Virus record (IMG/VR): IMGVR_UViG_3300012045_000001
Span: 1 to 60,024 of that record
DNA from: a virus
Lineage: Duplodnaviria > Caudoviricetes
Length of the DNA: 60,024 nucleotides
Direction: 5' to 3' (one strand)
Part shown: in pieces, positions 1-60,024 of the stretch
Layout: each line of letters starts with the position of its first letter
Numbering within the stretch: position 1 is the first letter of the stretch
Translations under genes and position numbers: made by a program
The notes under the pieces: generated by a model
Told to the model about the DNA's origin: nothing
The model's input: only the letters and a program-made list of their open reading frames with translations
Databases searched by the model: none

Positions 1-228
1 ACCTACAACGAGATTATCAACTGCGTAGGTAAGGACTTGCCGCAAGTGATAAAGCCCAAAGACGGGGACGAGTTCTTTGCGGCCCTCGACAGCGAGGAAG
101 ACGAGGAGGACTTTCTGGACGCATTCTCCGATGGGGACACTGACGAGAGTGCGGAAGACGAGTTCCTGTCCGGCTTCGATGAGGCCAGTGACGAGGACTT
201 CTTTTCCAGCTTCGATGATGATGAATGA
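1..228 (+). CDS. C-terminal part of a hypothetical protein with an acidic tail (5' truncated by window)
   Basis: Frame 1 is open from base 1 to TGA 226-228; the tail holds four DEFFxAFD-like motifs. Confidence 0.75.
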   Translation, partial: TYNEIINCVGKDLPQVIKPKDGDEFFAALDSEEDEEDFLDAFSDGDTDESAEDEFLSGFDEASDEDFFSSFDDDE

Positions 229-257
229 CGTTGTTCATTGGTAGTAATGACCGCTCC

Positions 258-287
258 TTGACAGCAATGATTGAAATATGTTAGCAT
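258..287 (+). promoter_or_regulatory. sigma70-like promoter
   Basis: TTGACA-N18-TAGCAT with TG extension, upstream of the HNH gene. Confidence 0.55.
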
Positions 288-748
288 ATATTTCAGAGGT
301 TAAAGAGATGGCAAATTGTTTGAGATGTGAGGCCCATACCCAGAACAAATCCGGCTACTGTTCAAAGTTCTGCTACTATAATCGGAACGGAGATACAATA
401 CTGGATAAGTTCTGGGCCAAAGTAAATGTAACGAAAAAGTGCTGGACGTGGTTCGGCTCGACCAACTATAAAGGCTATGGCCTTTTTGGAGTTAAAGGAA
501 AGAACGTATCTACGCATATTTTCAGTTACAGAACATTTGTAGGGCCAATCAAAAATGGGATGCAGGTTTTACACACTTGCGATACACCGAATTGCATCAG
601 ACCGTCGCACCTTTATCAAGGGACAAATCAGGATAACTGCAATGATAAAGTTCTGCGCGGTCAGCAGTATGCAAAGGTTTCCTTGAAGCAGGCCGAACGG
701 ACGCGAAAGCGATACGCAAAAGGAAATATAACCCAGAGGCAACTGGCC

Positions 749-836
749 AACGAACGACCGAATTGACAAAGCCGCGCCTAAGCGACAAATTTCAAAAGCG
801 TGGCTAAAGCGGCTTTTGTCCAATGATTTGTTCGGC
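749..836 (-). other. attC recombination site (88 bp)
   Basis: R'' GCCGAAC, 5 nt spacer, L'' ATTGGAC with extra base, stem AAAGCCGC/GCGGCTTT, L' GTCAAT, R' GTTCGTT. Confidence 0.8.
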
Positions 837-1091
837 GTGTCATCATAACAGACAACCAAAATTATGACCAACGAAATAACAATAAAAGAATTGCTTTCGC
901 TTCTTTCAGCATTGACGGATGGCGGCGAATGCCGTTACGACCATCACGGATATTGCCAAGAACACGGTTGGTTTTACACCGACGAAGTTTGTCCGCATAA
1001 ACGGGCAAAAGAATTACTCGATTGGCAAGACAAACAACATTTCCGTCTCGTGATTGAAGTTCACGACCAAATTTAACTAAGAAACGCCGAA
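755..1091 (-). mobile_element. integron-type gene cassette inserted at a secondary GTT site
   Basis: On the - strand it starts G|TTCGGC (1092|1091) and ends in an attC whose R'' is GCCGAAC, the exact complement; precise removal restores the host ORF. Confidence 0.8.
864..1076 (+). CDS. 70 aa Cys/His-rich cassette protein, inverted relative to attC
   Basis: ORF fills the cassette; CRYDHHGYCQEHGW...CPH motif suggests metal binding. Confidence 0.65.
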   Translation: MTNEITIKELLSLLSALTDGGECRYDHHGYCQEHGWFYTDEVCPHKRAKELLDWQDKQHFRLVIEVHDQI

Positions 1092-1159
1092 CTCGGCGTT
1101 GACCAGTCAACGGTGTCTTACATAATCAGTGGGAAGACACGCACAGGAGAAATAAAGTA

Positions 1160-2359
1160 ATGAGTAAAAAAGGTCTAAACATCCAACAGCTTGCACAAAA
1201 GGTGCAGGCCCAGAATGAGTCGAAGAAAGACTTCTTGGTTAAAACCGAAGCAATCGCAATCGCTCCTATCCGCAGAGATGATGGGCCGTTTGCGGTAGCT
1301 TGGAAGGTAGGTAAAACCGAGACGGCTTTCGAGATGAATCGCTATATGCTGGGACAGGTTGCGACACACGCCAAGATACCGATGGCAGTCGTTGACTTGC
1401 TGGCTACTGGCACAAAGCGCGAACGGGAACAACTGGGACAACTCCTGAGCGTTCGCTTGCAGGACAATCCGACAAAACGAATGATTCGCACAATCGGAAC
1501 AGACGACGGCGAGAGCGTTTATGCCAGAGCATTTCTGTCAGACCGTTATCGCCCGATTGACAACTACGACCTGGCCCTTGCAGTTCTGCCGACACTCACG
1601 GAGATTGCCGACACGATACGCATTGAGTCTTCGGAAGTGACCGAGACCCGTATGTATCTGAAAGTCCTCTACCCTGAGATGGCCTTCGATATGGGGCCAA
1701 CCAGAGATAAGCTGGGCAAGCGGGTAGGCGACATCGTGCAGGCTGGAATAACGATTATGAACTCGGAAGTTGGCGCGGGGCGCATTTCGATTGACCCTTT
1801 CATCCTGCGGCTTGTCTGCACGAACGGTATGACGATGAATGATTCGTCCCTACGCAAAAATCACGTTGGACGTTCGCAGTGGACAGGTGAGATGGACGGG
1901 GCCGAGGCTTACGAGATTTACTCGGAAGAAACACTGGCCCTCGATGATGCCGCTTTCTTCAACAAGGTTACGGACACCATACGGGCCGTGCTGACCGACG
2001 AAGGCAAGTTCGAGAAACTCGTCACCCGCTTTATGGAAACTAAGGGGGAGAAGATTGTGGGACACCCGCAAGCCGCAGTCCAAGAACTCGCCAAACGCTT
2101 CACCTTCAACGAGGACGAATCCCAGAACGTCCTGACCCACCTTATCAATGGCCACGACTTATCCAAGTTCGGTATGATTAACGCAGTCACGGCATTCGCT
2201 CGTGATGACAAACGCAAGATGTCATACGATAGAGCATCCGAACTCGAACGCATCGGAGGCAACATCATCGAACTCGGGGCCTCGGACTGGAAAGTTATCT
2301 CCGAAGCCAAAATGAAGACAGTCACACCGCGCACTAGCAATAAGGCTAAACGGGCATAA
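1160..2359 (+). CDS. DUF932-like phage/plasmid protein
   Basis: RAFLSDRYRPIDN and NSEVGAGRISIDPFILRLVCTNGM motifs; RBS AGGAG. Confidence 0.7.
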   Translation: MSKKGLNIQQLAQKVQAQNESKKDFLVKTEAIAIAPIRRDDGPFAVAWKVGKTETAFEMNRYMLGQVATHAKIPMAVVDLLATGTKREREQLGQLLSVRLQDNPTKRMIRTIGTDDGESVYARAFLSDRYRPIDNYDLALAVLPTLTEIADTIRIESSEVTETRMYLKVLYPEMAFDMGPTRDKLGKRVGDIVQAGITIMNSEVGAGRISIDPFILRLVCTNGMTMNDSSLRKNHVGRSQWTGEMDGAEAYEIYSEETLALDDAAFFNKVTDTIRAVLTDEGKFEKLVTRFMETKGEKIVGHPQAAVQELAKRFTFNEDESQNVLTHLINGHDLSKFGMINAVTAFARDDKRKMSYDRASELERIGGNIIELGASDWKVISEAKMKTVTPRTSNKAKRA

Positions 2360-2413
2360 CAACAACCGGAGGAGGCTCGGTTACGGGCCTCCTTCATCAA
2401 ATAGGAGACACCA

Positions 2414-2941
2414 ATGAGCGACATAAAGAACAAGCTGGCCGGAATGATGATTCTCGGAAGCATCGGAGCGATGGGAAGGCAAGTCGAGGAAGACCCCAAC
2501 ATAGCGGCCCTCAAGAAACTGCACGAAGACAAAATGGCACGGAGGGTCAAGCCGAACACGACAATCGGACACGACTTGTCCCGCATCTCGCCGGACGAGG
2601 CCTTTATCACTGCCGGACAGAACGCCGAAAACGACAAATGGTATGCGGCTGTGATGCGAAGGCTTGCGCCGGAACACATACCGGAAGACGGCAACCCGTG
2701 GGCCGTAGCCGCTAAAAACAACGAGGGCTTTGCGACCGGAGCGGAGGCCAAGGCCGACGCATCGAAGATGTTCCCGCTCGTGCCTGTTCTGTCCGATGAC
2801 GGCAACGAGTATGAGTATCCGAACTATACGGACAGAGTAGAAGCAAAGGCGAAGATACTCAAGACGGCCCAGGACAGGCGGGATAAGCGCAACGCTCGTA
2901 TTGCAGAGAATATGCTCAAATCCAAAGGAGGCCGGAAATGA
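2414..2941 (+). CDS. hypothetical protein
   Basis: 175 aa ORF with RBS, coupled to next gene. Confidence 0.7.
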   Translation: MSDIKNKLAGMMILGSIGAMGRQVEEDPNIAALKKLHEDKMARRVKPNTTIGHDLSRISPDEAFITAGQNAENDKWYAAVMRRLAPEHIPEDGNPWAVAAKNNEGFATGAEAKADASKMFPLVPVLSDDGNEYEYPNYTDRVEAKAKILKTAQDRRDKRNARIAENMLKSKGGRK

Positions 2942-3054
2942 CAAATGAACAATGGGACATAATACTGGTAGTTTTAATAATCGTGGTTGTCCTCGTTATC
3001 GGGCTGTGGTTTGTCCGTATGATAATGAGGGCCTTGAAGGAGGACGACAAATAA
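2938..3054 (+). CDS. small single-TM membrane protein (38 aa)
   Basis: MTNEQWDIILVVLIIVVVLVIGLWFVR...; ATGA and TAATG overlaps at both ends; not in ORF track. Confidence 0.65.
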   Translation: MTNEQWDIILVVLIIVVVLVIGLWFVRMIMRALKEDDK

Positions 3055-3512
3055 TGAGCATCGTGCAGATAGACGGATTCCCAAAGTGTTCGTTCAAGTT
3101 CGTCAACTTGCCGAGCCGGAACACATCGTATAAGAACCACTTCGAGAAAGGCCGTGCGGTCAAATCACTTCGAGAGGAGGCCGCAGTGTTGGGCCGCAAC
3201 TGGCTGGTCAAAGCCAAAAAGACGTTGAACATTCCGCTCGTGACCCGTGGCTTTGTAATGGTCAATGTGTATTGCCAGCACGAGGGACTGATGGACGTGC
3301 ATAACATAGACATTAAACCTGTGATGGACGGACTGGTTGACGCTGGGATATTCCAGGACGATGAGTGGGCCTTCATTCCGCTCGTCACCTATCGCTGGGC
3401 TGGAATTGACGATAGGGGACAACGAAGGACTGTCCTCGACATTTACGAACTCGCCGGACTCGTGATAAACAACGAGGGCCAGCTATTGCCGTTAGGCAGG
3501 AGGAGATTATAA
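3054..3512 (+). CDS. RusA-like Holliday junction resolvase
   Basis: DVHNIDIKPVMDGLVDAGIFQDD matches the RusA DxDN..K...D.L...G...DD pattern. Confidence 0.7.
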   Translation: MSIVQIDGFPKCSFKFVNLPSRNTSYKNHFEKGRAVKSLREEAAVLGRNWLVKAKKTLNIPLVTRGFVMVNVYCQHEGLMDVHNIDIKPVMDGLVDAGIFQDDEWAFIPLVTYRWAGIDDRGQRRTVLDIYELAGLVINNEGQLLPLGRRRL

Positions 3513-3775
3513 TGCCAGAGATTGACGTAACTACTGCGGCGCAACGCTTGAATGAGATTGCCCTTAAACAGCACGGCATACACCGTGCATTGATTGACGC
3601 TTTTTGCGCGTATCTCATAGAGTCGGGCCGAGAGCCGATGGACTTCGAGGTTGTGACCCAGTGGATAAGCGGAGGCATCCGAACATTCATTCAACCGAAG
3701 CAGAATGAGGAAACGGAGCAACAGAAGATAGGCCGCTACATAGGCCAAGACCCAGGATTCTGGAAGGAGGACTGA
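3512..3775 (+). CDS. hypothetical protein
   Basis: Coupled ORF with RBS. Confidence 0.65.
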   Translation: MPEIDVTTAAQRLNEIALKQHGIHRALIDAFCAYLIESGREPMDFEVVTQWISGGIRTFIQPKQNEETEQQKIGRYIGQDPGFWKED

Positions 3776-5661
3776 TGGCGATACCGCATACACCAACGCA
3801 CGTTCACTACATAAAGGATGAGGCCCGTGTGAGTGAGGCAGTGGGTCATTTACTCAAGTATGACCTCTTGGGCTTCGACACCGAGACCTACAACACGATT
3901 GACCCGAAAGGAGATGCTTTTGAGCCGACAAGGGGCGTGAGAATGAGGCTCGTGCAGTTTGCAACCCCTATGGGCCGCTCATTCGTATTCGACTTGTTTC
4001 ACGTCAAAAAGTCGTTTCTGTATTTGATGTTTCCCAATCCATACCTTTGCGTGGGACAGAATCTAAAGTTCGACATCAAATTCCTGATGTATGAGTTAGG
4101 CCTTGACCAGTTTGGAGAACTGTTCGACACGATGACTGCCGGACAGCTTAACAATAAGGGCCGAGTGGCCGGAGCGGACAATTTGCCAGTATCGTTGGCA
4201 GAACTGGCAATGCTCGAACTCGGAGTTGATTTATCCAAAGAGCAACAGGCCTCGAACTGGGCAAGTCCGGTATTAAGTCAGGAACAAATCGAATACTCTG
4301 CTCGTGACCCACTGATAGTTCTGCCGATTTACGAGAAGCAAGTCGCCAAGCTAAAGAGGGAGTCCCAAATCAGAGTCGCGCAACTGGAGTTCAATACGAT
4401 TCCGGCCCTGGCCGACATCGAACTAAACGGGATGGCCTTCGACGGCGCGGCCTGGGAAAAGCAGTATCACGCAACCGAAGTCAAGATTCAAGAGGTGTCC
4501 CAGCCATTATGGGACTACTTCGGGACAAAGCGCAGTCTGTTTGAAGGCATACCGACAATCGCGCTCGGTTCACAAGTCAGGATGATTGAAGCGTTCCACG
4601 CTCGGGGCCTGCCAGTGCCGTTTAACAAGAAGACCGAGCGTGAGTCCCTCGACGGAAAGCTACTCGCGCCATACGAACAGCAGTATCCGGTCATCAAGCA
4701 ATACAAAGAGTATAAGGGCCTAGCCAAGTCGCTGTCCTCCTACGGACTCGACTGGCTCGATATGGTCAACCCAGAGGACGGACGGATACACGCATCCTAT
4801 CGGGGTATCGGAGCGGAGACGGGCCGGATGTCGTGTTCCAAGCCGAATTTACAGCAAGTCCCGAAAGAGAACGAATACCGCAACTGTCTTATCGCGGCCC
4901 CTGGCTGGGTCATTGTTGGATACGATTACTCGCAGATGGAGTTGCGGATACTGTGCGAGTATTGCCGAGACCCGAACTTCTTGAAGGCCTTTGACGAAGG
5001 CTATGACCTTCATCGCTATACGGCCTCGTTGATATTCAAGATTGCTATGGAGGCCGTGACTGGCAAACAGCGCGGCATCGCCAAGAACTTGAACTTTGGC
5101 ATCGTGTATGGCATCGGCGTTTTGAAGTTCTCGAACGACGCTGGCATTCCGCTCTTTGAGGCCAAGAAGATTATGGACTTCTACTTGAAGCAGGCTTACC
5201 CGTTTATGTCCCAGTGGCTAGACCGTCAGGCTCACGCTGTCATCAAGTCATTACAGGCCCGAACGATGACCGGACGGATTCGGCAATACTGGGGAAACTT
5301 GGACGAGGACGGAGTGGCCGCAAAGATTCAGCGCAACGGCAAGAACTTACCAATTCAAGGGACATCAGTTGACATTACCAAACGCGCTTTACATCTGGTA
5401 TTCGAGGCAATCAGGCCCTACCGGAAGTTTATCAAACTAATCCACGTAGTTCACGATGAGATTATTCTCGAAGCAAAGCCGGAATACGTGCAACGGGCCA
5501 AAGACATATTATCGTCGTGTATGCTGGAGGCCGAGGAAGAATACTTGAAGCGCGTCAAGTGCGTGGTTGACGGAAGCGTGACCCTGTGCTGGACGAAAGA
5601 GGCAACCGACATACAAATCGCAGAGGCCGAGGCCCTGTATAAAGGAGTATTTCAATTATGA
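3775..5661 (+). CDS. DNA polymerase family A with 3'-5' exonuclease domain
   Basis: FDTET (ExoI), TGRMSCSKPNLQQVP, DYSQMELRIL (motif A), RGIAKNLNFGIVYG (B), VHDEI (C). Confidence 0.97.
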   Translation: MAIPHTPTHVHYIKDEARVSEAVGHLLKYDLLGFDTETYNTIDPKGDAFEPTRGVRMRLVQFATPMGRSFVFDLFHVKKSFLYLMFPNPYLCVGQNLKFDIKFLMYELGLDQFGELFDTMTAGQLNNKGRVAGADNLPVSLAELAMLELGVDLSKEQQASNWASPVLSQEQIEYSARDPLIVLPIYEKQVAKLKRESQIRVAQLEFNTIPALADIELNGMAFDGAAWEKQYHATEVKIQEVSQPLWDYFGTKRSLFEGIPTIALGSQVRMIEAFHARGLPVPFNKKTERESLDGKLLAPYEQQYPVIKQYKEYKGLAKSLSSYGLDWLDMVNPEDGRIHASYRGIGAETGRMSCSKPNLQQVPKENEYRNCLIAAPGWVIVGYDYSQMELRILCEYCRDPNFLKAFDEGYDLHRYTASLIFKIAMEAVTGKQRGIAKNLNFGIVYGIGVLKFSNDAGIPLFEAKKIMDFYLKQAYPFMSQWLDRQAHAVIKSLQARTMTGRIRQYWGNLDEDGVAAKIQRNGKNLPIQGTSVDITKRALHLVFEAIRPYRKFIKLIHVVHDEIILEAKPEYVQRAKDILSSCMLEAEEEYLKRVKCVVDGSVTLCWTKEATDIQIAEAEALYKGVFQL

Positions 5662-5873
5662 CAAGCGAAGTATGGTTTGACGAAGGTGAAACAAACGAAA
5701 GGTGTTTTGAAGTCGAGTATCGAATATCGTCGGACGAATATCACGGCAGGGTTGTCCCAGAAATCGAAATCGAGACCGTAACGGAGGATGGGACAGAACT
5801 ATCCGATACTGTCTTTGCCGAGTTTAAGGACAGGCTGTATGACAAACTTTATGAAATGGCAGAGGAGGATTAA
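5658..5873 (+). CDS. acidic hypothetical protein
   Basis: Coupled ORF. Confidence 0.6.
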   Translation: MTSEVWFDEGETNERCFEVEYRISSDEYHGRVVPEIEIETVTEDGTELSDTVFAEFKDRLYDKLYEMAEED

Positions 5874-5876
5874 GCA

Positions 5877-6101
5877 GTGGATAATAAACCGAGGAATGGC
5901 CAGATAGTCTGGTTCTCGTATAACAGCAAAGAGTTTATTGGGGCCTACAACGAGGACAAGGATATATTCTGGAACACAAGCAAAGAGGACTTTCTGAAAC
6001 TTGTCCTCGAACACAAAACAACGGTCATCCCAATCGGGGCCAATGTCTTTATAGGCCACGCCGTCGAGTGGTGGAAGCCGTATGAATTAGGAGGACACTA
6101 A
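5877..6101 (+). CDS. hypothetical protein
   Basis: GTG start after GAGGAG RBS. Confidence 0.6.
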   Translation: MDNKPRNGQIVWFSYNSKEFIGAYNEDKDIFWNTSKEDFLKLVLEHKTTVIPIGANVFIGHAVEWWKPYELGGH

Positions 6102-6292
6102 TGGACTGGAGATTACGATTGCACATATACAGAGTAAGCCGGACATACGGATTACTGAGACGGCTCTCAAAATGGGCCGACAAGCACTACAACGATTATG
6201 CGTGGAAAATGGACGACCTGATTACGAAATACGGAAGGCCGTATGACAGAAACAAGAAGCGGACATTCTGGACGAAACTTTTCGAGGTTTGA
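6101..6292 (+). CDS. basic hypothetical protein
   Basis: AGGAGG RBS, TAATG coupling. Confidence 0.6.
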   Translation: MDWRLRLHIYRVSRTYGLLRRLSKWADKHYNDYAWKMDDLITKYGRPYDRNKKRTFWTKLFEV

Positions 6293-6546
6293 AAAAACCG
6301 GATGATACTATTTACGAATTTGGAGGATTAAGAATTATGGTTAAGACATTTGACGAACAATACGAGGAGGCCGACGACCGAATGCGGAACATTATGGCCA
6401 GGGTCAGCGAGGACATAAGTATCCTGCGTGGTAAGTTTCTGCTTGGGGCTATGACCGAGAAGCAACTGCAAGCGTTGGAGGTATCAGCTACCGTCGTGGA
6501 CTCGGTTCACGAGGTATTGGGCCGTTCCATAGAGGGGGCCAAATGA
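6289..6546 (+). CDS. hypothetical protein (start may be 6337)
   Basis: ORF within the operon. Confidence 0.55.
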   Translation: MKKPDDTIYEFGGLRIMVKTFDEQYEEADDRMRNIMARVSEDISILRGKFLLGAMTEKQLQALEVSATVVDSVHEVLGRSIEGAK

Positions 6547-6836
6547 GAGAAGAAGACGAGGAGTTTTTCCAGGCCTTTGATGACGACGAGCCTACGATGG
6601 ATGAGGAAACAGCGAAGATTGTCAATAATCCGAATGCGTTCGTCAATTATAGGCCCAGGAAAAAGAAGCACGTTGTCACGCCGGAAGAACAGGCCGAGGC
6701 AGACAGCCACGGGGCCTACTTGCCGAACACTTGGAGGCACGGGGCCGTGGTGACTGACGAAACGGATGGAATTATTAGGAGAGTGACGTATGAAGACGGA
6801 TTCGTTAGGACAAGAGTTGCGGGAATCTGGTGCTGA
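6543..6836 (+). CDS. hypothetical protein with N-terminal EEFFQAFD motif
   Basis: ATGA coupling. Confidence 0.65.
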   Translation: MREEDEEFFQAFDDDEPTMDEETAKIVNNPNAFVNYRPRKKKHVVTPEEQAEADSHGAYLPNTWRHGAVVTDETDGIIRRVTYEDGFVRTRVAGIWC

Positions 6837-7110
6837 CGCGAAAGCGGCCCAAGAACCAGTCATCGGGACAGAAGACGAGTTTTGGGCCGCTTTCGACAGG
6901 ACTAACATACAAGGAGAAATGCAAGTGAATCCCAACCTAGCAAATGGTATCACAACAGCCGAAGCGTGTCAACAGTTAGGCTTGCACCCTTTGTTAGCTG
7001 GCAATTTTGAGCCGGATGTGAGACCGTTTGAGTGGCCGAAACGAACAACCTCTCCCCAGAGACCGAGGGCCATCCAACCAAACTTATTTGAAGGAGGAGA
7101 CAATGACTAA
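6790..7110 (+). CDS. hypothetical protein with DEFWAAFD motif
   Basis: AGGAG RBS; ends QPNLF, a possible clamp-binding-like motif. Confidence 0.6.
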   Translation: MKTDSLGQELRESGADAKAAQEPVIGTEDEFWAAFDRTNIQGEMQVNPNLANGITTAEACQQLGLHPLLAGNFEPDVRPFEWPKRTTSPQRPRAIQPNLFEGGDND

Positions 7111-8257
7111 CGGACTTTTACTCGACAGAGAGATGGCTTATGTTGGCAAAGAACTCGCCTGTGTCCTGGGCCTGCAACAAGCAATGATAATTCAACAGCT
7201 ACACTTTTTACTACTAAATGACAAGTGCGGGAAGGCCCTGGAAGACGGTTACAAGTATGTCTGGAACACATACGAGCAATGGAAAGAGCAATACTTTCCA
7301 TTCTGGGAAACGGACACCCTAAAGAAATACATACTGGGCCTTGAAAAGAAAGGGCTTATCATATCCGCAACTATCCACAACGGATACGAAAAGCATAAGT
7401 TTTATCGTATAAATTACGATGTCTTGCAGGCACGGATAATCGAATATAAGTCTAAAAGCCCACTTCCCGACCGTCGTGCAAATTTTGCATCAGGTTTAGA
7501 ATTGGAACAAAAAGAGACGAACTCGATGCAAAATTTGCACGACGGTCGTGCAAATAAAGCACGTTCTCTTAATAAGGAACAGAGTATTCTTACAGAGTGT
7601 CTTCCCCACGAGCAGGCGCAGGCCCACGTCCGCTCACGCGAACGCACACACGAGGGAGACGACGAGGACGATTTCTTCTCGGCTTTCGAGAGCCTCGAAG
7701 ACAACTCGGGCCTCGACATTGACATACCATTCGTTACTGACCGTCTTGTGAGCGGAGCGAACGGCTCTGGGCCACGCCAACCGAATGCCTTAGCCTTGCC
7801 CGAACAACCCTATCTCCTGCCGAGCCTTGCGCCGAAGGCTAAAAGAAGACGCAAGGCACATACAAACGGAAAGGCCAGCACTCCTATACCTCACACTGCC
7901 TTCAAGTTTATGTTCGAGTTGTGCTTTATGGCTGAAACCTACGAGCAACAACTGATATTAGATTCGAGACAGCGTGGGCGCGTAGCCTCAGCCTTGGGCA
8001 AGTTGCGTGATGCACAAGCATCACTGGGACAGATAAAAGACTTCAAGAAGTGGTGGGACGGGACTTGGATGGCAAAGACGAAAGGCTCTAACGCTTACCA
8101 ACCCCCAAGGCCCGAGCAAGTAGTCGAACACTGGAACGTAGCAATGAATCATTTGAAGGGTCTTGAGCCGAGGCCCGTAGAAGTTGTAGTCCACAACGAA
8201 GGACTAATGGAGGCGATGATGAAACGAGCGGAAGAACGTAAAGGAGGAGGAGCGTGA
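7103..8257 (+). CDS. putative replication initiator (N-terminal winged helix)
   Basis: YVWNTYEQWKEQYFPFW...LEKKGLI...YRINY typical of phage replisome organisers; precedes DnaB; internal inverted repeats. Confidence 0.7.
   Translation: MTNGLLLDREMAYVGKELACVLGLQQAMIIQQLHFLLLNDKCGKALEDGYKYVWNTYEQWKEQYFPFWETDTLKKYILGLEKKGLIISATIHNGYEKHKFYRINYDVLQARIIEYKSKSPLPDRRANFASGLELEQKETNSMQNLHDGRANKARSLNKEQSILTECLPHEQAQAHVRSRERTHEGDDEDDFFSAFESLEDNSGLDIDIPFVTDRLVSGANGSGPRQPNALALPEQPYLLPSLAPKAKRRRKAHTNGKASTPIPHTAFKFMFELCFMAETYEQQLILDSRQRGRVASALGKLRDAQASLGQIKDFKKWWDGTWMAKTKGSNAYQPPRPEQVVEHWNVAMNHLKGLEPRPVEVVVHNEGLMEAMMKRAEERKGGGA
7468..7555. repeat. perfect 24 bp inverted repeat plus nested palindrome; ori candidate
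   Basis: CGACCGTCGTGCAAATTTTGCATC (7468-7491) and its reverse complement (7525-7548); ATTTGCACGAC-G-GTCGTGCAAAT (7533-7555). Confidence 0.7.
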
Positions 8258-8264
8258 TGGCCCA

Positions 8265-9776
8265 ATGAACAACCAACCCAAACGACAACCCCAACAAGAG
8301 CCTGAGTTCTTATTAGACAAACCCTTGCCGTCGTCACCGGACGCAGAACGGCAAGTCCTTGGGGCCGTCCTGTTAGACAATAACACGATGGACGTGGCAC
8401 AGGGAATACTCAAACCGGAGGACTTTTACTCGCCTTTGAACAAGGCAGTGTTTGATATTATGCAGGAATTACGCAGAGAACTAATGCCGATTAGTCCCCT
8501 GCATATTTACGAGAAGATAAAGGGACGGGGCCTGAATGACGGTATGCACCGGATAACCGACTTGACTTACGGGATGCCACATTACGATACTAAATCAATG
8601 GCTACGGTATGCCGGATAGTCAAGAACAAATCAGTGGCCCGCAGTCTAATCAAAGCGTGTGCAAAAATCACGTCCGATTGCTTGGCAGATGACGATGACG
8701 TAACCGTAGTCCTTGAGCAAGCAGAGTGCATTGTGCTGGCCATCGTCAATGATTTGCACACTAATTCCGGTAGCGCACCGATTGGATTCTCGTCTTTATC
8801 CGAACTCGGGCCTGGTATGCAGGCTCAGTTCGAGGCATACAACCGAGGGGAAACGAACGGTGTGTCAACCGGAATGAAAGAAGTGGACGAGAAGCTGGAC
8901 GGAGGAGGCCTGCAAAAGCAAGGCGTGTATTTAGTAGCCGCGTCCGAGAAAGCCGGAAAGACATCTTTAGCCTTAGATTGGGGCTACGATGTTTCGATGG
9001 TGCAGGGACACACGACTCTCATTTCTACCGGAGAGATGAATAAAACCACGCTGGCAAAGCGCATCTACTCGGCCCACACAGGCATACCGTTCTTTATGTT
9101 CCGGCCTGGATTTTCCGATAGCAAGGAATACAAGGCCTATACTAATGCTATCAGTGGACTCAAAGACTTCGGCAAGATTCCGATACGCATTGCCGACAAA
9201 CTCAGAACGATGTCCCAGATACGAAGGCACTTCTTACGAGAGATAGAGAAGGGCCTCAAGACGGGAGGCGTTCCGGTTGAACTGGGCATCATTGACTACT
9301 TGCAGTTAATCGAACTCGACGGAGCGGATAACAACAAGAACAGGGCAGAGGTTGTCAGCCGTATCTCGCGGGAGATAAAACTGCTGGCCTCCGAAGCCGA
9401 CATACCGTTGATTGTAATGAGTAGCTTAAACCGCGTCGGACTAACCGAAGGGCAGAGGCCGGACACGATGAATCTGCGTGAGTCCCAACAACTAGCTTTT
9501 GATGCCGAAGCTGTTTTCTTTCTGCACAATCCGGCGTATGTCCCAGGCAAAGCATACACGCCGCAGGAAGTCACGCCGATTGATTTGATACTCGCACGGC
9601 AACGCAACGGCCCGACAGGTGACATAGCATTACGATTCATCGGGCCTTATATGCAATTTATGACAGACACCCAGTATGCTCGGCATCTGGGAGATACTAA
9701 CACGGATAACCCTGTCCCTAAATCAACGGGCCAGGTAATACAGGAGAAGGAGGACTTATCAAGTTTATGGGAGTAG
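8265..9776 (+). CDS. DnaB-like replicative helicase
   Basis: AERQVLGAVLLD N-domain, Walker A AGKT, IIDYLQLI, LRES, RQRNGPTG. Confidence 0.93.
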   Translation: MNNQPKRQPQQEPEFLLDKPLPSSPDAERQVLGAVLLDNNTMDVAQGILKPEDFYSPLNKAVFDIMQELRRELMPISPLHIYEKIKGRGLNDGMHRITDLTYGMPHYDTKSMATVCRIVKNKSVARSLIKACAKITSDCLADDDDVTVVLEQAECIVLAIVNDLHTNSGSAPIGFSSLSELGPGMQAQFEAYNRGETNGVSTGMKEVDEKLDGGGLQKQGVYLVAASEKAGKTSLALDWGYDVSMVQGHTTLISTGEMNKTTLAKRIYSAHTGIPFFMFRPGFSDSKEYKAYTNAISGLKDFGKIPIRIADKLRTMSQIRRHFLREIEKGLKTGGVPVELGIIDYLQLIELDGADNNKNRAEVVSRISREIKLLASEADIPLIVMSSLNRVGLTEGQRPDTMNLRESQQLAFDAEAVFFLHNPAYVPGKAYTPQEVTPIDLILARQRNGPTGDIALRFIGPYMQFMTDTQYARHLGDTNTDNPVPKSTGQVIQEKEDLSSLWE

Positions 9777-10465
9777 AAAACGACAAAGATGTCTGGGTCT
9801 TGGTATTTAATCTCGAAGGACGGGAGCAGATATTTAAGGCCTACGCAAACGCTAACGCAAAGACTGGCCGCAGGGCCAAGAAACACGCTCGGTTAAAAAC
9901 AGAGCAATACGGGACTCGCTTTACGGCGAAAGTAATGACACTAGAAGGAGAACAAAACGATGGCAAAGAAAGGACAACCAATAACACTGAGACCGAAGAA
10001 GGGACAGCCGATACCAGTCAAGGGAACGATAACGGCCCAGATGATAGAGGAGGAACAGCAGGACTTCCTGGCGATGTTCGAGGAGGAAGCGTCGGAGGGA
10101 GCGAAGACAGGGACATCTTCGAGCGACTCCAGCCTCCAACCTTCACCGAAGAAAACTACAAAGCCGGACTCTTTGACGAAGCCGCAAGGCCAATCCTCGA
10201 AACAGTCGAAGCCGAGTTCGGAAACGCCGAGCGAGACGAACTCGCCAGACAACTCGGAGTCATCATTGACGAAGACCCAATCACTTTTACCGAGTCCCAG
10301 TTCAAAGAGTTCCAAGAACGAGGTGGCCTCGGTGACAGGCCAAGTATTGTCAGCATCCAAGGACAAGATAACCGTGACGATAGGGACAGACGCTCCGTAT
10401 TCATACGAGAAGATGGTCTCAGCGATACTGGAGGAGAGACTGACGAAGGCCCAGAGAGCGTATGA
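9767..10465 (+). CDS. hypothetical protein overlapping the next gene by ~500 nt
   Basis: AGGAGG RBS; protein-like sequence where the other frame is low-complexity. Confidence 0.5.
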   Translation: MGVENDKDVWVLVFNLEGREQIFKAYANANAKTGRRAKKHARLKTEQYGTRFTAKVMTLEGEQNDGKERTTNNTETEEGTADTSQGNDNGPDDRGGTAGLPGDVRGGSVGGSEDRDIFERLQPPTFTEENYKAGLFDEAARPILETVEAEFGNAERDELARQLGVIIDEDPITFTESQFKEFQERGGLGDRPSIVSIQGQDNRDDRDRRSVFIREDGLSDTGGETDEGPESV

Positions 10466-11579
10466 GATAAAAGACTGGACGGTGTTCTTGGACAAGATGG
10501 CCTTTTCTAATGTTCTGTCAGAGGACTTGGACACGATGTATCAGATTATCTTTGCGCGGCTGTTCGTCAAAGAGCATACTGCCGCAAAGCTGAAACCGTC
10601 CGAGGAGATGGACTTGATATTCAACGACGACTTCGAGGACATAATAGAGGAGGCCAAGAAGCCGGAGCGCATTCCGTTAGGCAAGGTCTGGGGAAGTGTT
10701 GACTGGGACGATACTGCAAAGGCCAGTCCGCTTGAGGATATGTTGAAGGTAGCGGAACTGACAAAGAGCATCGGAGTTCCGGTAGGCGAGAAGGCCGAGG
10801 AGGTAAAGCGTCAGCTTACCGCAACCGGAGAACTTCTGGAACGCTCGAAGCTATCGAACTTCCCTTCAACCAAAGAGGCCAAGAAGAAGATTGCCGAAGA
10901 AGCATTGATAAATGCCGGAGGCAAACGCGCTGACCCAGAGGCGATGAAGAACCATCTGGCCGCAGTCGAAAAGATACGGAGCGAAGCAGGCAATCCGATG
11001 GAACAGAAGTGGGCCATAGCTGAGGCTCTTGCGGTCAAAGAGAAGTCCGAGTGGGAGGGGAAACTCGAACCCGACCTCGATGCGATGGTCAACTACATTT
11101 ACGGCTGGCTCAGAGAGACCGGAGAGATACCGGACAGGCCTGACGACTTAGTGGAAATCTTCTGGCCAGTGCCAAGGGTGTTAGAGAACAACGAGGAGGC
11201 CAACCCGAGGCGCATTGATGTCGTCGTCAGGGTCAGAGAGTTCTGGGCCAAGATGCTCGACAAGAAACGGGATACCGTTGACTTACAATCGAACTCATAC
11301 AGGGTCACTCAGGCCGCTATGAGACTGGAGCGGGAGATAGAACGCTATGCCTCCAACTACCGGACTGTGGGGATGCCAGACCGCATCTCGGACGAGACGC
11401 TAGTGGGCTTCATCAAAGAGGCCGCACTGGATTACTTCAATGCTCATACGCCGATTGTCAATCTTGGTGTCAAACCTGGCCCATTGCAGACACTTGACCC
11501 AACCTACATTGAGTATCGTGCAATATGCCGCAAATACGGGCTGAAAGCGGGTGTATTCCTGCACGAAGCTGAGTTATAA
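9960..11579 (+). CDS. hypothetical protein (539 aa)
   Basis: GAAGGAG RBS; long ORF with S/K/P linker. Confidence 0.8.
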   Translation: MAKKGQPITLRPKKGQPIPVKGTITAQMIEEEQQDFLAMFEEEASEGAKTGTSSSDSSLQPSPKKTTKPDSLTKPQGQSSKQSKPSSETPSETNSPDNSESSLTKTQSLLPSPSSKSSKNEVASVTGQVLSASKDKITVTIGTDAPYSYEKMVSAILEERLTKAQRAYEIKDWTVFLDKMAFSNVLSEDLDTMYQIIFARLFVKEHTAAKLKPSEEMDLIFNDDFEDIIEEAKKPERIPLGKVWGSVDWDDTAKASPLEDMLKVAELTKSIGVPVGEKAEEVKRQLTATGELLERSKLSNFPSTKEAKKKIAEEALINAGGKRADPEAMKNHLAAVEKIRSEAGNPMEQKWAIAEALAVKEKSEWEGKLEPDLDAMVNYIYGWLRETGEIPDRPDDLVEIFWPVPRVLENNEEANPRRIDVVVRVREFWAKMLDKKRDTVDLQSNSYRVTQAAMRLEREIERYASNYRTVGMPDRISDETLVGFIKEAALDYFNAHTPIVNLGVKPGPLQTLDPTYIEYRAICRKYGLKAGVFLHEAEL

Positions 11580-11588
11580 TGAAAACAC

Positions 11589-11617
11589 TTGACAATCAAT
11601 GAGACTGGTTGTAAGAT
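11589..11617 (+). promoter_or_regulatory. sigma70-like promoter
   Basis: TTGACA-N17-TAAGAT. Confidence 0.65.
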
Positions 11618-11642
11618 AATGAAACACAAGGGAGGTAAATAA

Positions 11643-11885
11643 ATGCCCAGAGAACGTAAAGAAGGGATAGTCCCCTACCAGTTTGACCTTGACGAAGACT
11701 TGCATCGTCGGGGGACAGAACTGGCAAATCAGAACGGGGTATCCATCGCACAATTTATGAGGATGGCCTATGAGGAGTTCGTGAATAGGCCCATTGAGCA
11801 ATCAATGAAATTACTACGCGAACATAAAAGCAGACAAACAGAAACGGCGGCCGTGTCAAGGATGACTCCGCGCCGTTCAAAATAA
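11643..11885 (+). CDS. ribbon-helix-helix (Arc/CopG-like) DNA-binding protein
   Basis: YQFDLDEDLHRRGTELANQNGVSIAQFMR pattern. Confidence 0.7.
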   Translation: MPRERKEGIVPYQFDLDEDLHRRGTELANQNGVSIAQFMRMAYEEFVNRPIEQSMKLLREHKSRQTETAAVSRMTPRRSK

Positions 11886-11897
11886 GGAGACAAATAA

Positions 11898-12845
11898 ATG
11901 CAGGATAATACACAAGCACAGGCCGCTAACGAAGTGGCTACGGATGATACGGTAGAAGGTTTCAATTTGAAACGCGAAGGCGGGAAGGCCATATACCTTA
12001 ACGTCTTCGACGGGTCACTGTGCAGGAAGTCCAAGAACTTCGTTGACGGCTGGGAAGAAAAGCCAATCAAGACAACCAACCCGCAGACCAAAGAAGACGT
12101 ATTCACATTCGTTGAACGCTACGACTCAATCGTGGCCCGTATCGTTGACGTGAATAAGTATCAACACAAGTTCGAGAACGGGGGCAAGGTGTCCGGCTTT
12201 GACATCGCGCTATTAGCGGGAGGCAAACGGGCCATCCTGCAACTGACTTGGATTGAACACACCTTGAAGCGTTTCCTCAAAGTGGCCCCGAACATTGACT
12301 TCGAGAAGCCTATCCGCATATCGGTATTCGCAACCACAAAGAACGGTAAGAAGAACACTGCCGTCAGCTTCAAGCAGGGCGACGGGCCAGACCCAGAGCA
12401 GTGGGATAAGGTCAATGAGTTCTACAACAACGACAACGAGGAGATGCCCAAAGGCATTCACGATGACAACGATGACTCGTGGGACTACAAACCGCAGAAC
12501 AAGTTCTTAGGCGAGAAGTTCGCCGCAGACACTCTGCCGAAAATCAAGGTCATCGCCGCTCGGTATCCGCAACCTGGCCGCACGGAAGCACAGGCGGCCC
12601 AAGTCAAGTCGCAGATGGAAGCACAGCCTTCCGGTATGGGACAGCCCGAGACGAAAGGCAATCTGGCAGAGGCCAAGGCGAACTACCAGAAACAGCAACA
12701 GGAGAATCCGGCCCAGCAGACATTCCCGCAGACCGTCGCCCCGATACGCGATGCCACCGAGAGACCCGCTCCGGTAGAGCCGGAAGGACTGATGGACAGA
12801 GGGACGGAATACCAAACTCCACCGGACGATGACATCCCGTTTTAG
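11898..12845 (+). CDS. putative single-stranded DNA-binding protein
   Basis: Q/P-rich linker and C-terminal DDDIPF SSB tip. Confidence 0.65.
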   Translation: MQDNTQAQAANEVATDDTVEGFNLKREGGKAIYLNVFDGSLCRKSKNFVDGWEEKPIKTTNPQTKEDVFTFVERYDSIVARIVDVNKYQHKFENGGKVSGFDIALLAGGKRAILQLTWIEHTLKRFLKVAPNIDFEKPIRISVFATTKNGKKNTAVSFKQGDGPDPEQWDKVNEFYNNDNEEMPKGIHDDNDDSWDYKPQNKFLGEKFAADTLPKIKVIAARYPQPGRTEAQAAQVKSQMEAQPSGMGQPETKGNLAEAKANYQKQQQENPAQQTFPQTVAPIRDATERPAPVEPEGLMDRGTEYQTPPDDDIPF

Positions 12846-12867
12846 CAACAGGAGAGGAGATAATACT

Positions 12868-13359
12868 ATGCAATTAACGAGAGAAGACGGGACACCGATT
12901 GTGTGTCCCTCCTGCAAAGGGCTGGACTTCATTGCAACCAGCACTGGAGAAAGGGACGGAATGAATCTGTTTCGCGGGGACTGCATCAATGAAGTATGCA
13001 AGTCCCGCTTCGAGTTTGAAGTCGGAACGAACGAGAATATCACAGGCAGTATGAGCGAGGCCGAGCAAGCCGCGCACAGTGCGATGTCACAGAACGCTCG
13101 TTCGATACCACTGGAGACCCAAACGCTGTGGACTCGGGCCGGAGAACTGGTAACTGATATTCAGATGCCAGTCTTTAGGCCCAGAGCGGAGATAGTAATT
13201 TGGGGAGAACGGTTTTTCTGGCTAAACAAATACGGCAAGTATGCAGAAGGGCTGGCTTACATCGTGCCTGTCCAATCGGAGGTAGAGCCGGAAGATGATT
13301 GGCCGGACGGCCCTATATTTGATGACAAAGAAACCGAGGACGAGGAGAAGGTTAATTAA
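12868..13359 (+). CDS. Zn-ribbon hypothetical protein
   Basis: CPSC...CINEVC; GAGGAG RBS. Confidence 0.6.
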   Translation: MQLTREDGTPIVCPSCKGLDFIATSTGERDGMNLFRGDCINEVCKSRFEFEVGTNENITGSMSEAEQAAHSAMSQNARSIPLETQTLWTRAGELVTDIQMPVFRPRAEIVIWGERFFWLNKYGKYAEGLAYIVPVQSEVEPEDDWPDGPIFDDKETEDEEKVN

Positions 13360-13432
13360 ATGCAACTACTGTGGCCTTACTACTAATCGTATTAAGGCCC
13401 ATATAAGACAAAACCATAGGAGGCAATACAAA

Positions 13433-13705
13433 ATGACGACGATGGTGACAGGGGAACAGGTAAAGGATGCAATGACGAAGGCCGGAATTACATTCGCGGC
13501 CGTCCGTCAGTGTAGCATCTGCGAAAGGCCGCTTTTCTTTGAGAGGCGAGGGGAAGATGTGTTCTTTGATTCAAACTGCGAGTGCGTTAGAGCTATCAGT
13601 CAAGTCCAGCCGAGGACTTGGGAAGAAGCGGCCGCTATAATCAATCAACGAGCGGAGGGGCCAAGCAAGACTGCGTTGGCCAAGGAATTTGGATTAACAA
13701 TCTAG
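13433..13705 (+). CDS. hypothetical protein (CxxC, CxC)
   Basis: AGGAGG RBS. Confidence 0.6.
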   Translation: MTTMVTGEQVKDAMTKAGITFAAVRQCSICERPLFFERRGEDVFFDSNCECVRAISQVQPRTWEEAAAIINQRAEGPSKTALAKEFGLTI

Positions 13706-13718
13706 GAGGAATAATACA

Positions 13719-13916
13719 ATGGCAAACATAGAATCAATCGTGGGCCGTCTGACGGTCGAAGAAACAAAGCAAATGCTGGCACAGTGCATAGTCCACTTAC
13801 AGGACACGGACATTATCGAAGTGCTGGACAACGAACTCGAAACTGATATGAAGGAAGAACTGATGGCCCGCTTTGAAATCACTGCGGACGCGATAGATGA
13901 AACAAGGGAGGTTTAA
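13719..13916 (+). CDS. acidic hypothetical protein
   Basis: AGGAGG RBS. Confidence 0.6.
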   Translation: MANIESIVGRLTVEETKQMLAQCIVHLQDTDIIEVLDNELETDMKEELMARFEITADAIDETREV

Positions 13917-13917
13917 T

Positions 13918-14901
13918 ATGAGTGAACAACAAGGTAACGCATACGTTGAATCAAGGAAGAAGGCCGTGGCCTGCTTGTCGTCGGCATTTAGAATGCTGGA
14001 CTCTGCCGAATCAGTGAAGTCCACGGACTTAGTTTGGAACTGGGCATCCGAACGCTGGGCCTCGTTTGATGCGGCTAATCCAATGCTCGACGCTGGGGCA
14101 AATGCCGGAGATTATCATAGGCCCATAGCTAGGTTGCGCGAGACTTCGACTGACCGACTTCCAGAACAGACCGCACCAATCTCGGAGACCTACTTCGATG
14201 AAGTGCTGGCTAACGAGGCCAAAAACTTCGATGACCAACTGGACGCTCTGGAGAATGTTTATATGCTACGGATTCTCCACGCTGGACTTGGACTGACAAC
14301 CGAGGTCGGAGAACTGATGGACAACATCAAAAAGCATCTCATTTATGGCAAGCCTTTTGACGTAATCAATGCCAAAGAGGAGGCCGGAGATATTCTCTGG
14401 TATCTGGCCGTCTATTGCAACGCTCTGGGTATGACCAATTTTGACGAAGCAATGAATTTGAACATCCAGAAGTTGAAGGCTCGATACTCGAAAGGCTTTA
14501 CTCCAGAGGAGGCCCTGACTCGCAACATTGATAAAGAGATGGAAGTCTTTCAGAGTCCGGCCGCAGGAATTCCGATATTCGAGGATACCATTACTCCCTC
14601 GGATATTGAAGTTAAGGACTTCGTGCCTGATGAAGACGAACTGATGGCCCCGATAGACCTCCACAAGACTGCCATCGAACAACTCAAAGCCGACGGCATC
14701 GAACCTACCATCACACCCGACGAAGTAGAGACCGAGGACTTGGGACAGGTAGGCTTCGACGCTTCGCTGATGGAGGAAATAGCAAGTATGCCTCCAGAGA
14801 CGTTTCGTAAGGCCTACGATGCCGAGTGGGTTGATGAGTTCACCAAAGACGACGACGGGCCTGACAGTCCCACTGCCGAAGACGAAGGAGGCCAAAGATA
14901 A
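13918..14901 (+). CDS. MazG-like NTP pyrophosphohydrolase with acidic tail
   Basis: GLTTEVGELMDNIKK...KEEAGDILWY. Confidence 0.85.
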   Translation: MSEQQGNAYVESRKKAVACLSSAFRMLDSAESVKSTDLVWNWASERWASFDAANPMLDAGANAGDYHRPIARLRETSTDRLPEQTAPISETYFDEVLANEAKNFDDQLDALENVYMLRILHAGLGLTTEVGELMDNIKKHLIYGKPFDVINAKEEAGDILWYLAVYCNALGMTNFDEAMNLNIQKLKARYSKGFTPEEALTRNIDKEMEVFQSPAAGIPIFEDTITPSDIEVKDFVPDEDELMAPIDLHKTAIEQLKADGIEPTITPDEVETEDLGQVGFDASLMEEIASMPPETFRKAYDAEWVDEFTKDDDGPDSPTAEDEGGQR

Positions 14902-15317
14902 TGAACAGCACAGAGTTATTGATACTGCACGAGGAGATGTGCGCTAAGGCCCGTGAGATAATGAAGAAGAAGAACGTGGATTATTCGGGAGGGTCAACTG
15001 ACCCTTTCGCTAACTTCCGTGGGTCTCTCAATTACGGTGTCGAGCCTGAGATTGGTATTGCTATCCGAATCGGGGACAAGTTCAAACGAGTCGAGGCCTT
15101 TATCAAGAACGGCGCATTGGCTGTTGAAGATGAATCGGCCCTTGATTCAATACAGGATTCGATTAACTACCTTGTCCTAATGGCCGGACTTATTCACGAG
15201 CGAAAGGCTAAAGGCAGGAAGGAGTTGAAAATCATCAGGCCGGAAGACATAGGACTGGGGCCGCAGACACCGTATCAGAAATCAACCGAGGAAATCGTCG
15301 GCCCAGGTTATAAGTAG
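14901..15317 (+). CDS. Nmad1/DUF1599-like nucleotide-modification-associated protein
   Basis: KKNVDYS..DPFANF...RIGDKFKR...DSIQDSINY. Confidence 0.7.
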   Translation: MNSTELLILHEEMCAKAREIMKKKNVDYSGGSTDPFANFRGSLNYGVEPEIGIAIRIGDKFKRVEAFIKNGALAVEDESALDSIQDSINYLVLMAGLIHERKAKGRKELKIIRPEDIGLGPQTPYQKSTEEIVGPGYK

Positions 15318-15330
15318 GAGGACTAACAAA

Positions 15331-15984
15331 ATGTCACTGTGTAGGTTTGAATCCAACCGTGTTGAATGTATGATGTCTCCAGAGCGGGACGGATATTGCG
15401 TGTCCCACTGGAGACTTCAATACGGACACGCCATATCAACCGAGGGACTGGCAGAAGACGATGGCAAAGCAGTCCCACCCTACTGCCGGATATGCGGTAT
15501 GCTGATGGCCAATGGGTCAAAGGATGACCCGTGCGGAGCGAAGATGCTCAAGGCACTAATCGAAGGCAACTCCCCACTGGGACAGGTAGTAGGTGTTGCA
15601 ATGGCAGGAATGAGGCCGGACGTGCCGAAGCATACGGAACTGGACAAAGAGAATGCGTTTCAAGTCCTTATGGGACTGCTGGATATGATTCCTCCTTGTC
15701 CCGACTGTGAGCAACGCCGTTGTGTGGAGTGGTTGCAGAGATATTTTGCCTGGATTATGAATGCGATGCTCGGCCCATCGGGTTTTATGGCAATGTTTAT
15801 CTCCATACTGGAGCGGAACGGGGGCCAGATGGAGTTCACCAAGCAGGAAGTTATGGACGCTGGCCGAGTCCTCCGAGTCGAGTCGGAGGTTGACGAAGGC
15901 AGAGAACTTCTCCGCGCCGTAGTTATGGAACGGGCCGAAGAAGGTGAAGAAGTGGACGAAGGCTGGCCAGACCTAATTGGTTAA
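15331..15984 (+). CDS. Cys-rich hypothetical protein
   Basis: AGGAGG RBS; last gene of the + block. Confidence 0.65.
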   Translation: MSLCRFESNRVECMMSPERDGYCVSHWRLQYGHAISTEGLAEDDGKAVPPYCRICGMLMANGSKDDPCGAKMLKALIEGNSPLGQVVGVAMAGMRPDVPKHTELDKENAFQVLMGLLDMIPPCPDCEQRRCVEWLQRYFAWIMNAMLGPSGFMAMFISILERNGGQMEFTKQEVMDAGRVLRVESEVDEGRELLRAVVMERAEEGEEVDEGWPDLIG

Positions 15985-16319
15985 GCCAGCCAGTTTGCCG
16001 CACTTGCCCCAGAAGCAGACACGGCCACTGGAATACGTTCGAGGCCAGTAATAGGCGTTACGGCCTCGACGTATATTTCAAACTCGGTATCACCCACAGG
16101 CATATCGGCCAAAGCAATCCCAGTAAATCGAATGTCCACGTAGTCTTCTCCGACATCCTTGGGCCGCGCCCACACCTTGAGCCTCGGGTCATTGCTGGCA
16201 CGAAGGTATCCTCCGACAACCGGAGTTGTCACGAGGATAGTTAAGACCTGAGAAGTCTCCCCTTCAACGAGGCCAGTGATAGGCCAGTAAGTTAGTTCGT
16301 CTCCGTTAGCATCTTTCAT
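15981..16319 (-). CDS. putative virion protein
   Basis: Beta-rich ORF at end of tail module. Confidence 0.55.
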   Translation of the reverse strand: MKDANGDELTYWPITGLVEGETSQVLTILVTTPVVGGYLRASNDPRLKVWARPKDVGEDYVDIRFTGIALADMPVGDTEFEIYVEAVTPITGLERIPVAVSASGASAANWLA

Positions 16320-18493
16320 ACAGTATTATTATGATTAGCTAGGGCCTGATTACGGTCATAGTCATAGCCTCCCCTCACACTAATCGTTTTCCTCCAAATG
16401 TAATATCGTTTCCCCGATTGTTCAATGACTCCGCACAGTAGTCCCACTAGGGCATCGAGCGGAAGTATGTCCATTTGATTATCAGTTCTGAAAACTGTAT
16501 TCTCCGACTCGAAATTCACTGTGCCGACGTGAGGCTCGGCCTCAATCTGTGCTTTAATGTCCTGCATCGCCGCTTCATAGGCCGCTTTCCAGACATTGTA
16601 TCCAGTCCCTACCGGATGAATAACATTCGTCGTTGGCCCTCCAGCTTCAAACAAATCCCTTCCCTGTCCTGCCGATGATTGATACTCTGTGTATATCGGC
16701 TTTACAAAATAGATGTAATCCGATACGTCCCTAAAGAGCGAACGCTTGTAAAACTCAGTAAGATCTCCTCGAAAGATATTGCGTCCATACATCTCGGCCG
16801 CTAAGAAAGCCACGTATGGTGCTTCGATTGGATAGGGCCAGGTGTAATTCATCGAATAGTCGGTATGTCCGCTCCAAGTGTATTGCGAGTCAAAGCCAGC
16901 GTAAATCTGTCTCGGAAACAATGGCCAGCGGCCCGCTCTGATTCCGCGCCTTACCTTTGCGCTTGCATTAAAGAAGTGTTGCGGACTAAAAGGATAGGCC
17001 TCGATAACCTCCAACGTGCATTGGTCTCCGTTCGCGCTGGCGTTACTGATTGACCCCTGCACCACGCAGTTCTTTTCATTCATCGAAATATAACCAGTGA
17101 AAGGGTAAGACCCGTAGGGCGTTGTCAGTATGCCAGCGTCGGTGTCTTTGTCGGTTACTTGGACTTTGATGATACTTCCTACCGGAAACGGGGCCAGGTC
17201 TGGACTGCCGTTAAGCTGATTATACATTCCGCATTCCACTCCTCCGTCGTTGGTTATCATCAGTTGGGCCGAGGTATGATTATATCTCGGTGCGCCTTGA
17301 GAATCCGCGTAACGGTAGGTAGCGATGCGGGACGTGACCGAATGAATAAGAGTAAGATTACGGCAATAAGTAAGATAGGACGGTTTGAGAAAGAACTTCG
17401 CAGTCTTGTCTCTGGCCAGCTTAAACGGAACTTCCGGCCCAGATGAGTAGGGAGTGTTCGTCACCTTGTAGTTGGTCTGGTCTCCGGTATCAAACGGCTC
17501 ATACACTAGGCGCGTGTCCACTCTGACATTGAACTCTTTAGGCTTCTCCTTCAAAGTCTTGACATTCATCTCGGCCTGCTTCGGAGTTAGGGCCGGATTG
17601 TTTAGAATGTTCCAATTCTGTTCGGGAGTTTTAAGTCTGGCCTTCCACAAAGCATTGGTCAGAATCTCTACCGAGTCCCAAACGCTTCCGTCGCCCTGAG
17701 TGTCACTCGCGGCTTTGCGAATATCTCTCACGGTCTCTCGCATCTTTGCGTTGGGATACTTATACTCTACGACTGCCGGAAACTCCGCGCTCGGTGTCGA
17801 GTAAAGGACTACATCGTAAATGTCTGGGTTGTATCCGTAAGAACCGGAGTATGTAGTAGGGTCACTCGGAGCATCGTCATCGCCAAAAGGCAGGGGCATA
17901 CAGTTCTGCGCCCCCTTGCCAGTTCCTCCTGGGTCGGACACTCCGAACGGGTCTAGCTGGTCTGCGGCCCTCCATTCTGGGTCTGCCTCTCTCCGTGCGT
18001 CCGCACCCAGTATCTTTTCGTCCCAGTCGCTTACAGTGGTTGCGTCTTCGGGAAGTTTAACTTGCAGATGTTGTGAGTTAAACGAATAGGGGTCATATAG
18101 GGACTCCGGCAACGTCTGAATGTTTCCGGCAAACTCAGCCGGAGCATCGAAGTTCATCTCCGCGTATTCGACAACAAGATTCGGGTCAATGGACGGGACA
18201 TCAGTTGCGTCCAGTTCGCGGAACAGATTGTTGACCGTCGAGGCCACGGGGACGGTTCTGAGCCTAGTCCCGAGGTCGAAGAAAGTCCATAAGCGGCTTA
18301 TCCTTCTGCCGATTAACTCGTCGTCTGGGCCGATGTTCTCCATCAGGGCATCGTCGTCATCGTTCTTGACTTGAAACTGCTCCAGCGCAAATAACGGCTT
18401 TGGTTTGGGACTAAGAAAGATACGCAGTTTTCCCGCCTGTCCCAGCTTGACGCGAAATGCTTGATTGGGGTCTGTGCTTTTATCTAAACTCAT
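16316..18493 (-). CDS. putative tail tip / receptor-binding protein (725 aa)
   Basis: Position downstream of tape measure; Y/G/T-rich. Confidence 0.55.
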   Translation of the reverse strand: MSLDKSTDPNQAFRVKLGQAGKLRIFLSPKPKPLFALEQFQVKNDDDDALMENIGPDDELIGRRISRLWTFFDLGTRLRTVPVASTVNNLFRELDATDVPSIDPNLVVEYAEMNFDAPAEFAGNIQTLPESLYDPYSFNSQHLQVKLPEDATTVSDWDEKILGADARREADPEWRAADQLDPFGVSDPGGTGKGAQNCMPLPFGDDDAPSDPTTYSGSYGYNPDIYDVVLYSTPSAEFPAVVEYKYPNAKMRETVRDIRKAASDTQGDGSVWDSVEILTNALWKARLKTPEQNWNILNNPALTPKQAEMNVKTLKEKPKEFNVRVDTRLVYEPFDTGDQTNYKVTNTPYSSGPEVPFKLARDKTAKFFLKPSYLTYCRNLTLIHSVTSRIATYRYADSQGAPRYNHTSAQLMITNDGGVECGMYNQLNGSPDLAPFPVGSIIKVQVTDKDTDAGILTTPYGSYPFTGYISMNEKNCVVQGSISNASANGDQCTLEVIEAYPFSPQHFFNASAKVRRGIRAGRWPLFPRQIYAGFDSQYTWSGHTDYSMNYTWPYPIEAPYVAFLAAEMYGRNIFRGDLTEFYKRSLFRDVSDYIYFVKPIYTEYQSSAGQGRDLFEAGGPTTNVIHPVGTGYNVWKAAYEAAMQDIKAQIEAEPHVGTVNFESENTVFRTDNQMDILPLDALVGLLCGVIEQSGKRYYIWRKTISVRGGYDYDRNQALANHNNTV

Positions 18494-18622
18494 AATGTTA
18501 ATAAGGTCGGCCGGAGGAGATGCGGCTCAAGGCGTTCGCGGTGCATAGGATAGGGGCCTCTACTCCGTTACTTCACCTGATATTCCTTAACTCCTCCGGC
18601 CTATGCTGGCTTAAAGTTTCCC

Positions 18623-20761
18623 CTAAAGTGCCAGCAATTCTGTTGTCTCCAGCGACATACTGATTCTGTGGCCCTGCTTACCGAGATTGTTTCCCGATAT
18701 ACCGTAGCCAGTGACAAAGTAATTGAGCGTCTGTCCGGTGCGGGTCTGTCCCTGCAAGACGCTTCCTCTGTTGATAGCGAAGTCCACCCCAGGCAAGTCA
18801 AGAGGCATTGCGCGAAGCGGATTAAGCAGACGTTTCAGTATCGTCTTTCCTAACGATAAGGCCTGCTCACGCGGCAACTCCAGAGCATTAACCGAAGTCG
18901 GAAGTCGAGGCCCGATAGCCGCTTCCGATACGAGGTCACGAAGCAGGATAGTTCTTGACCGCACTGCATACGGGTCAGTCCCAGTGCCTCCGGTGCGAGG
19001 AGACGTTACCGAACGCTTGACCGTGTTGTTAAGATGGTCTGTCACAACCACGGCCACTTCATATTGATTGCCCTTGATGTGCTTCAAGGTTTCCGTAGTT
19101 GTAGTGATAGGCCTCATACCTATCAACACCGCATCCTGAGCCACGACACCAGAAGACTGTGCAAGAAGGGCCGGATAGAGTCTGTAAATCTCCTCTCCGT
19201 CCGCATTCTCTCCGGCAACTACTTCTGGGTCTTCGGCCAGAAAACAAACTCCGTCAACGGTTGTGCGAGTTGACTTCTGGACTTTGCGGCCTGGGCTTAG
19301 TGGGTCATCGGCCCAGCTAATACTCGCGTCCTCTATCAGAATGGTCTGGGTAAAGACTTGCTTCTGCGAACCAACGTAGATACATCCCTCGACTACCTTA
19401 CGATGGCCCATAAGCAAATCGCCCTGATACCGGAAGTCCGTTGTTTCTTTGTGGGTCAGTGCGCTGGCCGACACGACGATTTCAGTTACCGTCTCGTTCT
19501 CGTCTTTGGTAGTCCACGTTATCGCCTGTCTGGTTTCAACGACAATGCTCTTTTCCACTTCGGAGACTATATTAAGTGGGTCTCCGGTAATATAGAACTC
19601 TCTGACGGTGCGCCTCGTCATTACCGACGAATAGCCTGCGCTACCAAAGGCCCCGTTCTCGTCGGTGCTTTCTGTTGTCCGGTCAATGTAATACGTTCTG
19701 TCCGGCTCGTCCTCTGCCGAATACTGATAAGTCAGAAGGACTGCATTCGACTCCGGTTTGTATGGAGTGGACTGCGAGAGGGACTTATGCTTGGCCAGAG
19801 TAATGAGGCGCGGCGTGTAGCCAAACGGCAACGGCTTCTCTGGGTCAATGATAAAGAGCGTGTTGTTCTCGACAAAGTAGAGCGGCGAATACATACCGAC
19901 AACGGGGCCAGCCCCTCCGTGCCAGCCTCCCTCCATAGTGAAGTCAGCACGGCGCACGTTGTAGTTTGGAATGTTCGTTACCACTGCGGCGAATCCGATA
20001 CCAGTCGTTGCATCGTTTGAAGTCCCCAAGAGATGAGCGATGCGGGTCATAGTGGCGAGAATCCAAGCATCAATGGTCGTAATGCCAGTTCCTCCGGCCG
20101 TTGTGTAGGCCCTCTGCAAGACCTGTTTCATAGTCAGTCCGGCGTAAGGCTCAAGTATCGGCATTATCGGTGCGCCTGCCTCAGTTCTGATAGCATCGGC
20201 AATCGAAGTCTCCACGTCCGTTATCTTGACACGAATAGGGTCAAACATAACGACTGGCCTTCTCGGTGCAAGAGTGAACTTGTCACTGATTACGTCCAGT
20301 GCGCTCATATTAACTTCATCCTGCGGCCTGCCGTCCGTGCCTCCGCGATAAGTGATGCGAAAGTCCTTGCCGGATAGCTTGCCGTTGTCAATCAACTTTA
20401 TCGCTTGAACGCCGCTCGGAGTGGTAACAAGCAACTCGAACTTAACACTGGCCCCGTCCGGTATTTGATTGATGTCCGGCTTGCTGAGACGCACGTTAAG
20501 CAGTGACCCCAAGCGGCCCGTCGGTGCTTGATAGCCGAAACTGGTAATCGGGACAACCACGTTGTTGACGGTCAGACGAGCATTGATTTCCAGTGCGCCA
20601 TATTCCCCTCCAGTCACTCCCGCAATAGAGGCCGCTAGAACGTCGGCCATAATCAGGAATGAATCACCGAACGATATTTCGACTTGGCCGAACGCTCCGT
20701 AATCTTCGACGGTGCGTATTCCTATGCTGGCGTATGAGCCGTATGTTTCTTCAATTAGCAT
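18623..20761 (-). CDS. putative tail hub (Tal-like) protein (712 aa)
   Basis: Position and size. Confidence 0.55.
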   Translation of the reverse strand: MLIEETYGSYASIGIRTVEDYGAFGQVEISFGDSFLIMADVLAASIAGVTGGEYGALEINARLTVNNVVVPITSFGYQAPTGRLGSLLNVRLSKPDINQIPDGASVKFELLVTTPSGVQAIKLIDNGKLSGKDFRITYRGGTDGRPQDEVNMSALDVISDKFTLAPRRPVVMFDPIRVKITDVETSIADAIRTEAGAPIMPILEPYAGLTMKQVLQRAYTTAGGTGITTIDAWILATMTRIAHLLGTSNDATTGIGFAAVVTNIPNYNVRRADFTMEGGWHGGAGPVVGMYSPLYFVENNTLFIIDPEKPLPFGYTPRLITLAKHKSLSQSTPYKPESNAVLLTYQYSAEDEPDRTYYIDRTTESTDENGAFGSAGYSSVMTRRTVREFYITGDPLNIVSEVEKSIVVETRQAITWTTKDENETVTEIVVSASALTHKETTDFRYQGDLLMGHRKVVEGCIYVGSQKQVFTQTILIEDASISWADDPLSPGRKVQKSTRTTVDGVCFLAEDPEVVAGENADGEEIYRLYPALLAQSSGVVAQDAVLIGMRPITTTTETLKHIKGNQYEVAVVVTDHLNNTVKRSVTSPRTGGTGTDPYAVRSRTILLRDLVSEAAIGPRLPTSVNALELPREQALSLGKTILKRLLNPLRAMPLDLPGVDFAINRGSVLQGQTRTGQTLNYFVTGYGISGNNLGKQGHRISMSLETTELLAL

Positions 20762-20770
20762 TAGCTTCTC

Positions 20771-21787
20771 CTACCACGGGGCTGGCCCTTCATAACTTCC
20801 TCTGATTGCAATGTTCGCTGGATACGGATTCGAGTTTCCTAAACTGTTAGCTGGGACTAGCACCCTGCTCCAGAAGTAGGCCGTCTCGCCTCCCAGCATT
20901 GTCCCAGCCGCTCCGTTCGCTCCGGTCAGAGTGACGTTAGACGTTCCGTAATCTCCGGCCACTCCTGCCGCGTCAGGCGCGATTTGAACATATCGGCTGG
21001 GGAATATCATCACGTTAGCTTCGTCGTCGGATGCCGCAGTCCCTTTAATGTTAAAGCTCACTCCGGTTAGCAGGCCCGAGATTATCTTGTATAAGTAAGA
21101 GTCTTCGGCCCTAAGACCTTCCGACGAACTGATAACTCCAGTCTGCTGGTCTTGAACAGAAAGCGAGTCTAGTGCTACATCATCAACCAGTAAGTCACAG
21201 GTCGCAGGGGGGCCAGTAACCAAGTTGGCAATCTTTACCACATACGGATTGACCTGGCCAGCTACCTTTCTCTCGACTGCTCCGGTTGCAAAGTCCCAGA
21301 CCACTAACGGATTGCCTATCTTAGCAATGACTATGGCCTGTTCCGTTAGCTGGGCGCGGCAACCAAACATAGCAACACCGTCGTTTGTTACTTGATGACG
21401 AACTCCCTCGCTCGGAGTGGCCGTAGCAAAACCAGAGCCGTCATAAGAGCCTAGCATTTGTCCGGCGAACAGTTTGACCGAGTGACCATTAGCCGCTTGG
21501 TTGGCATTCCATCCAATCTCCAGCCCAGGGACTATATCATAGTGGGCCGTAGCAGAGTTAAAGTTGACACCAGTGACGACACGGCCATTATACGGATTGG
21601 TCGGGGACGCGGCAATAGTTACCGTTCCGACAAAGCCTGCGATGTCAGAGAGAGTCAAGGTATAGATGTCCGGTATGGCCCCTCCAGAGTAACCTCCGAA
21701 CGAAAAGGATGTCCCGCTAAGTTGCTCGAAAGCAAAGTCCGAGGACTCCCACACGCCGTTCTTTAAGATTCTATCAATTAGTGACAT
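20771..21787 (-). CDS. putative minor tail protein
   Basis: Starts MSLIDRILK, TAATG-coupled; beta-rich. Confidence 0.55.
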   Translation of the reverse strand: MSLIDRILKNGVWESSDFAFEQLSGTSFSFGGYSGGAIPDIYTLTLSDIAGFVGTVTIAASPTNPYNGRVVTGVNFNSATAHYDIVPGLEIGWNANQAANGHSVKLFAGQMLGSYDGSGFATATPSEGVRHQVTNDGVAMFGCRAQLTEQAIVIAKIGNPLVVWDFATGAVERKVAGQVNPYVVKIANLVTGPPATCDLLVDDVALDSLSVQDQQTGVISSSEGLRAEDSYLYKIISGLLTGVSFNIKGTAASDDEANVMIFPSRYVQIAPDAAGVAGDYGTSNVTLTGANGAAGTMLGGETAYFWSRVLVPANSLGNSNPYPANIAIRGSYEGPAPW

Positions 21788-22194
21788 TATACAATAGTCC
21801 CCCTGCTTACGAATCTGAATACCACGGACTCCAGCCAGCCTTCCGAGTGAATCCCGTGAGAGAACCATTTCTGATTCCAGTCCGGTATCGCATTGACGTT
21901 GATTGCATAAACCTCATCAACGACATTGACGGCGAAAGTCGTGTTGTCGGCCACAGCCAGATTGATAGCTGTCAAGGCCTGTTTGATTTTGACTATCTCA
22001 TTTGACAACAAGGATATGCCAAACGGATTTCCCTTTGTTCCGATATTGACTATCTGAGCATCTGCCGTGCCGTCGTTGGCCCATTCAACTGAGCCTCGAT
22101 ACGGCGAAGCGAACTGGTCTCCGTCCAGTATGTCAGCACGGCATCCGGTAAATACAATGCCTGCGATTACGATTGTAGTGGCCCAACGTGCCAT
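21787..22194 (-). CDS. putative distal tail protein
   Basis: TAAGGAG RBS; first structural-type gene after the tape measure inserts. Confidence 0.5.
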   Translation of the reverse strand: MARWATTIVIAGIVFTGCRADILDGDQFASPYRGSVEWANDGTADAQIVNIGTKGNPFGISLLSNEIVKIKQALTAINLAVADNTTFAVNVVDEVYAINVNAIPDWNQKWFSHGIHSEGWLESVVFRFVSRGTIV

Positions 22195-22469
22195 AGCTTT
22201 AATCTCCTTAATGTAGCATCTCAAGTGTCCACTCCTAAGTTGCTGATTCTAACGCTCATTCCCCGTCATATATGCTCAGGACTCGACAGGGCTTGACGAA
22301 TATGCTAAACTAATACCATTCAGCCATTGGTGAAAGTGATTGAGGAGAGGGGCCTCTCCAACAGTATCACGGGTAACTAACGCGAAGGTCGCTCCTTCGT
22401 GGCAACGAACACGCGGGAGGTCAACCCCCAGCCCTAGTCTCCGGCTAACTGGCCTCCCGCGAGTTCTTT

Positions 22470-22673
22470 CTAATGCTTGTTATTAAAGTCTTCGGCCTTG
22501 AGCATCTTGACAGGTGCAGTCGGGGCCAGCCTCTTAACTTCCTGGAGACCGTGCATACAGTCCCTCATATCCGAATAGCCTTGACAGCCATCGGCCATAA
22601 CTTCTCCATTCGACAAATGGCGTAGTCTCCAATACCACTGTGAATCATTTCCGTAATATACTTCAAACTCCAT
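22470..22673 (-). CDS. YegP/DUF1508-like protein
   Basis: FEVY...QWYWRL...NGEVMADG.QGY pattern. Confidence 0.75.
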   Translation of the reverse strand: MEFEVYYGNDSQWYWRLRHLSNGEVMADGCQGYSDMRDCMHGLQEVKRLAPTAPVKMLKAEDFNNKH

Positions 22674-22684
22674 TAGGGCCTCCT

Positions 22685-23419
22685 TTAGTATTCCGTGACA
22701 ATCGGATGAATATGCTCGGGGCCTACCGTTTGCAGATACAACTGATAGTTGCCGTTGTCGTGCAAGATGTGTTCCCCTCCGTATCTCACGGTGTTTAGTG
22801 TTAATTGCCTCTCTCCGTTACAGACCGTAATAGTAGGTATGGTGCGGGATTGGCCGTTTCGCCAAACAGTCGTTACCTGTTCGGCCGCGTATATCCGGCC
22901 CACATTTGGGTCGGGGTCAATGTCGTAGATAGTGTTGTTGTAGTTCGGCGCGATAAGCACAAAACTCAATATCTGCTGGACTGGACTCAGCACACAGTCA
23001 GAACGAACAACAACAGTATAGTCTGAATGCTTCATCATTTGCGTATAGCCGTAGGCCTTTGAAGCATCGTCAAACAGCTTCGTTAGGGCCTCGTCAATCC
23101 ACATCTTGCGCTCGTCTTCGACTCCTGCGGTTGACCTCAGCTTAACACCTTTCGGAGTCATATCAACTGCATTCACCGGATTGATGCTCGGAACTGGAAC
23201 TGGTGTCGGCGTTGCGACATTCGGCCCAGGCCCTTCCGGTAACGGTGTTGATTCCTCTGGAGGCAGAGTCGGCATCGGTGTCGGTGCTGGCATACCTTCC
23301 GGTGCTGGCCCGACAACTACAACCGGAACAACCGGAACGGGTGCGCGTGGCTTGTTCTGTTTAGCTGGACATCCGGCCAGCACGAAGCTGGCCAGAACGA
23401 TTAGCAATAGTTTATTCAT
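22685..23419 (-). CDS. lipoprotein with Pro-rich linker
   Basis: MNKLLLIVLASFVLAG-C lipobox. Confidence 0.75.
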   Translation of the reverse strand: MNKLLLIVLASFVLAGCPAKQNKPRAPVPVVPVVVVGPAPEGMPAPTPMPTLPPEESTPLPEGPGPNVATPTPVPVPSINPVNAVDMTPKGVKLRSTAGVEDERKMWIDEALTKLFDDASKAYGYTQMMKHSDYTVVVRSDCVLSPVQQILSFVLIAPNYNNTIYDIDPDPNVGRIYAAEQVTTVWRNGQSRTIPTITVCNGERQLTLNTVRYGGEHILHDNGNYQLYLQTVGPEHIHPIVTEY

Positions 23420-23428
23420 AAAGTCTCC

Positions 23429-26400
23429 TTACTTGCCTTTGTTATTAACTCCACGGCCATAGCGTCCGAGACCCTGCGGATTCGCTCTCAGTCCACCTTG
23501 GTCAAGCGGGACATCGTAGCCCTTGCCGTCTGCGGCAAGTAAAGCCTCTTGGTCAATACGGGCCTGTGTATCATTCTGGACTTGAACCAGCATACTCACA
23601 TCTCCTCCGAGAATTGCTTCACGAATAATCTGGAGTTCGCTATTCATAGACTCTTGATACTCAAGTCCCTTCTTGACTGCGGCCCTTGCCTCGGCTTCTT
23701 CTTCGACTGTCCTTCTCGCCTCGTTCTTGAGAGCGTTCTGCCTTGCCTCGAACTGGTCGTAGGTCAAGTCTTTCGGATTGATGCCTTCCGTGCGGCCCAG
23801 AAGGTAACGGTCTGCTTCTTTGCCAACGTCCCTAGGATTGATACCCTTGGCCAGTTGGTCTCGCCTAAAACGCTCACCCTCCGCTAAGTTGGAGGCTACG
23901 CGCTCGTCTTCGAGGGCATTGAAGTTAGCCTTCTTGCGCTCGTCTTCGACTGCACGGCCCAGGCTGTTAGCCTTGATACCGAGAGCCTGTCTATAAGTGT
24001 CGGACAACCCAGCCGCTCGTAACTGCTTCGGTGTCAGTCCCGAGGACTGGATAGCTTCGATGGCCGAATCAGCATACGCCTCCTCGGTTGCCCGTTTGAC
24101 TTCCGGCGACTGGTTGGCCAGTTCACGCTGTCTCTTATCATAGGCCGCGTAATCATCCTGCCGTCCTTGGTCAAGAGTTACCGTCTGGGGTTTTCCATCA
24201 GCACCGATAAAGGTAGATGTTCTGGCCCCAGCCGAGAAACCTTCGATGCGTCGTCCGAACTGGGTTGTTCCGAGTTCCGGCCCACGTTCGAGTTCGCCTT
24301 TGGCGTTTCGTCTGGCTACGGCATAACTGACATTTCCTCCAGCGTTCAAGTCCGCTCCCGCTCCGGTAGCAAGCTGGAGATTAGAGAGCGTTTTGCGGAG
24401 GACTTCAATCGGCTTGATGTTCTGTCCCATCACTGCGGCCGCTTGTTGCCACAGCTTCGGAAGTTCCTTTGCCTGATTGACAATCGCCTGTTGAATGTTC
24501 AAGTAGTCCTGCTCACGGCGAGAGATGCCTGGGCCGCCCCTTGCGTCTCGCTCACGTCCCGCAGTATTCTCGAAGCCCTGCCGAGTGCCGAAGGTGTCAA
24601 AGGACAACTTGTTAAGCTGTGTTGCAATGGCCTTCTGTTCGAGTATCGTAAAGTATTCGACTGCCGCTTTACCCAAGAAGCCCCACTGCTGGCGCATCCT
24701 TTCGGCCACGGTTACTTGGTCAGCGAGAACCTTCACATAGGAGTTGTCCCCTCCGGTCAAGTTGTTGGCTATGTCCCCGACGACTCTAAATCCTCCGCTC
24801 TCCGCATCGCGCAGTTTGCCGAGCGCGTTGGACTGCTGAGTAATGCGCTCCTGTTTGGCCTTGTCCCTCTTAGCGGCCTCGCGTTCGGCTTTGAGCCTGT
24901 CACGTTCGGCAACCCTTTGTTCTTCTTCGACTCGGTTACGTTCCCTCTCAGACGAACGCTTGCGGTAATCTTCGATTCGTTCTTTGTCCTTCTCGCTAGT
25001 TCCGTAAAGGACATCGGCATTTGACTTGGCCTCAAGAGCATTCAAGTTGAATCTCTCGACGGCGTTGATGCTGGCATCATCATTAGAACGACCATTGAGA
25101 ATCTTGTCTCGGGCCTGCCGGAACTCCTCAAGAATCTTCGAGACACCCTTTAGCTGTGCGGCCGCAGGAATAATCTCCTCGATGTAGTTCTTGAGTCCTC
25201 CCTTGCCGTCGCCCTCCGCATCTCCTCTCTGGCGAACGTCCTGCCCAGTGAGAAGTTTTGTGAACTCTCCCTCGGCCAGAGAACGGTAACGAATGCGGCC
25301 CTCTGCGGCCGCTTGGTTGCGTTCCTTGACCTGTTTCTGAAACGCTGGTTGCTCGGCCTCGATTCTCTTTAGCTGTCTCTGGTCTTCCGCTTCCTGGGAC
25401 ACTCTCCCGAAGAACGGTATCTCTTTCGGAACTATGCTATTGATAATAGTCCCAATTCCGATTCCGGCAATAGCCGCTACTGCAATGGCCGCTCCTGCCG
25501 TTAGTATTCCTGCCGCGCTGACTGTCCCAGTAAGAACCGCACCGACTCCTCCGGCCGAAGCAATAGAGCCAGCGATTGCTCCTCCGACTGCCGAACCAGC
25601 AGTTGTCCCGAGGGCCGTCCCAGCGACACTTCCCAGAATGGTCAATGTCGTGGCGATAATCGGGCCAGCGTTAATCTGGCTGGCAATCAGACTTCCAATC
25701 TCCGCTCCGGCAACCCCTCCTATCAGTCCTCCTGCGACTGCCGTTCCGGTTTGTATCTTACTCGGGCCTTTTTCCAGTGCCTCGGTGTTCTTAGCGTTAA
25801 AGTCCTCGAACGACTGCCCGACGGCCTTGAACCTCTGACCTCCGGCCCTCTGGATTGCTTTAGACTTGGCCACTTGCGATTCTGCGGCCGTTGTAATGTC
25901 GAGAATGCCACGGGTCATACCGAGAGTGATTCTCTCGAACCCAGCACCGACAGACCGAACGAATCCGGCCTTCTTGGTCTTGGCTATTTCGATAGCGTGA
26001 TTCTGAGCGGCGGCCATATTACCGTCAAACTGGGCCTGTGTAGTCAGAAGCAGTTTGTTATACTCGTTAAGCCGAACCGACTCCTGCGCCTTCTTGCGTC
26101 CGAATAATCCAGCCGCTCCGATAGCGGCCACACCTAAAATACCGTTGACCCCTATGCTGTCAAACGTCTCCAAGGCTTTTGCTCTCGGGCCTGTTGTTTT
26201 CTCCAGCCCGAACTGAGCGACATCGGCATCGGAGATAGTTCCTCCTGGGCCGCTTCTGCCAAGTGTCGGTGCGCGTAAGTTATCCAGCGCACCCATCTTA
26301 CCAACAATAGTAGTAATCAAATCACCGAGCGGCTTAATCTCGGTAATGAAAAGGCCCACGCCTTCCTGAGCATTCAAAAAGGATGCGGCGATTAAGTCCA

Positions 26401-28570
26401 GCTTACCCGCTAAGGTTGTGGCCCTTTCTGCGGCTTCGCCTTCAAATCGTGCGCCTTGCGCCAGCGTGTAATTCAATACCGCGTTTTCTCTTGCGGCATC
26501 GTCCATAGCGGCCACATACGATTTGATTTGGTCTGCGCGAGTCTGATACTCTTTGTCTTCCTGGCCTATAATCAGTGAGTTCGGAACTTGAACCCGCTTG
26601 TCAACAACCTTGGCCGCTTCGCTTTCGTATATTGATTCAACGGTTGTGCCGAAGATTCTCTTATAGAACTTCGACTCGCGCCGTCTGAGTTGTTCAATCA
26701 ACTCGTCAGTCCTATCAACACCCCCGCCGCGCTGGGCCGCAATGTTGGACACAATCTTTGTCAACTGGTCAATGTCTTCGGGCCGCTCCTCGGTGAAACG
26801 GGCCGCTTCGGTCACTGCCGCTCGTGCCTGCTGGCGCGATAGTCCGATAGGCCGCAGGGATTCTACGAGCCTTTCATTAGCCGCTAGGTTGCCTCCCGCA
26901 GTTTCAGTGGCAAACCGCAGAGCATTACTAAACTCTACCGTCGTCTTGGCCGCTTCGACGGACTTGCCGATGTATTCAACCAGTCCGTAGGTGGCCCGAG
27001 AGACGACTTCATAAAGCAGAATGTTTCTGGTAATACGTCCCAGAGCGTCGCCTGATGTAAAGAAGCCCCTCTCGTTTAACAAGCCCGTCGGATTTGCCAG
27101 ATTCGGCCCTCCTGGGCCTCCTGACCCGCCTGCCCTTCCTCCACGCGGAGTAGTTCTCGGGCCGCTCGGCCCTTCAATACCTATCTGAGCCGTTTTCAAG
27201 TCACGAAAGCCTTGAATGGCCTGACGCTGTTCGCGTTCGACGGCGTTCAAGTCAGCGACAATCTCACGCAGAGGGCGCGAACGATTAACGTCTAGCAACT
27301 CAGCTTTTAACTGACTGACCTTCTGGGAAGTCTGTGTCATTGAAGCGAACAAGGCCCGAGAGTCTGCCGCCAGCGATGGGTCAACCCCTCCGATGAACCT
27401 TTGCAGGCCCTTTCGCTGGGTGTTGTTTGCGTCGGCAAGTCTATTCGATACATCGAGCGGCTTCGATACATTGGCCGCTCGGTCTCGAATTACTTCCTCG
27501 TCGTAGTTCTTCTTGGCCCTCTCCTCTCGTCTCTTTCTAGCGTCCTCGGCCTCACGTCTCCGGTTGGCATCTTCTTCCCCGCGTATATTGATACGCTGAT
27601 TGAGCGGCAAGTAATCGCTATTCTCACTAAAGCGAATCCGCTTCTGTTCCTCGGCCAGCCTGTCGGCCTCGAACTTCGCACGGTCGGCCTTCTGTTGACG
27701 AAACCTTTCTTCACGTTCACGCTGGGCGTTTCTCGTGGCCCTCAAGTCTCTGGCAATGTCAGTGCGGAAGATGTCGTCCTGTTCGCCTCTCGCTGGGTCA
27801 TTACGGAAACGCTGGAATTGTCGGCCCTGTTGCCTCAGCGAGTTCAAGTCTCCAGCACTTCGGCCGGACACATCTTTCGTGGCCGCTTGCGCTCGGGCAT
27901 CGAAGTCTCTTTGAATCTGACGATACTCCTCCGCACGGGCCGTATTGCGCTTCGCTATGTTGCGGTCTATGGCCGCGTCAACATACTTGAGATGACGGAT
28001 TTCTCCCTGCTGTCTCTGGAGTTCTGCGGCCGCTAGTTCCTTCTGGGTGCGAAAAGCGTTGTCGTTGATTCGTTTGTGAATGCCTTCACGTTTCAGCAAA
28101 TCCCTTTCTTCTGCAATGTTCACTTGACGGCCTAAGTCCCTAGTGCGTTTTCTCTCGCCTAGTTTCTGGTCAACGTCCTCAGATGTGACAGGCGCACGTT
28201 TAGCGGCGGCCCTGTCCTCGGCCTGCTTTCTATACCGTGCAGTCTTGTCAATCTCGTTTCGCTTTTCCTGTTCACTACTTACGAAGGCCCTCTGCCTCTC
28301 GGTCAGTTGTTCCTTTACTGCTCTGGTTTGTCTTATCTGCGTCTGTCCGAACAAGTCTCCTTGACGGGCCATCTCTTTATCGAACAAAGACGCTTGATTG
28401 GGGTCAACATAGGAGGACACACTGCCTCCTATGTTTTTCGGGATACCTCCGGCAACGGACGCGATGCCCTGCATCTCACTACGAATAGTGCGAAGCTGGG
28501 TAATCGTGTCCGCTCCACCTTGAAGGTCAACTCCAAGGCCTACGCGATTGACTGCATCTTCTCTTGCCAT
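23429..28570 (-). CDS. tape measure protein (1713 aa)
   Basis: Longest ORF, helical with G/A-rich hydrophobic segment, follows tail chaperones. Confidence 0.85.
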   Translation of the reverse strand: MAREDAVNRVGLGVDLQGGADTITQLRTIRSEMQGIASVAGGIPKNIGGSVSSYVDPNQASLFDKEMARQGDLFGQTQIRQTRAVKEQLTERQRAFVSSEQEKRNEIDKTARYRKQAEDRAAAKRAPVTSEDVDQKLGERKRTRDLGRQVNIAEERDLLKREGIHKRINDNAFRTQKELAAAELQRQQGEIRHLKYVDAAIDRNIAKRNTARAEEYRQIQRDFDARAQAATKDVSGRSAGDLNSLRQQGRQFQRFRNDPARGEQDDIFRTDIARDLRATRNAQREREERFRQQKADRAKFEADRLAEEQKRIRFSENSDYLPLNQRINIRGEEDANRRREAEDARKRREERAKKNYDEEVIRDRAANVSKPLDVSNRLADANNTQRKGLQRFIGGVDPSLAADSRALFASMTQTSQKVSQLKAELLDVNRSRPLREIVADLNAVEREQRQAIQGFRDLKTAQIGIEGPSGPRTTPRGGRAGGSGGPGGPNLANPTGLLNERGFFTSGDALGRITRNILLYEVVSRATYGLVEYIGKSVEAAKTTVEFSNALRFATETAGGNLAANERLVESLRPIGLSRQQARAAVTEAARFTEERPEDIDQLTKIVSNIAAQRGGGVDRTDELIEQLRRRESKFYKRIFGTTVESIYESEAAKVVDKRVQVPNSLIIGQEDKEYQTRADQIKSYVAAMDDAARENAVLNYTLAQGARFEGEAAERATTLAGKLDLIAASFLNAQEGVGLFITEIKPLGDLITTIVGKMGALDNLRAPTLGRSGPGGTISDADVAQFGLEKTTGPRAKALETFDSIGVNGILGVAAIGAAGLFGRKKAQESVRLNEYNKLLLTTQAQFDGNMAAAQNHAIEIAKTKKAGFVRSVGAGFERITLGMTRGILDITTAAESQVAKSKAIQRAGGQRFKAVGQSFEDFNAKNTEALEKGPSKIQTGTAVAGGLIGGVAGAEIGSLIASQINAGPIIATTLTILGSVAGTALGTTAGSAVGGAIAGSIASAGGVGAVLTGTVSAAGILTAGAAIAVAAIAGIGIGTIINSIVPKEIPFFGRVSQEAEDQRQLKRIEAEQPAFQKQVKERNQAAAEGRIRYRSLAEGEFTKLLTGQDVRQRGDAEGDGKGGLKNYIEEIIPAAAQLKGVSKILEEFRQARDKILNGRSNDDASINAVERFNLNALEAKSNADVLYGTSEKDKERIEDYRKRSSERERNRVEEEQRVAERDRLKAEREAAKRDKAKQERITQQSNALGKLRDAESGGFRVVGDIANNLTGGDNSYVKVLADQVTVAERMRQQWGFLGKAAVEYFTILEQKAIATQLNKLSFDTFGTRQGFENTAGRERDARGGPGISRREQDYLNIQQAIVNQAKELPKLWQQAAAVMGQNIKPIEVLRKTLSNLQLATGAGADLNAGGNVSYAVARRNAKGELERGPELGTTQFGRRIEGFSAGARTSTFIGADGKPQTVTLDQGRQDDYAAYDKRQRELANQSPEVKRATEEAYADSAIEAIQSSGLTPKQLRAAGLSDTYRQALGIKANSLGRAVEDERKKANFNALEDERVASNLAEGERFRRDQLAKGINPRDVGKEADRYLLGRTEGINPKDLTYDQFEARQNALKNEARRTVEEEAEARAAVKKGLEYQESMNSELQIIREAILGGDVSMLVQVQNDTQARIDQEALLAADGKGYDVPLDQGGLRANPQGLGRYGRGVNNKGK

Positions 28571-29007
28571 TAGTCAAAGTCTCCCTCGTCTTTTGAATCA
28601 TCCGGCCCTACATTAGTCTGCATATTGGCCGATTCAACTGCCTTCATTTTGGATACTTCGTCACGATACACGCTGACAAGTAAATCCGTCACTACCGTCC
28701 ATTTGAGGCCCGTGCCTTTCGTGGTCGAGGCCAGTGAAGCTATCTCGCTGACTACTCCAGTCAAGTATTTGACCGTCCACATTCTCCCGCCCCTGCGAGT
28801 AGCCTTCGGCATCCGGTTAAGTTCGGCCTCAGTTTCGGTTACGAATAACTTGCGCTGAATAGTGAACTCGCAATCTGGACACCCTTGACGCGGTTTGGCC
28901 GTGCGTCTTGTGCAGGCCGTCTGCTTCTCGTTGCAGGAGAAGTAGGACGGCCCTAGTTTAGCTACTCTCTTTTGAAAGTAGATTAGCTTACGGGCCACTA
29001 TCCTAAA
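28570..29007 (-). CDS. tail assembly chaperone, T part (likely frameshift extension)
   Basis: No own ATG/RBS; in +1 frame overlapping the end of the G ORF. Confidence 0.55.
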   Translation of the reverse strand, partial: FRIVARKLIYFQKRVAKLGPSYFSCNEKQTACTRRTAKPRQGCPDCEFTIQRKLFVTETEAELNRMPKATRRGGRMWTVKYLTGVVSEIASLASTTKGTGLKWTVVTDLLVSVYRDEVSKMKAVESANMQTNVGPDDSKDEGDFD

Positions 29008-29596
29008 GCGGCTTACGAAATTCCCTCGGCGTGATTGCGCCCCAATACGCAGAATCCGCCGCTTCAACTACCATTGCCAAAAAGTCCTTCATATCTGGGT
29101 CAGTCGCAGTCGTTACATACGAACGAAACGAATGTCCTGCCCCTTTGCCCAAGTCAACGAGGTCAGAGAAGCCTGTTGGAAGTTCGGCCATCAGGTCGCA
29201 CACTTCGTCAAGGGCCTGGTCTGTAATCTTCGCCGTCTGCTCTGCGGCCGCGAGGGACAAGTATTGTTGTCTCGTTTCCTCAGCTTCACGCGATAGTTTC
29301 AGACGGAACTTGAAGCCCCAAGGCTCGTAGTCTGGGTAGATTTTAGGGAAGACGATTTGTAGGTCAATCGTGCGTTTGATGTCGTTGCGGTTGAATACCT
29401 TTTTGACGACTTCTTTAACTAGGCCCATAGCTTTGTCTTTCAAAGCCTGTTCCTCCGGTGTCAATGGTGCTGGATTAGCGTATCCGGCCTTTTGTTGTTC
29501 TTCGGTCAGGGCCGGAGTTGTTTGTGGTTCTACTGGCTGGACAGCGTTTGTCCTTGCCACTTCATTAGCAGTTTCTTCTGGTGTCATTAGTTGCAT
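29003..29596 (-). CDS. tail assembly chaperone, G part
   Basis: Between major tail and tape measure genes. Confidence 0.65.
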   Translation of the reverse strand: MQLMTPEETANEVARTNAVQPVEPQTTPALTEEQQKAGYANPAPLTPEEQALKDKAMGLVKEVVKKVFNRNDIKRTIDLQIVFPKIYPDYEPWGFKFRLKLSREAEETRQQYLSLAAAEQTAKITDQALDEVCDLMAELPTGFSDLVDLGKGAGHSFRSYVTTATDPDMKDFLAMVVEAADSAYWGAITPREFRKPL

Positions 29597-29716
29597 CCCC
29601 CTATGATGCGATGATTGTTAAATGTGATGCAGGGACAGCGATGGCGAACTGTCCCTGCGGCTTGCTGACCCTGCTTCTCCAACCCCATCCGAAAACGAAG
29701 CGAGGGCCAACCTGTA

Positions 29717-31015
29717 TTACGCCGAGATTAGATAAGCAACCTGCTGACTGGTAATGGCCTGCACGGTCGTCGGAGTCTCTGAGTCGCCACTGACCTTCTT
29801 GGGCCGGACGACGATAGCGATTTCCGATTCCGGCGGGTCGCCGCCGAATCTAATACGAGTGGGCGCAAGTTTGACTAGACCCTGCGGTGCTAGGAACTTG
29901 ATGTTACGTCCAGAAGGGCCGCACCGGACAAAGGTTTCCAGTGTGGTCTTCGCCAAGGCCACGTTAAACAGCGCGTCTCCCGGCTCACCGAGGACGAACA
30001 GGTTGAAGCCCGAGGGCCGCTTGTCCGCTCTTTCGTGGCGAGTGGCATAAATACCCGCGCCGTCGAACTTCGGCGTAACATCGTTCTGGTAGTAATACTC
30101 GAACTCACGGCCCAGATTAGCGGCGATATAATCAACACCACCAATGGACATCTGACAGTCGCCAAAGCGAATCGGAATGATGTCCGTGCAAGGAGGCATT
30201 GTATAGGCCACGGCAGTCTGCAAGTCGGCAGACCCTAATAGTTCAACCGTGCAAGTTACCTTCTCACGACTGGAGGCCCTGACACGAATCGTATTGACAA
30301 CCACGTTCTTGAAAATGACGGGCTGTTTGTCCGAGCCGCGAAAGCCGATATAGAATGTCATAAGCGGCAACGTATAGGCCACAAGGCGAGTGATTTCGTG
30401 GATTGACCCCACGCCTCCGGTTGTCTCTACGATAACCGAAGTCCCGCCCGTCAGACCGTATGTATTGACGGCGATGATATTAACGTCCTGTTTGGCGAGT
30501 TCGCCAGCGAACGTATATGTGTATGGCCCTGCTCCGGCAACAACGATGTCCCCAGGAGTCACATTCGATAACGCATCGAGAGCCGCTTGAATAGTGGCCG
30601 CGTTTGCGTCAAAAGCAAGAGGCGCGGTTGTCTGGGCATTGGCCCCGACTTGCACCGTTAAAGTCCGTGTGCCTCCAGTGGCCGACACGGTTTCCGTCTG
30701 GACTTCGTTTGAGCCTCCGGTTGGCGAGGCCGCCACACCGTAAGCATTTGCCGCAAGTCCGGCAACGAGGTCTGGGTCAACGTCAAAGTCAATCGTCAGA
30801 CGGGCCGTTTCACCTGTGAGGATTTCAAATAGAAAGTCCTCGCCTGTGCAATCCGTTACGTCTTCGGTTGTTGATTCAACGTCCAAGTAGTTACGCGAAG
30901 TGGCAGGGAAAGCACGGGTCACGTCTGCGTTACCTAGTGCAATGTCCCAGCCGCTTTGCCGTTTCCAAGTGGGCGAATACCCAATGGTTAATTGACTGGC
31001 TCTACGCATTGTCAT
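29717..31015 (-). CDS. major tail tube protein with inserted Ig-like segment
   Basis: Position; NEVQT...TAPLAFDA...IQAAL insert. Confidence 0.7.
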   Translation of the reverse strand: MTMRRASQLTIGYSPTWKRQSGWDIALGNADVTRAFPATSRNYLDVESTTEDVTDCTGEDFLFEILTGETARLTIDFDVDPDLVAGLAANAYGVAASPTGGSNEVQTETVSATGGTRTLTVQVGANAQTTAPLAFDANAATIQAALDALSNVTPGDIVVAGAGPYTYTFAGELAKQDVNIIAVNTYGLTGGTSVIVETTGGVGSIHEITRLVAYTLPLMTFYIGFRGSDKQPVIFKNVVVNTIRVRASSREKVTCTVELLGSADLQTAVAYTMPPCTDIIPIRFGDCQMSIGGVDYIAANLGREFEYYYQNDVTPKFDGAGIYATRHERADKRPSGFNLFVLGEPGDALFNVALAKTTLETFVRCGPSGRNIKFLAPQGLVKLAPTRIRFGGDPPESEIAIVVRPKKVSGDSETPTTVQAITSQQVAYLISA

Positions 31016-31062
31016 AATGTTATAATCTCCTTACTTTACTAAAACGTGCGGACGCGCCGCGC

Positions 31063-31407
31063 CTATTCGCCCTTTGGCTTGAACAGCTTGAAATCGTTGA
31101 ACTGGGCCACGAGTGCCGAAGCGTTGTCCGTCTGGAATCCGGCGCGTTGTCCGGCTTCGTCTGGAATCATCACGGTCTTCATTCCGATATTAAGAGGCCC
31201 TTCCGGTAGAGGCTTACCTTCCTTACCTAAAATCACGTTACGCTCTCCGGCCTCTGCTGGAGGATTCTCGCCTCCGGTCTGCGGAGGAGTTATTGTTGTT
31301 GGTTGTGTTGGCGGCACTGTCCCTTGCTCCGTTTGGCCCTGACCAGTGGTATCCGCACCTGTTTGATCGTCTGTTGTGACAATCGTTTGTTCCGTATCTG
31401 GACTCAT
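31063..31407 (-). CDS. hypothetical virion-module protein
   Basis: AGGAG RBS. Confidence 0.55.
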   Translation of the reverse strand: MSPDTEQTIVTTDDQTGADTTGQGQTEQGTVPPTQPTTITPPQTGGENPPAEAGERNVILGKEGKPLPEGPLNIGMKTVMIPDEAGQRAGFQTDNASALVAQFNDFKLFKPKGE

Positions 31408-31428
31408 AAGTTTATGTCTCCTATATTA

Positions 31429-32019
31429 TTAAACTAGAATGCCTGTGCATTTAACCGTCAGTGACCAGTCGGCAGTGTGCAGACGGCCTCCCGTTTCTTC
31501 GTCCGTGACTGTCCCAGCGTTATAACTCTGGAGATAGTCGTGCGAACAGTTGTTAAAACCGAGTGTTCGGTTATTCTTGAAGGCTCTCCGCACCGTCATA
31601 TAGACGGCCATAAAAAGCGTTCTCGAATTTGTGTAAATCAGTCGGCCTGCCGCGTTGTCCCACTCGTCCACAACTTCCAAATCAAACGTAATCGGATACG
31701 TGAAATTTAGCTGGGTGTGAAGGTCGTTGGTTTTCTCAAACTCCTCCACTGAGGGAATGCCAATCTGAATGATAGATGTTATGGCCTTACGGTCTGTTAC
31801 TTGGTCTGGGACAGTCGAGATTAGCAAGTCCTCCTCGTCATTGTCAGCGAATCTCTCACGAGCCTCTATCTTTACATAGTCGGTTAAGTTCGGAACAGCA
31901 ATGATGGTGTCCCGTATCTTTCCGGCCAGAGTTTGTTCTAGCTGAATCTCGTCGGCTGGCAATGTAACGAGTATGGCATCTGGATTGTGTGCTGGCGCAG
32001 GGCCAATTCTGTTCTTCAT
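31429..32019 (-). CDS. putative tail terminator
   Basis: Position before major tail gene. Confidence 0.5.
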   Translation of the reverse strand: MKNRIGPAPAHNPDAILVTLPADEIQLEQTLAGKIRDTIIAVPNLTDYVKIEARERFADNDEEDLLISTVPDQVTDRKAITSIIQIGIPSVEEFEKTNDLHTQLNFTYPITFDLEVVDEWDNAAGRLIYTNSRTLFMAVYMTVRRAFKNNRTLGFNNCSHDYLQSYNAGTVTDEETGGRLHTADWSLTVKCTGILV

Positions 32020-32020
32020 A

Positions 32021-32683
32021 TTATCCTCGGCTTATCTCCGTCGCCGCACGAGAAAGAGCATTACGAATCTCCTGCAAGATACGGGCCTGATTTGCGTCCA
32101 ACGCTTTCTTATTCCAGTGCGTCGGTCTAATTCCTCTTTCAAATACTACACGGGCCGCTAAGAACGCGAGTCGTTTAGCGTCCTTCTTTTTGGCCCGTCG
32201 TCTCTGGTCGGAGTTCAAAGTCACGTTCTTTGTCCGTTTGATGCGATTGACCTTAGCGAGTGGTCTTGCCGTTCTCGCCCTAGGCCTTCTGGTCAAGCTG
32301 GAAAGCACCCGCTCGTTCGAGCCTTCGAGTCTGACCTTCTTCGATTCGTTTCCTGCGGCTTTCCTTTCAGCCCACTTGTAGATATTGCTACCGACACCGA
32401 ACGGGGGAAACTTTCCACGGCCCATTCCATACGCATCAACAAAGGCCTGCACCAGTGTCGAATAGACCGTAAGCTGAATGTTAGCTTGCTGGGTCTTTAC
32501 CTCAATCCTCAAGGACTTCTGCGAGTCGCCCCTGTCCCGTCTCATTCTGGTTTCGGCAGAGGCTTTGAGTCTCTTTCCGAGGCCCTCCATCCCGCCGCGT
32601 AAGTTACGAGCGAGGATAGGCAAGGCATTTTTAAGGCCTTGGTCTTTGTGGGCAATCAATCTGAATCCTATGGCAAATGGCAT
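32021..32683 (-). CDS. putative neck / tail completion protein
   Basis: Basic; synteny. Confidence 0.5.
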   Translation of the reverse strand: MPFAIGFRLIAHKDQGLKNALPILARNLRGGMEGLGKRLKASAETRMRRDRGDSQKSLRIEVKTQQANIQLTVYSTLVQAFVDAYGMGRGKFPPFGVGSNIYKWAERKAAGNESKKVRLEGSNERVLSSLTRRPRARTARPLAKVNRIKRTKNVTLNSDQRRRAKKKDAKRLAFLAARVVFERGIRPTHWNKKALDANQARILQEIRNALSRAATEISRG

Positions 32684-33090
32684 TATCGTTTGTTATCGAA
32701 GAACTTGTCTCGTAGTGTTCGTATCTTGCACGTTAAAGTATAGACTTGGGCCTCATTAGGGGCCAATGGTTCGACACTAGCGACGATGTATATTTCACCT
32801 AACACTTCAACGTGCAAGTCCTTCAAACGGATAGTGCGCTCTATTCCAGCATTAGCTTTTATATGTGCTACTTGGTAAATCACACTGCTTCCGTCATCTC
32901 TTGTAACTTCATCTCCGGCTATCCGGTCAAATCCTTTCTTGATGAATTGGGCCACTCTCCAGCCAGCAAACTGCACCGAGTCCGGTGTCATAAACTTCAT
33001 CGTTGCGTCTCTGCCAAGGCGAAGCAGTCTCGACACATCAAGATTAACTCCAGCTACGATTGTATCAACACTAACCAGTGGCCCTGCCAT
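32683..33090 (-). CDS. putative head closure protein
   Basis: Synteny and size. Confidence 0.45.
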   Translation of the reverse strand: MAGPLVSVDTIVAGVNLDVSRLLRLGRDATMKFMTPDSVQFAGWRVAQFIKKGFDRIAGDEVTRDDGSSVIYQVAHIKANAGIERTIRLKDLHVEVLGEIYIVASVEPLAPNEAQVYTLTCKIRTLRDKFFDNKR

Positions 33091-33092
33091 TG

Positions 33093-33530
33093 TTAATATC
33101 TCCTTCCGGTTTTATCGGCCTTGAGAATCGAATCATCATTTAGGGTGATGTCCTGCACTCTGCGCTGGACAAGGACAAACGATGTTCGGCCAAAGGTCAT
33201 CGGAAACTCGTAGAGAGTATTCAATACATCCTGAGCCAGAGCAAACCAGTTCGATTGAGTTGTGAAGTAACTCTGGGCCTTGTCAGACCCAGAGGATTCA
33301 ACAACAATCGCAGGCAACTCATCCAGCGCGGTTAAGACGGCTTTAAGGGCCTGGGTCTTAACCGTAGGCAGGAGTTGTTCTGCGTCAATCTTTCCAGATA
33401 GCAAAGGCCAACGGCCTACTGCATTCGCGTAGGCTGGATAATGCTTGACGAGATTCTCCAGTGCCAACTGTTGTGATGCAGTCAGGGCCGGAGTAATCTT
33501 CTCAGCGTCTATTTGTTCTAGCGTAATCAT
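33093..33530 (-). CDS. putative head-tail adaptor
   Basis: Synteny and size. Confidence 0.45.
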   Translation of the reverse strand: MITLEQIDAEKITPALTASQQLALENLVKHYPAYANAVGRWPLLSGKIDAEQLLPTVKTQALKAVLTALDELPAIVVESSGSDKAQSYFTTQSNWFALAQDVLNTLYEFPMTFGRTSFVLVQRRVQDITLNDDSILKADKTGRRY

Positions 33531-33548
33531 TGGCCTTACTCTCCTTTA

Positions 33549-34238
33549 TTAAAACTCCGGTGAATCGTCATCCTTGGTATTCGCTGTCCCGCTTCCCTGT
33601 TTCTCGTGTCCAACAGGGCCGCCCGATGGTGTCGGACTTGCGGCCGATTGCGCTCCTTCTGCAACTATCAAACGCTCACGCATCATTTCAAGTTCACGTT
33701 CGGCACGGATACGGGCATCCCGTTCTTTCTGCACGTCCGATGTTTCGGAAGCTGGAGTAACTGTGACCTGAGACATAAGGGCCTCCTCGGGAGTAGCCAG
33801 TCTGACTGCTTCGAGTTCAAAGAGTCTCCGTGCGCCTCTGCGAACATTATCCATTTCACCGTCTTTGCCCCAGTTGCCAAAGAAGCGGGACAAGTGACGA
33901 ACATTGCCGCGCATAAATCCTTCACCGTTAGGGCCTGAGACGTAATCAACAAGGACTACAACTCTGTCGCCCTCGCCCTCATTGTCCGCGCCAATCGCAA
34001 TCTGCGGGGCGATTTCTTCCGAGTGAATGTCTCCGAGGCCAGCTAGGACGAGGCTCTTGCGTCTTGATTCTTCCGTCACTGTGCCTGGGTTGGCCCCCAT
34101 AATGTTGTGTGGTGCAAACTGCGGGGCCTGTGACGCGCCATCCACAGCCACTTCATTCGTCTGCTGGACTCCTCCGTTTGTTACCGGAATCGTTTGTGCC
34201 AGTCCTCTTGCTGGCAAATCATTTGTTCTGTTAGCCAT
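33549..34238 (-). CDS. hypothetical protein after capsid gene
   Basis: GGAG RBS; 229 aa ORF. Confidence 0.6.
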   Translation of the reverse strand: MANRTNDLPARGLAQTIPVTNGGVQQTNEVAVDGASQAPQFAPHNIMGANPGTVTEESRRKSLVLAGLGDIHSEEIAPQIAIGADNEGEGDRVVVLVDYVSGPNGEGFMRGNVRHLSRFFGNWGKDGEMDNVRRGARRLFELEAVRLATPEEALMSQVTVTPASETSDVQKERDARIRAERELEMMRERLIVAEGAQSAASPTPSGGPVGHEKQGSGTANTKDDDSPEF

Positions 34239-34309
34239 ATTATTTCTCCGATAGGGTTTGTATTAAGAGGGCCAGCACTTGCCAGCCCTCCGTTAGTTAG
34301 ACTTGCTAG

Positions 34310-35338
34310 TTAGCAAGTTGCCTTGATGATTGCCGAGCCGTAAAAGATAACGAGGCCCCCGTTGTGGCCGCGATGAACTTCAATCAATCTCGGAACTCTG
34401 CGGTCAACGTGGTCAATGACCTTCTCATAACGGCCAGGGGCCATATTCTCGTTCTGTGCATTACGCACCATACGATACTCGCCCAGTCTGTCGCCGTTTG
34501 AACGTGCGCCGACAATAGACAAAACTCGGTCTGGAATCCACTTGGTAAATGTCCCAGTCGCTTCTGCAAAGTAACCTTCGTCGTATTCAACGAGGGTCGG
34601 CAGATTGTTAAGGGTAAGCATCTGATTGATGTCGCCCAGAGTTTTGAGAGGCCGTGCGTTTCCTGCCGATGTCGAGAGTTGGCCTCCAAGGTCGTTCAAG
34701 TTACGGTTACGAAGCAAGTAAGTAACAGTAACCGAGTTCAAGAAGATTTGCGCTCCCGCTCCGAAGTTGACACTCTTTCCGGTCTGCAAAAGACGCAGGC
34801 CCAAGAGGTCAGCCAGAGGAGTCGAGTTGACTAAATCTGACCAGTCCGAAAAGATGGCCGTCTGAATCGGGAAGATGTCACCATACACCGCACCCGTTGG
34901 GCCGATGAAAGTGAACTGTCCATCGAGTAGTGCCTTCCAGTGGATAAATTCGAGAAGGTCTGTTTCACGGTTGTTCAAGTAGTCTTGACGTTCCGTTATC
35001 AGTTCCGAAATATCAACTGGCTGGCCCGACGGGACTTGCTGGGCGCGAAGGGTCATCATCTTCTCGTCCACAGTCATATACTCGCCATAGACTCCAGGCT
35101 GGGCCGAGAATGCTTTCTCGCCAACCATCGTGACATAGCTAGGCTCACCGTTAAGGCCGCGAAGCTGTTGAAATCCTCTCCAGTTGTCCTTCTGAGACCA
35201 TTCGAGCGTCCAGAATTGTGAATCAACCGTAGGGAAGATTTGGAACGTGGGCCGATTACGAGTAAGATTCTGAATCTTCTCAGGGTTAATCTCCCGCAGT
35301 TCCCTTGTTGTTGGATATTGGTAATTTACTAAACTCAT
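34310..35338 (-). CDS. major capsid protein (lambda gpE-like)
   Basis: 342 aa after protease and decoration genes; WSD...PLADL motif. Confidence 0.8.
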   Translation of the reverse strand: MSLVNYQYPTTRELREINPEKIQNLTRNRPTFQIFPTVDSQFWTLEWSQKDNWRGFQQLRGLNGEPSYVTMVGEKAFSAQPGVYGEYMTVDEKMMTLRAQQVPSGQPVDISELITERQDYLNNRETDLLEFIHWKALLDGQFTFIGPTGAVYGDIFPIQTAIFSDWSDLVNSTPLADLLGLRLLQTGKSVNFGAGAQIFLNSVTVTYLLRNRNLNDLGGQLSTSAGNARPLKTLGDINQMLTLNNLPTLVEYDEGYFAEATGTFTKWIPDRVLSIVGARSNGDRLGEYRMVRNAQNENMAPGRYEKVIDHVDRRVPRLIEVHRGHNGGLVIFYGSAIIKATC

Positions 35339-35382
35339 TTAATTGTCTCCTATCAACATTGGATTAAAAGGGCCGCGGCCCA

Positions 35383-35835
35383 CTATGCGGCAACTGGGGC
35401 CGCGCCTAGTTCGATGATGCCTGCTGTAACCGTTCCGCGAAGGATACGGCCAACTGTCGGCGCATTGCCAACTGTCAGGCCCACAAGGTCTTGCGTTTTG
35501 AAAAAGCCCTGATAGTAGAAGCAGTCGCTTCCTTCAAACACTTCTCCACTGCCAGCGATAAAGATTGACCCTAACTGGGACTGTCCAAATTCATTAACCG
35601 TAATCGGGTATTTAACTACTCGACGCGGCCCGTCGTATCCGGCTGTGCCAACCTTGGCCCAGACGTTTGTTCCGTCATCCTTCTGGGCAACGATTTGTCC
35701 TTTCGGATAAGTGATTGTTAAGCCTGCTCCGGCCGCGAGAAAAACTCCGTGGTCAGTTCTGGCGTGTTCCGGCACTTGTGCTGGCTCTAGGAAGTCCCAA
35801 GTGCGGCCTGTCGTTCTAATAGCTGTATTCTGCAT
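35383..35835 (-). CDS. head decoration protein
   Basis: 150 aa between protease and capsid; YPKGQIVAQ. Confidence 0.65.
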   Translation of the reverse strand: MQNTAIRTTGRTWDFLEPAQVPEHARTDHGVFLAAGAGLTITYPKGQIVAQKDDGTNVWAKVGTAGYDGPRRVVKYPITVNEFGQSQLGSIFIAGSGEVFEGSDCFYYQGFFKTQDLVGLTVGNAPTVGRILRGTVTAGIIELGAAPVAA

Positions 35836-35910
35836 ATTTGCTCCTTATCTATATTAGTTTCTGGGACACCCTTCGATGTCCGTAATTGACTTGCAAGTTT
35901 ATGGCCTGCC

Positions 35911-36558
35911 TTACTTTGCTTCCTGAGCCGCTAGAACAGCTTGGCCCTGTGAAGACGATGCGAGAAGTTGTTTGCGACGTTCGGGAGTCATAATCTCCTG
36001 AGTCTTAACATTCTCATTATCGCCTTCGGCCAAGACCGACGCGACGATAGAACCATTACGAATACCTTCGATTGATTGCTGGGCCAAACCGTGTCTGGGC
36101 ATCGCCAGATAACGTGCGCGGACTGCGGCCTCTCTTGTGCCTTCTGCAATCTTCCCTTCCGCATCAACAAAAGCGACTGTGCCTCCGTAGAGAACATCAT
36201 CAATCTTTGCAGTCAAAAGGTCGGAAGCGGCGTGTCCAGCCTGAGCAGGCCAGATGCGGCTATCCGTTGTCATATTATTAGCGAACAACTCTGCCGAATC
36301 CGCGAAGCGTTCTTCGAGGTCAGCGCGAGTCGGTAATTGGGCCGCAACCGGAACGACTTTCGCCGCATCAAGTTGTGCCTGTGTGAAGCCTTCGCCATTT
36401 GAATCAGTTCCAATGGTTTCGCCTTCTTCCGTCCCAGCCGCGACTACGGGTGTGTCAATCTCTGTGGACTTCGTATCCGTAGTCGGGGCTGGGGCCACTC
36501 CAGTAACGACAGTTTCGCTACTGGCTTTGAACTTATCTATCATTGCTTTCAGTCCCAT
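35911..36558 (-). CDS. possible nested in-frame scaffold protein (lambda Nu3-like)
   Basis: Internal ATG (MGLKAM) preceded by GAGG after the protease domain. Confidence 0.45.
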   Translation of the reverse strand: MGLKAMIDKFKASSETVVTGVAPAPTTDTKSTEIDTPVVAAGTEEGETIGTDSNGEGFTQAQLDAAKVVPVAAQLPTRADLEERFADSAELFANNMTTDSRIWPAQAGHAASDLLTAKIDDVLYGGTVAFVDAEGKIAEGTREAAVRARYLAMPRHGLAQQSIEGIRNGSIVASVLAEGDNENVKTQEIMTPERRKQLLASSSQGQAVLAAQEAK

Positions 36559-37551
36559 ATTTTCATCCTCACTAAATTGTAATAACTCAAACGCCTCGTG
36601 GCCTGCTTGAGCGGTTTGTGCTTTTGCCTTACGGCCACGTCGGAAGCCCTTTGCCTCATTAGCGGCCAGTTCTACTACACTGCTGATTGTGCCGATAGCG
36701 TCAACCAATCCCTGCGCCAACGCCCTTGGCCCAACCTTCACTGCACCCTGACCGTAATCGGCCAAGACCTTCTCACGGGACACCCCGCGAAAGATACTAA
36801 CGTCCTCGACAAATATCTCGCCAAGGTCATCAACCTGTTCTTGAAGAATCGCACGGCCTTCCTTCTTATCAGCGTCGGGCCGCTTGTTAGGACTGATTGA
36901 AGAAACGACTTCAATCACACCCTTCTCGTTGGCCCTCGCTGTTAAGACAACTCCGATTGAACCAACCAGAGCCGAACGTGATGCGAATATCCTCTGCGCC
37001 GGAGAGCCAGCGTAATAAGCGGCCGAGGCCATATAGCCTGCCGCAAAGCTGAATACTGGTTTAGCACCGAAGTCAACGGCCTGCTTGATAAGGCCCGCTC
37101 CGTCTCCGATGCCGCGAACGTCCCCGCCTGGACTGTCAATGTTCATCACGATTGCTGAAACATCTTCGTCGTTGTAGGCCTTGAGGAAGTCCGATGTGAA
37201 CTGCGAGATACTGGTTGCGCCGGATGATGTCATCATATTGGCCCTCGGGTATATCGCTCCGATTAAATCAATGACCGCAACGCCGTTCTCGAAGACCCGA
37301 ACATACTCGGTGTCTTCCATACGAACGCCGCGTTTGGTTTCAATGGCCAAAGCGTCTAAGGACTGGAGATGCAAGTTTGCTCCCAAGTCCTCATTCTCGG
37401 CCATAATCGCATTCAGCATCTCCTCGGAGATTGGGCCACCCCTACTGACGGCTTGTAAATACAGTTCTTGCAGAGCGAACAGCCCGTCCTCCGTGATGGC
37501 CCAAAAGGTTGAGAGGGCTGAATCCATAATCCGCATTGTTTGTTTTGCCAT
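35911..37551 (-). CDS. S49 capsid maturation protease with C-terminal scaffold
   Basis: IDSPGG, MASAAYY, VGSIGV motifs. Confidence 0.9.
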   Translation of the reverse strand: MAKQTMRIMDSALSTFWAITEDGLFALQELYLQAVSRGGPISEEMLNAIMAENEDLGANLHLQSLDALAIETKRGVRMEDTEYVRVFENGVAVIDLIGAIYPRANMMTSSGATSISQFTSDFLKAYNDEDVSAIVMNIDSPGGDVRGIGDGAGLIKQAVDFGAKPVFSFAAGYMASAAYYAGSPAQRIFASRSALVGSIGVVLTARANEKGVIEVVSSISPNKRPDADKKEGRAILQEQVDDLGEIFVEDVSIFRGVSREKVLADYGQGAVKVGPRALAQGLVDAIGTISSVVELAANEAKGFRRGRKAKAQTAQAGHEAFELLQFSEDENMGLKAMIDKFKASSETVVTGVAPAPTTDTKSTEIDTPVVAAGTEEGETIGTDSNGEGFTQAQLDAAKVVPVAAQLPTRADLEERFADSAELFANNMTTDSRIWPAQAGHAASDLLTAKIDDVLYGGTVAFVDAEGKIAEGTREAAVRARYLAMPRHGLAQQSIEGIRNGSIVASVLAEGDNENVKTQEIMTPERRKQLLASSSQGQAVLAAQEAK

Positions 37552-39178
37552 TTTTCTTCTCCGTGCCGTTCCCTGCGTTACGGTCTTTGTTTGATTTCTG
37601 CTTGTCCGGCCTCGCCTTGTTCGGCTTGACTGGCTCACCATTGATGTCCGCTTCGGCCAGAGCATCCTGCATTAGTTCCTGACGCGAAGGGCCAGGACGG
37701 GGAAGATTCATCCACGCCATAAGTTCCGCACGTTGCGTGTCATCAATGAATCCTTGGAAGTAGGCCTTACTGATTACTTCCAAATCGTGCGCCCAGTCTC
37801 GTCTCACAAAGTCTCCGAGAGACACCATCGGCAAATAGCGCACGGCCCATTCACCAAGATTGATTCTAACAGCCACTTCAAAGAGGTCGGCCTGAGTCAT
37901 CACAGCAATCAGCCAGCGAATCCAGAACACCAAGCTATGCAGTAATTCAGCAACTTGCTGAGAAGCACTACGGGCCTGATGCTCTCCTTCTGATTGGGCC
38001 AATGTTTGTAAGAGTATTGCATTCTCCATCTGGTCGTCAACGACTTTGAGGACTTTGCTGAAAAAGTCCGCGTCCGATGAGCCAGTCTTCTTGAACGGTT
38101 CGAGTTTCGCGCCCCAAGGTATGACGGCCCCACTGCCGGAGCGGAAACCTTTGATTTGTTCCCCCATTGATTCGGCGGCCGTAAGCATCTTCGGAACTTG
38201 CATTGTCTCTGGGTCTTCATAGATTATGTTTCCGGCTACGTCTCTCTCGAACTCAAATGCAGGGCTATTCTCCGGCAGTGTCCCAACAGCTTTGGGGACT
38301 GATTCTTCCAAGATAAAGCGAAGCATCTCTGCGGGTATCTGGGACTTTAGATTAAACCAGTTGAAAGCGGGCCTGTAAGACGACTTCCCGCGTGGGTCTT
38401 CATTCTGTTTGTTTAACGTAAGAACTATGAACTTATCGCGGGACACGACTTCATTCCATTTAAGAGTCGAGCGGTTGGAATGATAGCGGGGAGTCAATCC
38501 GAGGACTGTCATATAATCATCCACAACAAAAAGGGCCGCACCACGCGGTTTAACCTTGATGGCCTTTGGCATTAAACGAGTCCTTGCTTCTCGGAGTTGT
38601 GGGCGTTTAATTCCCACATCCTTAGAATCGGCTGGGACTGTATGGCGGGAGAAGAAACCGAAGTTCTCAAGCATAGATGAAAACTTGGACTTACTCACTT
38701 GCGGTGTTTTAGCTTCGGCAGGCTTGGAGGATGACCCGTCAATGCGATATTCCCACTCGACTTCGCCCAACCCGTGACCGTGTGCAATGGCGTTGCCTAG
38801 AATCTGTTCGTATGTCTCACGTATGGGCCTATCGAGTCCTCCAACGATACGCTGGCAGAACTCCATAACTTCAACAAATATCTGATATTCCTCCGCTCCG
38901 ACTTCATCCTCGGTGGCCCCTGGGGCCAGTTGAAGGTCATCCGAGAGGGCGTTTGTAATGAGAATGCGCTTACCCTTGGCTATGGTCGCATCATTCTCCA
39001 TCCGGTCATACGTGGCCAAGTCAACTTCGATTTCAACGTCATCAATCGTGGAGGCCAGAACATTCTGTTGGCTCACTGAGTAGCCAGTCACATTGATATA
39101 CTGACGACGAAAATCGTCCGCTACTCGAAGGCGCACGTTATCCGGTCTTTTGGGCATACTCAATACATTGCTTTGCAT
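37442..39178 (-). CDS. portal protein (DUF935/Mu gp29-like)
   Basis: Between terminase region and protease; GHGLGEVEW, DPRGKS, ILLQTL. Confidence 0.8.
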   Translation of the reverse strand: MQSNVLSMPKRPDNVRLRVADDFRRQYINVTGYSVSQQNVLASTIDDVEIEVDLATYDRMENDATIAKGKRILITNALSDDLQLAPGATEDEVGAEEYQIFVEVMEFCQRIVGGLDRPIRETYEQILGNAIAHGHGLGEVEWEYRIDGSSSKPAEAKTPQVSKSKFSSMLENFGFFSRHTVPADSKDVGIKRPQLREARTRLMPKAIKVKPRGAALFVVDDYMTVLGLTPRYHSNRSTLKWNEVVSRDKFIVLTLNKQNEDPRGKSSYRPAFNWFNLKSQIPAEMLRFILEESVPKAVGTLPENSPAFEFERDVAGNIIYEDPETMQVPKMLTAAESMGEQIKGFRSGSGAVIPWGAKLEPFKKTGSSDADFFSKVLKVVDDQMENAILLQTLAQSEGEHQARSASQQVAELLHSLVFWIRWLIAVMTQADLFEVAVRINLGEWAVRYLPMVSLGDFVRRDWAHDLEVISKAYFQGFIDDTQRAELMAWMNLPRPGPSRQELMQDALAEADINGEPVKPNKARPDKQKSNKDRNAGNGTEKKNGKTNNADYGFSPLNLLGHHGGRAVRSARTVFTSRQ

Positions 39179-39265
39179 ATACTTAGTCCCTTTAGGTTTG
39201 GTTACTGATTAGTTTGGTGTCTCGTGTCTCGTTTGGGCCAATGTCTCAAGTCGGCCACTTGTTAG

Positions 39266-39295
39266 ACCTTATACCAAAGGGAAGGGACTTGTCAA
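39266..39295 (-). promoter_or_regulatory. late-strand promoter for head operon
   Basis: TTGACA-N18-TAAGGT. Confidence 0.65.
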
Positions 39296-39318
39296 GGGAA
39301 ATGAGGAATTACAGGCAC

Positions 39319-39351
39319 AAAAAAGCCCGTCCCTCGTGTGCAGGGACGAGC
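39319..39351 (-). terminator. intrinsic terminator
   Basis: GCTCGTCCCT..AGGGACGGGC stem followed by T6. Confidence 0.75.
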
Positions 39352-39371
39352 AGATTACCTTTTAAGCAGGA

Positions 39372-39914
39372 CTACTTGGTGAGTGAAAACTTGGGCTTTC
39401 CACTACCCGCTTTACCTTTCGTCGCAGGAGTCTCGTAAGCCACGGAAGTCTTGCGTCCGCTTGGTTTAGGAGTAGGAGAGGCCACTTTCTTCGGGGCCAC
39501 TTTTGCCACTGTTTTGCCGTTGCCTGCAACTTTCTTAGCGGCATTTGCCAGAGCATTCGGCGCAACTGCTTTTTTCGCAACCGGAGCAACCGGACGAGTC
39601 GGCCGTGTTGGTTGCTTCGAGGCCACTGGGCGTGTCGGTCTGGTCGGTTTGACCGGAGCAGTGACCTTAGCTGGTGCGCGTCGAGCGGCGGACTGGGCCG
39701 GTCTTGACTGCGTGAATACCATTCCTCTCGCGGCCTCCGCTTCCCTGCCTCTGATAATTCGGCCTCCGGTCATCACCTTTCCGGTGACTTCAAACTCTAT
39801 CATATCGCCTTTCTTGCCCCCGAGCGCGTTAATTAGTCCCGAGGGAATCTTACCGCGCTTAGTGTTGCTTGCGCCTTCTTCGTTGATTGTAGCGTGGAAC
39901 TTTACTGTTGCCAT
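39372..39914 (-). CDS. AbrB-like DNA-binding protein with histone H1-like K/A/P tail
   Basis: GKIPSGLINALGGKKGDMIEFEV; own promoter and terminator. Confidence 0.65.
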   Translation of the reverse strand: MATVKFHATINEEGASNTKRGKIPSGLINALGGKKGDMIEFEVTGKVMTGGRIIRGREAEAARGMVFTQSRPAQSAARRAPAKVTAPVKPTRPTRPVASKQPTRPTRPVAPVAKKAVAPNALANAAKKVAGNGKTVAKVAPKKVASPTPKPSGRKTSVAYETPATKGKAGSGKPKFSLTK

Positions 39915-39973
39915 CTTGTTTTTACCTTCCTGTATATTTAGTATTGCGTCCCACTCCAAGGGCCGAGGATTAA

Positions 39974-40003
39974 ACCTTACCGCACCTGAGAGCCACTTGT
40001 CAA
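39974..40003 (-). promoter_or_regulatory. promoter
   Basis: TTGACA-N18-TAAGGT. Confidence 0.65.
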
Positions 40004-40006
40004 GTC

Positions 40007-40044
40007 AAAACAGGCTCAGTGGGAATAAATCCTCCTGAGCCTGC
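40007..40044 (-). terminator. intrinsic terminator
   Basis: CAGGCTCAG/CTGAGCCTG stem then TTTT. Confidence 0.6.
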
Positions 40045-40072
40045 TTCTTAGTCCGATGGTTGTTGGGGTCTA

Positions 40073-41062
40073 TTAACGAATGGATTCGTCAATGATGCCC
40101 GAACTTCTCGCCGCTTCTGGGTCGGTTGTCGCCGTTGAAGACGAAACCGTATTCGCTCCCTCTTGCGCTTCGCCGGACGTAGGCGCGTTGCGGGTCTCTA
40201 TGTCCGAAGGACTCGAAGACTCGTTCGGCGTAACTCCTCCAGAGCCGACTTCCGTATTCGAGGCCGCGTTTCCCTCAATCTCCGAAGCCGATTGATTGGT
40301 CGTTGCCGAAGCATCTGCCGTTGGGTCTTCGCTAGTCCCAATCCCAGTCGAGGAAGGACTCGGTTGCTGGGTCGCTGGGTCTGTCCCAGGTTGCGGCTGG
40401 AATGCGAAGACTTCCCCCTCCTGCAACTCAATCGGCTCGGCCTGATTGTTTGTCGGAGTGTTTCCAATACCAGTCTCGCCAGCAAGCGGAATTGGAGTCG
40501 CTGGGTCTTGTGTCGTGCCGGACGGAAGCGAATTAACGCTGGGGTCTGTCTCTCTCGGCAAGCCTGTTTCTGGGTCAACCGCAAATTGGTTGGCCACAAC
40601 CGGACTCGCTGGGTCTTCTGCCGGAGTCGAAGGAGTCGGGGCAGTCCCAGAGCCTCCCTGTTCGCCTGCCGCGACAGTCGAAGCCGTGGATTTGAGCGAG
40701 TTAGCGTAAGAACGCATACTGGAAAGCTGGGTCTCGAAGGTTGACATTTCTTCGGTCAGGTCTTCCGGTTGCGGAGTGGAAGTCGTGCTTTGGGCCTGTG
40801 ATACAAGAGTGTCAATCTTGCTCTGCATCCCGCCGATGACTTCACGAAAGGTTGACTCTGTTTCAGTCAACATCCGGGCCGCGTTTAACAACGCTTGTTC
40901 TGCTTGTGTTTTCATTAGTAGTATCTCCTGTATTGTTTGTATGCCGCGCCAGATGGCCGACAGTTGTTCCTGCTGTTTAGTGAACGTATTATGTATGCGC
41001 CCACTCCATAAATCGGCCAGATAGTCCAGCCCTGTCCTCATCTCAGCACCGTTTATGCTCAT
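40073..41062 (-). CDS. coiled-coil plus disordered acidic S/T/P protein
   Basis: AAGGAG RBS; 329 aa. Confidence 0.65.
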   Translation of the reverse strand: MSINGAEMRTGLDYLADLWSGRIHNTFTKQQEQLSAIWRGIQTIQEILLMKTQAEQALLNAARMLTETESTFREVIGGMQSKIDTLVSQAQSTTSTPQPEDLTEEMSTFETQLSSMRSYANSLKSTASTVAAGEQGGSGTAPTPSTPAEDPASPVVANQFAVDPETGLPRETDPSVNSLPSGTTQDPATPIPLAGETGIGNTPTNNQAEPIELQEGEVFAFQPQPGTDPATQQPSPSSTGIGTSEDPTADASATTNQSASEIEGNAASNTEVGSGGVTPNESSSPSDIETRNAPTSGEAQEGANTVSSSTATTDPEAARSSGIIDESIR

Positions 41063-41301
41063 AACTGTTCTCCTTTGAATGCTGGCCCTAAAGTAATGTT
41101 GGTCGTCAGAACTCCAGTCCAGATTTCATCCGGCAGTTCGACGCGCTCGGTGTCCCCGTGACACAGTGCAACTAAAACCAACGAACCGACACTCTCCTCG
41201 ACGTGGAATGATTCAACTGGCATCTCGCATTGCTCACAACGAGGCCAGTCAGCCGAGTCAATTTCAATCCGTTCCCCTTGTTTGGTATTGAGCAAATCCA
41301 T
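41059..41301 (-). CDS. hypothetical protein (CxxC)
   Basis: Coupled ORF. Confidence 0.6.
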   Translation of the reverse strand: MDLLNTKQGERIEIDSADWPRCEQCEMPVESFHVEESVGSLVLVALCHGDTERVELPDEIWTGVLTTNITLGPAFKGEQL

Positions 41302-41306
41302 ATTCG

Positions 41307-42839
41307 TTACCTGACAACGAAAGTTCTAAACCGTGGGTCTCCGGCCGTAATGATGATTCGGTTATCCGACATATCAAGGCCCCCGAGTTCGGTATGCGCC
41401 CAGACTACGGCATCAACCATATCCGCTCCCTCGTTATCGTTGGCATCAATGAAGGCGCACATTTGGTCTTCGGCCTCCGCAAACGATGAGCAATGAGTAA
41501 CCCGTCCCTGTTCATATAACGTAGCCACTGGCTCGGCTCTAACATCCTTGCCTCTGGATGCGGTAACGAGTTTAATAGGAAGGTTGCGCCCAACGAAGTG
41601 ACGGCCCGATACTCTGTCCCACAAGTTGATGTTACGGAGATTTGATTCAACCATATCGCCACCGAAGTTCTTCTCAGCAACGATTTTGTCAGCTTTGAAC
41701 TTGTAGAAAAGCCTGATGGCCTCCACAGCCCACTCAGTCGGAGTCCATTGGCCGCTTTTAGCCGCCAAAACATAAAAGCGATTATCCGCTCCAAGGCCCA
41801 CAACTGCAAGTCCTGTATCAGCATTCTTCTTTTGGTTTTGTCTCTGCTCCTCGGTCAGAGCGTTAAGGTCGGCCGTTCGTCTGGCCGCCGAGCCTGCGGG
41901 GTCAATAGCCACTACGATACGGACGAATCTGGGCCATTTGGAGGAGTCAGTCTCGTGCTGAATCCAGTCCCGCTTCCACATCGCCCCCTCGATGTCTTCC
42001 ACAAAAACTCCTTCGAGTTCTTGTCGGCCCAGTCGTGAGCCTCCAAACTTGTTCTTTAACCAGTCAACTCTCCGTTGCGGGAGATACAAGTTATCGAATG
42101 TCGTCGGCAGTCGTAATCGTCCGGTCTCCGCATCAATATACTGAGGCACATAGGTCGTTTTGTCAAGTGCCAGCTTCTTGACCCACTTTCGATTCTTCGG
42201 AGTCGTTGTGCATACTGCATAAGGACGTTTGCCGAGCCGTAAGCCTAAATTGGCATCGTCCCAAGCGGCCTGATTGCAGAGAGCGAGTTCATCGAACCAA
42301 ATCATTGACCACTGCGGCCCGTTCCAGCGTTTAGGTTTCTCAGTCCCCATCGCTTTAACAAAGCCTCCGTCAATGTGTCGGGCCTCTCCGAGTGAGCGGT
42401 TATAATACTTGAACTCGCTGGGAAACATCGTGATAAGTCCGGTTTCCCCTTCCATACAAGTATCACGAGCATCCGAGTTTGTCGGCGCACCGATGCCTAT
42501 ACGAGCCGATTTCCCGTTCGCTCTCAGGTGATTCCTCGTCTCGGTTGCTCCGGCGACTGTTTTGCCAGTCCCGCGCCCTCCGACGAGCAGATAAACTTCC
42601 CACCATAATTCGTGAAGCGGAACAACCTGATGGGGCATCAAGGCCCTCGGAGGAGAGTTGCGGAGGATGTTGTCAAACTCCGCTTTCTCCGATGGGGTCA
42701 TCTCCTCGAAGATAGCCAGTATCTCGTCCTCGGTGAAATCAAGTAGTCCCATATCCGGTGTGCTGGGAGTCTGGAACTTGATGTCATCGTAGGTCGGGGC
42801 CAGATTGATGTATGGATTTTGGGTAGCAGTGTCTATCAT
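41307..42839 (-). CDS. terminase large subunit
   Basis: GGRGTGKT Walker A, WFDE Walker B, TTTP, VAIDPA, DMVDA. Confidence 0.95.
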   Translation of the reverse strand: MIDTATQNPYINLAPTYDDIKFQTPSTPDMGLLDFTEDEILAIFEEMTPSEKAEFDNILRNSPPRALMPHQVVPLHELWWEVYLLVGGRGTGKTVAGATETRNHLRANGKSARIGIGAPTNSDARDTCMEGETGLITMFPSEFKYYNRSLGEARHIDGGFVKAMGTEKPKRWNGPQWSMIWFDELALCNQAAWDDANLGLRLGKRPYAVCTTTPKNRKWVKKLALDKTTYVPQYIDAETGRLRLPTTFDNLYLPQRRVDWLKNKFGGSRLGRQELEGVFVEDIEGAMWKRDWIQHETDSSKWPRFVRIVVAIDPAGSAARRTADLNALTEEQRQNQKKNADTGLAVVGLGADNRFYVLAAKSGQWTPTEWAVEAIRLFYKFKADKIVAEKNFGGDMVESNLRNINLWDRVSGRHFVGRNLPIKLVTASRGKDVRAEPVATLYEQGRVTHCSSFAEAEDQMCAFIDANDNEGADMVDAVVWAHTELGGLDMSDNRIIITAGDPRFRTFVVR

Positions 42840-43816
42840 TAGTCTTCAAAGCCCTCCATAAAGTCCTTGTTGGCCCCATTACCGATGACCTGTTTCTCGG
42901 CCTCCCGAACTTCCTCGATTGTCTCTGGAGACACAAGCGGCTGTGCTTGCAGTTGCTCTGCCGGAGTCTCGCCCTCGGCGTGGCCTCCGAGTGGCGAAGG
43001 CTCGGCCAGCATACCTAGATTTCCGGTCTTACGAGCCAGCATCGCAGTAAGCACTGCTGTAAGTCGAGACTCACGGGCCTCATCAGACAGACGGGCGAGT
43101 TCTTGGTCTGGATTGTCCTCGCCCATCTTAGCGTAGAGATTCCAGAGTTTAGCGCGTTTGTCATTGATGTCAATTAGCTGGGCCGTCCATCTCGGGTCGC
43201 CTGGACTGTTACCCTCAAGCCGTTCGTTCTCTTTTACCTTCTCGGCCGTCATCATAAGGGTATCGGGAAGTTCGCCCAGGAACTTCGTATCCATCTTACG
43301 ATTCTGGGACTTTGCCGATGCGCGTTCCTCGGCAATAATATCCCTGATGGTTTCCTCACGGTCTTTAGACCTGGCCCTGTCAATCTGTTTCTCGTAAATC
43401 CTTGTGGACTTTCCTTCGCAGGATGCGAAGTAAGCCTCCGTGATTAAAGCCTCCAACTGGTCATAGCGGGTAAGAACTAGGGCCTGCTTCTCGTCAATCG
43501 AGAGCAGTCCGGCTTCTTTCCAGTATTTGATTTGCTCCTTGATGTGATAGTGAATACCGTTCGGCTTGAGTCTCATATCACCTTCAAGGCCGAACTCGTC
43601 GGATACGATGTTGGCAATGTTGGCGTAGAGTTCGCCGTCTTTCCACAAAGACGATATACGGGCCTTCATCTCGGCCATCGTGAGTTTATCGCGCACTCCT
43701 CCTGCCAGACGGCCCTTCATTCTCGTCCCACCAGTCAGGCCGTTGCCTATCATCACTCGGCCCTCCTTGATGTCGGACTCTTTTACTATTCCTCTGGGGT
43801 CAACTTCTTCCGGCAT
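42839..43816 (-). CDS. putative terminase small subunit
   Basis: Coupled to TerL; helical with N-terminal HTH-like region. Confidence 0.55.
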   Translation of the reverse strand: MPEEVDPRGIVKESDIKEGRVMIGNGLTGGTRMKGRLAGGVRDKLTMAEMKARISSLWKDGELYANIANIVSDEFGLEGDMRLKPNGIHYHIKEQIKYWKEAGLLSIDEKQALVLTRYDQLEALITEAYFASCEGKSTRIYEKQIDRARSKDREETIRDIIAEERASAKSQNRKMDTKFLGELPDTLMMTAEKVKENERLEGNSPGDPRWTAQLIDINDKRAKLWNLYAKMGEDNPDQELARLSDEARESRLTAVLTAMLARKTGNLGMLAEPSPLGGHAEGETPAEQLQAQPLVSPETIEEVREAEKQVIGNGANKDFMEGFED

Positions 43817-43843
43817 AATGCCTATATCTCCTTATTTGAATTA

Positions 43844-44683
43844 TTATGAAATCAATCGTCTCCATCTGATAAATGACCCAGGTAGCAGGGTCGAAGTCGC
43901 TCCGGCTACTTCCGAAGCCATATTAACTGAGAGGCCCGAAGCAACATCTACGCTCGATGAATCAACGATACCTTCTATTTTGGTCAGTAACGCCGTATTA
44001 GCTAAGGGCCAAGACCCAGCCGCGTTCGCGCTTACGCTGGGTGATGCCGAAAGAACGATGTTGGCCGTAGTAGAAGACGGCGTAGAGAAAATAACGTGCG
44101 TTGTTTGAGTTCCGCTAGTCGGGTCTGAATACCACGCAAACCTCGGAACATTCGTTATTGCCGAGGTAGTGGCCCGCAGATAAGCCTCAAAGTGATAAAA
44201 CTTACTTCCGTTCGGCTGAGTGATGACATCAAATCCCAGTGGGGTAATGGCGAACGTAGTCGAAGTAGTTACCTGCTGGGCCGTCAGAACTTTCTCCTGA
44301 TAATCACCGACGACGGCCCACGGTTGCCAGCTACTATCTACCAGAGCGTATCGCACGTAAGTAAGGCCACTTCGCCCGTCGAACGGGTATAGAATTTGAA
44401 CTCCCTGCTTAGTCCCAAAATTGTTGACCGCCATATTCACGGCCCCTCTGACCATACCATCGGCCGGAAACCCGTTCGATACCTTGGCGACAAAGTGATG
44501 CCAGAAAAGGTCTGGATACTGAAAGGGCCTATGAAAGTTAAGAATCTCTCCACCTTGAGAATTAGTAAGAACTCCCCTGATAGCAGAAGCGGCCTCAAAT
44601 GCCGAGTCGCCTGCGTTTCTTCTAAATGTCCCAAGTGGGGCGATTAAAAGGTTGTCCGATATTGTGTCAAATCTTCCGCTCAT
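43844..44683 (-). CDS. tail-fibre/RBP-like protein, paralog of 44702-45520
   Basis: Shared MSGRFDTI, NGFPADG, YHFEA, VPRF, GSFIRW. Confidence 0.55.
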   Translation of the reverse strand: MSGRFDTISDNLLIAPLGTFRRNAGDSAFEAASAIRGVLTNSQGGEILNFHRPFQYPDLFWHHFVAKVSNGFPADGMVRGAVNMAVNNFGTKQGVQILYPFDGRSGLTYVRYALVDSSWQPWAVVGDYQEKVLTAQQVTTSTTFAITPLGFDVITQPNGSKFYHFEAYLRATTSAITNVPRFAWYSDPTSGTQTTHVIFSTPSSTTANIVLSASPSVSANAAGSWPLANTALLTKIEGIVDSSSVDVASGLSVNMASEVAGATSTLLPGSFIRWRRLIS

Positions 44684-44701
44684 AAAATACTCTCTCTTTG
44701 A

Positions 44702-45520
44702 TTAGGCAATCATTCGTTTCCATCTGATAAAACTTCCGACCTGTATGCCAGCCTGAGTCCCTGCCAGTTCTGCGGCAAACTGAATCATCAGTCTCGTCAG
44801 TCCTGTCTGGCCCGAACCAGTAGGTTGAACCAGTCCCTCGATATGATTGAGAAAAACAGTCGGAGCGGCTGGGTATGTCCCAGCCGGAGTTGCAAGAGTG
44901 TTCGTTGACAAAACCGTATTCGCCGTGGCCGATGTCGGCAAACTCGTTATCAAATGAATAAACGATACGGACTTACTGTTGACGACTTGAAATCTCGGGA
45001 CTGACGTAGTTCCGAAAGTGTTGGCCCTGATAAACGCCTCGAAGTGGTAATAGTAATTCTTGGCATCAACCGGATTAGCCGCGTCCATATCAAAGAACAG
45101 GCCAGTATCGGCAAACGCGATTAAGGTAGTAGTCTGGGCCGCCGTAATGTAGCGTTCTTGAAAACCGCTATACACCCACTCATTCCACTTGCCACTGGCC
45201 ACGTTCCAGCTTCTAGTGTAGTTGGCCGATTCCCTTGTGTTGTTCGGATAAAGGGTCTGGACTACATCAGCCCCGTTACGAAATCCGCTCACGAATCCGT
45301 CGGCTGGGAAACCATTGGTTTGTGTTGCCCAGAACCAGTGATACTGCAAATCCACGTATGACGTATTAACGGCAGACGCAAGGATAGACCCTGCGTTAGT
45401 GCCAAGAACTTCCGGTATCGGAGGGCCTTCCTCGAATCCGGTGTCGCTGATGTTTCTGCGTATTGTCTTTAGTGGGCCAATAGGCAGATTGCTCGGTATT
45501 GTGTCAAATCTTCCGCTCAT
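44702..45520 (-). CDS. tail-fibre/RBP-like protein, paralog of 43844-44683
   Basis: Same shared blocks as 43844-44683. Confidence 0.55.
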   Translation of the reverse strand: MSGRFDTIPSNLPIGPLKTIRRNISDTGFEEGPPIPEVLGTNAGSILASAVNTSYVDLQYHWFWATQTNGFPADGFVSGFRNGADVVQTLYPNNTRESANYTRSWNVASGKWNEWVYSGFQERYITAAQTTTLIAFADTGLFFDMDAANPVDAKNYYYHFEAFIRANTFGTTSVPRFQVVNSKSVSFIHLITSLPTSATANTVLSTNTLATPAGTYPAAPTVFLNHIEGLVQPTGSGQTGLTRLMIQFAAELAGTQAGIQVGSFIRWKRMIA

Positions 45521-45523
45521 AAT

Positions 45524-46336
45524 TTATCCTGTTAAATTGATGTTGTATAAGTTCTTAAAGTAAATCGTGATGTTGTCCCGTTCTGTCAAAAGCATATTCC
45601 CTGGAATAATAATCATCCTTCTCATCATTCCTCGATACCAAGTTTCCGTATCACTTCCCAAGTCACTGGCCCCGCGTCCAATTCGGTAAGGGCCTACCCA
45701 GCCGAATCCGCAACCACTTAAAGACCCGCCTTCCGTGCCGCTCGAAAGCAACTTCGCGTAAAGAGTATTGGAGATAGTCCCATTCTGGTTCTCCGCAGTA
45801 TAAAGATGCTCGGCCTCCATCAAGGTTTTAAGATTCCCTTGTGTTACGGCCCTGTAATTGTTCACGTTCGTTCCGGCGAGACTTTCGTAGTGCTTATCGT
45901 CGCTATACGGGTGATGGCTCTCCCTAGAGCCTCCAGTATTGCCCGATAAAGACCAGAGACTTCCGAAGTGGTTTCTGGTTGTAGTAGGCCAGTGATTCAC
46001 CGTCTTGACGCACCATATTCTCACCGGAGAGACAATCGCGGCCGGAGAAGGAATCGTAAAGAACTTGGGCCTGGTAAGGTCAGTGTAACTATTGTTCTCG
46101 TAAGGCGTGAAGTCATAATACTTCTTGCCTCCGACAATCCTTAATGTCGGCGCGTATTCAAACTCTGCGATGCCGTGCCTGTTATTTCCAGACCAGTCCC
46201 GCATAGTGTAAATCAAATCGCCGTCCTTACCAGTTTCAAGGTCGGCGTTGTAGTCGGCCCACAAGGGAACTTTAAGACTGTATCCTCCCGCTCCCTTAAC
46301 GCTGGCTAACATTGTTGGTTTAATAATACTGCTCAT
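45524..46336 (-). CDS. lectin/LamG-like virion protein
   Basis: DWSGNNRH...RIGR...YRG pattern. Confidence 0.5.
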   Translation of the reverse strand: MSSIIKPTMLASVKGAGGYSLKVPLWADYNADLETGKDGDLIYTMRDWSGNNRHGIAEFEYAPTLRIVGGKKYYDFTPYENNSYTDLTRPKFFTIPSPAAIVSPVRIWCVKTVNHWPTTTRNHFGSLWSLSGNTGGSRESHHPYSDDKHYESLAGTNVNNYRAVTQGNLKTLMEAEHLYTAENQNGTISNTLYAKLLSSGTEGGSLSGCGFGWVGPYRIGRGASDLGSDTETWYRGMMRRMIIIPGNMLLTERDNITIYFKNLYNINLTG

Positions 46337-46956
46337 TATAAAATCGTGTCTCCCGCTAAGGCAAACATATCAACCGCATAAGCAAAGACGTTGGCCACCG
46401 CATACTGTCCAGCCGTCTTGGTATGATTAAGTCTATGGTTAAGGGCCGCTCCTGCTCCAGCCGCAACCGAGACGATGCCGCTCGATGACCCCATAATGGC
46501 GCAGTTGAATCCCAAGCCCAGTCCGGTAGGGACAGTAATAACGGCCGCCGCAGACGCAACGATTAGCTTTCCGACATCCGACGCAAGAATCGTGTAGTTG
46601 CCGGAAACAGAGGTTATCCCGACAAACAGATAGCCAGTCGGTAGGCCTGGGGCCACCGGCATATCGTTAATGACAGTTGACAGAACTTCAACTACCGCAC
46701 CGAGATTTGCCGTGTCCCTGTCAAGAGAACGGTTGATTGCCGGACTGCCAGTAATGGTATATCCGGTAAGGCCAGTAGTGCTTCCTCCTCCTCCCCCTCC
46801 TCCAGTCCCCTGTGCCGTTAGGTCATCCCAAGTTGTCCCGTTATCGCAATAGACGTGCAAATCTCCTAACAACACGCATATACGGCCTCTGCCTGCCACA
46901 CTACTTGCTGGCAGGGCCGATACGACCGGAAGCTGGGGAAGGTTTAAGTATTTCAT
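46336..46956 (-). CDS. putative tail fibre component
   Basis: Poly-G hinge; YTILASDVGKLI. Confidence 0.55.
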   Translation of the reverse strand: MKYLNLPQLPVVSALPASSVAGRGRICVLLGDLHVYCDNGTTWDDLTAQGTGGGGGGGSTTGLTGYTITGSPAINRSLDRDTANLGAVVEVLSTVINDMPVAPGLPTGYLFVGITSVSGNYTILASDVGKLIVASAAAVITVPTGLGLGFNCAIMGSSSGIVSVAAGAGAALNHRLNHTKTAGQYAVANVFAYAVDMFALAGDTIL

Positions 46957-46962
46957 ACGTTA

Positions 46963-48087
46963 TTATCCTTGAATGATGACTCTCAGACTGTTAAGGGCCG
47001 GAGCAACTGCAAAACGAACGGTCACGGTGTTGATTGTCGTGGCCTCGAAGTCGGCCTCAAAGAAAGCGAACGGCGATGTATTGTCCCTCACTCTGGGAGT
47101 TACATCCTGCGTTCCTAAGTTATGAGTTATGACATAGGCCACGGCCGAGCCATCGCCCACATTCACGGCGAACTTCTTCGTGTTGCCAGCAAGTCTGGTG
47201 TCGTTGCCTTTAACGACTTCCCCTGCGGCCGCGTCTCCTGCGGCTGGGACATTCAGAGTAGCGGCAGTGCCTAAGCCCAAGTTAGTTCTGGCAGTGCCGA
47301 TGTTATTCAAATCCGACAGATTAGATGCAATCTTGAGTTGTGCATCGTTGGACAAGGCCGAGAGTCCCACATCGGCCTTGGTAATGACGACAACTCCGGT
47401 TTGGCCATTGACGCTAGTGATTGCGCCCCCTGGGGACAGAAGTTGTTGCCAGTTGGCAAATACCGTTGGGTCTGCGGTTGTAAGAATATACGAAGCATTC
47501 AAGTCCGTGCGAACTGCAACGTCACCTACTTGGGCCGTCAGTGCAAGTTGCGCGGCCTGCGAAGCGACGACGAACGTATCGGAGATGGCGATGGCAGGAA
47601 TGACCGATGAGGCCAGAAACCCGCCAGTGCCTAAGATTGGAATTTCCCCTGATAGAATACCAGTGTTAAGAACGGCCGCAGTGCCGAGGCCAAGATTAGT
47701 TCGTGCCGTGGTTGCGTTGGCTAAATCCGACAGGTTGTTTGCTTTAACAAGCTGGAGGGCATTGGTGACGTTGCCGAGGGCCACGTCTGCGCTGGTTAAT
47801 GTAATTGCTCCGGTGCGTCCAGACACGCTTGTTACCGGATATGCTATCCGAGCGTCAACGGCCGAGTTGAAATCGCTGATGGCCGAGGCCGCAGTGCGCT
47901 GTCCCGTGCTTGAACCGAAGTCCATCACGTCGGCCCACGCGCCGTTCCAGAAGAAGAACTTGTTGGCGACTGTGTTGTAATAGACTTGGCCCACTACCGG
48001 ACTGGCGGGGGCCGCACCTAATTTGTGGAGAGCCGCGTTTTGCAACTCATTCTGGCTCAGGTCAATGTTATTTAGATACTTTGGCAT
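46963..48087 (-). CDS. putative tail fibre protein with internal repeats
   Basis: Two VTSV.G.TG...DV.L and two NLSDL...ARTNLGLG repeats; ITHNLG. Confidence 0.7.
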   Translation of the reverse strand: MPKYLNNIDLSQNELQNAALHKLGAAPASPVVGQVYYNTVANKFFFWNGAWADVMDFGSSTGQRTAASAISDFNSAVDARIAYPVTSVSGRTGAITLTSADVALGNVTNALQLVKANNLSDLANATTARTNLGLGTAAVLNTGILSGEIPILGTGGFLASSVIPAIAISDTFVVASQAAQLALTAQVGDVAVRTDLNASYILTTADPTVFANWQQLLSPGGAITSVNGQTGVVVITKADVGLSALSNDAQLKIASNLSDLNNIGTARTNLGLGTAATLNVPAAGDAAAGEVVKGNDTRLAGNTKKFAVNVGDGSAVAYVITHNLGTQDVTPRVRDNTSPFAFFEADFEATTINTVTVRFAVAPALNSLRVIIQG

Positions 48088-48100
48088 TGTGTATGTCTCC

Positions 48101-48475
48101 CTAGTTTAAGAATGCTTTCCCGCCGAATGCGGCTGTAAAGAAAATCGTCAGTTTATTCATAGGGTCAGTTATGTCATTCTGGACGTTTCCCACGACTTCA
48201 TTTCCTCCAGAGTCCTCGACTGTTACGTTAGGCCTCTTTCCAAGGTTATGAATAACTAGCCAAGTGTCGGATGCTTGACTCTGGTAATGGACATAGGTTA
48301 GGTCGCCTCCCGTTCCTGTCTGTCCTTGCGGCCCCTGTGGCCCTTGAATCCCTGGAGGCCCTGGCTCTCCGCCTGGGACACCAACTTTGAGTAACCGTAT
48401 CGGGGTCTCTGTGCGGATAACCTTTAACTGGATAATCGGCCTCTCATTAGTTACGGTAACTTGAATCTCCGGCAT
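48101..48475 (-). CDS. collagen-like virion protein
   Basis: GEPGPPGIQGPQGPQG; IHNLGKRP. Confidence 0.65.
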   Translation of the reverse strand: MPEIQVTVTNERPIIQLKVIRTETPIRLLKVGVPGGEPGPPGIQGPQGPQGQTGTGGDLTYVHYQSQASDTWLVIHNLGKRPNVTVEDSGGNEVVGNVQNDITDPMNKLTIFFTAAFGGKAFLN

Positions 48476-48476
48476 A

Positions 48477-48869
48477 TCAAATACCCTCCCCTCCGAACGG
48501 GACTACAATGACCGACCCTCTCACAATCAGGTCGGCGTTATTGCCCTCTCGAAGTTCGATTCTCCAGTCCCCGTCAATGGACACCAGCAGGCCTAGTTCC
48601 ACTCCGGTCAGGTGCATTCGGAAAATCCCGTCAACGGCGACTAACTTCGTAATAACCGAGCCAAACGGAGTTTCCCCTACCGAGGTCTGAATCATTACGT
48701 CCTCTGGCCAAACACCGCGAAAGATAGCGACGATGTTCTTGTTCGTCAAATCAATCGCTCCGGTGACGACTCCTTCGGGAGTGACATACTGGGCCTGGAA
48801 CTCTAAGGTATAGCTGATGCCCTTGAACAGTTCTAAGTCTAGGACTGGGACATCATTTGGATTTGTCAT
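48477..48869 (-). CDS. BppU-like baseplate/fibre-anchoring protein
   Basis: Beta-rich; IDLT; G.V.V terminus. Confidence 0.45.
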   Translation of the reverse strand: MTNPNDVPVLDLELFKGISYTLEFQAQYVTPEGVVTGAIDLTNKNIVAIFRGVWPEDVMIQTSVGETPFGSVITKLVAVDGIFRMHLTGVELGLLVSIDGDWRIELREGNNADLIVRGSVIVVPFGGEGI

Positions 48870-49176
48870 TGTCTTTGACCTCCTGCTTGAGTTCCGTGGC
48901 CGCGTTTTTGATTCGCTGATTCTCCAGATTGAGTTCGTCAATCCGAGTCGAATTGTAATAAACCATAATCACCGTTACCGTCGTGGCCGCAATCATCGAA
49001 AGTATGGCAATGATGATTAGCTTTGACCACAGTGTAGATAGAACGTGATAAACAGTCGTGCCTTCGTTGTCAACAATGATTGCGGCCGCTAGGCCCATTC
49101 GCCTGTTGTTGGCCACTATTTTAACGTCAGATTCTAACGGCGTATTGCTATTGCCTTTCTCTACGTCTCCTCTCAT
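48853..49176 (-). CDS. single-TM coiled-coil membrane protein
   Basis: LIIIAILSMIAATTVTVIMVYY. Confidence 0.6.
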   Translation of the reverse strand: MRGDVEKGNSNTPLESDVKIVANNRRMGLAAAIIVDNEGTTVYHVLSTLWSKLIIIAILSMIAATTVTVIMVYYNSTRIDELNLENQRIKNAATELKQEVKDNDKSK

Positions 49177-49760
49177 TAACTATGTCCTCCTTTACTTATA
49201 TTAGCGGCCCTTACTTCGTCCATTATCTTTGTTATCGCTTTCGGGGCCTCCAGTTTTGACGATACTTGGTAAGTCTCGGGGACTTCTCCCTCTCCGGCTT
49301 TTAACTCACGGTAGTTGGATATGGCCCTCGCTACTACATAAAACAGTTCCTCGTATTCGACGGGCTTCTTAAATACGTCCGCTCCCAGCCTTCTGATTTC
49401 CTCACGTATGATTGAATCAACAAAGGCCGATGCGAAGATAATCGGCAGAGAGTCCAGCTTCTTTCGGATTTCTCTGGCAACACCGATGCCAGTAAGTTTT
49501 GGGCCAGCGATTGTGCCTATCTGGTCAAAGTAGTTGATGTCGGTAATTACGGCGCAGAAGCACTGGGACAATGGACTACCGCACCGCTCATTGATGCAGT
49601 CCAGTATGGCCTGGGCCGAGTCAACAAACTCTCCAGTCCACCCGAGAGAGTCAACCATTTGTCTCATTATCCCGAGCGTATCTGGGTCATCGTCGGCGCA
49701 GAGGATATGGGCCTTCGGTGCTAACTTCCTCGCCTTTTCGATTAAGTCTGTTGTTGGCAT
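49176..49760 (-). CDS. stand-alone response regulator receiver (CheY-like)
   Basis: ILCADDD, ITDI phospho-acceptor Asp, IFASA, KKP. Confidence 0.8.
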   Translation of the reverse strand: MPTTDLIEKARKLAPKAHILCADDDPDTLGIMRQMVDSLGWTGEFVDSAQAILDCINERCGSPLSQCFCAVITDINYFDQIGTIAGPKLTGIGVAREIRKKLDSLPIIFASAFVDSIIREEIRRLGADVFKKPVEYEELFYVVARAISNYRELKAGEGEVPETYQVSSKLEAPKAITKIMDEVRAANISKGGHS

Positions 49761-49769
49761 ATTATAATC

Positions 49770-50192
49770 CTACTCCCTGATGTCCCCGAGCCGTATTTTC
49801 AAAACGCGATTCTCGCTTTCAACTTTCTGCTTGGCCGCAATCTCGTGTTCTCTAGTGGCCCAATAGTCCATCAATACTTTAATGTCAATTCCAACGAGGG
49901 TGCGATATTCAGATGTAATGTCTTCGAGTTCAACACCCTGTTTGCTATACTTCTTGGTAATGTCCGCGATTTCAAGTTCTCTGGTTTTGGCCAAGTCCGC
50001 GTTGGCCGTGGCCAGTTCCCTAGTTGATGTTTGTGTCTCCTTTCTCGTCGTGGCCATCAATACCACGGCCGAGCCTGCGATTAGTAATAGGATACCTAAG
50101 ACGGCCCAGATTGCTGTCGTGGCGTTTAGCCACGACATATCTTGGAACATCAAATAAATTGTGGGTATTATGTGCAACTTCATTATTAGCAT
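49770..50192 (-). CDS. TM coiled-coil protein (lysis module)
   Basis: N-terminal TM helix. Confidence 0.55.
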   Translation of the reverse strand: MLIMKLHIIPTIYLMFQDMSWLNATTAIWAVLGILLLIAGSAVVLMATTRKETQTSTRELATANADLAKTRELEIADITKKYSKQGVELEDITSEYRTLVGIDIKVLMDYWATREHEIAAKQKVESENRVLKIRLGDIRE

Positions 50193-50288
50193 AACCTCTC
50201 ATTGTATTGTCCTCGTATTCTCCTGTCTGGGGTTTTGCCATCAATAAAAGGCCTACGCAGGGGAGAGGCCTTTATGAATACTATCCTA

Positions 50289-50966
50289 TTACCCGCCTTT
50301 TTTGATAGTGGACAGAACTCTGTCCAGCTTATCGTTAAGGGCCTTCTGATTGTCCCCCAAGGTCTGCATCCCTTGAATCAGTTGTTCGTTTAACTGCTGT
50401 TGGTCTGCACCGTCCGAGCCGTCGAGCAAGTCGGTCACTGTCCCTAAGCCTGGGACTACCGAACCTCCTATACGAGCAATGTTAAGATAACGCTTCGGGT
50501 CTTTCCAGTTCTTCCCGCCGAGCATCTTGCCTAAGCCTGCGAACTGGGCCGGAGCGGTTGCCAGTGATTGCAGTCCGTCCTTGCCCAAGCCAGTTGAAAG
50601 GCTTGCTGAGGCCCAGAGAGCGTTGGATTGAATCTTACCACGGGAGTTGATGTAGTTAATCAATACCGGAATCAAGGCCAGAAGCGGCCCAACAACGGTG
50701 ATAACATTCTGAATCATCACGTAAAGATTCTCTACATCACTGCTCGAATACTTAAATCCGACTGCGGACAGGATAAGAGCGGCGAATGAGAAGACGGCCG
50801 TTAATTGGCCCTGACTCGTCCTAAATCCTGGTTTCGGGGCCAGTTGTGGCAAATCGAGCGGTTTCGACTCTAAAAGCGCACCTTTAGGGCCAGTTTCGTT
50901 CATTCCTTCGTCAAATGCTTCGACTTGTCCCTCATCTGGGCCGTTTATGTTGTTTGTTGGTGTCAT
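50289..50966 (-). CDS. putative holin
   Basis: Two TM segments, KPGFRTS motif, adjacent to endolysin. Confidence 0.55.
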   Translation of the reverse strand: MTPTNNINGPDEGQVEAFDEGMNETGPKGALLESKPLDLPQLAPKPGFRTSQGQLTAVFSFAALILSAVGFKYSSSDVENLYVMIQNVITVVGPLLALIPVLINYINSRGKIQSNALWASASLSTGLGKDGLQSLATAPAQFAGLGKMLGGKNWKDPKRYLNIARIGGSVVPGLGTVTDLLDGSDGADQQQLNEQLIQGMQTLGDNQKALNDKLDRVLSTIKKGG

Positions 50967-50969
50967 AAA

Positions 50970-51671
50970 TTACTCCTTGACCAGTAGTGTCTGGCCGACA
51001 TAAATGTTGGTTGAAGGCGATTCCATACCATTGAGGGCCTTCAATTTCTCAATAGTAGTTGCGTATTGTCTGGCGATGCCGTATAAAGTGTCTCCATTTT
51101 TAACGTGATGACTGACGGCCTCACTTAATAAAACACCGGAAGTCGTCGTCCTGCGGCTCGAATAGTCGTTGAATAAGGCCCAGAACTGGGCGAATGGCCA
51201 GTCCCTCGGGTCGGAACGTGAACCATCGGTAATGATTCGGGCGTGAGTGGTAATATCGGATTTGTCCAGTTTGAAGGTCTCGCACAACTGGGCGCAAAGG
51301 ATAGCCACGGCCTTGACTTGTTCGACTGGCCACTTAGGTATCAAGGACATCTTGGCCTTCTGGACAATCTCGATGCCGATACAATAACGGGTAACATCCT
51401 GATTGCTGAGGCCCTTAAAGGACGTTGCTCGTCCGGCGTGATATGTGTAATTATGTTCGAGGTCTGGATTAAGCTGATAAACTTTGCCGTCCCTTTCGAC
51501 AGTGAAATCCACGGACACCTTTCGGCCATCGCCGCTAGGGTCAGCGAGATATTTGGTATCGCCGTGTGTCCCACTTCCCGCAGTGTCGTGGAGGATTATT
51601 CCCTTGACTTTTCTCTTTCCAGAGAGACGGCCCAGGAACTTGGCCGTAAGTTCGCGTTTTGCTGTAATCAT
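50970..51671 (-). CDS. endolysin: Amidase_2 plus LysM
   Basis: IILHDT, YHAG, IGIE, TTH..SDP; HHVKNGDTLYGIARQY LysM. Confidence 0.92.
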   Translation of the reverse strand: MITAKRELTAKFLGRLSGKRKVKGIILHDTAGSGTHGDTKYLADPSGDGRKVSVDFTVERDGKVYQLNPDLEHNYTYHAGRATSFKGLSNQDVTRYCIGIEIVQKAKMSLIPKWPVEQVKAVAILCAQLCETFKLDKSDITTHARIITDGSRSDPRDWPFAQFWALFNDYSSRRTTTSGVLLSEAVSHHVKNGDTLYGIARQYATTIEKLKALNGMESPSTNIYVGQTLLVKE

Positions 51672-51806
51672 TGATTTGTCTCCGGTTCTGGTTGGATTGA
51701 GTCTTTCCAAAAGGGGCCTGCTGATAAGAGCGGGAATGAACGACACCCGACTTAATAACAGGCCCTAAAGGAAAGAACCGTGTGGCCAAGGCCGCCACTT
51801 AAATTG

Positions 51807-51836
51807 ACCTTACCAGTAATCTACGGTTAATGTCAA
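51807..51836 (-). promoter_or_regulatory. promoter for lysis/fibre/terminase operon
   Basis: TTGACA-N18-TAAGGT. Confidence 0.65.
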
Positions 51837-51879
51837 GCAAATAAACGATAATGTCCCAGAAGTCCCCGATTATGTGGGC

Positions 51880-52410
51880 TTTTTCGTGTGTTCTCGCTTC
51901 CTGCGCGTGAGCCTGCGGGTGTGCCTGCTCGTGTATATGCGCGTGAGAGATACGGCCAATTTGTGTGATATGACCCTTTTATTGTGCGCTCGGACATTTA
52001 CAAAACGGCAAACTTTTGGAGATTGGAAAATTGGGGAGGTATCTGGAATTTGGCAGGCCAAACTTTTGGAGATTGGAAAATTGGGAATGTATCTTTAATT
52101 CGGTTACGTGGCCCCTGTCCCTTATCGCTTGCTCGGTTACATTCGGGCGCGTTCATACAGACGCACACGCACACATATACGCGCATAACACGCGCCTGTT
52201 CTAGTCTTCGCGCACGGGCGCACATACACACGCGCCCACTTCATTCAGTCGCCAGCCAAATGTGTGTGCCTGCGTATGCGCTTGCGTGTTCCTGTCTTCG
52301 CGTGTGCGCGTGTCGTATGCGCGTGTTCCTGTCTTCGCGCCCGTGTGCATACGCACGTCGCGCCCGTGCGTAAGAGTAGGATTACACGGGCGCACGTCGC
52401 ACACGCGCCC
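51880..52410. repeat. alternating purine-pyrimidine low-complexity tract with a 50 bp-period direct repeat
   Basis: (CA/CG/TG)n-rich; CAAACTTTTGGAGATTGGAAAATTGGG at 52009-52035 and 52059-52085. Confidence 0.8.
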
Positions 52411-52458
52411 GTTAAGAATGGATAGGCTGGGCTTTTGTCCCTTTGCTAAGTGGTTTAA

Positions 52459-52711
52459 TATCAACAGTTTAGCTATTATCACTTTCTTTGTTACAATCTT
52501 TGTCAGTCTAAAGCCCAATGAATACGGGCGTTTCAAGGCAGTTTGACAAAGTTTGTCAGTTCAAAGTGCCGTTTATTGTTACTTTTCGACGGTCAAGGCA
52601 AGGTTTGTGCCTCTCTAAAGTGTTGATTCTATTACACTTACAGGCGTTCCTTTAGTTTTACTCAATAAAACCGATGTAGCCAGTCATAAGTCTATTGTTT
52701 TCAACACTTTG
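52459..52711. promoter_or_regulatory. IHF-like sites and palindromic enhancer-like boxes
   Basis: WATCAAN4TTR at 52459-52471 (+) and 52616-52628 (-), near match 52699-52711; TGACAAAGTTTGTCA 52544-52558, variant 52491-52505. Confidence 0.55.
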
Positions 52712-52717
52712 CAACTG

Positions 52718-52733
52718 TGGCACGGCGACTGCA
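52718..52733 (+). promoter_or_regulatory. sigma54 (-24/-12) promoter
   Basis: TGGCACG-GCGA-CTGCA versus consensus TGGCACG-N4-TTGCW. Confidence 0.6.
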
Positions 52734-52744
52734 TTAGAACAAAC

Positions 52745-53660
52745 CGACAGCAACGGTGCTACTGGCTAACCCCGACACACAGCACGGTTGCGGACAACTT
52801 GTTAAACAGCAAACACAGTGGCGCGATAAGTTCTTTCGCGTATTCGGTAGATTAACGTCTGTGCGGAGGCTTAGAGTTGTCCCTAGCAAAGCGAAAAGAC
52901 ATACAAAGCACACGCATAACGCGGTTTAATTACCCCCTTGCGACTGGTCAACCCCGATATGTGCCTCTGTCCCTAGCGAAAATGCACAGATAGCAACGCG
53001 GTATCGAGTCCGCACGGCTGGAAGTGTGAGCATCTTTGGCGAAATTCAGGCTTAATTGCCCGTCTGCTCTAGGGACAAACGCGAGATGTAGATATTTGAC
53101 AACAAAAACACACACGCAACAAAGGCGCGGAGTGTATGCGAAACGGGACAACTATGCACGAAAGGTGTCCCACAGGAAAGCCGGAAAGCGGGCGTTGTGA
53201 AACGCCCAACAGTCAAGCACACAAAGGCGATTAGTGGGACATATCGGGAAAGGCGAAAGCGAAAGCACGACTGCAAGGGACGCATAACACAGGGACACGC
53301 GAACAGACGGCGGCGAGGGACAAGATACAAACGGCGGCAGTATGTCAGGGGACTAATCACAAGATTACTTGGGTGTGAAATATAAGCGGGTCAAGGGGAA
53401 CGTCTGAAACGGCAGTTATCCTAACAGGTGAGGCACAATAGCGTGAGCGTGTCCCTTTCCCGCAAAGCTAACGGGGTAACATCCCGCATAATGCGAATAA
53501 GCGCATTATAAACTTCCTTCCCGTGAAACGGAAGGGACATTTGAGCCTTTTGACTTTGTGGTAGTCCCAGTGAGCATCAAAAGGTTGAAATGTCCCTAAC
53601 CGGACATATACGCTTAGGCGTGAAATAACACTTGCCCCGCGTGTGGCTTAAAATACACGC
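52745..53660 (+). ncRNA. candidate large structured non-coding RNA or leader
   Basis: No credible ORF; many hairpins, GNRA loops and long-range helices. Confidence 0.5.
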
Positions 53661-53670
53661 TCTAAACACA

Positions 53671-54528
53671 ATGAAATCAACGAATAACAACGCAAAAATG
53701 ACCTTAACCGCAACCGAATTACAAGCAATTATCGCGTCCGCAGTAGCCAGCGCGTTATCACAATCGAGTGTCCCAGCCACGAGCGCGAAACTCGTGTCCC
53801 GTGTGCCTGTCGCCCCGATGGTGAAATCGCCCACGAAATCGCCCGTGAAATCAGTCCCGCAACCGACCGCAAGCGCAGAAGTTGACCCCAACGAAATCCG
53901 CATCGGCATCACGGCTGGGATGGTTGCCAACCGCTTGAAATTCCCGTCCCGTATCTTCGACCGCAACGGCGTAGCGTATGTGGACGGCGTGAAATACACC
54001 GCACAGCCGAATGACCAAAACCGTAGCACGAAAATTGGCGTTGGGACATACGGGCTGAAAGAGGGACAAACGCTTATCGTGTCCCGCGAAAATCCTCGCT
54101 CGAACAAGTGGGCGACGAAAGTGAGTGGCAAAGGCGTTGCAAGTGTCCCAGCCGTCGTCGCTCGTGTCGCTCCTGCGAAATCCGCGCCGAAAGTGTCCCT
54201 CACGCAAATTGCCGCTAAAATCGCTCCGAAAGCGGTCAAAGCCGCTCCGGTCAAAGCGGTAACGGAAAAAGAGGCGTATGTGCCTGTGTTCAACCGTGCG
54301 GACGCTATGAACATCAAGTCCCTGATTGCCGCAACAGCGAAACTCGCGCTGGCTGGTTACGGTGCGGGTGTTGAAAACACGAACTTGCTCCCAATCGAGG
54401 GACTTGAAGCTGACGCTCGTGTGTTCTTGTCCAGCCGTGAATCGTCGGCTTTCCGCTCGGCGCGTAAGAAACTGGGCGTGTCCCTTCGCAAAGCAGTCGA
54501 AATGCTGAATGATGAAGTGTATGGTTAG
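53671..54528 (+). CDS. first early-block protein: possible DNA-binding domain flanked by K/A/P/V-rich linkers
   Basis: Long ORF, terminator downstream; no clear SD. Confidence 0.7.
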   Translation: MKSTNNNAKMTLTATELQAIIASAVASALSQSSVPATSAKLVSRVPVAPMVKSPTKSPVKSVPQPTASAEVDPNEIRIGITAGMVANRLKFPSRIFDRNGVAYVDGVKYTAQPNDQNRSTKIGVGTYGLKEGQTLIVSRENPRSNKWATKVSGKGVASVPAVVARVAPAKSAPKVSLTQIAAKIAPKAVKAAPVKAVTEKEAYVPVFNRADAMNIKSLIAATAKLALAGYGAGVENTNLLPIEGLEADARVFLSSRESSAFRSARKKLGVSLRKAVEMLNDEVYG

Positions 54529-54564
54529 TATTACCGTAGTATGGTTAGTATTACCGTAGTATGG
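54519..54564. repeat. 20 bp tandem repeat (2.3 copies)
   Basis: GTATGGTTAGTATTACCGTA x2 plus GTATGG. Confidence 0.9.
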
Positions 54565-54594
54565 CTAATCGCAAGCGTAAGGCGTGTGTAATCT

Positions 54595-54625
54595 GGGACA
54601 GTGCCTTTGACTGTCCCTTTCTTTT
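54595..54625 (+). terminator. intrinsic terminator
   Basis: GGGACAGT/ACTGTCCC stem plus T tract. Confidence 0.7.
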
Positions 54626-54655
54626 GTGTCCCTAATCTGAAATGGAGTGTGCATA

Positions 54656-54981
54656 ATGAAAAAGCGAGTCAAACCAACGCTTAAAAGCGAAATGAGAGTT
54701 GTAACAAGTCCCAGCACGTTTGCATACGGACAAACGGCGAAATTCGGCAAGCCTGCGATGATCCTGCGATGATGGCAAGCGAACAAGCGAAACGTGATGA
54801 GGCGAAACGGGTGTCCCTGCTACGTGCATCGCAGTATGCGTATGAGCAGGAACAGCAAATTGCTAAAGAGATGGTTGGATATGACTGGGACAATGTTCAC
54901 GGCATACTTACACAGGCAAAAGGCACGATGTCCCTTGAGCGGGCTAAAGAACTCAGTTTGTTTATCAAAGGAGCGAAATAA
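54656..54981 (+). pseudogene. ORF split by an 11 bp tandem duplication
   Basis: CCTGCGATGAT x2 (54752-54773); removing one copy fuses MKKRVKP... with MMASEQ... Confidence 0.6.
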
Positions 54982-55169
54982 TGAAAGGACTACTCGTATT
55001 TGCAATAATCGTGGGACTGGCGTTCTGGGCTTTCGGCTCGTTCGCACAATCCGTAATCACAAACCAAACCGTCGTTCGTAACGCGAATGATGCGAAACTG
55101 TCCCAGTGCGTAAGCGCAGGGGCATCAACCGAAACCGAATGTCTGTTAGCACAATTAGGAGCGAAATAG
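54981..55169 (+). CDS. small secreted/membrane protein
   Basis: Signal-like N-terminus; RBS. Confidence 0.6.
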   Translation: MKGLLVFAIIVGLAFWAFGSFAQSVITNQTVVRNANDAKLSQCVSAGASTETECLLAQLGAK

Positions 55170-55413
55170 TATGTATAAACACGAAAAAGCGGGACTGATA
55201 GCGTTAATCGTAACGCTTATGTGGCTGGTGAGCCTGTTGGCTTGCTTTGCCCGATGAAACAATTCAGACACACCAATCGAGTGTCCCAGCAGGATAGGGA
55301 CACGAAACGTAATACGAAACAGGACAGACGAGCGCGAAGGCTCGTGATACAAGCACTGTCCCAGTATCGTCGGCAATTAACGAAACTAACACAGATAAAT
55401 GGAGGACAAACAA

Positions 55414-55692
55414 ATGATAGTAGTATGCACACGACGACCGCAGGTTGAAATCACAGATGCACCGGAACAAACTCACAGCAAACCGCGTAGCATCAAAGTC
55501 ATCAAAGCTGGGACACATAAAGCAGTCCCGACTCCCACGTTAGACGCGAAACCCAAGCGCATACCAGACAGCGAAATCCGTGAGTCTTGGGTCAAAGCCA
55601 AAAACGAATCGAAATCAAGTGCCTATCGGATAGCGATGGCTTTCTTCTTCGATGTCCCAGATGTATCAATGCAGACAATAGGAGCGAAATAA
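55414..55692 (+). CDS. hypothetical protein
   Basis: GGAGG RBS. Confidence 0.6.
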   Translation: MIVVCTRRPQVEITDAPEQTHSKPRSIKVIKAGTHKAVPTPTLDAKPKRIPDSEIRESWVKAKNESKSSAYRIAMAFFFDVPDVSMQTIGAK

Positions 55693-56228
55693 TGAACGAA
55701 CAAACAACAAATTCAATGTGCGTATCGTGTGAGACGATATTTAACAAGTCCGGCGCGAGATGCGGGACACAATGCCCAGTGTGTCGTGGGACAGTGCGGG
55801 AAGTTTTAACCGGAGTGATTGATAATAACTCAGTCCCGCACATCTGGGACGAACTCGGAAGCGGGAACGAAATCAATCTGGACTACGAGAACGCGCTTCG
55901 AGAACACAAACTCGAATGCGGCGAAGACGAGTCGTGCGCCGAGCGTGGACACGAGGACTGGAATGACGAGTATGAGTCCCAATCGGATACGATGCTGATT
56001 GGGGACTGGGCTAAGGACTCGGACGGTGATTATGTCCCAATCGTGAATGGGGACAAAGGGTATGCCGCGATAGTCCGCGAGTCGGTGTCCCAAGTGGTCT
56101 GGTCAAGAGCGATTGCGAAACGGAAATCAATGTGTAGTCCCTGCTATCCGATGCAAGCGGACTTGGACTCTGGGGATGGGACAATACCGTGCTATGCCTT
56201 CCCAGCCGATATGATGGAGGAAAACTAA
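55692..56228 (+). CDS. Cys-rich acidic hypothetical protein
   Basis: CxxC pairs; TAATG coupling. Confidence 0.65.
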   Translation: MNEQTTNSMCVSCETIFNKSGARCGTQCPVCRGTVREVLTGVIDNNSVPHIWDELGSGNEINLDYENALREHKLECGEDESCAERGHEDWNDEYESQSDTMLIGDWAKDSDGDYVPIVNGDKGYAAIVRESVSQVVWSRAIAKRKSMCSPCYPMQADLDSGDGTIPCYAFPADMMEEN

Positions 56229-56554
56229 TGAATCACGAAACTTACAGGGACTCAAGTAGAGGCGTATTCGAGCGGGTCAGCAAGCCGATTGCGAGACGTG
56301 CTTATAAGGAGGGACAGTCAATCTGGCTTGTCCCTTCGCACGTTGCTTTCAGCTTTAGCAATCAGTGGGTTGTCCCGTGCGAAATAAGCACGGCAAACGA
56401 CACGAACGACTCGACGGACTTTGACCGGACTGTGAACAACTACGAGTATTACAACTGTTGTTCGGAGTTAGGGACATACACGAGGTTTTTCATAGTGAGA
56501 CCGAAGGAGAGGAACGACCCGAAGGAGGGACAATTAAATGAAATACATAGTTGA
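56228..56554 (+). CDS. hypothetical protein
   Basis: GGAGG RBS; YEYYNC..ELG.Y. Confidence 0.65.
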   Translation: MNHETYRDSSRGVFERVSKPIARRAYKEGQSIWLVPSHVAFSFSNQWVVPCEISTANDTNDSTDFDRTVNNYEYYNCCSELGTYTRFFIVRPKERNDPKEGQLNEIHS

Positions 56555-56699
56555 AATCGAAGTGGACACTGACGCGCTCAGAGAGGCGCGGGGGGACACT
56601 GACGACGATAGCGTAATCGAAGCACTCGAAGCGGAGTTCGGCTGGCTTGCAGAATCCGGCATAACCGTTGTTTCGATTGACGAAAAGCACGATGTTTAA
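56538..56699 (+). CDS. small acidic protein (53 aa)
   Basis: AAGGAGG RBS; MKYIVEIEVD...; not in ORF track. Confidence 0.6.
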   Translation: MKYIVEIEVDTDALREARGDTDDDSVIEALEAEFGWLAESGITVVSIDEKHDV

Positions 56700-56766
56700 T
56701 GGCGAGTTGCAAAATGGCAACCAATGAGTTATAATGAGAAAACCAATCAGCTAAGGAGACAAACAA

Positions 56767-57366
56767 ATGAACAGTGAAACATACGACCGAGTGGGACACG
56801 CAATCACGCAGTCCCTTATACAGAGCGAGGACTTAACCAACATCATCGAATCCGATATGGCATCCGACGACGGGGACATCGCCTTCGGAATGGAAAACGA
56901 AGCGTTCGCGCTTATGGAAACCCTGTTTGCCAAGTTCGGCGCGGACTTAGGCGAGGACGGACTTCGAGAGTCGAATGTCCCAGAGCATAAGGCACTGACC
57001 GTGCTTATCGAATCTATGGGCATACCGGAAACATATCAGTTGTGCGAAGCAATCACGTATGTCCTGCTTGACCCAGAGCCAATGGATATACCGAGTGGGA
57101 CAGAGGGCGAAACATACTTCGACGGGACAGGGACGATATTCAAGTCCCTTGATGCTGACGGATGCGCTTCGTTTCGCAAGTGGGCGAGAGACAATTACAT
57201 CATCGGGGACGCATACCCGAAAGACATCTGGCATCCGGTTACGGTTAGCGAAATCGAAAAGATGAACTTTGAAGCGTTTGGCGAGGACGGGGACACCGTG
57301 AAAGCGGACGCGGATAATTACAACACCGAAGACGACAACGGGGACTGGACTCCAGTAAAGAGTTAG
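56767..57366 (+). CDS. acidic hypothetical protein
   Basis: TAAGGAG RBS. Confidence 0.7.
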   Translation: MNSETYDRVGHAITQSLIQSEDLTNIIESDMASDDGDIAFGMENEAFALMETLFAKFGADLGEDGLRESNVPEHKALTVLIESMGIPETYQLCEAITYVLLDPEPMDIPSGTEGETYFDGTGTIFKSLDADGCASFRKWARDNYIIGDAYPKDIWHPVTVSEIEKMNFEAFGEDGDTVKADADNYNTEDDNGDWTPVKS

Positions 57367-57499
57367 ACTGAGGATTGAGGGCGTAAGGGACACTATGAAC
57401 CTTGCGCCTTCATTCGTTTGTCTAAACGCAAACGGTTAGAATAAATCAGTCCCAAGTGCGGCTGGGACTTAATTGCCGCACATACAAGGACATACAATT

Positions 57500-58552
57500 A
57501 TGGCAACGAAGAAATTAAACGACGACCAGAAACGCGACCTCATCATTGACACGCTTGGTGAACTGGGACAAATGAGTCCGCAGGATTTGATGAGCCGCAC
57601 AGGGACAAAGGGAGCGGACATCAAACACATCGTCAAGGAACTCAAAGACGATGGGACAATGGTTATCAGTGGGAATTCGTGCAGGCTATCGGATGAAGCG
57701 CAAGCCGAATACGATAACGCGAAAGTTCCGGCTGTCCCAGTCAAAGTCAAAGCAAAACCGAAAGCCGCTCCAGTTGCGGCAGTTGCGACTGCGCCAGCTA
57801 AACCGTCAAAGCCGACGAAGGTTGTCCCAGTTGTCGAAGAAGACATACCGGAACTCGAATACGAACTCGAAGACGATGGGACAGGCGAACCGGAAGAAGA
57901 CGTGGACGAAATGATAAACGAATACAACGCGCTTCAAGCCAAGTCCCGCAAGAACAAAACCGAACAGGCGCGATACCAAACACTCGAAGAACGGCTTGAC
58001 GAGTTAGGCGTGTTTGACCCAGAGGAGGATGCAGATGGGAGCAGTAGCGTGGATGAAATGGAGGATGGGACAGGAACAGAGGGACTTGGAGAAGGCGACC
58101 TTGAAGGCTTCGATGATGAAACTGAGAGCGGAGGCGAAGGCGAAGATAGTCCCGAAGGCGACGAAGACCCCGACGCATTTGAAGACGACCACGATGACGA
58201 CTTCTCCGACGACCACGATTCAGACGAAGACGAAGACCCAGTGGAGGAGGAAGCTGTCCCAGCCAGACCGACTAAGGCGCAAGCTAAAGGGACTGCGAAA
58301 CCGAGTGCTGGAAAACCGAGTCCCAAAACGGCGAAAGTTGCCGGAGCAGGAAGTCGAGTAACCGACCCGCAAGCGGCGTTCTCAATGTCGTTCAAGCCGA
58401 TTGACACGCTGACCGATGACGAACTCGAAACCCGCATCGAATCCGCGACCGAAGCGGCTGAGATGTTATCGGGACAGGGACACGAGGACGTTGCCGAAAT
58501 GCTGATGCGCTCCGTAGCCAAAGCAAGAAAGCAACTAAACAAACGCTCATAG
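57500..58552 (+). CDS. winged-helix protein with long acidic region
   Basis: IIDTLGELGQMSPQDLMSRTG...IVKELKDDG wHTH pattern; D/E-rich middle. Confidence 0.7.
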   Translation: MATKKLNDDQKRDLIIDTLGELGQMSPQDLMSRTGTKGADIKHIVKELKDDGTMVISGNSCRLSDEAQAEYDNAKVPAVPVKVKAKPKAAPVAAVATAPAKPSKPTKVVPVVEEDIPELEYELEDDGTGEPEEDVDEMINEYNALQAKSRKNKTEQARYQTLEERLDELGVFDPEEDADGSSSVDEMEDGTGTEGLGEGDLEGFDDETESGGEGEDSPEGDEDPDAFEDDHDDDFSDDHDSDEDEDPVEEEAVPARPTKAQAKGTAKPSAGKPSPKTAKVAGAGSRVTDPQAAFSMSFKPIDTLTDDELETRIESATEAAEMLSGQGHEDVAEMLMRSVAKARKQLNKRS

Positions 58553-58565
58553 CCGAGCAAGGACT

Positions 58566-58601
58566 GGGACAGCCGCACATCATACTGCGGCTGTCCCTTT
58601 T
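58566..58601 (+). terminator. intrinsic terminator
   Basis: GGGACAGCCGCA/TGCGGCTGTCCC 12 bp stem plus TTTT. Confidence 0.75.
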
Positions 58602-58617
58602 ACATAGGAGAAACAAA

Positions 58618-58788
58618 ATGACAGCATACGTTATAGTGGGACAGGATTACGGGACACAGGAAACAAACTGCTTCGGTGTATTCAGCGACCGAGAGAAAGC
58701 TGACATTGCACTGGGACATCTTAAAGACGATGAAACGGGCGTTGACTTGCAGATTATTGAGATGACGGTCAACGAGGAAGTAATTTAA
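58618..58788 (+). CDS. small hypothetical protein (56 aa)
   Basis: AGGAG RBS; FGVFSDREKA; not in ORF track. Confidence 0.6.
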   Translation: MTAYVIVGQDYGTQETNCFGVFSDREKADIALGHLKDDETGVDLQIIEMTVNEEVI

Positions 58789-58809
58789 CACTGGAGGGAC
58801 ACAAAGCAA

Positions 58810-59421
58810 ATGGACATCAACGATTACAGAGAGGCACTGAAAACCAACAACTACAACTACAATCGCAACAAGGATGTGTCAATCCTATTCCGGCGCAAAG
58901 TCGAGAAATGGATTAACGAGAAAACTGGGGACAAGGTTTATTTACTCTTTGCCCCTAACGGCAAAACAATAATGACACGGGAAATCGGACTCACCGATTT
59001 AGTCCCAGACGTTGTTGTAACGTCCAACAATTCGACGTGGGCGATGGATGATGTCAAGGGCGCGGCGATGGAGCGCGGAATAAAGATGAGCGACGAACAA
59101 GCCCAACACTTACTCGAAGACAATGCCAAAGGCATCGGGACTTATGGCTGGGACGGCATCTCGAACGTGCTTGATGACGTGAGGACTTGTGATGAGTGTA
59201 GCCGTGCGGTTGACGTGATACCGGACACTGAAACGGACAACGGCTCGTATGAGTTGCTGGACGGACTGCACATCTGCGAGGACTGCAAAATCAAAGGCGA
59301 CTATGTTGCCTGTATTGAATGTGAGGCGTATCACCCGAAGGGACTGATGAAGCACGTCGGAGGAATTGCACCAGACCAACAGGACTATGTATGTCCGAGT
59401 TGTGAAAAGGAGGAAAACTAA
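58810..59421 (+). CDS. Zn-finger hypothetical protein
   Basis: Four CxxC pairs. Confidence 0.65.
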   Translation: MDINDYREALKTNNYNYNRNKDVSILFRRKVEKWINEKTGDKVYLLFAPNGKTIMTREIGLTDLVPDVVVTSNNSTWAMDDVKGAAMERGIKMSDEQAQHLLEDNAKGIGTYGWDGISNVLDDVRTCDECSRAVDVIPDTETDNGSYELLDGLHICEDCKIKGDYVACIECEAYHPKGLMKHVGGIAPDQQDYVCPSCEKEEN

Positions 59422-59639
59422 TGAGCATCGAAATACAAAGTAAGGACGTGGGACTGGACATTGATGATGTAACCGCAGACCGGAAGGACTACAACTCGCC
59501 GGACTGGGACACGGTTACTTCTGGGGACACTGCGGAGGACGCTCTGCGCTCTCTCGTGTCTATGCTTAACTCGGAAGAAATTGACGACGTGAATCTGTAT
59601 TATCGCGCAGTAGATACGACAAGGGAGATTGTTTTATGA
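59421..59639 (+). CDS. acidic hypothetical protein
   Basis: AGGAGG RBS. Confidence 0.6.
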   Translation: MSIEIQSKDVGLDIDDVTADRKDYNSPDWDTVTSGDTAEDALRSLVSMLNSEEIDDVNLYYRAVDTTREIVL

Positions 59640-59778
59640 CGGTATTTCTCGTGTTAATTATATTCGCCTGTCTGATAGGCTGGGCAAAGGAAAACCTCTG
59701 GTCAGAAAACGACACGCAAAACTTCGCGCAAGCCGCGAGGCACGGGACTAGAATGAGAAAATAGGAGGACTTGGGACT

Positions 59779-60024
59779 ATGACACCAGATAATTTGAATG
59801 AGTTCCAACGGGGCTATGTAGAATGTGCCTTGTGGACTAGCAACGAATACAGCAAGGACGCGGACGGCTTGGACTGTCCCCACAACTTCTTAGACCAGAA
59901 CTACGGAGTCAAGGACATTGACAGTGGGACAATCAAGCAAATGATTAAGGACTGCAATCAGTTCTATCAGGACAACGCGCAAGACATCATACGAGTTTGC
60001 GACAGCAAAGCAAACACATACAAC
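59779..60024 (+). CDS. hypothetical protein (3' truncated)
   Basis: AGGAGG RBS; MTPDNLNEFQRGYVECALWTS..., open to window end. Confidence 0.6.
   Translation, partial: MTPDNLNEFQRGYVECALWTSNEYSKDADGLDCPHNFLDQNYGVKDIDSGTIKQMIKDCNQFYQDNAQDIIRVCDSKANTYN

Follow-up and report, generated by a model that had tools for sequence, protein, structure and literature searches.

A 337-bp stretch inside a phage endonuclease gene (positions 755-1091, minus strand) is probably an integron-type cassette, consisting of a 70-aa ORF and an 88-nt attC, which entered the HNH gene by site-specific recombination. In the nomenclature of Loot et al. (bioRxiv 10.1101/2022.09.11.507474; cited as Nat Microbiol 2024), the insert would be a 'SALIN', a single integron-type cassette at a secondary site, and it looks like the result of a recent natural pick-up of an integron cassette by a phage. 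The window analysed here is the whole stretch of 60,024 nucleotides of the IMG/VR virus record IMGVR_UViG_3300012045_000001.

Insertion of cassettes outside att sites is known from bacterial chromosomes in the laboratory, and attC clusters are on record for a few virulent phages, where the route of entry was not shown. The present locus looks like a natural before-and-after pair, that is, the same phage with and without a single cassette, in which the crossover is mapped to within five bases in a gene that the phage evidently can do without. It supports the view that phages receive integron cassettes and may carry them, shows that a gene of phage type can serve as cassette cargo and offers a defined pair of site and target for recombination assays.

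A precise insertion and its empty site

The HNH_3 endonuclease ORF in its present form spans positions 308-766 of the plus strand (alternative start 278) and is truncated. Its product matches Pfam HNH_3 (PF13392) with 32.5 bits against a curated cut-off of 24.8 (E=6.9e-8), as well as seven PHROG families of endonucleases or HNH endonucleases. The last four codons and the stop of this ORF (755-766) come from the insert, the stop lying 12 nt past position 754. On the far side, positions 1092-1160 of the plus strand hold the orphaned 3′ end of the gene with 22 codons of a helix-turn-helix tail. The initial annotation had claimed that deleting the insert would restore this tail together with a TAATG overlap with the downstream DUF932 gene, and translation of 1092-1160 bears this out: the HNH stop of the empty form shares one base with the DUF932 ATG. 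MAFFT alignment with the phage HNH_3 homologues of phiGT1, RAD13, cta39025 and Mx9 places the break within their conserved C-terminal helix-turn-helix, and the rejoined tail aligns column for column with all four homologues with no residue lost or gained. The annotation of the phiGT1 homologue cites PDB 1U3E. The DUF932 gene itself (1160-2359, plus strand; Pfam DUF932 E=1.6e-7, phrog_1362 E=4.7e-41) has kept its own AGGAG ribosome-binding site. Sequence and reading frame together delimit 755-1091 as a discrete 337-bp insert inside the HNH_3 gene.

An empty-site allele, named in the initial annotation as a check on its reading, was found in a sample other than that of the filled form. One contig of run X2, a second sample from a different study, joins position 750 to 1088 and omits exactly 337 bases; it is 318 nt long and shows 0 differences over 1088-1320. 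The empty allele is represented by this single contig at a low depth of 2.9, and gaps in X2 coverage over 939-1087 were not counted as evidence. Both junctions of the filled form are spanned by independent Logan contigs of run X1 (records 1 and 3), again with 0 differences. Scans of IMG/VR with the HNH and DUF932 proteins, made in search of the empty site, retrieved no close relative of the phage, and blastn of 300-2400 against GenBank phages returned no relative.

The two junctions share the five bases CGAAC (751-755, GTTCG on the minus strand), identical to 1088-1092 and not four bases as in an earlier reading, so that the boundary of the insert is ambiguous by 5 nt. These bases contain G|TT and make up the region of strand exchange. 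All features that had been described for the insert are present in the sequence, among them the lack of GGCC (0 against 10.7 per kb in the genome, P ~0.027). The insert falls in the largest GGCC-free gap of a GGCC-rich 52 kb, contains six AATT against 0.75 expected, and has a GC content of 43.6% versus 51.3%, a value in the bottom 1.3% of windows of 337 bp. In composition it is foreign to the phage genome, where it occurs as a single copy. Four-base palindromes number 11 in the insert against 21-23 expected (P ~0.004-0.01), and GATC, CATG and GTAC together are absent (0 versus 2.7-3.7 expected). Avoidance of short palindromes is common to the insert and the phage.

The attC-type site and the crossover point

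The 88-nt attC-type recombination site was delimited at 749-836 on the minus strand by a geometry scan, by two covariance models (R1 and R2) and by its fold. In plus-strand coordinates it consists of R′ (749-755), a 6-nt spacer (756-761), L′ (762-775), a variable loop (776-808), L″ (809-824) with two single-base bulges, a 5-nt spacer (825-829) and R″ (830-836). The top strand of the cassette runs from TTCGGC at 1091 (1086-1091) to the G of R′ at 755. In the excised circle these first six bases complete R′ to GTTCGGC and pair with R″. The complementarity of R″ (GCCGAAC) to the entry site that had been noted for the 88-nt site is thereby reproduced once 1086-1091 is joined to R′. Pairing of R″ with R′ in the circle form is 7/7 and extends to 11/12 (830-841 with 1081-1092; 92% complementary). 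Compared with the consensus sequences RYYYAAC and G|TTRRRY, the AAC of R″ and the GTT of R′ are exact, and the fourth position is off consensus in each; the two deviations compensate each other. In the L box, 3 bp precede a first bulge and 6 bp a second one. Folded to minimum energy in the circle form, the bottom strand forms an R stem and a twice-bulged L stem and leaves the spacers unpaired (z = -4.6; none of 300 shuffles equally good), and the hairpin with its flanks (116 nt) folds barely better than dinucleotide shuffles (z = -1.4 and -1.6).

We scored the site against attC sequences of known origin. The geometry scan gave it 12, where real class 1 attC sites reach 13-15.5 and Vibrio attC sites 9-11. 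Only two comparable hits arose in 32.28 Mb of Markov-simulated sequence, corresponding to a chance of ~6e-8 per base and strand. As stand-ins for an attC model, which the initial annotation had proposed as a check, two proxy covariance models were built from real attC sites, R1 from six class 1 sites of a P1-borne array and R2 from 13 sites; both are small, and their E-values are rough. R1 matched 749-836 over its full length with 25.7 bits (E ~4e-4 on this rough scale), the next best match in the window reaching 12.6. R2 gave 23.8 bits, also over full model length, with filters off and missed the site at default filters. Under the attC models the site is the sole outlier within the window, and its plus-strand reading yields no score, so the site has a defined polarity.

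For comparison, R1 found three sites in phage TJE1 (21.9-26.4 bits), for which Qi et al. 2023 (PMC9892861) likewise report three, three in phage H101 (17.9-33.4 bits) and two in phage M16-3 (21.8 and 26.1 bits). It recovered none of ~15 Vibrio attC sites, and R2 gave Vibrio sites outside its training set 13-25.5 bits. The scores of 749-836 fall within those of published attC sites from phages and from Vibrio.

When set beside the class 1 attC sites of aadA1, aadA2, cmlA1, estX, psp and qacH (phage P1, MH445380), the site agrees in its AAC...GTT cores, box order, 5- and 6-nt spacers and bulge spacing. Five of these six sites have 3 bp, a bulge, 6 bp and a bulge, and cmlA1 has 7 bp between its bulges; R″ plus spacer is identical to that of cmlA1 at 11 of 12 positions. 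The present site differs in its longer loop (33 nt), in the off-consensus fourth R-box position and in its extrahelical bases, which on the bottom strand are C and T here but G and T in the class 1 sites examined, the outer base being C instead of G. The cassette also departs from class 1 cassettes in carrying, in inverted orientation, a cargo other than a resistance gene.

The HNH reading frame and the X2 joint both place the boundary in the 5-nt window containing G|TT, and the cassette start TTCGGC lies at this G|TT boundary, the core of R′. Loot et al. (bioRxiv 10.1101/2022.09.11.507474) describe integrase-mediated insertions outside att sites with a GWT consensus at the cleavage point (-1 to +2) and hot spots that additionally carry CRGM at +6 to +9. 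The minus strand of the phage target has G|TT at cleavage and TGGC at +6 to +9, matching three of the four CRGM positions. The earlier proposal of entry at a GTT-type secondary site thus agrees with that consensus.

The window lacks intI, as had been noted, with no match to the Phage_integrase family (tyrosine recombinases) at E<=1, and neither a serine recombinase nor a Y1 (IS200/IS605-type) transposase is present in the phage. Because the phage encodes no recombinase, the enzyme would have acted in trans. Searches for a source of the attC in plasmids, phages and IMG/VR gave no match and retrieved no other copy, intI or array. A 20-nt attC arm pattern had 0 matches in IMG/VR, and blastn of 749-1100 against plasmids gave none. 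A 16-nt L′-R′ pattern matched four loci in the IMG/VR search, none of which scored with R1, and these are therefore regarded as chance matches. No tRNAs were found.

The cargo gene

The cassette carries on the plus strand (864-1076) a 70-aa ORF for a small Cys/His protein, in which C23, D26, H27, H28, G29, Y30, C31, Q32, H34 and C43 are invariant in an alignment of homologues. As described before, the ORF is inverted, running antisense to the top strand of the attC and in the direction of phage transcription. In a cassette a promoterless ORF is expected upstream of attC on the top strand, but the sole conserved ORF here lies on the opposite strand. Such an inverted orientation relative to attC is atypical for cassettes, and inverted cassettes do occur in chromosomal arrays. 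No Shine-Dalgarno motif is evident upstream of the ORF, and no promoter for it was found on the plus strand inside the cassette. A sigma-70-like match at 258-287 of the plus strand (TTGACA, 18 nt, TAGCAT with TG; 10/12), defined by consensus only, probably drives the transcript now running through the insert.

The cargo matches three PHROGs of unknown function. Its AlphaFold2 model (pLDDT 87) shows two helices around a loop, with no match at E<=0.001 in a PDB fold search and none in Pfam, and a search of a protein atlas returned only viral clusters with scores of at most 0.80. The family was found solely in phages and prophage-like loci, and some other phages carry a member as an ordinary gene. 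Five records come from cultured phages, all with actinobacterial hosts; PMC13323075 reports a near absence of integrons from Actinomycetota. The closest homologue, P0002, has 79% identity, and a scan of IMG/VR with it gave no match. Genome and metagenome contig scans yielded distant relatives only (2 of 106 and 3 of 296 candidate stretches). At 29 other loci bearing a cargo homologue no attC-like site was present, R1 giving 0 matches at E<=10 in their 247,160 bases. Since the cargo belongs to a phage gene family, the donor may have come from the phage world rather than from a bacterial array.

Proposed route of entry, alternative explanations and known systems

We propose that the cassette was present as an excised circle or as a single strand in a cell under phage infection. 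The attC bottom strand, which corresponds to the phage plus strand, would fold into a hairpin in which an unpaired spacer separates the R stem from the L stem and two bases are extrahelical. An integron integrase, presumably IntI, provided in trans would then exchange strands at AA|C / G|TT with the double-stranded, attG-like phage site GTTCG, and the junction would be resolved through phage replication. As a consequence, the HNH protein loses its C-terminal helix-turn-helix and probably DNA binding; translational coupling to DUF932 is broken, and the cargo ORF is oriented with the phage early transcript, from which it may be expressed.

An unlikely alternative is that the attC-like site belongs to a cassette system run by a recombinase other than IntI, such as a phage-borne integron-like array with a small Xer-type enzyme, and that the cassette came from a co-infecting phage. 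The membership of the cargo in a phage gene family would fit such an origin, and so would the avoidance of short palindromes that the insert shares with the phage. The site nevertheless scores with models trained solely on bona fide integron attC and has the exact spacer and bulge geometry of these, and the phage has no such array or recombinase. We consider it improbable that microhomology recombination at a shared GTTCG copied a gene with an upstream hairpin from another phage, the likeness to attC being fortuitous. In its favour, mosaicism is common in phages, the cargo family occurs elsewhere as an ordinary gene, and both junctions have five identical bases. Against it stand the very low chance rate of the geometry, the predicted cleavage point inside the 5-nt boundary, a far end that completes a 7/7 R box and the two attC models that single out the site.

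The five-base repeat flanking the insert could also be read as a target duplication made by a non-autonomous transposable element, either a MITE or an IS200/IS605-type palindrome-associated element, and the small size of the insert and its large subterminal hairpin at one end would suit this reading. The initial annotation had itself set a MITE with target duplication against its own proposal. We found no terminal inverted repeats, and at the second end there is just a palindrome spanning the junction (1083-1100) and no separate hairpin. With a single genome copy, no Y1 transposase in the phage, no Rfam RNA family in 1-3000 and a repeat that is equally explained by crossover within shared bases, a transposable element is very improbable. 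Scarcely any likelihood is left for an assembly artefact at the filled junctions or a chimeric contig in place of the empty form. The thin coverage of the empty allele and breaks of the X1 Logan contigs within the insert (808-837 and 1021-1043) would speak for it, but independent X1 contigs cross both filled junctions, and the empty joint restores the conserved frame exactly, which is unexpected of a chimera across five shared bases.

The integron-cassette reading of the initial annotation, which we prefer and which was favoured by each of its own refuting checks that was carried out (attC score, empty site, MITE features), finds its closest parallel in the SALINs and attG insertions of Loot et al. 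(bioRxiv 10.1101/2022.09.11.507474). As far as the available text describes them, these likewise consist of a single ORF and attC that lack a neighbouring integrase or second att site, and enter a double-stranded non-att site with G|WT at cleavage inside a dispensable gene, with precise excision possible. They differ in that the recipient is a bacterial chromosome there and a phage genome here, and in that filled and empty alleles are both seen in natural samples here; in that text phage is mentioned just for lambda integrase. The CALINs (attC clusters) in virulent phages described by Qi et al. (PMC9892861) resemble the present case in having attC in phages without an integrase, and five of six phage attC sites tested were recombined by IntI1. 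Phages as cassette vehicles have thus already been published for such clusters. According to the accessible part of that paper, the screen required at least two attC sites, and insertion site, empty allele and entry mechanism are not given there, in contrast to the single cassette with a mapped crossover inside a gene reported here. Our literature search yielded no earlier description of a phage with a single inserted cassette and the matching empty site. The interrupted gene is similar to free-standing HNH_3 homing endonucleases (I-HmuI-like) in its HNH_3 core and, in the empty allele, its DNA-binding tail; it differs from them in that the tail is severed by the cassette in this phage.

A further idea, to which we give a low probability, is that the helix-turn-helix end of the HNH gene is used recurrently as a docking site, much as an attI of a lytic phage, and is not a secondary site hit just once. 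If so, the phage population would sample a cassette pool at a fixed site without an integrase of its own. The target also has a GTCAA upstream of the crossover, shifted by one base relative to the L′ box of the attC. Flanks of X2 contigs gave 0 matches in IMG/VR (two searched) and 0 in the window (four searched, at most 3 mismatches). Individual X2 contigs share 809-843, the sequence from 818 onward or a stretch to 768 with the locus and then enter sequence that the phage lacks. Besides the empty allele, X2 holds a contig that apparently runs from HNH into the first 14 attC bases and then into different sequence, and other X2 contigs join the same attC arms to other sequence.

A precise insertion in the phage HNH gene

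The phage record, complete at 60,024 bases (100% by CheckV), has no close relatives among GenBank phages or IMG/VR contigs. Its HNH_3 ORF (308, or 278, to 766, plus strand; Pfam HNH_3, E=6.9e-8) lies upstream of a gene with a Pfam DUF932 match (1160..2359, plus strand), and tblastn found relatives of the HNH protein in 1,669 phage records, every one below 60% identity. All four homologues that we compared (Mx9, phiGT1, RAD13 and cta39025) carry a short helix-turn-helix beyond the nuclease core. From 754, 12 nt remain to the end of the HNH frame, and reading from 1092 on the same strand yields 22 codons and then TAA, which overlaps the ATG of DUF932. Aligned with MAFFT, with an X at the break, the two pieces rejoin into the helix-turn-helix module of the homologues without a gap and with no residues lost or added. 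Given this exact fit, bases 755-1091 are a 337-bp insertion splitting a formerly continuous HNH gene, which bears out the precise insertion proposed in the initial annotation. The sequence CGAAC is present at both junctions and the boundary of the insert is therefore ambiguous by five bases.

Two public sequencing runs contain the region: X1, possibly the source sample, and X2, from a different sample and study. In X1, each filled-form junction is spanned by Logan contigs that show no differences, and no empty joint was reported in this run. The empty-site allele, which the initial annotation had proposed to look for, is present in X2 on a single low-depth contig (318 nt, depth 2.9) that links 750 to 1088 and omits exactly 337 bases; five letters fit either side, and there are no differences over 1088-1320. 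Because the conserved domain is restored in it, the empty form is ancestral on the evidence of this one contig, and the identical flanks of the empty and filled forms indicate a recent event. Other single contigs of X2 have loose ends at 768, 809, 818 and 843 (within 755-843): they share parts of the attC arms, with matches to 809-843, from 818 on, or ending at 768, beyond which they diverge into sequence that the phage lacks. By depth bookkeeping, the one ending at 768 seems to begin within the HNH gene. The diverging contigs could represent further attC-family members or additional inserts at this site. In X1, contigs break at 808-837 and 1021-1043 and an insert-only contig has a depth of 5.59, below the 6.4 and 8.05 of the flanking contigs, which could reflect graph branching or a mixed population.

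Anatomy and model scores of the attC-type site

In minus-strand order, the insert starts at 1091 with TTCGGC, continues with the reverse complement of the 70-aa ORF (864..1076, ORF on the plus strand) and ends with an attC-type site of 88 nt (836 down to 749). Its elements, in order, are R'' (GCCGAAC), 5 nt of spacer, an L'' arm interrupted by two single-base bulges, a loop of 33 nt, the L' arm, 6 nt of spacer and G followed by TT. In the circle form R' would be GTTCGGC, wholly complementary to R'', with the complementarity extending to 11/12 nt; both R boxes depart from the consensus at their fourth position, and the two changes compensate. The minimum-energy fold of the circle-form bottom strand comprises the R stem, unpaired spacers, the L stem with two bulges and the loop (-18.4 kcal/mol, z = -4.6), and none of 300 mononucleotide shuffles was as good. 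Against dinucleotide shuffles, the integrated 116-nt region was unremarkable (z = -1.4 and -1.6).

Our geometry scan, calibrated on real sites, looked for a core of AAC...GTT, one spacer of 4-6 nt and another of 5-7 nt, and a bulge-tolerant stem. The window site has spacers of 5 + 6 nt and reached a score of 12, compared with 13-15.5 for six class 1 attC sites (from an array borne by phage P1 MH445380) and 9-11 for Vibrio anguillarum array sites. Five of the six class 1 sites have spacers of 5 + 6 nt, and five show the pattern of 3 bp, bulge, 6 bp, bulge that is shared by the window site, whereas the outer extrahelical base is C in the window site and G in the class 1 sites. First-order Markov sequence (32.28 Mb) gave 39 hits of at least 12, of which 14 also had at least 5/7 R-box pairs and 2 also canonical spacers. 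A strong, near-perfect hairpin at 7516-7569 scored 11.5 and 12 on its two strands; its spacers are non-canonical, it has no covariance-model score, and it is probably a terminator or regulatory hairpin.

That an attC model would score the site was upheld with two proxy covariance models. R1, trained on the six class 1 attC sites, matched it over its full length with 25.7 bits; with filters off, E was about 4e-4 and the runner-up in the window had 12.6 bits. R1 is narrow and missed every Vibrio attC site. Among published phage-borne sites it recovered three in phage TJE1 (21.9, 25.8 and 26.4 bits), the same number as in a figure legend of Qi et al. (2023, PMC9892861), three in H101 (33.4, 32.3 and 17.9 bits) and two within the array region of M16-3 (26.1 and 21.8 bits); in P12002L it found none. 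R2, trained on 13 attC sites, gave 13-25.5 bits on untrained Vibrio sites and 23.8 bits on the window site with filters off only, the site being dropped under default filters.

Target site and origin of the cassette

The minus-strand crossover, G|TT, fits the GWT consensus described for "attG" sites, where an integrase catalyses insertion outside att sites, and positions +6 to +9 of the target match the attG hot-spot motif CRGM at 3/4 bases (Loot et al., bioRxiv 10.1101/2022.09.11.507474). A perfect 8+8 palindrome spans the right junction (1083-1100), since the first bases of the cassette find their complement in the phage flank. Together with a 6+6 palindrome in this flank (1098-1111) and a GTCAA there that is offset by one base relative to the L' box of the attC, this suggests that the target may resemble the L'-R' half of the attC itself.

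The closest relative of the cargo protein shares 79% identity along its full length of 70 residues. Distant relatives occur at 24 IMG/VR loci, three metagenome loci and in two actinobacterial genomes, and those among cultured phages (five records) all belong to Arthrobacter or Mycobacterium phages. The cargo matches three PHROGs, each of unassigned function; in its family, ten residues within a Cys/His-rich motif are invariant over 30 sequences, and a confident AlphaFold2 model (pLDDT 87) matched no fold in the PDB at E<=0.001. At the 29 other loci with cargo homologues no attC-like site was found (R1 at E<=10, 247,160 bases), from which we take the family to be ordinarily a plain phage gene. 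This is a main point against a simple origin of the cassette in a host array, as are the inverted orientation of the cargo and the reported near absence of integrons from Actinomycetota (PMC13323075). The composition of the insert is foreign to the phage (GC 43.6%, GGCC absent, AATT in excess). Short palindromes are avoided in insert and phage alike, which hints at a donor subject to the restriction pressure that acts on the phage.

At E<=1, the window gave no match to tyrosine recombinases, serine recombinases or Y1 transposases. Overall, the insertion with the features described is confirmed and its reading as an integron-type cassette is supported, while we infer the enzyme, donor and host. 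In phages, some of them virulent, Qi et al. (2023, PMC9892861) described 17 attC clusters, and IntI1 recombined five of the six phage attC sites that they assayed. Their screen demanded at least two attC sites per phage, whereas our phage carries one cassette. Loot et al. (bioRxiv 10.1101/2022.09.11.507474), who call lone cassettes SALINs, showed attG insertion in bacterial genomes, whereas here the attG-like site lies in a phage. The window locus thus unites both, with a lone cassette at an attG-like site of a phage genome and both alleles seen in nature; the literature searched contained no published case of this combination.

Genome-wide composition

Avoidance of palindromes in the window is extreme: 51/64 six-base palindromes are absent, each expected about 12-17 times, compared with just 230/4,032 non-palindromic hexamers. 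Among four-base palindromes, CATG and GTAC are absent and GATC occurs three times (16762, 31365 and 54760). No C5 or N4/N6 methyltransferase families were found in the window. GGCC occurs 645 times, 2.5x the base-composition and 1.5x the second-order Markov expectation, and is confined to 1-52113; the GGCC-free end (52114-60024; 7,911 bases, GC 50.5%) could be a first-entering or differently protected segment. At the edge of this segment, a 5'-open ORF (1-228) has as its end a very acidic tail in which Asp/Glu-Phe repeats abound.

What the first reader, a model, noticed from the sequence alone, without database searches (positions are those of the whole stretch)
52110..60024. Genome split into two motif domains: dense GGCC switches abruptly to dense GGGAC/GTCCC
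Seen: GGCC is strongly enriched from 1 to ~52113 (hand count 25 in the 1.9 kb polymerase gene, about 1 per 75 bp versus about 1 per 250 by chance). After the site at 52110-52113 I found none in the remaining 7.9 kb. In 52860-60024 I counted ~105 GGGAC/GTCCC, about 1 per 70 bp and roughly 7x chance, mostly GGGACW. They occur in both orientations, in coding and non-coding DNA, and form the terminator stems. The boundary coincides with the divergence point and the start of the early genes. Inference: something needs about one site per 70 bp along the genome, and the early (probably first-injected) segment must avoid GGCC and uses GGGAC instead. Options are a protective modification barcode (GGCC is a known Dnd phosphorothioate target and the HaeIII-type methylation site; GGGAC is the BsmFI-type site), a phage coating/condensing protein, or staged injection as in T5. 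Simple restriction avoidance explains the depletion but not the enrichment.
Basis: partly seen in the sequence, partly recalled or inferred. Interest (0 to 1): 0.9.

Follow-up and report, generated by a model that had tools for sequence, protein, structure and literature searches.

The report
Evenly spaced two-motif tags on phage DNA
A 60 kb phage genome that has purged almost every restriction site carries a short DNA tag about every 65 bases, GGCC over 52 kb and GGGAC in its 8 kb early-gene block, so something unknown appears to read the DNA at regular intervals.

Summary
The window is a whole 60,024 bp siphovirus-like record.

- **Counts:** GGCC occurs 645 times in 81-52113, against 209±12 in dinucleotide shuffles. 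It never occurs in 52114-60024 or on to window base 80, a 7,991 bp domain that crosses the record's ends.
- **Second motif:** this domain holds 110 GGGAC/GTCCC, against 13.5±3.4.
- **Controls:** codon-preserving shuffles, shuffles constrained by 120 forbidden words and a maximum-entropy forbidden-word model all fail to reproduce either enrichment.
- **Interchangeable tags:** inside the GGCC domain, GGGAC is, of 332 pentamers, the one lying farthest from GGCC. Synonymous chances to write it are used in 6% of cases when a GGCC lies within 15 bp and 42% at 50 bp or more.
- **Spacing:** both domains have mean tag gaps of 63-67 bp and a CV of about 0.7.
- **Shielding:** 51 of 64 hexamer palindromes are absent genome-wide, yet those with a GGCC core are tolerated. 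GGCC therefore seems shielded outside the early block.

My best reading is a T5-like early-exposed segment plus spacing-selected tags for a protective binder or modification.

The parts
81..52113 (.). Domain A: GGCC-tagged DNA. It covers replication genes on the + strand (278-15984) and lysis, packaging, head and tail genes on the - strand (16316-51746). It holds 645 GGCC plus 181 gap-filling GGGAC/GTCCC.
52114..60024 (.). Domain B: a GGCC-free, GGGAC/GTCCC-tagged early block. It has 0 GGCC, 0 GTSAC, 0 CCWGG and 109 GGGAC/GTCCC.
1..80 (.). The end of domain B across the record junction. The first GGCC is at 81, and GGGAC occurs at 65 and 134.
52114..53630 (.). A non-coding control region between the divergent blocks. 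It contains alternating purine-pyrimidine low-complexity DNA at about 52140-52420. It is nearly tag-free over 52117-52879 and GGGAC-rich from 52879. The cumulative GC-skew minimum lies here.
52009..52103 (.). Two 45 nt direct repeats (89% alike) just left of the last GGCC (52110).
53671..54528 (+). The first early gene. It encodes a basic (pI 10.3) protein rich in K/A/P repeats, like a histone H1 tail. It has no family match and is a candidate DNA coat protein.
57500..58552 (+). An early gene. Its product has an N-terminal winged-helix DNA-binding fold, a K/A/P-rich linker and a long acidic region. It is a candidate tag reader.
   Evidence: residues 8-77 have pLDDT 83-91 and match MarR/ArsR-type chains at Z 10-11.8, rmsd 1.2-2.0 over 64-73 residues.
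59779..60024 (+). The last early gene (phrog_1915, unknown function). It is open at the record end and continues in frame as window 1-228, which encodes a 39% D+E acidic tail. The B-to-A border lies inside it.
54595..54617 (+). A terminator-like hairpin whose stem is GGGACAG...CTGTCCC.
58566..58597 (+). A terminator-like hairpin with a 12-pair stem GGGACAGCCGCA...TGCGGCTGTCCC.
39372..39959 (-). A late-region gene. Its N-terminal part resembles an AbrB/SpoVT domain by eye and is followed by about 120 aa of basic K/A/P/T repeats. It is a candidate DNA-binding partner. No database match supports this.
745..1207 (.). The largest tag-free gap of the genome (462 bp, GC 0.44).

Best explanation
**Shown.** The phage DNA carries short tags under selection for coverage, at about one per 65 bp, and gaps above about 150 bp are disfavoured. 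GGCC is the default tag. WGGGACW is an interchangeable substitute, used wherever GGCC is missing.

**Inferred.** The 8 kb block of small, mostly acidic orphan genes next to the divergent control region is the part of the genome that meets the host naked. It either enters first or stays exposed until early proteins are made, following the logic of the T5 first-step-transfer region.
- In this block every restriction target must be absent, including GGCC, GTSAC and CCWGG, so the tag has to be GGGAC.
- In the other 52 kb GGCC is shielded. Hexamer and octamer palindromes with a GGCC core are tolerated there while nearly all others are purged.

**Most speculative.** The shield and the reader of the tags are the same early-made activity. 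I favour a phage DNA-binding protein that nucleates at tags and covers about ±50 bp. Candidates are the basic H1-like product of 53671-54528, the winged-helix protein of 57500-58552 and the AbrB-like basic protein of 39372-39959. A sequence-specific DNA modification is the alternative.
For: **Enrichment is beyond all nulls.**
- Dinucleotide shuffles give 209±12 GGCC against 645 observed, and 13.5±3.4 GGGAC/GTCCC against 110.
- Synonymous shuffles give 315±13 against 580, and 24.8±3.8 against 77.
- Synonymous shuffles constrained by 120 forbidden words give 380-421 against 580.
- The maximum-entropy forbidden-word model gives an O/E of only 1.31 for GGCC and 1.0-1.1 for GGGAC.

**The signal is at DNA level.**
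- All three frames are used. Eight GGCC lie in 708 ORF-free bases.
- The sequence context of GGCC is flat.

**Spacing is selected.**
- GGCC gaps have CV 0.72 against 0.99±0.04. Gaps under 20 bp number 67 against 136±9.
- In the core of B the CV is 0.673, and 0 of 3000 simulations are as low.
- The hazard of meeting the next tag rises five-fold between 0-10 and 100-120 bp. Gaps over 150 bp number 37 against 89 expected.

**The two tags are interchangeable.**
- In A, GGGAC/GTCCC lie a median 44 bp from the nearest GGCC, against 23.6±2.2 for random positions.
- GGGAC ranks first of 332 pentamers for distance from GGCC, and GGGACA and GTCCCA rank first of 131 hexamers. GGAC without the leading G is at background.
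- Of 883 synonymous opportunities, 6% are used when a GGCC is within 15 bp and 42% at 50 bp or more (Mann-Whitney p 1.7e-30). GGCC itself goes from 19% to 61%.
- Usage is near saturation in B. Opportunities used are 77 of 118, with the sense orientation at 44 of 54. For GGCC, 0 of 139 opportunities are used in B.

**GGCC is shielded in A.**
- 51 of 64 hexamer palindromes have no copy in the genome. Yet AGGCCT, TGGCCA and CGGCCG number 27, 31 and 34, and GCGGCCGC has 8 copies.

**B has a stricter forbidden list.**
- GTSAC numbers 72 in A and 0 in B. CCWGG numbers 62 in A and 0 in B.

**The early-block character fits.**
- All genes are on one strand, downstream of the divergent non-coding region. 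Ten ORFs of the block were scanned, and none has a curated family match in Pfam or PHROGs apart from two unknown-function PHROGs (phrog_1915, phrog_20867) for the last gene and one weak Ren-like hit. Nine of the 12 refined genes, the last counted as its two pieces, have pI 4.1-4.6.

**There is a precedent.** T5 resists restriction and CRISPR provided that the targets are absent from the first-step-transfer DNA (PMC10644984 passages; 10.1101/866236 section 4.1.5).

**This is not an assembly chimera.**
- An independent contig covers 51897-54030 with no differences.
- A and B share the same purge and the same few tolerated hexamers.
Against: - **No ends mapped.** No physical genome ends are known. 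Depth over B is not doubled, so B is not a T5-like terminal repeat.
- **No T5 components.** There are no homologues of T5 A1, A2 or dmp, and no cluster of DnaA boxes. The genome holds 3 matches, none of them in 52114-53630, which is chance level.
- **Shield must be narrow.** If an early coat protected all of A, A would not need to purge CATG, GTAC, GATC and about 50 hexamers. The shield must therefore be confined to the tag itself, which is an extra assumption.
- **No identified reader.** No protein is shown to bind either motif, and one reader for both GGCC and GGGAC is not an obvious specificity.
- **Weaker statistics for the two extra sites.** The absence of GTSAC and CCWGG in B rests on expectations of only 11 and 9.5 sites.
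- **Divergent early gene.** The one B gene with a homologue is only 59% identical in the lineage whose terminase is 92% identical. That fits fast early-gene evolution, but equally fits module exchange.
Confidence: 0.45

Rival explanations
1. Tags are substrates of host modification enzymes. Candidates are an orphan or restriction-linked GGCC methyltransferase, Dnd-type GpsGCC phosphorothioation, or a GGGAC-specific methylase. The phage enriches them to collect as many protective or 'self' marks as possible. The early block avoids GGCC because marked or unmarked GGCC is a liability there.
For: - No modification enzyme is encoded by the phage, so any mark would be host-made.
- GGCC is a known phosphorothioate core, and such modification is partial: 4,855 of about 40,700 GAAC/GTTC sites in E. 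coli B7A (PMC6435447 passages). This would reward having many sites.
- GGCC is methylated by a widespread orphan enzyme and is frequent (1 per 185 bp) in Synechocystis, where an 11 kb GGCC-free island also exists (PMC6604393 passages).
- Tolerance of palindromes with a GGCC core fits a modified core.
Against: - If virion DNA were modified at GGCC, the early block would be protected too and need not have 0 of 139 possible sites.
- Known phosphorothioate marks are kilobases apart, not 65 bp.
- No known system pairs GGCC with GGGAC. This pairing is recalled as absent; it was not searched beyond.
- The host is unknown.
Confidence: 0.2
2. Historical mosaic. The early block was acquired by recombination from a related phage lineage that avoids GGCC and is rich in GGGAC. 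The two domains would then reflect ancestry, not a present-day division of labour.
For: - Phage early regions are commonly exchanged (general knowledge).
- The only homologue of a B protein is 59% identical, on a contig of the same length as the one carrying the 92%-identical terminase.
- The GGCC-free island of pSYSA was read as horizontal transfer (PMC6604393).
Against: - GGGAC is also selected inside domain A, precisely where GGCC is missing. Both tags therefore work in this genome today.
- The two domains have the same tag density and the same CV.
- They share the same purged words and the same few tolerated hexamers.
- The domain equals the whole early block, from the control region to inside its last gene.
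- A swap would still leave the donor's GGGAC saturation unexplained.
Confidence: 0.12
3. Tags are attenuators of a processive or translocating host nuclease, in the manner of Chi. GGCC would act in both directions, and GGGAC would be placed densely on the leading segment.
For: - Selection against long tag-free gaps, with an influence radius of about 50 bp.
- Sense-strand GGGAC is used more than the antisense orientation, 44 of 54 against 28 of 51 opportunities.
- T5 pre-early functions also have to deal with RecBCD (PMC10644984 passage).
Against: - Known Chi sites are 5-8 nt, asymmetric and far sparser (recalled).
- A palindromic 4-mer with this role has no precedent.
- It does not explain why GGCC must be absent from the early block.
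- The apparent orientation gradient of GGGAC follows amino-acid opportunity.
Confidence: 0.08
4. The pattern is a by-product of codon usage, amino-acid content and avoidance of about 120 forbidden words, with no selection on GGCC or GGGAC themselves. Alternatively it is an RNA-level effect, such as hairpins in early transcripts.
For: - Forbidden words do raise GGCC somewhat, from 315 to about 393 in constrained shuffles and to O/E 1.31 in the maximum-entropy model.
- GGGAC/GTCCC pairs form terminator stems.
Against: - Observed counts lie far outside every null.
- Distance-dependent use of synonymous opportunities cannot come from composition.
- GGCC enrichment is equal in both transcription directions and persists in the 708 ORF-free bases of A, 8 sites or 1 per 88 bp.
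- Among 120 loci of distant relatives, GGCC O/E never exceeds 1.62.
Confidence: 0.04

Closest known systems
First-step-transfer (pre-early) region of phage T5 and restriction insensitivity of Tequintaviruses
   Same: A minority segment (8% in T5, 13% here) of small host-takeover genes must be free of restriction targets. The rest of the genome carries targets that are not cut in vivo. A long untranslated repeat-rich region sits at one border (PMC10644984; 10.1101/866236).
   Different: - Here the rest of the genome is protected only for GGCC, GTSAC and CCWGG, and still purges everything else.
- There is no terminal repeat signal, no A1/A2/dmp homologues and no DnaA-box array.
- T5 has no known enriched, evenly spaced tags.
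Restriction-site (palindrome) avoidance in phage genomes
   Same: CATG, GTAC, GATC, GCWGC, GGWCC, CCSGG and 51 of 64 hexamer palindromes are absent or nearly so. Some distant relatives also purge hexamer palindromes, with O/E 0.09-0.20 in L190-L192.
   Different: Avoidance explains only absences. Here one palindrome is 2.8-fold enriched, evenly spaced, and switched off in one domain.
Genome-wide over-represented DNA words read by a machine (Chi, FtsK KOPS, DNA uptake sequences, cyanobacterial HIP1); properties recalled, except HIP1
   Same: These are short words kept by selection at DNA level in coding and non-coding DNA. They often double as terminator stems, as uptake sequences do.
   Different: Those words are 7-12 nt, lie kilobases apart and are mostly oriented. 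They are not known to be spaced evenly at about 65 bp, nor replaced by a second word in one domain. They are cellular rather than phage features.
Sequence-specific protective DNA modification of phages (multispecific GGCC methylases of Bacillus phages, Mom, 7-deazaguanine at short motifs; recalled) and Dnd GpsGCC phosphorothioation (PMC6435447)
   Same: A short motif, GGCC among them, becomes refractory to cognate enzymes. This would explain tolerated AGGCCT, TGGCCA, CGGCCG and GCGGCCGC sites.
   Different: No methylase, Dnd, DpdA or Mom-like gene was found. Known cases show no enrichment or even spacing of the motif, and no motif-free early domain.

Membership tests
T5-type two-step injection (first-step-transfer region) | The segment lacks restriction targets that the rest of the genome carries. 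| tested here: met
   Counts in A against B: GGCC 645 vs 0, GTSAC 72 vs 0, CCWGG 62 vs 0.
T5-type two-step injection (first-step-transfer region) | The segment lies at a physical genome end, inside a long terminal direct repeat. | tested here: not met
   Contig depth over 52-60 kb is 6.4-12.2, against 8.0-10.8 elsewhere, so it is not doubled. The record has no end repeats. Physical ends themselves are not testable with contigs.
T5-type two-step injection (first-step-transfer region) | Pre-early genes A1, A2 and dmp. | tested here: not met
   None of the 10 ORFs of the block scanned had a PHROG, Pfam or NCBIfam match to them.
T5-type two-step injection (first-step-transfer region) | An untranslated repeat region with an ordered array of DnaA boxes at the border. 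| tested here: not met
   A 1.5 kb non-coding region with repeats exists. However, TTWTNCACA has only 3 matches in the genome, at chance level, and none in 52114-53630.
T5-type two-step injection (first-step-transfer region) | DNA entry pauses after the segment until early proteins are made. | not testable with these tools
   This needs infection experiments.
Restriction-site avoidance | The word is absent far below a composition- and codon-matched expectation. | tested here: met
   In synonymous shuffles of A, CATG is 0 against 108±7, GTAC 0 against 117±9 and GATC 2 against 164±11. In B, GGCC is 0 against 14.3±3.2.
Restriction-site avoidance | Cognate enzymes are present in the host. | not testable with these tools
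   The host is unknown. Only weak hints exist, pointing to Actinomycetota, Nitrospirota and Paenibacillus DUF932 homologues.
Phage-encoded DNA methyltransferase protection (e.g. multispecific GGCC methylases) | A methyltransferase gene in the phage. | tested here: not met
   No methylase family was found in PHROG, Pfam or NCBIfam scans of about 60 ORFs. No (D/N/S)PP(Y/F/W/H) motif occurs in any open frame of 80 aa or more. Four ORFs of 150-229 aa in the head-tail region (31429-35835) were not scanned.
Dnd phosphorothioate modification at GpsGCC | dndA-E genes, or phosphorothioate links in the DNA. | tested here: inconclusive
   No dnd-like family was found in the phage (same scans). Host genes and the chemistry of the DNA are not testable here.
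Chi/KOPS/uptake-sequence type genomic words | Over-representation at DNA level in coding and non-coding DNA. | tested here: met
Chi/KOPS/uptake-sequence type genomic words | Strand or orientation polarity linked to the reading machine. | tested here: inconclusive
   GGCC is a palindrome. For GGGAC, the sense orientation uses 44 of 54 opportunities and the antisense 28 of 51. The positional gradient follows opportunity.
Assembly chimera | The two parts are joined only by one assembly and have unrelated composition. | tested here: not met
   A second assembler's contig spans 51897-54030 with 0 differences. It comes from the same sample, so it is not fully independent. Both parts share the same purged and tolerated palindromes.

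The most novel reading that the evidence does not exclude
The phage genome carries a spacing code. A so far undescribed reader, either a nucleating coat protein or a new DNA-marking activity, needs a tag within about 50 bp of every position. It accepts two interchangeable words, GGCC and WGGGACW. The choice of word is dictated by which part of the genome faces host restriction unprotected. This would be a new principle of phage genome organisation and of counter-defence.
Probability: 0.35. Interest if true: 0.92.

Novelty: new variant of a known kind. Interest (0 to 1): 0.82.

Why it matters
- **Constraint on coding.** If the tags are read by a protective coat or mark, synonymous sites across a whole phage genome are constrained by a DNA-level spacing rule. 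More than a third of all possible GGCC positions, and 65-81% of possible GGGAC positions in the early block, are occupied.
- **Link to T5.** The finding offers a sequence-only signature for an early-exposed genome segment. How T5-like phages shield their second-step DNA has been an open question since 1979. This phage provides a tractable case, with a defined motif and three candidate DNA-binding proteins.
- **Practical use.** The same statistics could be scanned across metagenomic phages: motif enrichment, under-dispersed gaps and gap filling by a second motif.
- **A natural extreme.** The near-complete purge of hexamer palindromes is itself an extreme natural example of a restriction-proof genome.

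Tried and rejected
**Explanations tested and rejected**
- **By-product of composition.** Rejected by dinucleotide, synonymous and forbidden-word-constrained shuffles and by a maximum-entropy forbidden-word model.
- **Very-short-patch-repair drive towards GGCC.** The neighbour word GGTC/GACC is not specially depleted. Its O/E is 0.80 in A and 0.61 in B.
- **Longer hidden motif or repeat family.** The GGCC context is flat, GGGAC has only W on each side, and there is no repeat unit.
- **Helical (about 10.5 bp) phasing of tags.** None was seen. The period-2 peak is a rounding artefact of half-integer centres.
- **Orientation switch of GGGAC as an origin or Chi-like signal.** It is explained by amino-acid opportunity.
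- **Known RNA families.** None reached the gathering score.

**Searches for relatives' DNA, all without success**
- Megablast against phages gave no match.
- IMG/VR held terminase relatives of at most 47% identity.
- The single metagenome scan, with a DUF932 alignment, returned only generic homologues of 45% identity or less. That was a poor choice of query.
- GTDB genomes gave 2 distant hits.
- The test in relatives therefore remains undone, although terminases of 50-92% identity on 55-70 kb contigs exist.

**Other dead ends**
- Host identification failed.
- No RNA holder was listed for the stretch.
- Structure of the 58810-59421 protein: mean pLDDT 48, unusable.
- The AbrB-like protein had no PDB or Pfam match.
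- Earlier notes of this scan on other genomes gave nothing.
- Literature searches for enriched or evenly spaced motifs in phage genomes found nothing alike. These searches cover only the held open-access library, and supplements were not consulted.

Full report
**What the window is.** The 60,024 bp window is a complete virus record, rated linear with no end repeats and 100% complete by CheckV. It has no close relative among GenBank phages.

Gene content is that of a tailed, siphovirus-like phage.
- The + strand block 278-15984 encodes an HNH endonuclease, a DUF932 protein, RusA, DNA polymerase I, a DnaD-like loader, DnaB and MazG.
- The - strand block 16316-51746 runs from an amidase-LysM endolysin through terminase, portal, protease, capsid and major tail protein to a 1,713 aa tape-measure-sized protein.
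- The + strand block 53632-60024 holds small genes with no curated family match.

The last of these small genes is open at the record's end and continues in frame at window 1-228. The record is therefore circularly continuous. Cumulative GC skew is lowest at 50-54 kb and highest at 16 kb, following the two transcription directions.

**The observation.** It holds on every count.
- GGCC: there are 645 sites between 81 and 52110 and none from 52114 through 60024 to window base 80, a stretch of 7,991 bp.
- GGGAC/GTCCC: there are 109 in 52114-60024, at 6.8x zero-order expectation. GGGACA has 73 copies, at 18.5x.
- Dinucleotide-preserving shuffles give 209±12 GGCC for the large domain (A) and 13.5±3.4 GGGAC/GTCCC for the small one (B).
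- Shuffling synonymous codons within genes gives 315±13 GGCC against 580 observed in A. It gives 24.8±3.8 GGGAC/GTCCC against 77 observed in B.

**A wider frame that the finding did not mention.** The whole genome is purged of restriction-type words.
- CATG and GTAC have 0 copies and GATC has 3. GCWGC and GGWCC have 0, and CCSGG has 2.
- 51 of the 64 hexamer palindromes have no copy at all. Domain A has 132 hexamer palindromes against 813 expected, and B has 12 against 125.
- The few tolerated ones without a GGCC core are the same in both domains: TTGCAA, TTATAA, TAATTA, TAGCTA and AAATTT. By my recollection (not checked), these are specificities for which restriction enzymes are rare.

I asked whether so many forbidden words could push the sequence into GGCC by default.
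- A synonymous shuffle that rejects any of 120 forbidden words raises GGCC only to 380-421.
- The maximum-entropy distribution on sequences free of those words gives O/E 1.31 for GGCC and 1.0-1.1 for GGGAC.

Forbidden words explain a minor part of the enrichment at most.

**The signal is at DNA level.**
- GGCC falls in all three codon phases, at 353, 141 and 86 sites. It also occurs 8 times in the 708 bases of A that carry no ORF of 50 aa or more on either strand.
- Its flanks are compositionally flat.
- GGGAC is flanked by W on both sides and is never followed by C, which would create the forbidden GGWCC.
- No longer repeat unit underlies it.
- It supplies the stems of two terminator-like hairpins.

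**Spacing.**
- GGCC gaps are under-dispersed, with CV 0.72 against 0.99±0.04 for random placement. Gaps under 20 bp number half the expected count, 67 against 136±9.
- In the core of B (52879 to window 134), GGGAC/GTCCC gaps have CV 0.673. None of 3000 random placements was as low, and the largest gap is 220 bp.
- Over the whole genome, the chance of meeting the next tag rises five-fold between 0-10 bp and 100-120 bp after the last one. Gaps above 150 bp number 37 against 89 expected.
- There is no helical periodicity.

**The two motifs are interchangeable.** This is the main new result.
- GGGAC/GTCCC is also enriched in A, at 166 against 98±9 in synonymous shuffles.
- In A it sits where GGCC is missing. 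The median distance to the nearest GGCC is 44 bp, against 23.6±2.2 for random positions. The combined tags have CV 0.70, against 0.795±0.018 if GGGAC were scattered at random.
- In an unbiased ranking of all 332 sufficiently frequent pentamers by distance from GGCC, GGGAC comes first, at 44.5 bp against an interquartile range of 22.5-27. Among hexamers GGGACA and GTCCCA come first, and among tetramers GGGA and GGAC.
- GGAC without the leading G is at background, 27-28 bp.
- Holding the protein sequence fixed, A has 883 positions where GGGAC or GTCCC could be written synonymously. The share used is 6% when a GGCC lies within 15 bp, then 19%, 31% and 42% with growing distance, and 42% at 80 bp or more (Mann-Whitney p 1.7e-30). 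Part of the first bin reflects mutually exclusive codons.
- GGCC behaves the same way towards other GGCC sites, rising from 19% to 61%.
- Overall, 589 of 1,609 possible GGCC positions are used in A and 0 of 139 in B. For GGGAC/GTCCC, 170 of 883 are used in A and 77 of 118 in B. With refined gene starts, 44 of 54 sense-strand GGGAC positions in B are used.
- Tag density is the same in both domains, with mean gaps of 63 and 67 bp.

Something therefore selects for a tag within roughly 50 bp of every position and accepts either word.

**Why the domains differ.** B lacks three palindromic words that A tolerates. GGCC numbers 645 against 0, GTSAC 72 against 0 and CCWGG 62 against 0. B's forbidden list thus contains A's and extends it, as expected for DNA that is more exposed to restriction.

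In A the GGCC core seems shielded. Nearly all other hexamer palindromes have been purged, yet AGGCCT, TGGCCA and CGGCCG have 27, 31 and 34 copies, and GCGGCCGC has 8. GGGCCC is absent, but it also belongs to other purged classes.

If virion DNA were simply modified at GGCC, B could carry GGCC too. Its total absence from B argues that the shield is not yet in place when B meets the host.

That is the logic of the T5 first-step-transfer region. T5 resists type I, II and III restriction and CRISPR provided that the targets are absent from the first-step DNA. The mechanism protecting the rest is still unknown (PMC10644984, passages read; 10.1101/866236, abstract and section 4.1.5 read).

B has the look of such a region.
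- It starts at the divergent 1.5 kb non-coding region.
- All its genes lie on one strand, and its products are orphans.
- Nine of the 12 refined genes, the last counted as its two pieces, give proteins of pI 4.1-4.6.
- The first gene is an exception. It encodes a basic K/A/P-repeat protein.
- The 350 aa product of 57500-58552 has an N-terminal winged-helix fold. Residues 8-77 have pLDDT 83-91 and match MarR/ArsR-type chains at Z 10-11.8, rmsd 1.2-2.0 over 64-73 residues. That fold is common and proves no function.

**Limits of the T5 analogy.**
- There is no terminal-repeat signal in depth.
- There are no A1, A2 or dmp homologues and no DnaA-box array.
- No genome ends were mapped.
- A still purges every other restriction word. 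Any shield must therefore act on the tag itself rather than on the whole DNA.

I therefore file the block as working like a first-step-transfer region, not as a member of that family.

**Who reads the tags.** This is unknown. No methyltransferase, Dnd, DpdA or Mom-like gene was recognised in about 60 ORFs. No (D/N/S)PP(Y/F/W/H) motif occurs in any open frame of 80 aa or more. Four head-tail ORFs were left unscanned.

The phage does encode three proteins with DNA-binding features and basic H1-like repeats, at 53671, 57500 and 39372. For that reason I lean towards a nucleating DNA-binding coat over a modification. Host-made marks remain a serious rival.
- GGCC is a known phosphorothioate core, and that modification is partial (PMC6435447, passages).

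**Artefact and mosaic.**
- A contig from another assembler spans the left border without a difference, although it comes from the same sample.
- Two other metagenomes hold diverged relatives. One loose end next to 52980 in both again reads TTGTCCCTTGTCCC.
- The only B protein with a homologue matches at 59% on a 66,857 bp contig. That is the length of the contig carrying the 92%-identical terminase. The block thus belongs to the lineage but evolves fast, or is exchanged.
- A pure ancestry explanation is hard to square with gap filling by GGGAC inside A.
- Among 120 loci of distant relatives, GGCC O/E has a median of 0.85 and a maximum of 1.62. None shows an evenly spaced top word, although three purge hexamer palindromes as strongly.

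**What could not be done.**
- The host is unknown.
- No raw reads were available for end mapping or modification calling.

Noticed in passing
window 1-60024: 51 of 64 hexamer palindromes are absent from the whole genome, including AT-rich ones such as AATATT, TTTAAA and ATTAAT. CATG and GTAC have 0 copies and GATC has 3. GCWGC, GGWCC, CCSGG and GGNNCC-type words are purged. This is one of the most complete restriction-word purges I know of (from memory).
   Followed up: yes
window 52140-52420: About 280 bp of alternating purine-pyrimidine low-complexity DNA (CACACGCGC/GTGTGCGCG type) with internal direct and inverted repeats. It lies just inside the GGCC-free domain, at the GC-skew minimum. 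It could be an origin, a packaging or entry signal, or Z-DNA-prone DNA. The fold search for the 57500 protein also listed Z-alpha domains (Z 9.8-10) among many winged helices.
   Followed up: partly
window 745-1207: The largest tag-free gap of the genome (462 bp, GC 0.44, 2 hexamer palindromes against 7 expected). Lack of tags would fit newer DNA.
   Followed up: partly
window 59779-60024 and 1-228: One ORF runs across the record's ends in frame. Its C-terminal 75 residues are 39% D+E with repeated D/E-F-F/L-x-x-F-D motifs. The first GGCC sites (81, 183) lie in this tail.
   Followed up: partly
window 49176-49760: A stand-alone response-regulator receiver domain (Pfam PF00072, E 1.2e-7) among the genes just downstream of the endolysin.
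   Followed up: no
window 54519-54558: A perfect tandem duplication of 20 nt (GTATGGTTAGTATTACCGTA x2) right after the first early gene. Contigs of two runs skip 118 bases at 54524-54643.
   Followed up: no
L210, L211, L212 (IMG/VR loci, whole): Distant terminase relatives (44% identity) with GATC almost absent and CCWGG 3.3-4.2-fold enriched but clustered (CV about 2). This is another case of an enriched methylation-type word in a phage.
   Followed up: no
L190, L191, L192 (IMG/VR loci, whole): Distant relatives (45% terminase identity, GC 0.55-0.57) that purge hexamer palindromes as strongly (O/E 0.09-0.20) and lack GATC. They have no enriched, evenly spaced word.
   Followed up: partly

Follow-up and report, generated by a model that had tools for sequence, protein, structure and literature searches.

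In phage T7, gene 0.3 is preceded by a non-coding left end with host promoters and an RNase III site. HK022 put and Bacillus EAR are cis-acting leader RNAs that let polymerase pass terminators, and GOLLD and ROOL are RNAs that occur in phages. According to the accessible part of one source (PMC8954989), the entering T7 genome is believed to be clamped at about 850 bp. For phage T5, the accessible portion of one report describes insensitivity to restriction while sites are absent from the first-entering 8% (PMC10644984), and that of a second describes long first-step-transfer (FST) untranslated regions that are rich in repeats and palindromes and more strongly conserved than the ORFs next to them (10.1101/866236).

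Here, we analyzed positions 52745-53660 of a phage genome. The window, i.e., the whole stretch of DNA under analysis, is a complete IMG/VR record of 60024 nt of the linear class, without an end repeat and with a CheckV completeness of 100%. The minus-strand genes begin with the endolysin at 51746 and reach down to 16316; those of the plus strand run from 53671 to the record end and then from 1 to about 15984. In family searches, a terminase large subunit, a Mu-type portal and an S49 protease were recognized among the minus-strand genes. The plus-strand genes include a family A DNA polymerase and a DnaB helicase. Between the two gene blocks lies a gene-free gap of 1.9 kb (51747-53670), and the studied stretch is its right half.

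The closest terminase among GenBank phages is only 36-38% identical, and a blastn search with 51700-53700 against GenBank phages returned no match. No relatives emerged from IMG/VR when the endolysin, the terminase or the first early protein served as query, and both metagenome scans for relatives were empty. Two IMG/VR contigs (L002 and L003) matched an 18-nt hairpin pattern, had nothing else in common with the window and were rejected as chance. No internal paralogue of 52111-53670 was found in the rest of the window at E<=0.05, and a tRNA and tmRNA search yielded none. The sole cellular match of any phage protein, at 31% identity in a Blastocatellia MAG, is uninformative on the host.

Like the left end of T7, the locus offers about 0.9 kb of gene-free DNA before the early genes, with a promoter close to the beginning and, not far upstream of the first early gene, a long imperfect hairpin. 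Unlike in T7, no T7-like RNA polymerase or podovirus genes are seen in this phage, and the promoter looks like one of the -24/-12 type, unlike strong sigma-70 promoters. The likeness to the untranslated repeat regions of T5, to which the proposed injection stop signal belongs, lies, as far as the accessible parts of the T5 reports go, in more than 1 kb of gene-free DNA bordering a block of orphan pre-early genes, in many inverted and direct repeats with conservation above that of neighbouring ORFs, and in a block that lacks restriction sites found elsewhere in the genome. This phage is, however, unrelated to T5 and has a genome of 60 kb recorded without an end repeat. The paired DnaA boxes of T5 have no counterpart, since none of the eight near-consensus sites (TTATCCACA, at most one mismatch) falls within 51747-53670, and strand skew and promoter suggest that the region is transcribed here. 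With GOLLD and ROOL, the stretch shares a length of several hundred nt, a non-coding nature and a location in a phage, judged from the available part of their description (10.1101/2024.12.08.627333); it differs in having no Rfam match, no evidence for a global fold and no discrete 3' end. As in HK022 put and Bacillus EAR, conserved hairpins stand between an early promoter and the terminators at 54595-54617 and 58566-58597, but there is no match to these elements in sequence or model, and the elements here are larger and more numerous.

Our preferred reading, tentative at a probability of about 0.45, is that the stretch forms the untranslated head of a rightward early unit and that its hairpins would act in cis on the message. 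The features discussed below are collected in Table 1.

Table 1 Features of the stretch and of the early domain that it heads (coordinates in the window).
Feature	Position	Strand	Remarks
Compositional early domain headed by the stretch	52111-60024		GGCC-free, GGGAC-dense
Conserved promoter island	52702-52753	+	-24/-12-like element at 52718-52733; implied start near 52745
Variable 5' leader segment	52754-52925	+	Not structured beyond chance
Conserved leader core	52926-53670	+	A-rich, T-poor; T 8-10% in 53100-53299
Long-range inverted repeat at GTCCC/GGGAC	52963-53082	+	14-nt arms, 86% complementary
Element A	53159-53246	+	Closing helix 53165-53173 with 53234-53242
Element A, inner hairpin	53190-53207	+	7 bp, GTGA (GNRA) loop
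Element B	53449-53540	+	Closing helix 53449-53457 with 53532-53540
Element B, enclosed hairpins	53472-53486, 53488-53509, 53521-53531	+	
Element C	53529-53602	+	Long hairpin, 21-nt arms, 90% complementary; no T run after it
Three small hairpins	53590-53607, 53609-53622, 53639-53660	+	Just upstream of the first early gene
First early gene, P0002, 285 aa	53671-54528	+	Orphan; K/A/P-rich low-complexity linkers
First plus-strand intrinsic terminator after the promoter	54595-54617	+	Stem GGGACAG/CTGTCCC, T run; z -3.91
Second terminator	58566-58597	+	Same build; z -6.10

Conservation and probable direction of transcription

Seven runs, all of them DNA, are listed as carrying the stretch or part of it; one is probably the source of the record, and contigs of four others, the metagenome runs X2-X5, were aligned as relatives over 51700-54600. 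With contigs that are short and of low depth, alignment of only those pieces that are at least 80% alike, all but 4 of the pieces listed, and 40 of the 189 substitutions and 12 of the 44 indels listed, the leader core (52980-53812) differs by about 1-6% in the relatives, as against 6-13% in neighbouring coding DNA. In X2, the piece 52980-53812 shows 10 differences and 5 gaps in 833 nt (1.2%), compared with 32 differences and 12 gaps in 540 nt (5.9%) for the coding piece 53785-54324, and the upstream piece 51702-52067 shows 35 differences and 6 gaps in 366 nt. The X4 leader differs by 6.1% (52716-53024), 4.6% (52997-53276) and 6.1% (53372-53745), its coding pieces by 12.6% (53924-54114) and 7.7% (54367-54509), and its upstream pieces by 14% and 11.5%. 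Something functional thus appears to be present in the stretch.

The sequence-only reading had placed the beginning of the stretch where transcription from a sigma54 promoter would start, and a promoter-like island does lie there and is kept in the relatives. Its -24/-12-like element has one mismatch to TGGCAC-N5-TTGCW (GG-N10-GC). The island is found in X2 at 52702-52753 with one difference and in X3 at 52627-52753 with two, and X4 shows no difference among those listed in 52716-52767. The flanks behave otherwise. The 74 nt before the island (52642-52715) have diverged past alignment in X4, and the sequence after 52753 is replaced in X2, which has 101 other letters for the 172 of the variable segment, and in X3, which is unlike the window from there on; X4 carries the window's version. 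A kept island with swapped flanks resembles a promoter footprint of about -45 to +10, which would be followed by a spacer and a constrained core.

The direction of transcription can be judged from base composition. The cumulative A-minus-T curve has its minimum at 52659 and its other turning point at 16290. Because gene orientation also changes at 16290, the skew tracks the sense strand in this genome, and the minimum at 52659 therefore makes the plus strand sense-like in composition from about 52.7 kb on. A search for intrinsic terminator-like sites on the plus strand of 52745-53670 found none, so that an RNA started at the island would be the 5' leader of the first early gene. Taking the skew, the missing early terminator and the promoter island together, a rightward transcript from near 52745 into the first gene is the most economical reading.

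Several observations stand as counterpoints to the leader reading. An enhancer-binding activator (PF00158) was sought among the phage proteins and none was found, and matches to the -24/-12 consensus with one mismatch occur three times in the window, the island site being one of them. Furthermore, a weak sigma-70-like site at 53625-53654 is an alternative candidate for driving the first early gene. Further downstream, a near-consensus sigma-70-type promoter (TTGCAA, 17 nt, TATAAT) lies at 56707-56735, 30 nt before the gene at 56767, whereas the site preceding the first early gene is -24/-12-like.

With the two terminators, which are its best ones on the plus strand, the early domain would be cut into several transcription units, or read-through would be needed. 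A third intergenic hairpin of the GGGAC(A)G/C(T)GTCCC type is found in the domain at 57448-57469.

The first early gene has no Shine-Dalgarno site, which leaves translation control by the leader possible. The only homologue of its product, P0003, is 92-94% identical to P0002 and is encoded on an ENA contig of 3550 nt. P0003 starts at residue 10 of P0002, is identical to it over residues 73-230 and differs in the linker of residues 47-72. The true start of the gene may thus be the ATG at 53698, which would lengthen the leader from about 0.93 kb to 0.95 kb. P0002 matched no Pfam or PHROG family, gave no tblastn match and is not similar to the other K/A/P-rich protein, encoded at 39372-39959. An AbrB/MazE-like structural match was weak and came from a poor Atlas model (pLDDT 0.41); it means little.

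In the leader reading, transcription would start at the conserved island near 52745, and the transcript would cross about 0.93 kb free of genes and terminators, enter the first early gene and end at 54595-54617. The first ~180 nt of the leader would serve as a swappable, unstructured spacer. The next ~700 nt would be the nucleotide-conserved part, with four stable hairpin elements, two of them mutually exclusive, in the final 500 nt. These hairpins may act in cis in processing, in stability of the message, in read-through of the downstream terminators or in translation of the gene that lacks a ribosome-binding site.

The early domain headed by the stretch

The stretch belongs to a domain of 7.9 kb that is set off from the other 52 kb of the window by its composition. 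GGCC occurs 0 times in the domain and 644 times elsewhere, where it reaches about three times expectation. The corresponding counts are 0 and 62 for CCWGG, 0 and 72 for GTSAC, 0 and 34 for CYCGRG, 0 and 36 for CCWWGG, and 0 and 57 for AGGTA/TACCT. All genes of the domain are orphans. Its left edge is the last GGCC, at 52110 and 635 nt upstream of the stretch. Its right edge is the record junction, behind which ACCTA, CCTAC, AGGTA and GGCC follow at 1, 2, 27 and 81. Across this junction (60024|1), a 3'-open frame (59779-60024) is in phase with a 5'-open frame (1-228). The last and the first 9 nt of the record agree in all but one position (8 of 9), and this mismatch creates CCTAC; the junction may reflect the boundary of a repeat, a strain bubble or a short assembly gap.

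The region around the left edge has features of its own. The part 51880-52420, with the last GGCC at its start, is rich in alternating purine-pyrimidine runs and contains many short direct and inverted repeats, a 50-nt tandem duplication occupies 52009-52103, and the folding windows that start at 52200 and 52300 reach z -3.0 and -5.0.

In the genome as a whole, GATC has 3 sites, CCSGG and RCCGGY have 2 each, and CATG, GTAC, GGWCC, GCWGC, ATGCAT, CTGCAG and CGATCG have 0; CAGCGG/CCGCTG occurs once against 31 expected. Since many restriction-type palindromes are nearly or wholly absent genome-wide, the host evidently carries many restriction systems. By analogy with T5, the composition of the domain suggests a first-entering block that would be exposed to restriction. 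A literature search found nothing on restriction-site avoidance confined to a first-entering early region.

While restriction-type words are purged from the domain, GGGAC is abundant. The window contains 291 copies on both strands against 119 expected, and 109 of these fall in the last 7.9 kb. Within the domain, the enrichment extends to both strands and to every reading frame.

These features allow a reading at the level of DNA, in which the conserved inverted repeats and GGGAC words, bound by a protein of the phage or of the host, would control DNA entry, packaging or handling of the early domain. The stretch stands at one border of the purged domain, and it is repeat-rich and better conserved than the neighbouring ORFs, as are the T5 untranslated regions in the accessible part of their description. 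Moreover, the hairpins are nearly equal on the two strands (see below), so that the inverted repeats would be able to act as DNA, and the enrichment of GGGAC irrespective of strand and frame fits a signal in DNA. The absence of DnaA boxes from the gap speaks against this reading, and both the skew and the kept promoter island suggest transcription across the stretch. We consider a DNA-level signal region somewhat unlikely as the explanation of the stretch; it can, however, coexist with an RNA leader.

Folding, the GGGAC motif and coding potential

All nine arm pairs and hairpins named by the sequence-only reading can be read in the sequence, at 53190-53207 (GTGA loop), 53166/53234, 52968 and 52878/53069, 53450/53530, 53488-53509, 53546/53584 and 53590-53607. 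The accompanying claim of dense structure over the whole ~0.9 kb did not survive comparison with shuffled sequence. Against 60 dinucleotide shuffles of the full 916 nt, the minimum free energy of the plus strand gave z -1.84, with 1 of 60 shuffles as stable, and that of the minus strand z -2.18, with 3 of 60 as stable; a separate estimate from 20 shuffles gave -1.95 and -2.09, respectively. When the 14 GGGAC/GTCCC sites were held fixed, z fell to -1.44 and 5 of 60 shuffles folded equally well. The global stability of the stretch is within chance once the motifs are kept.

Local folding is uneven. Three of the nine 200-nt windows starting in 52700-53500 reach z <= -2.9, namely those at 53100 (-2.9), 53400 (-3.9) and 53500 (-3.9), and the remaining six lie between -0.8 and +1.2. 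Among 65 sense-strand windows taken as genome background, with a mean z of -0.82, three are at or below -2.9. Hairpins above chance are confined to the 3' part, 53159-53660 (z -3 to -6.1), while the first 350 nt and 53200-53500 stay at the level of shuffled sequence. Folded alone, 52745-52890 gives z -0.53. The long-range inverted repeat is likewise at chance as a fold (52945-53090, z -0.29).

The four elements of the 3' part differ in strength. Element A folds at -33.9 kcal/mol with z -3.72, a stability that none of 200 shuffles reached (minus strand z -3.16), and element B reaches z -3.00, with 1 of 200 shuffles as stable (minus strand z -1.59). Element C is the strongest, with -37.5 kcal/mol and z -6.10 (0 of 200 shuffles as stable), and it retains -32.2 kcal/mol and z -5.12 on the minus strand. 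Elements B and C share 53529-53540 and are therefore mutually exclusive. The segment 53585-53670 with the three small hairpins gives z -3.01 (minus strand z -2.12). In z, the plus strand is the stronger one for all four elements, and in energy it is the lower one for three of four; folding of the plus strand is thus favoured, but mildly.

The motif accounts for some of this pairing. Of the 14 GGGAC/GTCCC sites in the stretch, 12 lie inside the core. The earlier reading held that helices are built on GGGAC/GUCCC, and for several of them this is borne out: motif pairs in opposite orientation at most 150 nt apart extend to at least 8 bp of perfect pairing in 4 of 12 cases in the stretch, compared with 9 of 85 in the remainder of the early domain and 4 of 47 elsewhere. 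Motif density alone supplies part of the pairing, and the stretch adds a modest excess. The GAAA and GCGA loops named in that reading are mostly explained by the word usage of the early domain as a whole, where GCGAAA/TTTCGC occurs 29 times in 7.9 kb versus 23 times in the other 52 kb. On the plus strand, eight (A)GGGAC words lie in 53072-53538, four of them in tandem in 53277-53353.

These words and the terminator stems lead to a more far-reaching proposal, which we regard as distinctly unlikely, i.e., that the core (~52930-53670) works as an independent functional RNA of a new class, either a cis-acting element for polymerase read-through or a U-poor RNA that titrates a factor. In the first variant, host polymerase would be made to pass the GGGACAG/CTGTCCC terminators of the early domain. 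In the second, the repeated (A)GGGAC words would bind off a factor that recognises this word across the domain.

The idea that the stretch is a discrete, large and highly structured RNA, comparable to GOLLD and ROOL and founding a class of its own, was the main proposal of the earlier reading. About 700 nt of non-coding sequence are under nucleotide-level constraint, the GNRA-capped hairpin and nested helices are real, and helix 52968/53069 may show a compensatory exchange. There, the T that follows the 5' GTCCC core in the window is A in X5, and the A that precedes the 3' GGGAC core is T, a possible T-A to A-T exchange that is anecdotal, being read from the loose ends of two separate X5 contigs in which the outer two pairs are lost. 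Against this proposal, the global z of -1.4 to -2.2 comes without strand preference, the 5' 350 nt and 53200-53500 fold at shuffle level, the 5' segment is replaced in relatives, the T content of 8-10% in the central part limits pairing, and no terminator or other 3' end is found. The Rfam scan came out empty for the stretch: the whole window gave 0 matches at the gathering score, and at E<=10 there were 0 inside 52745-53660, with six chance-level matches all in 51713-52412. With no Rfam match, a 5' third that is unstructured and swapped, and no terminator, a new RNA class is not supported on present evidence. The stretch is most likely not a discrete, globally folded giant RNA, and we rate this proposal as highly unlikely.

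Equally low in our estimate is the view that the stretch is functionless spacer or consists of decayed genes, its hairpins being by-products of the GGGAC/GTCCC excess of the domain. Elsewhere in the domain, motif pairs by themselves do yield helices of at least 8 bp, and fixing the motifs accounts for the global stability. However, relatives differ less in the leader core than in the gene beside it, the 21-nt arms of element C go far beyond a motif of 5-6 nt, and windows at z <= -2.9 are more frequent in the leader (3 of 9) than in the background (3 of 65).

The view that no credible ORF spans the ~900 nt is upheld by ORF sizes, Shine-Dalgarno sites, a gene-call look-up and an indel in relatives. 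The longest ORFs in the stretch have 62 aa (plus strand) and 102 aa (minus strand). All nine ORFs looked up in a collection of 15 billion proteins were not called as genes there, and no homologue of the 102-aa minus-strand ORF was found. Strong Shine-Dalgarno sites mark most genes of the phage; in the stretch, they lead a single 38-aa TTG frame, and at least four single-base indels cross this frame in X4. In addition, a 2-nt deletion at 53174, present in all three covering runs (X2, X4 and X5), breaks every frame there. Despite ORFs of 38-102 aa and minus-strand consensus matches that are promoter-like at 53408-53379 and terminator-like at 53129-53113, hidden small protein genes, or a minus-strand small RNA running between these two sites, are the least probable explanation and barely credible given these indels, the lack of called genes and homologues, and promoter and terminator matches at chance frequency (2 versus 2.4 expected; 6 versus 3.7).

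Meaning for annotation and genome entry

Taken alone, the stretch is another long conserved leader or control region before phage early genes, which is useful for annotation. More striking is its context, a sharply bounded 7.9-kb block that is purged of at least six restriction-type words and dense in one 5-mer on both strands. If this domain enters first, it would represent a T5-like entry strategy in an unrelated, uncultured siphovirus-like phage, and the leader would be the place to seek the signals of that strategy.
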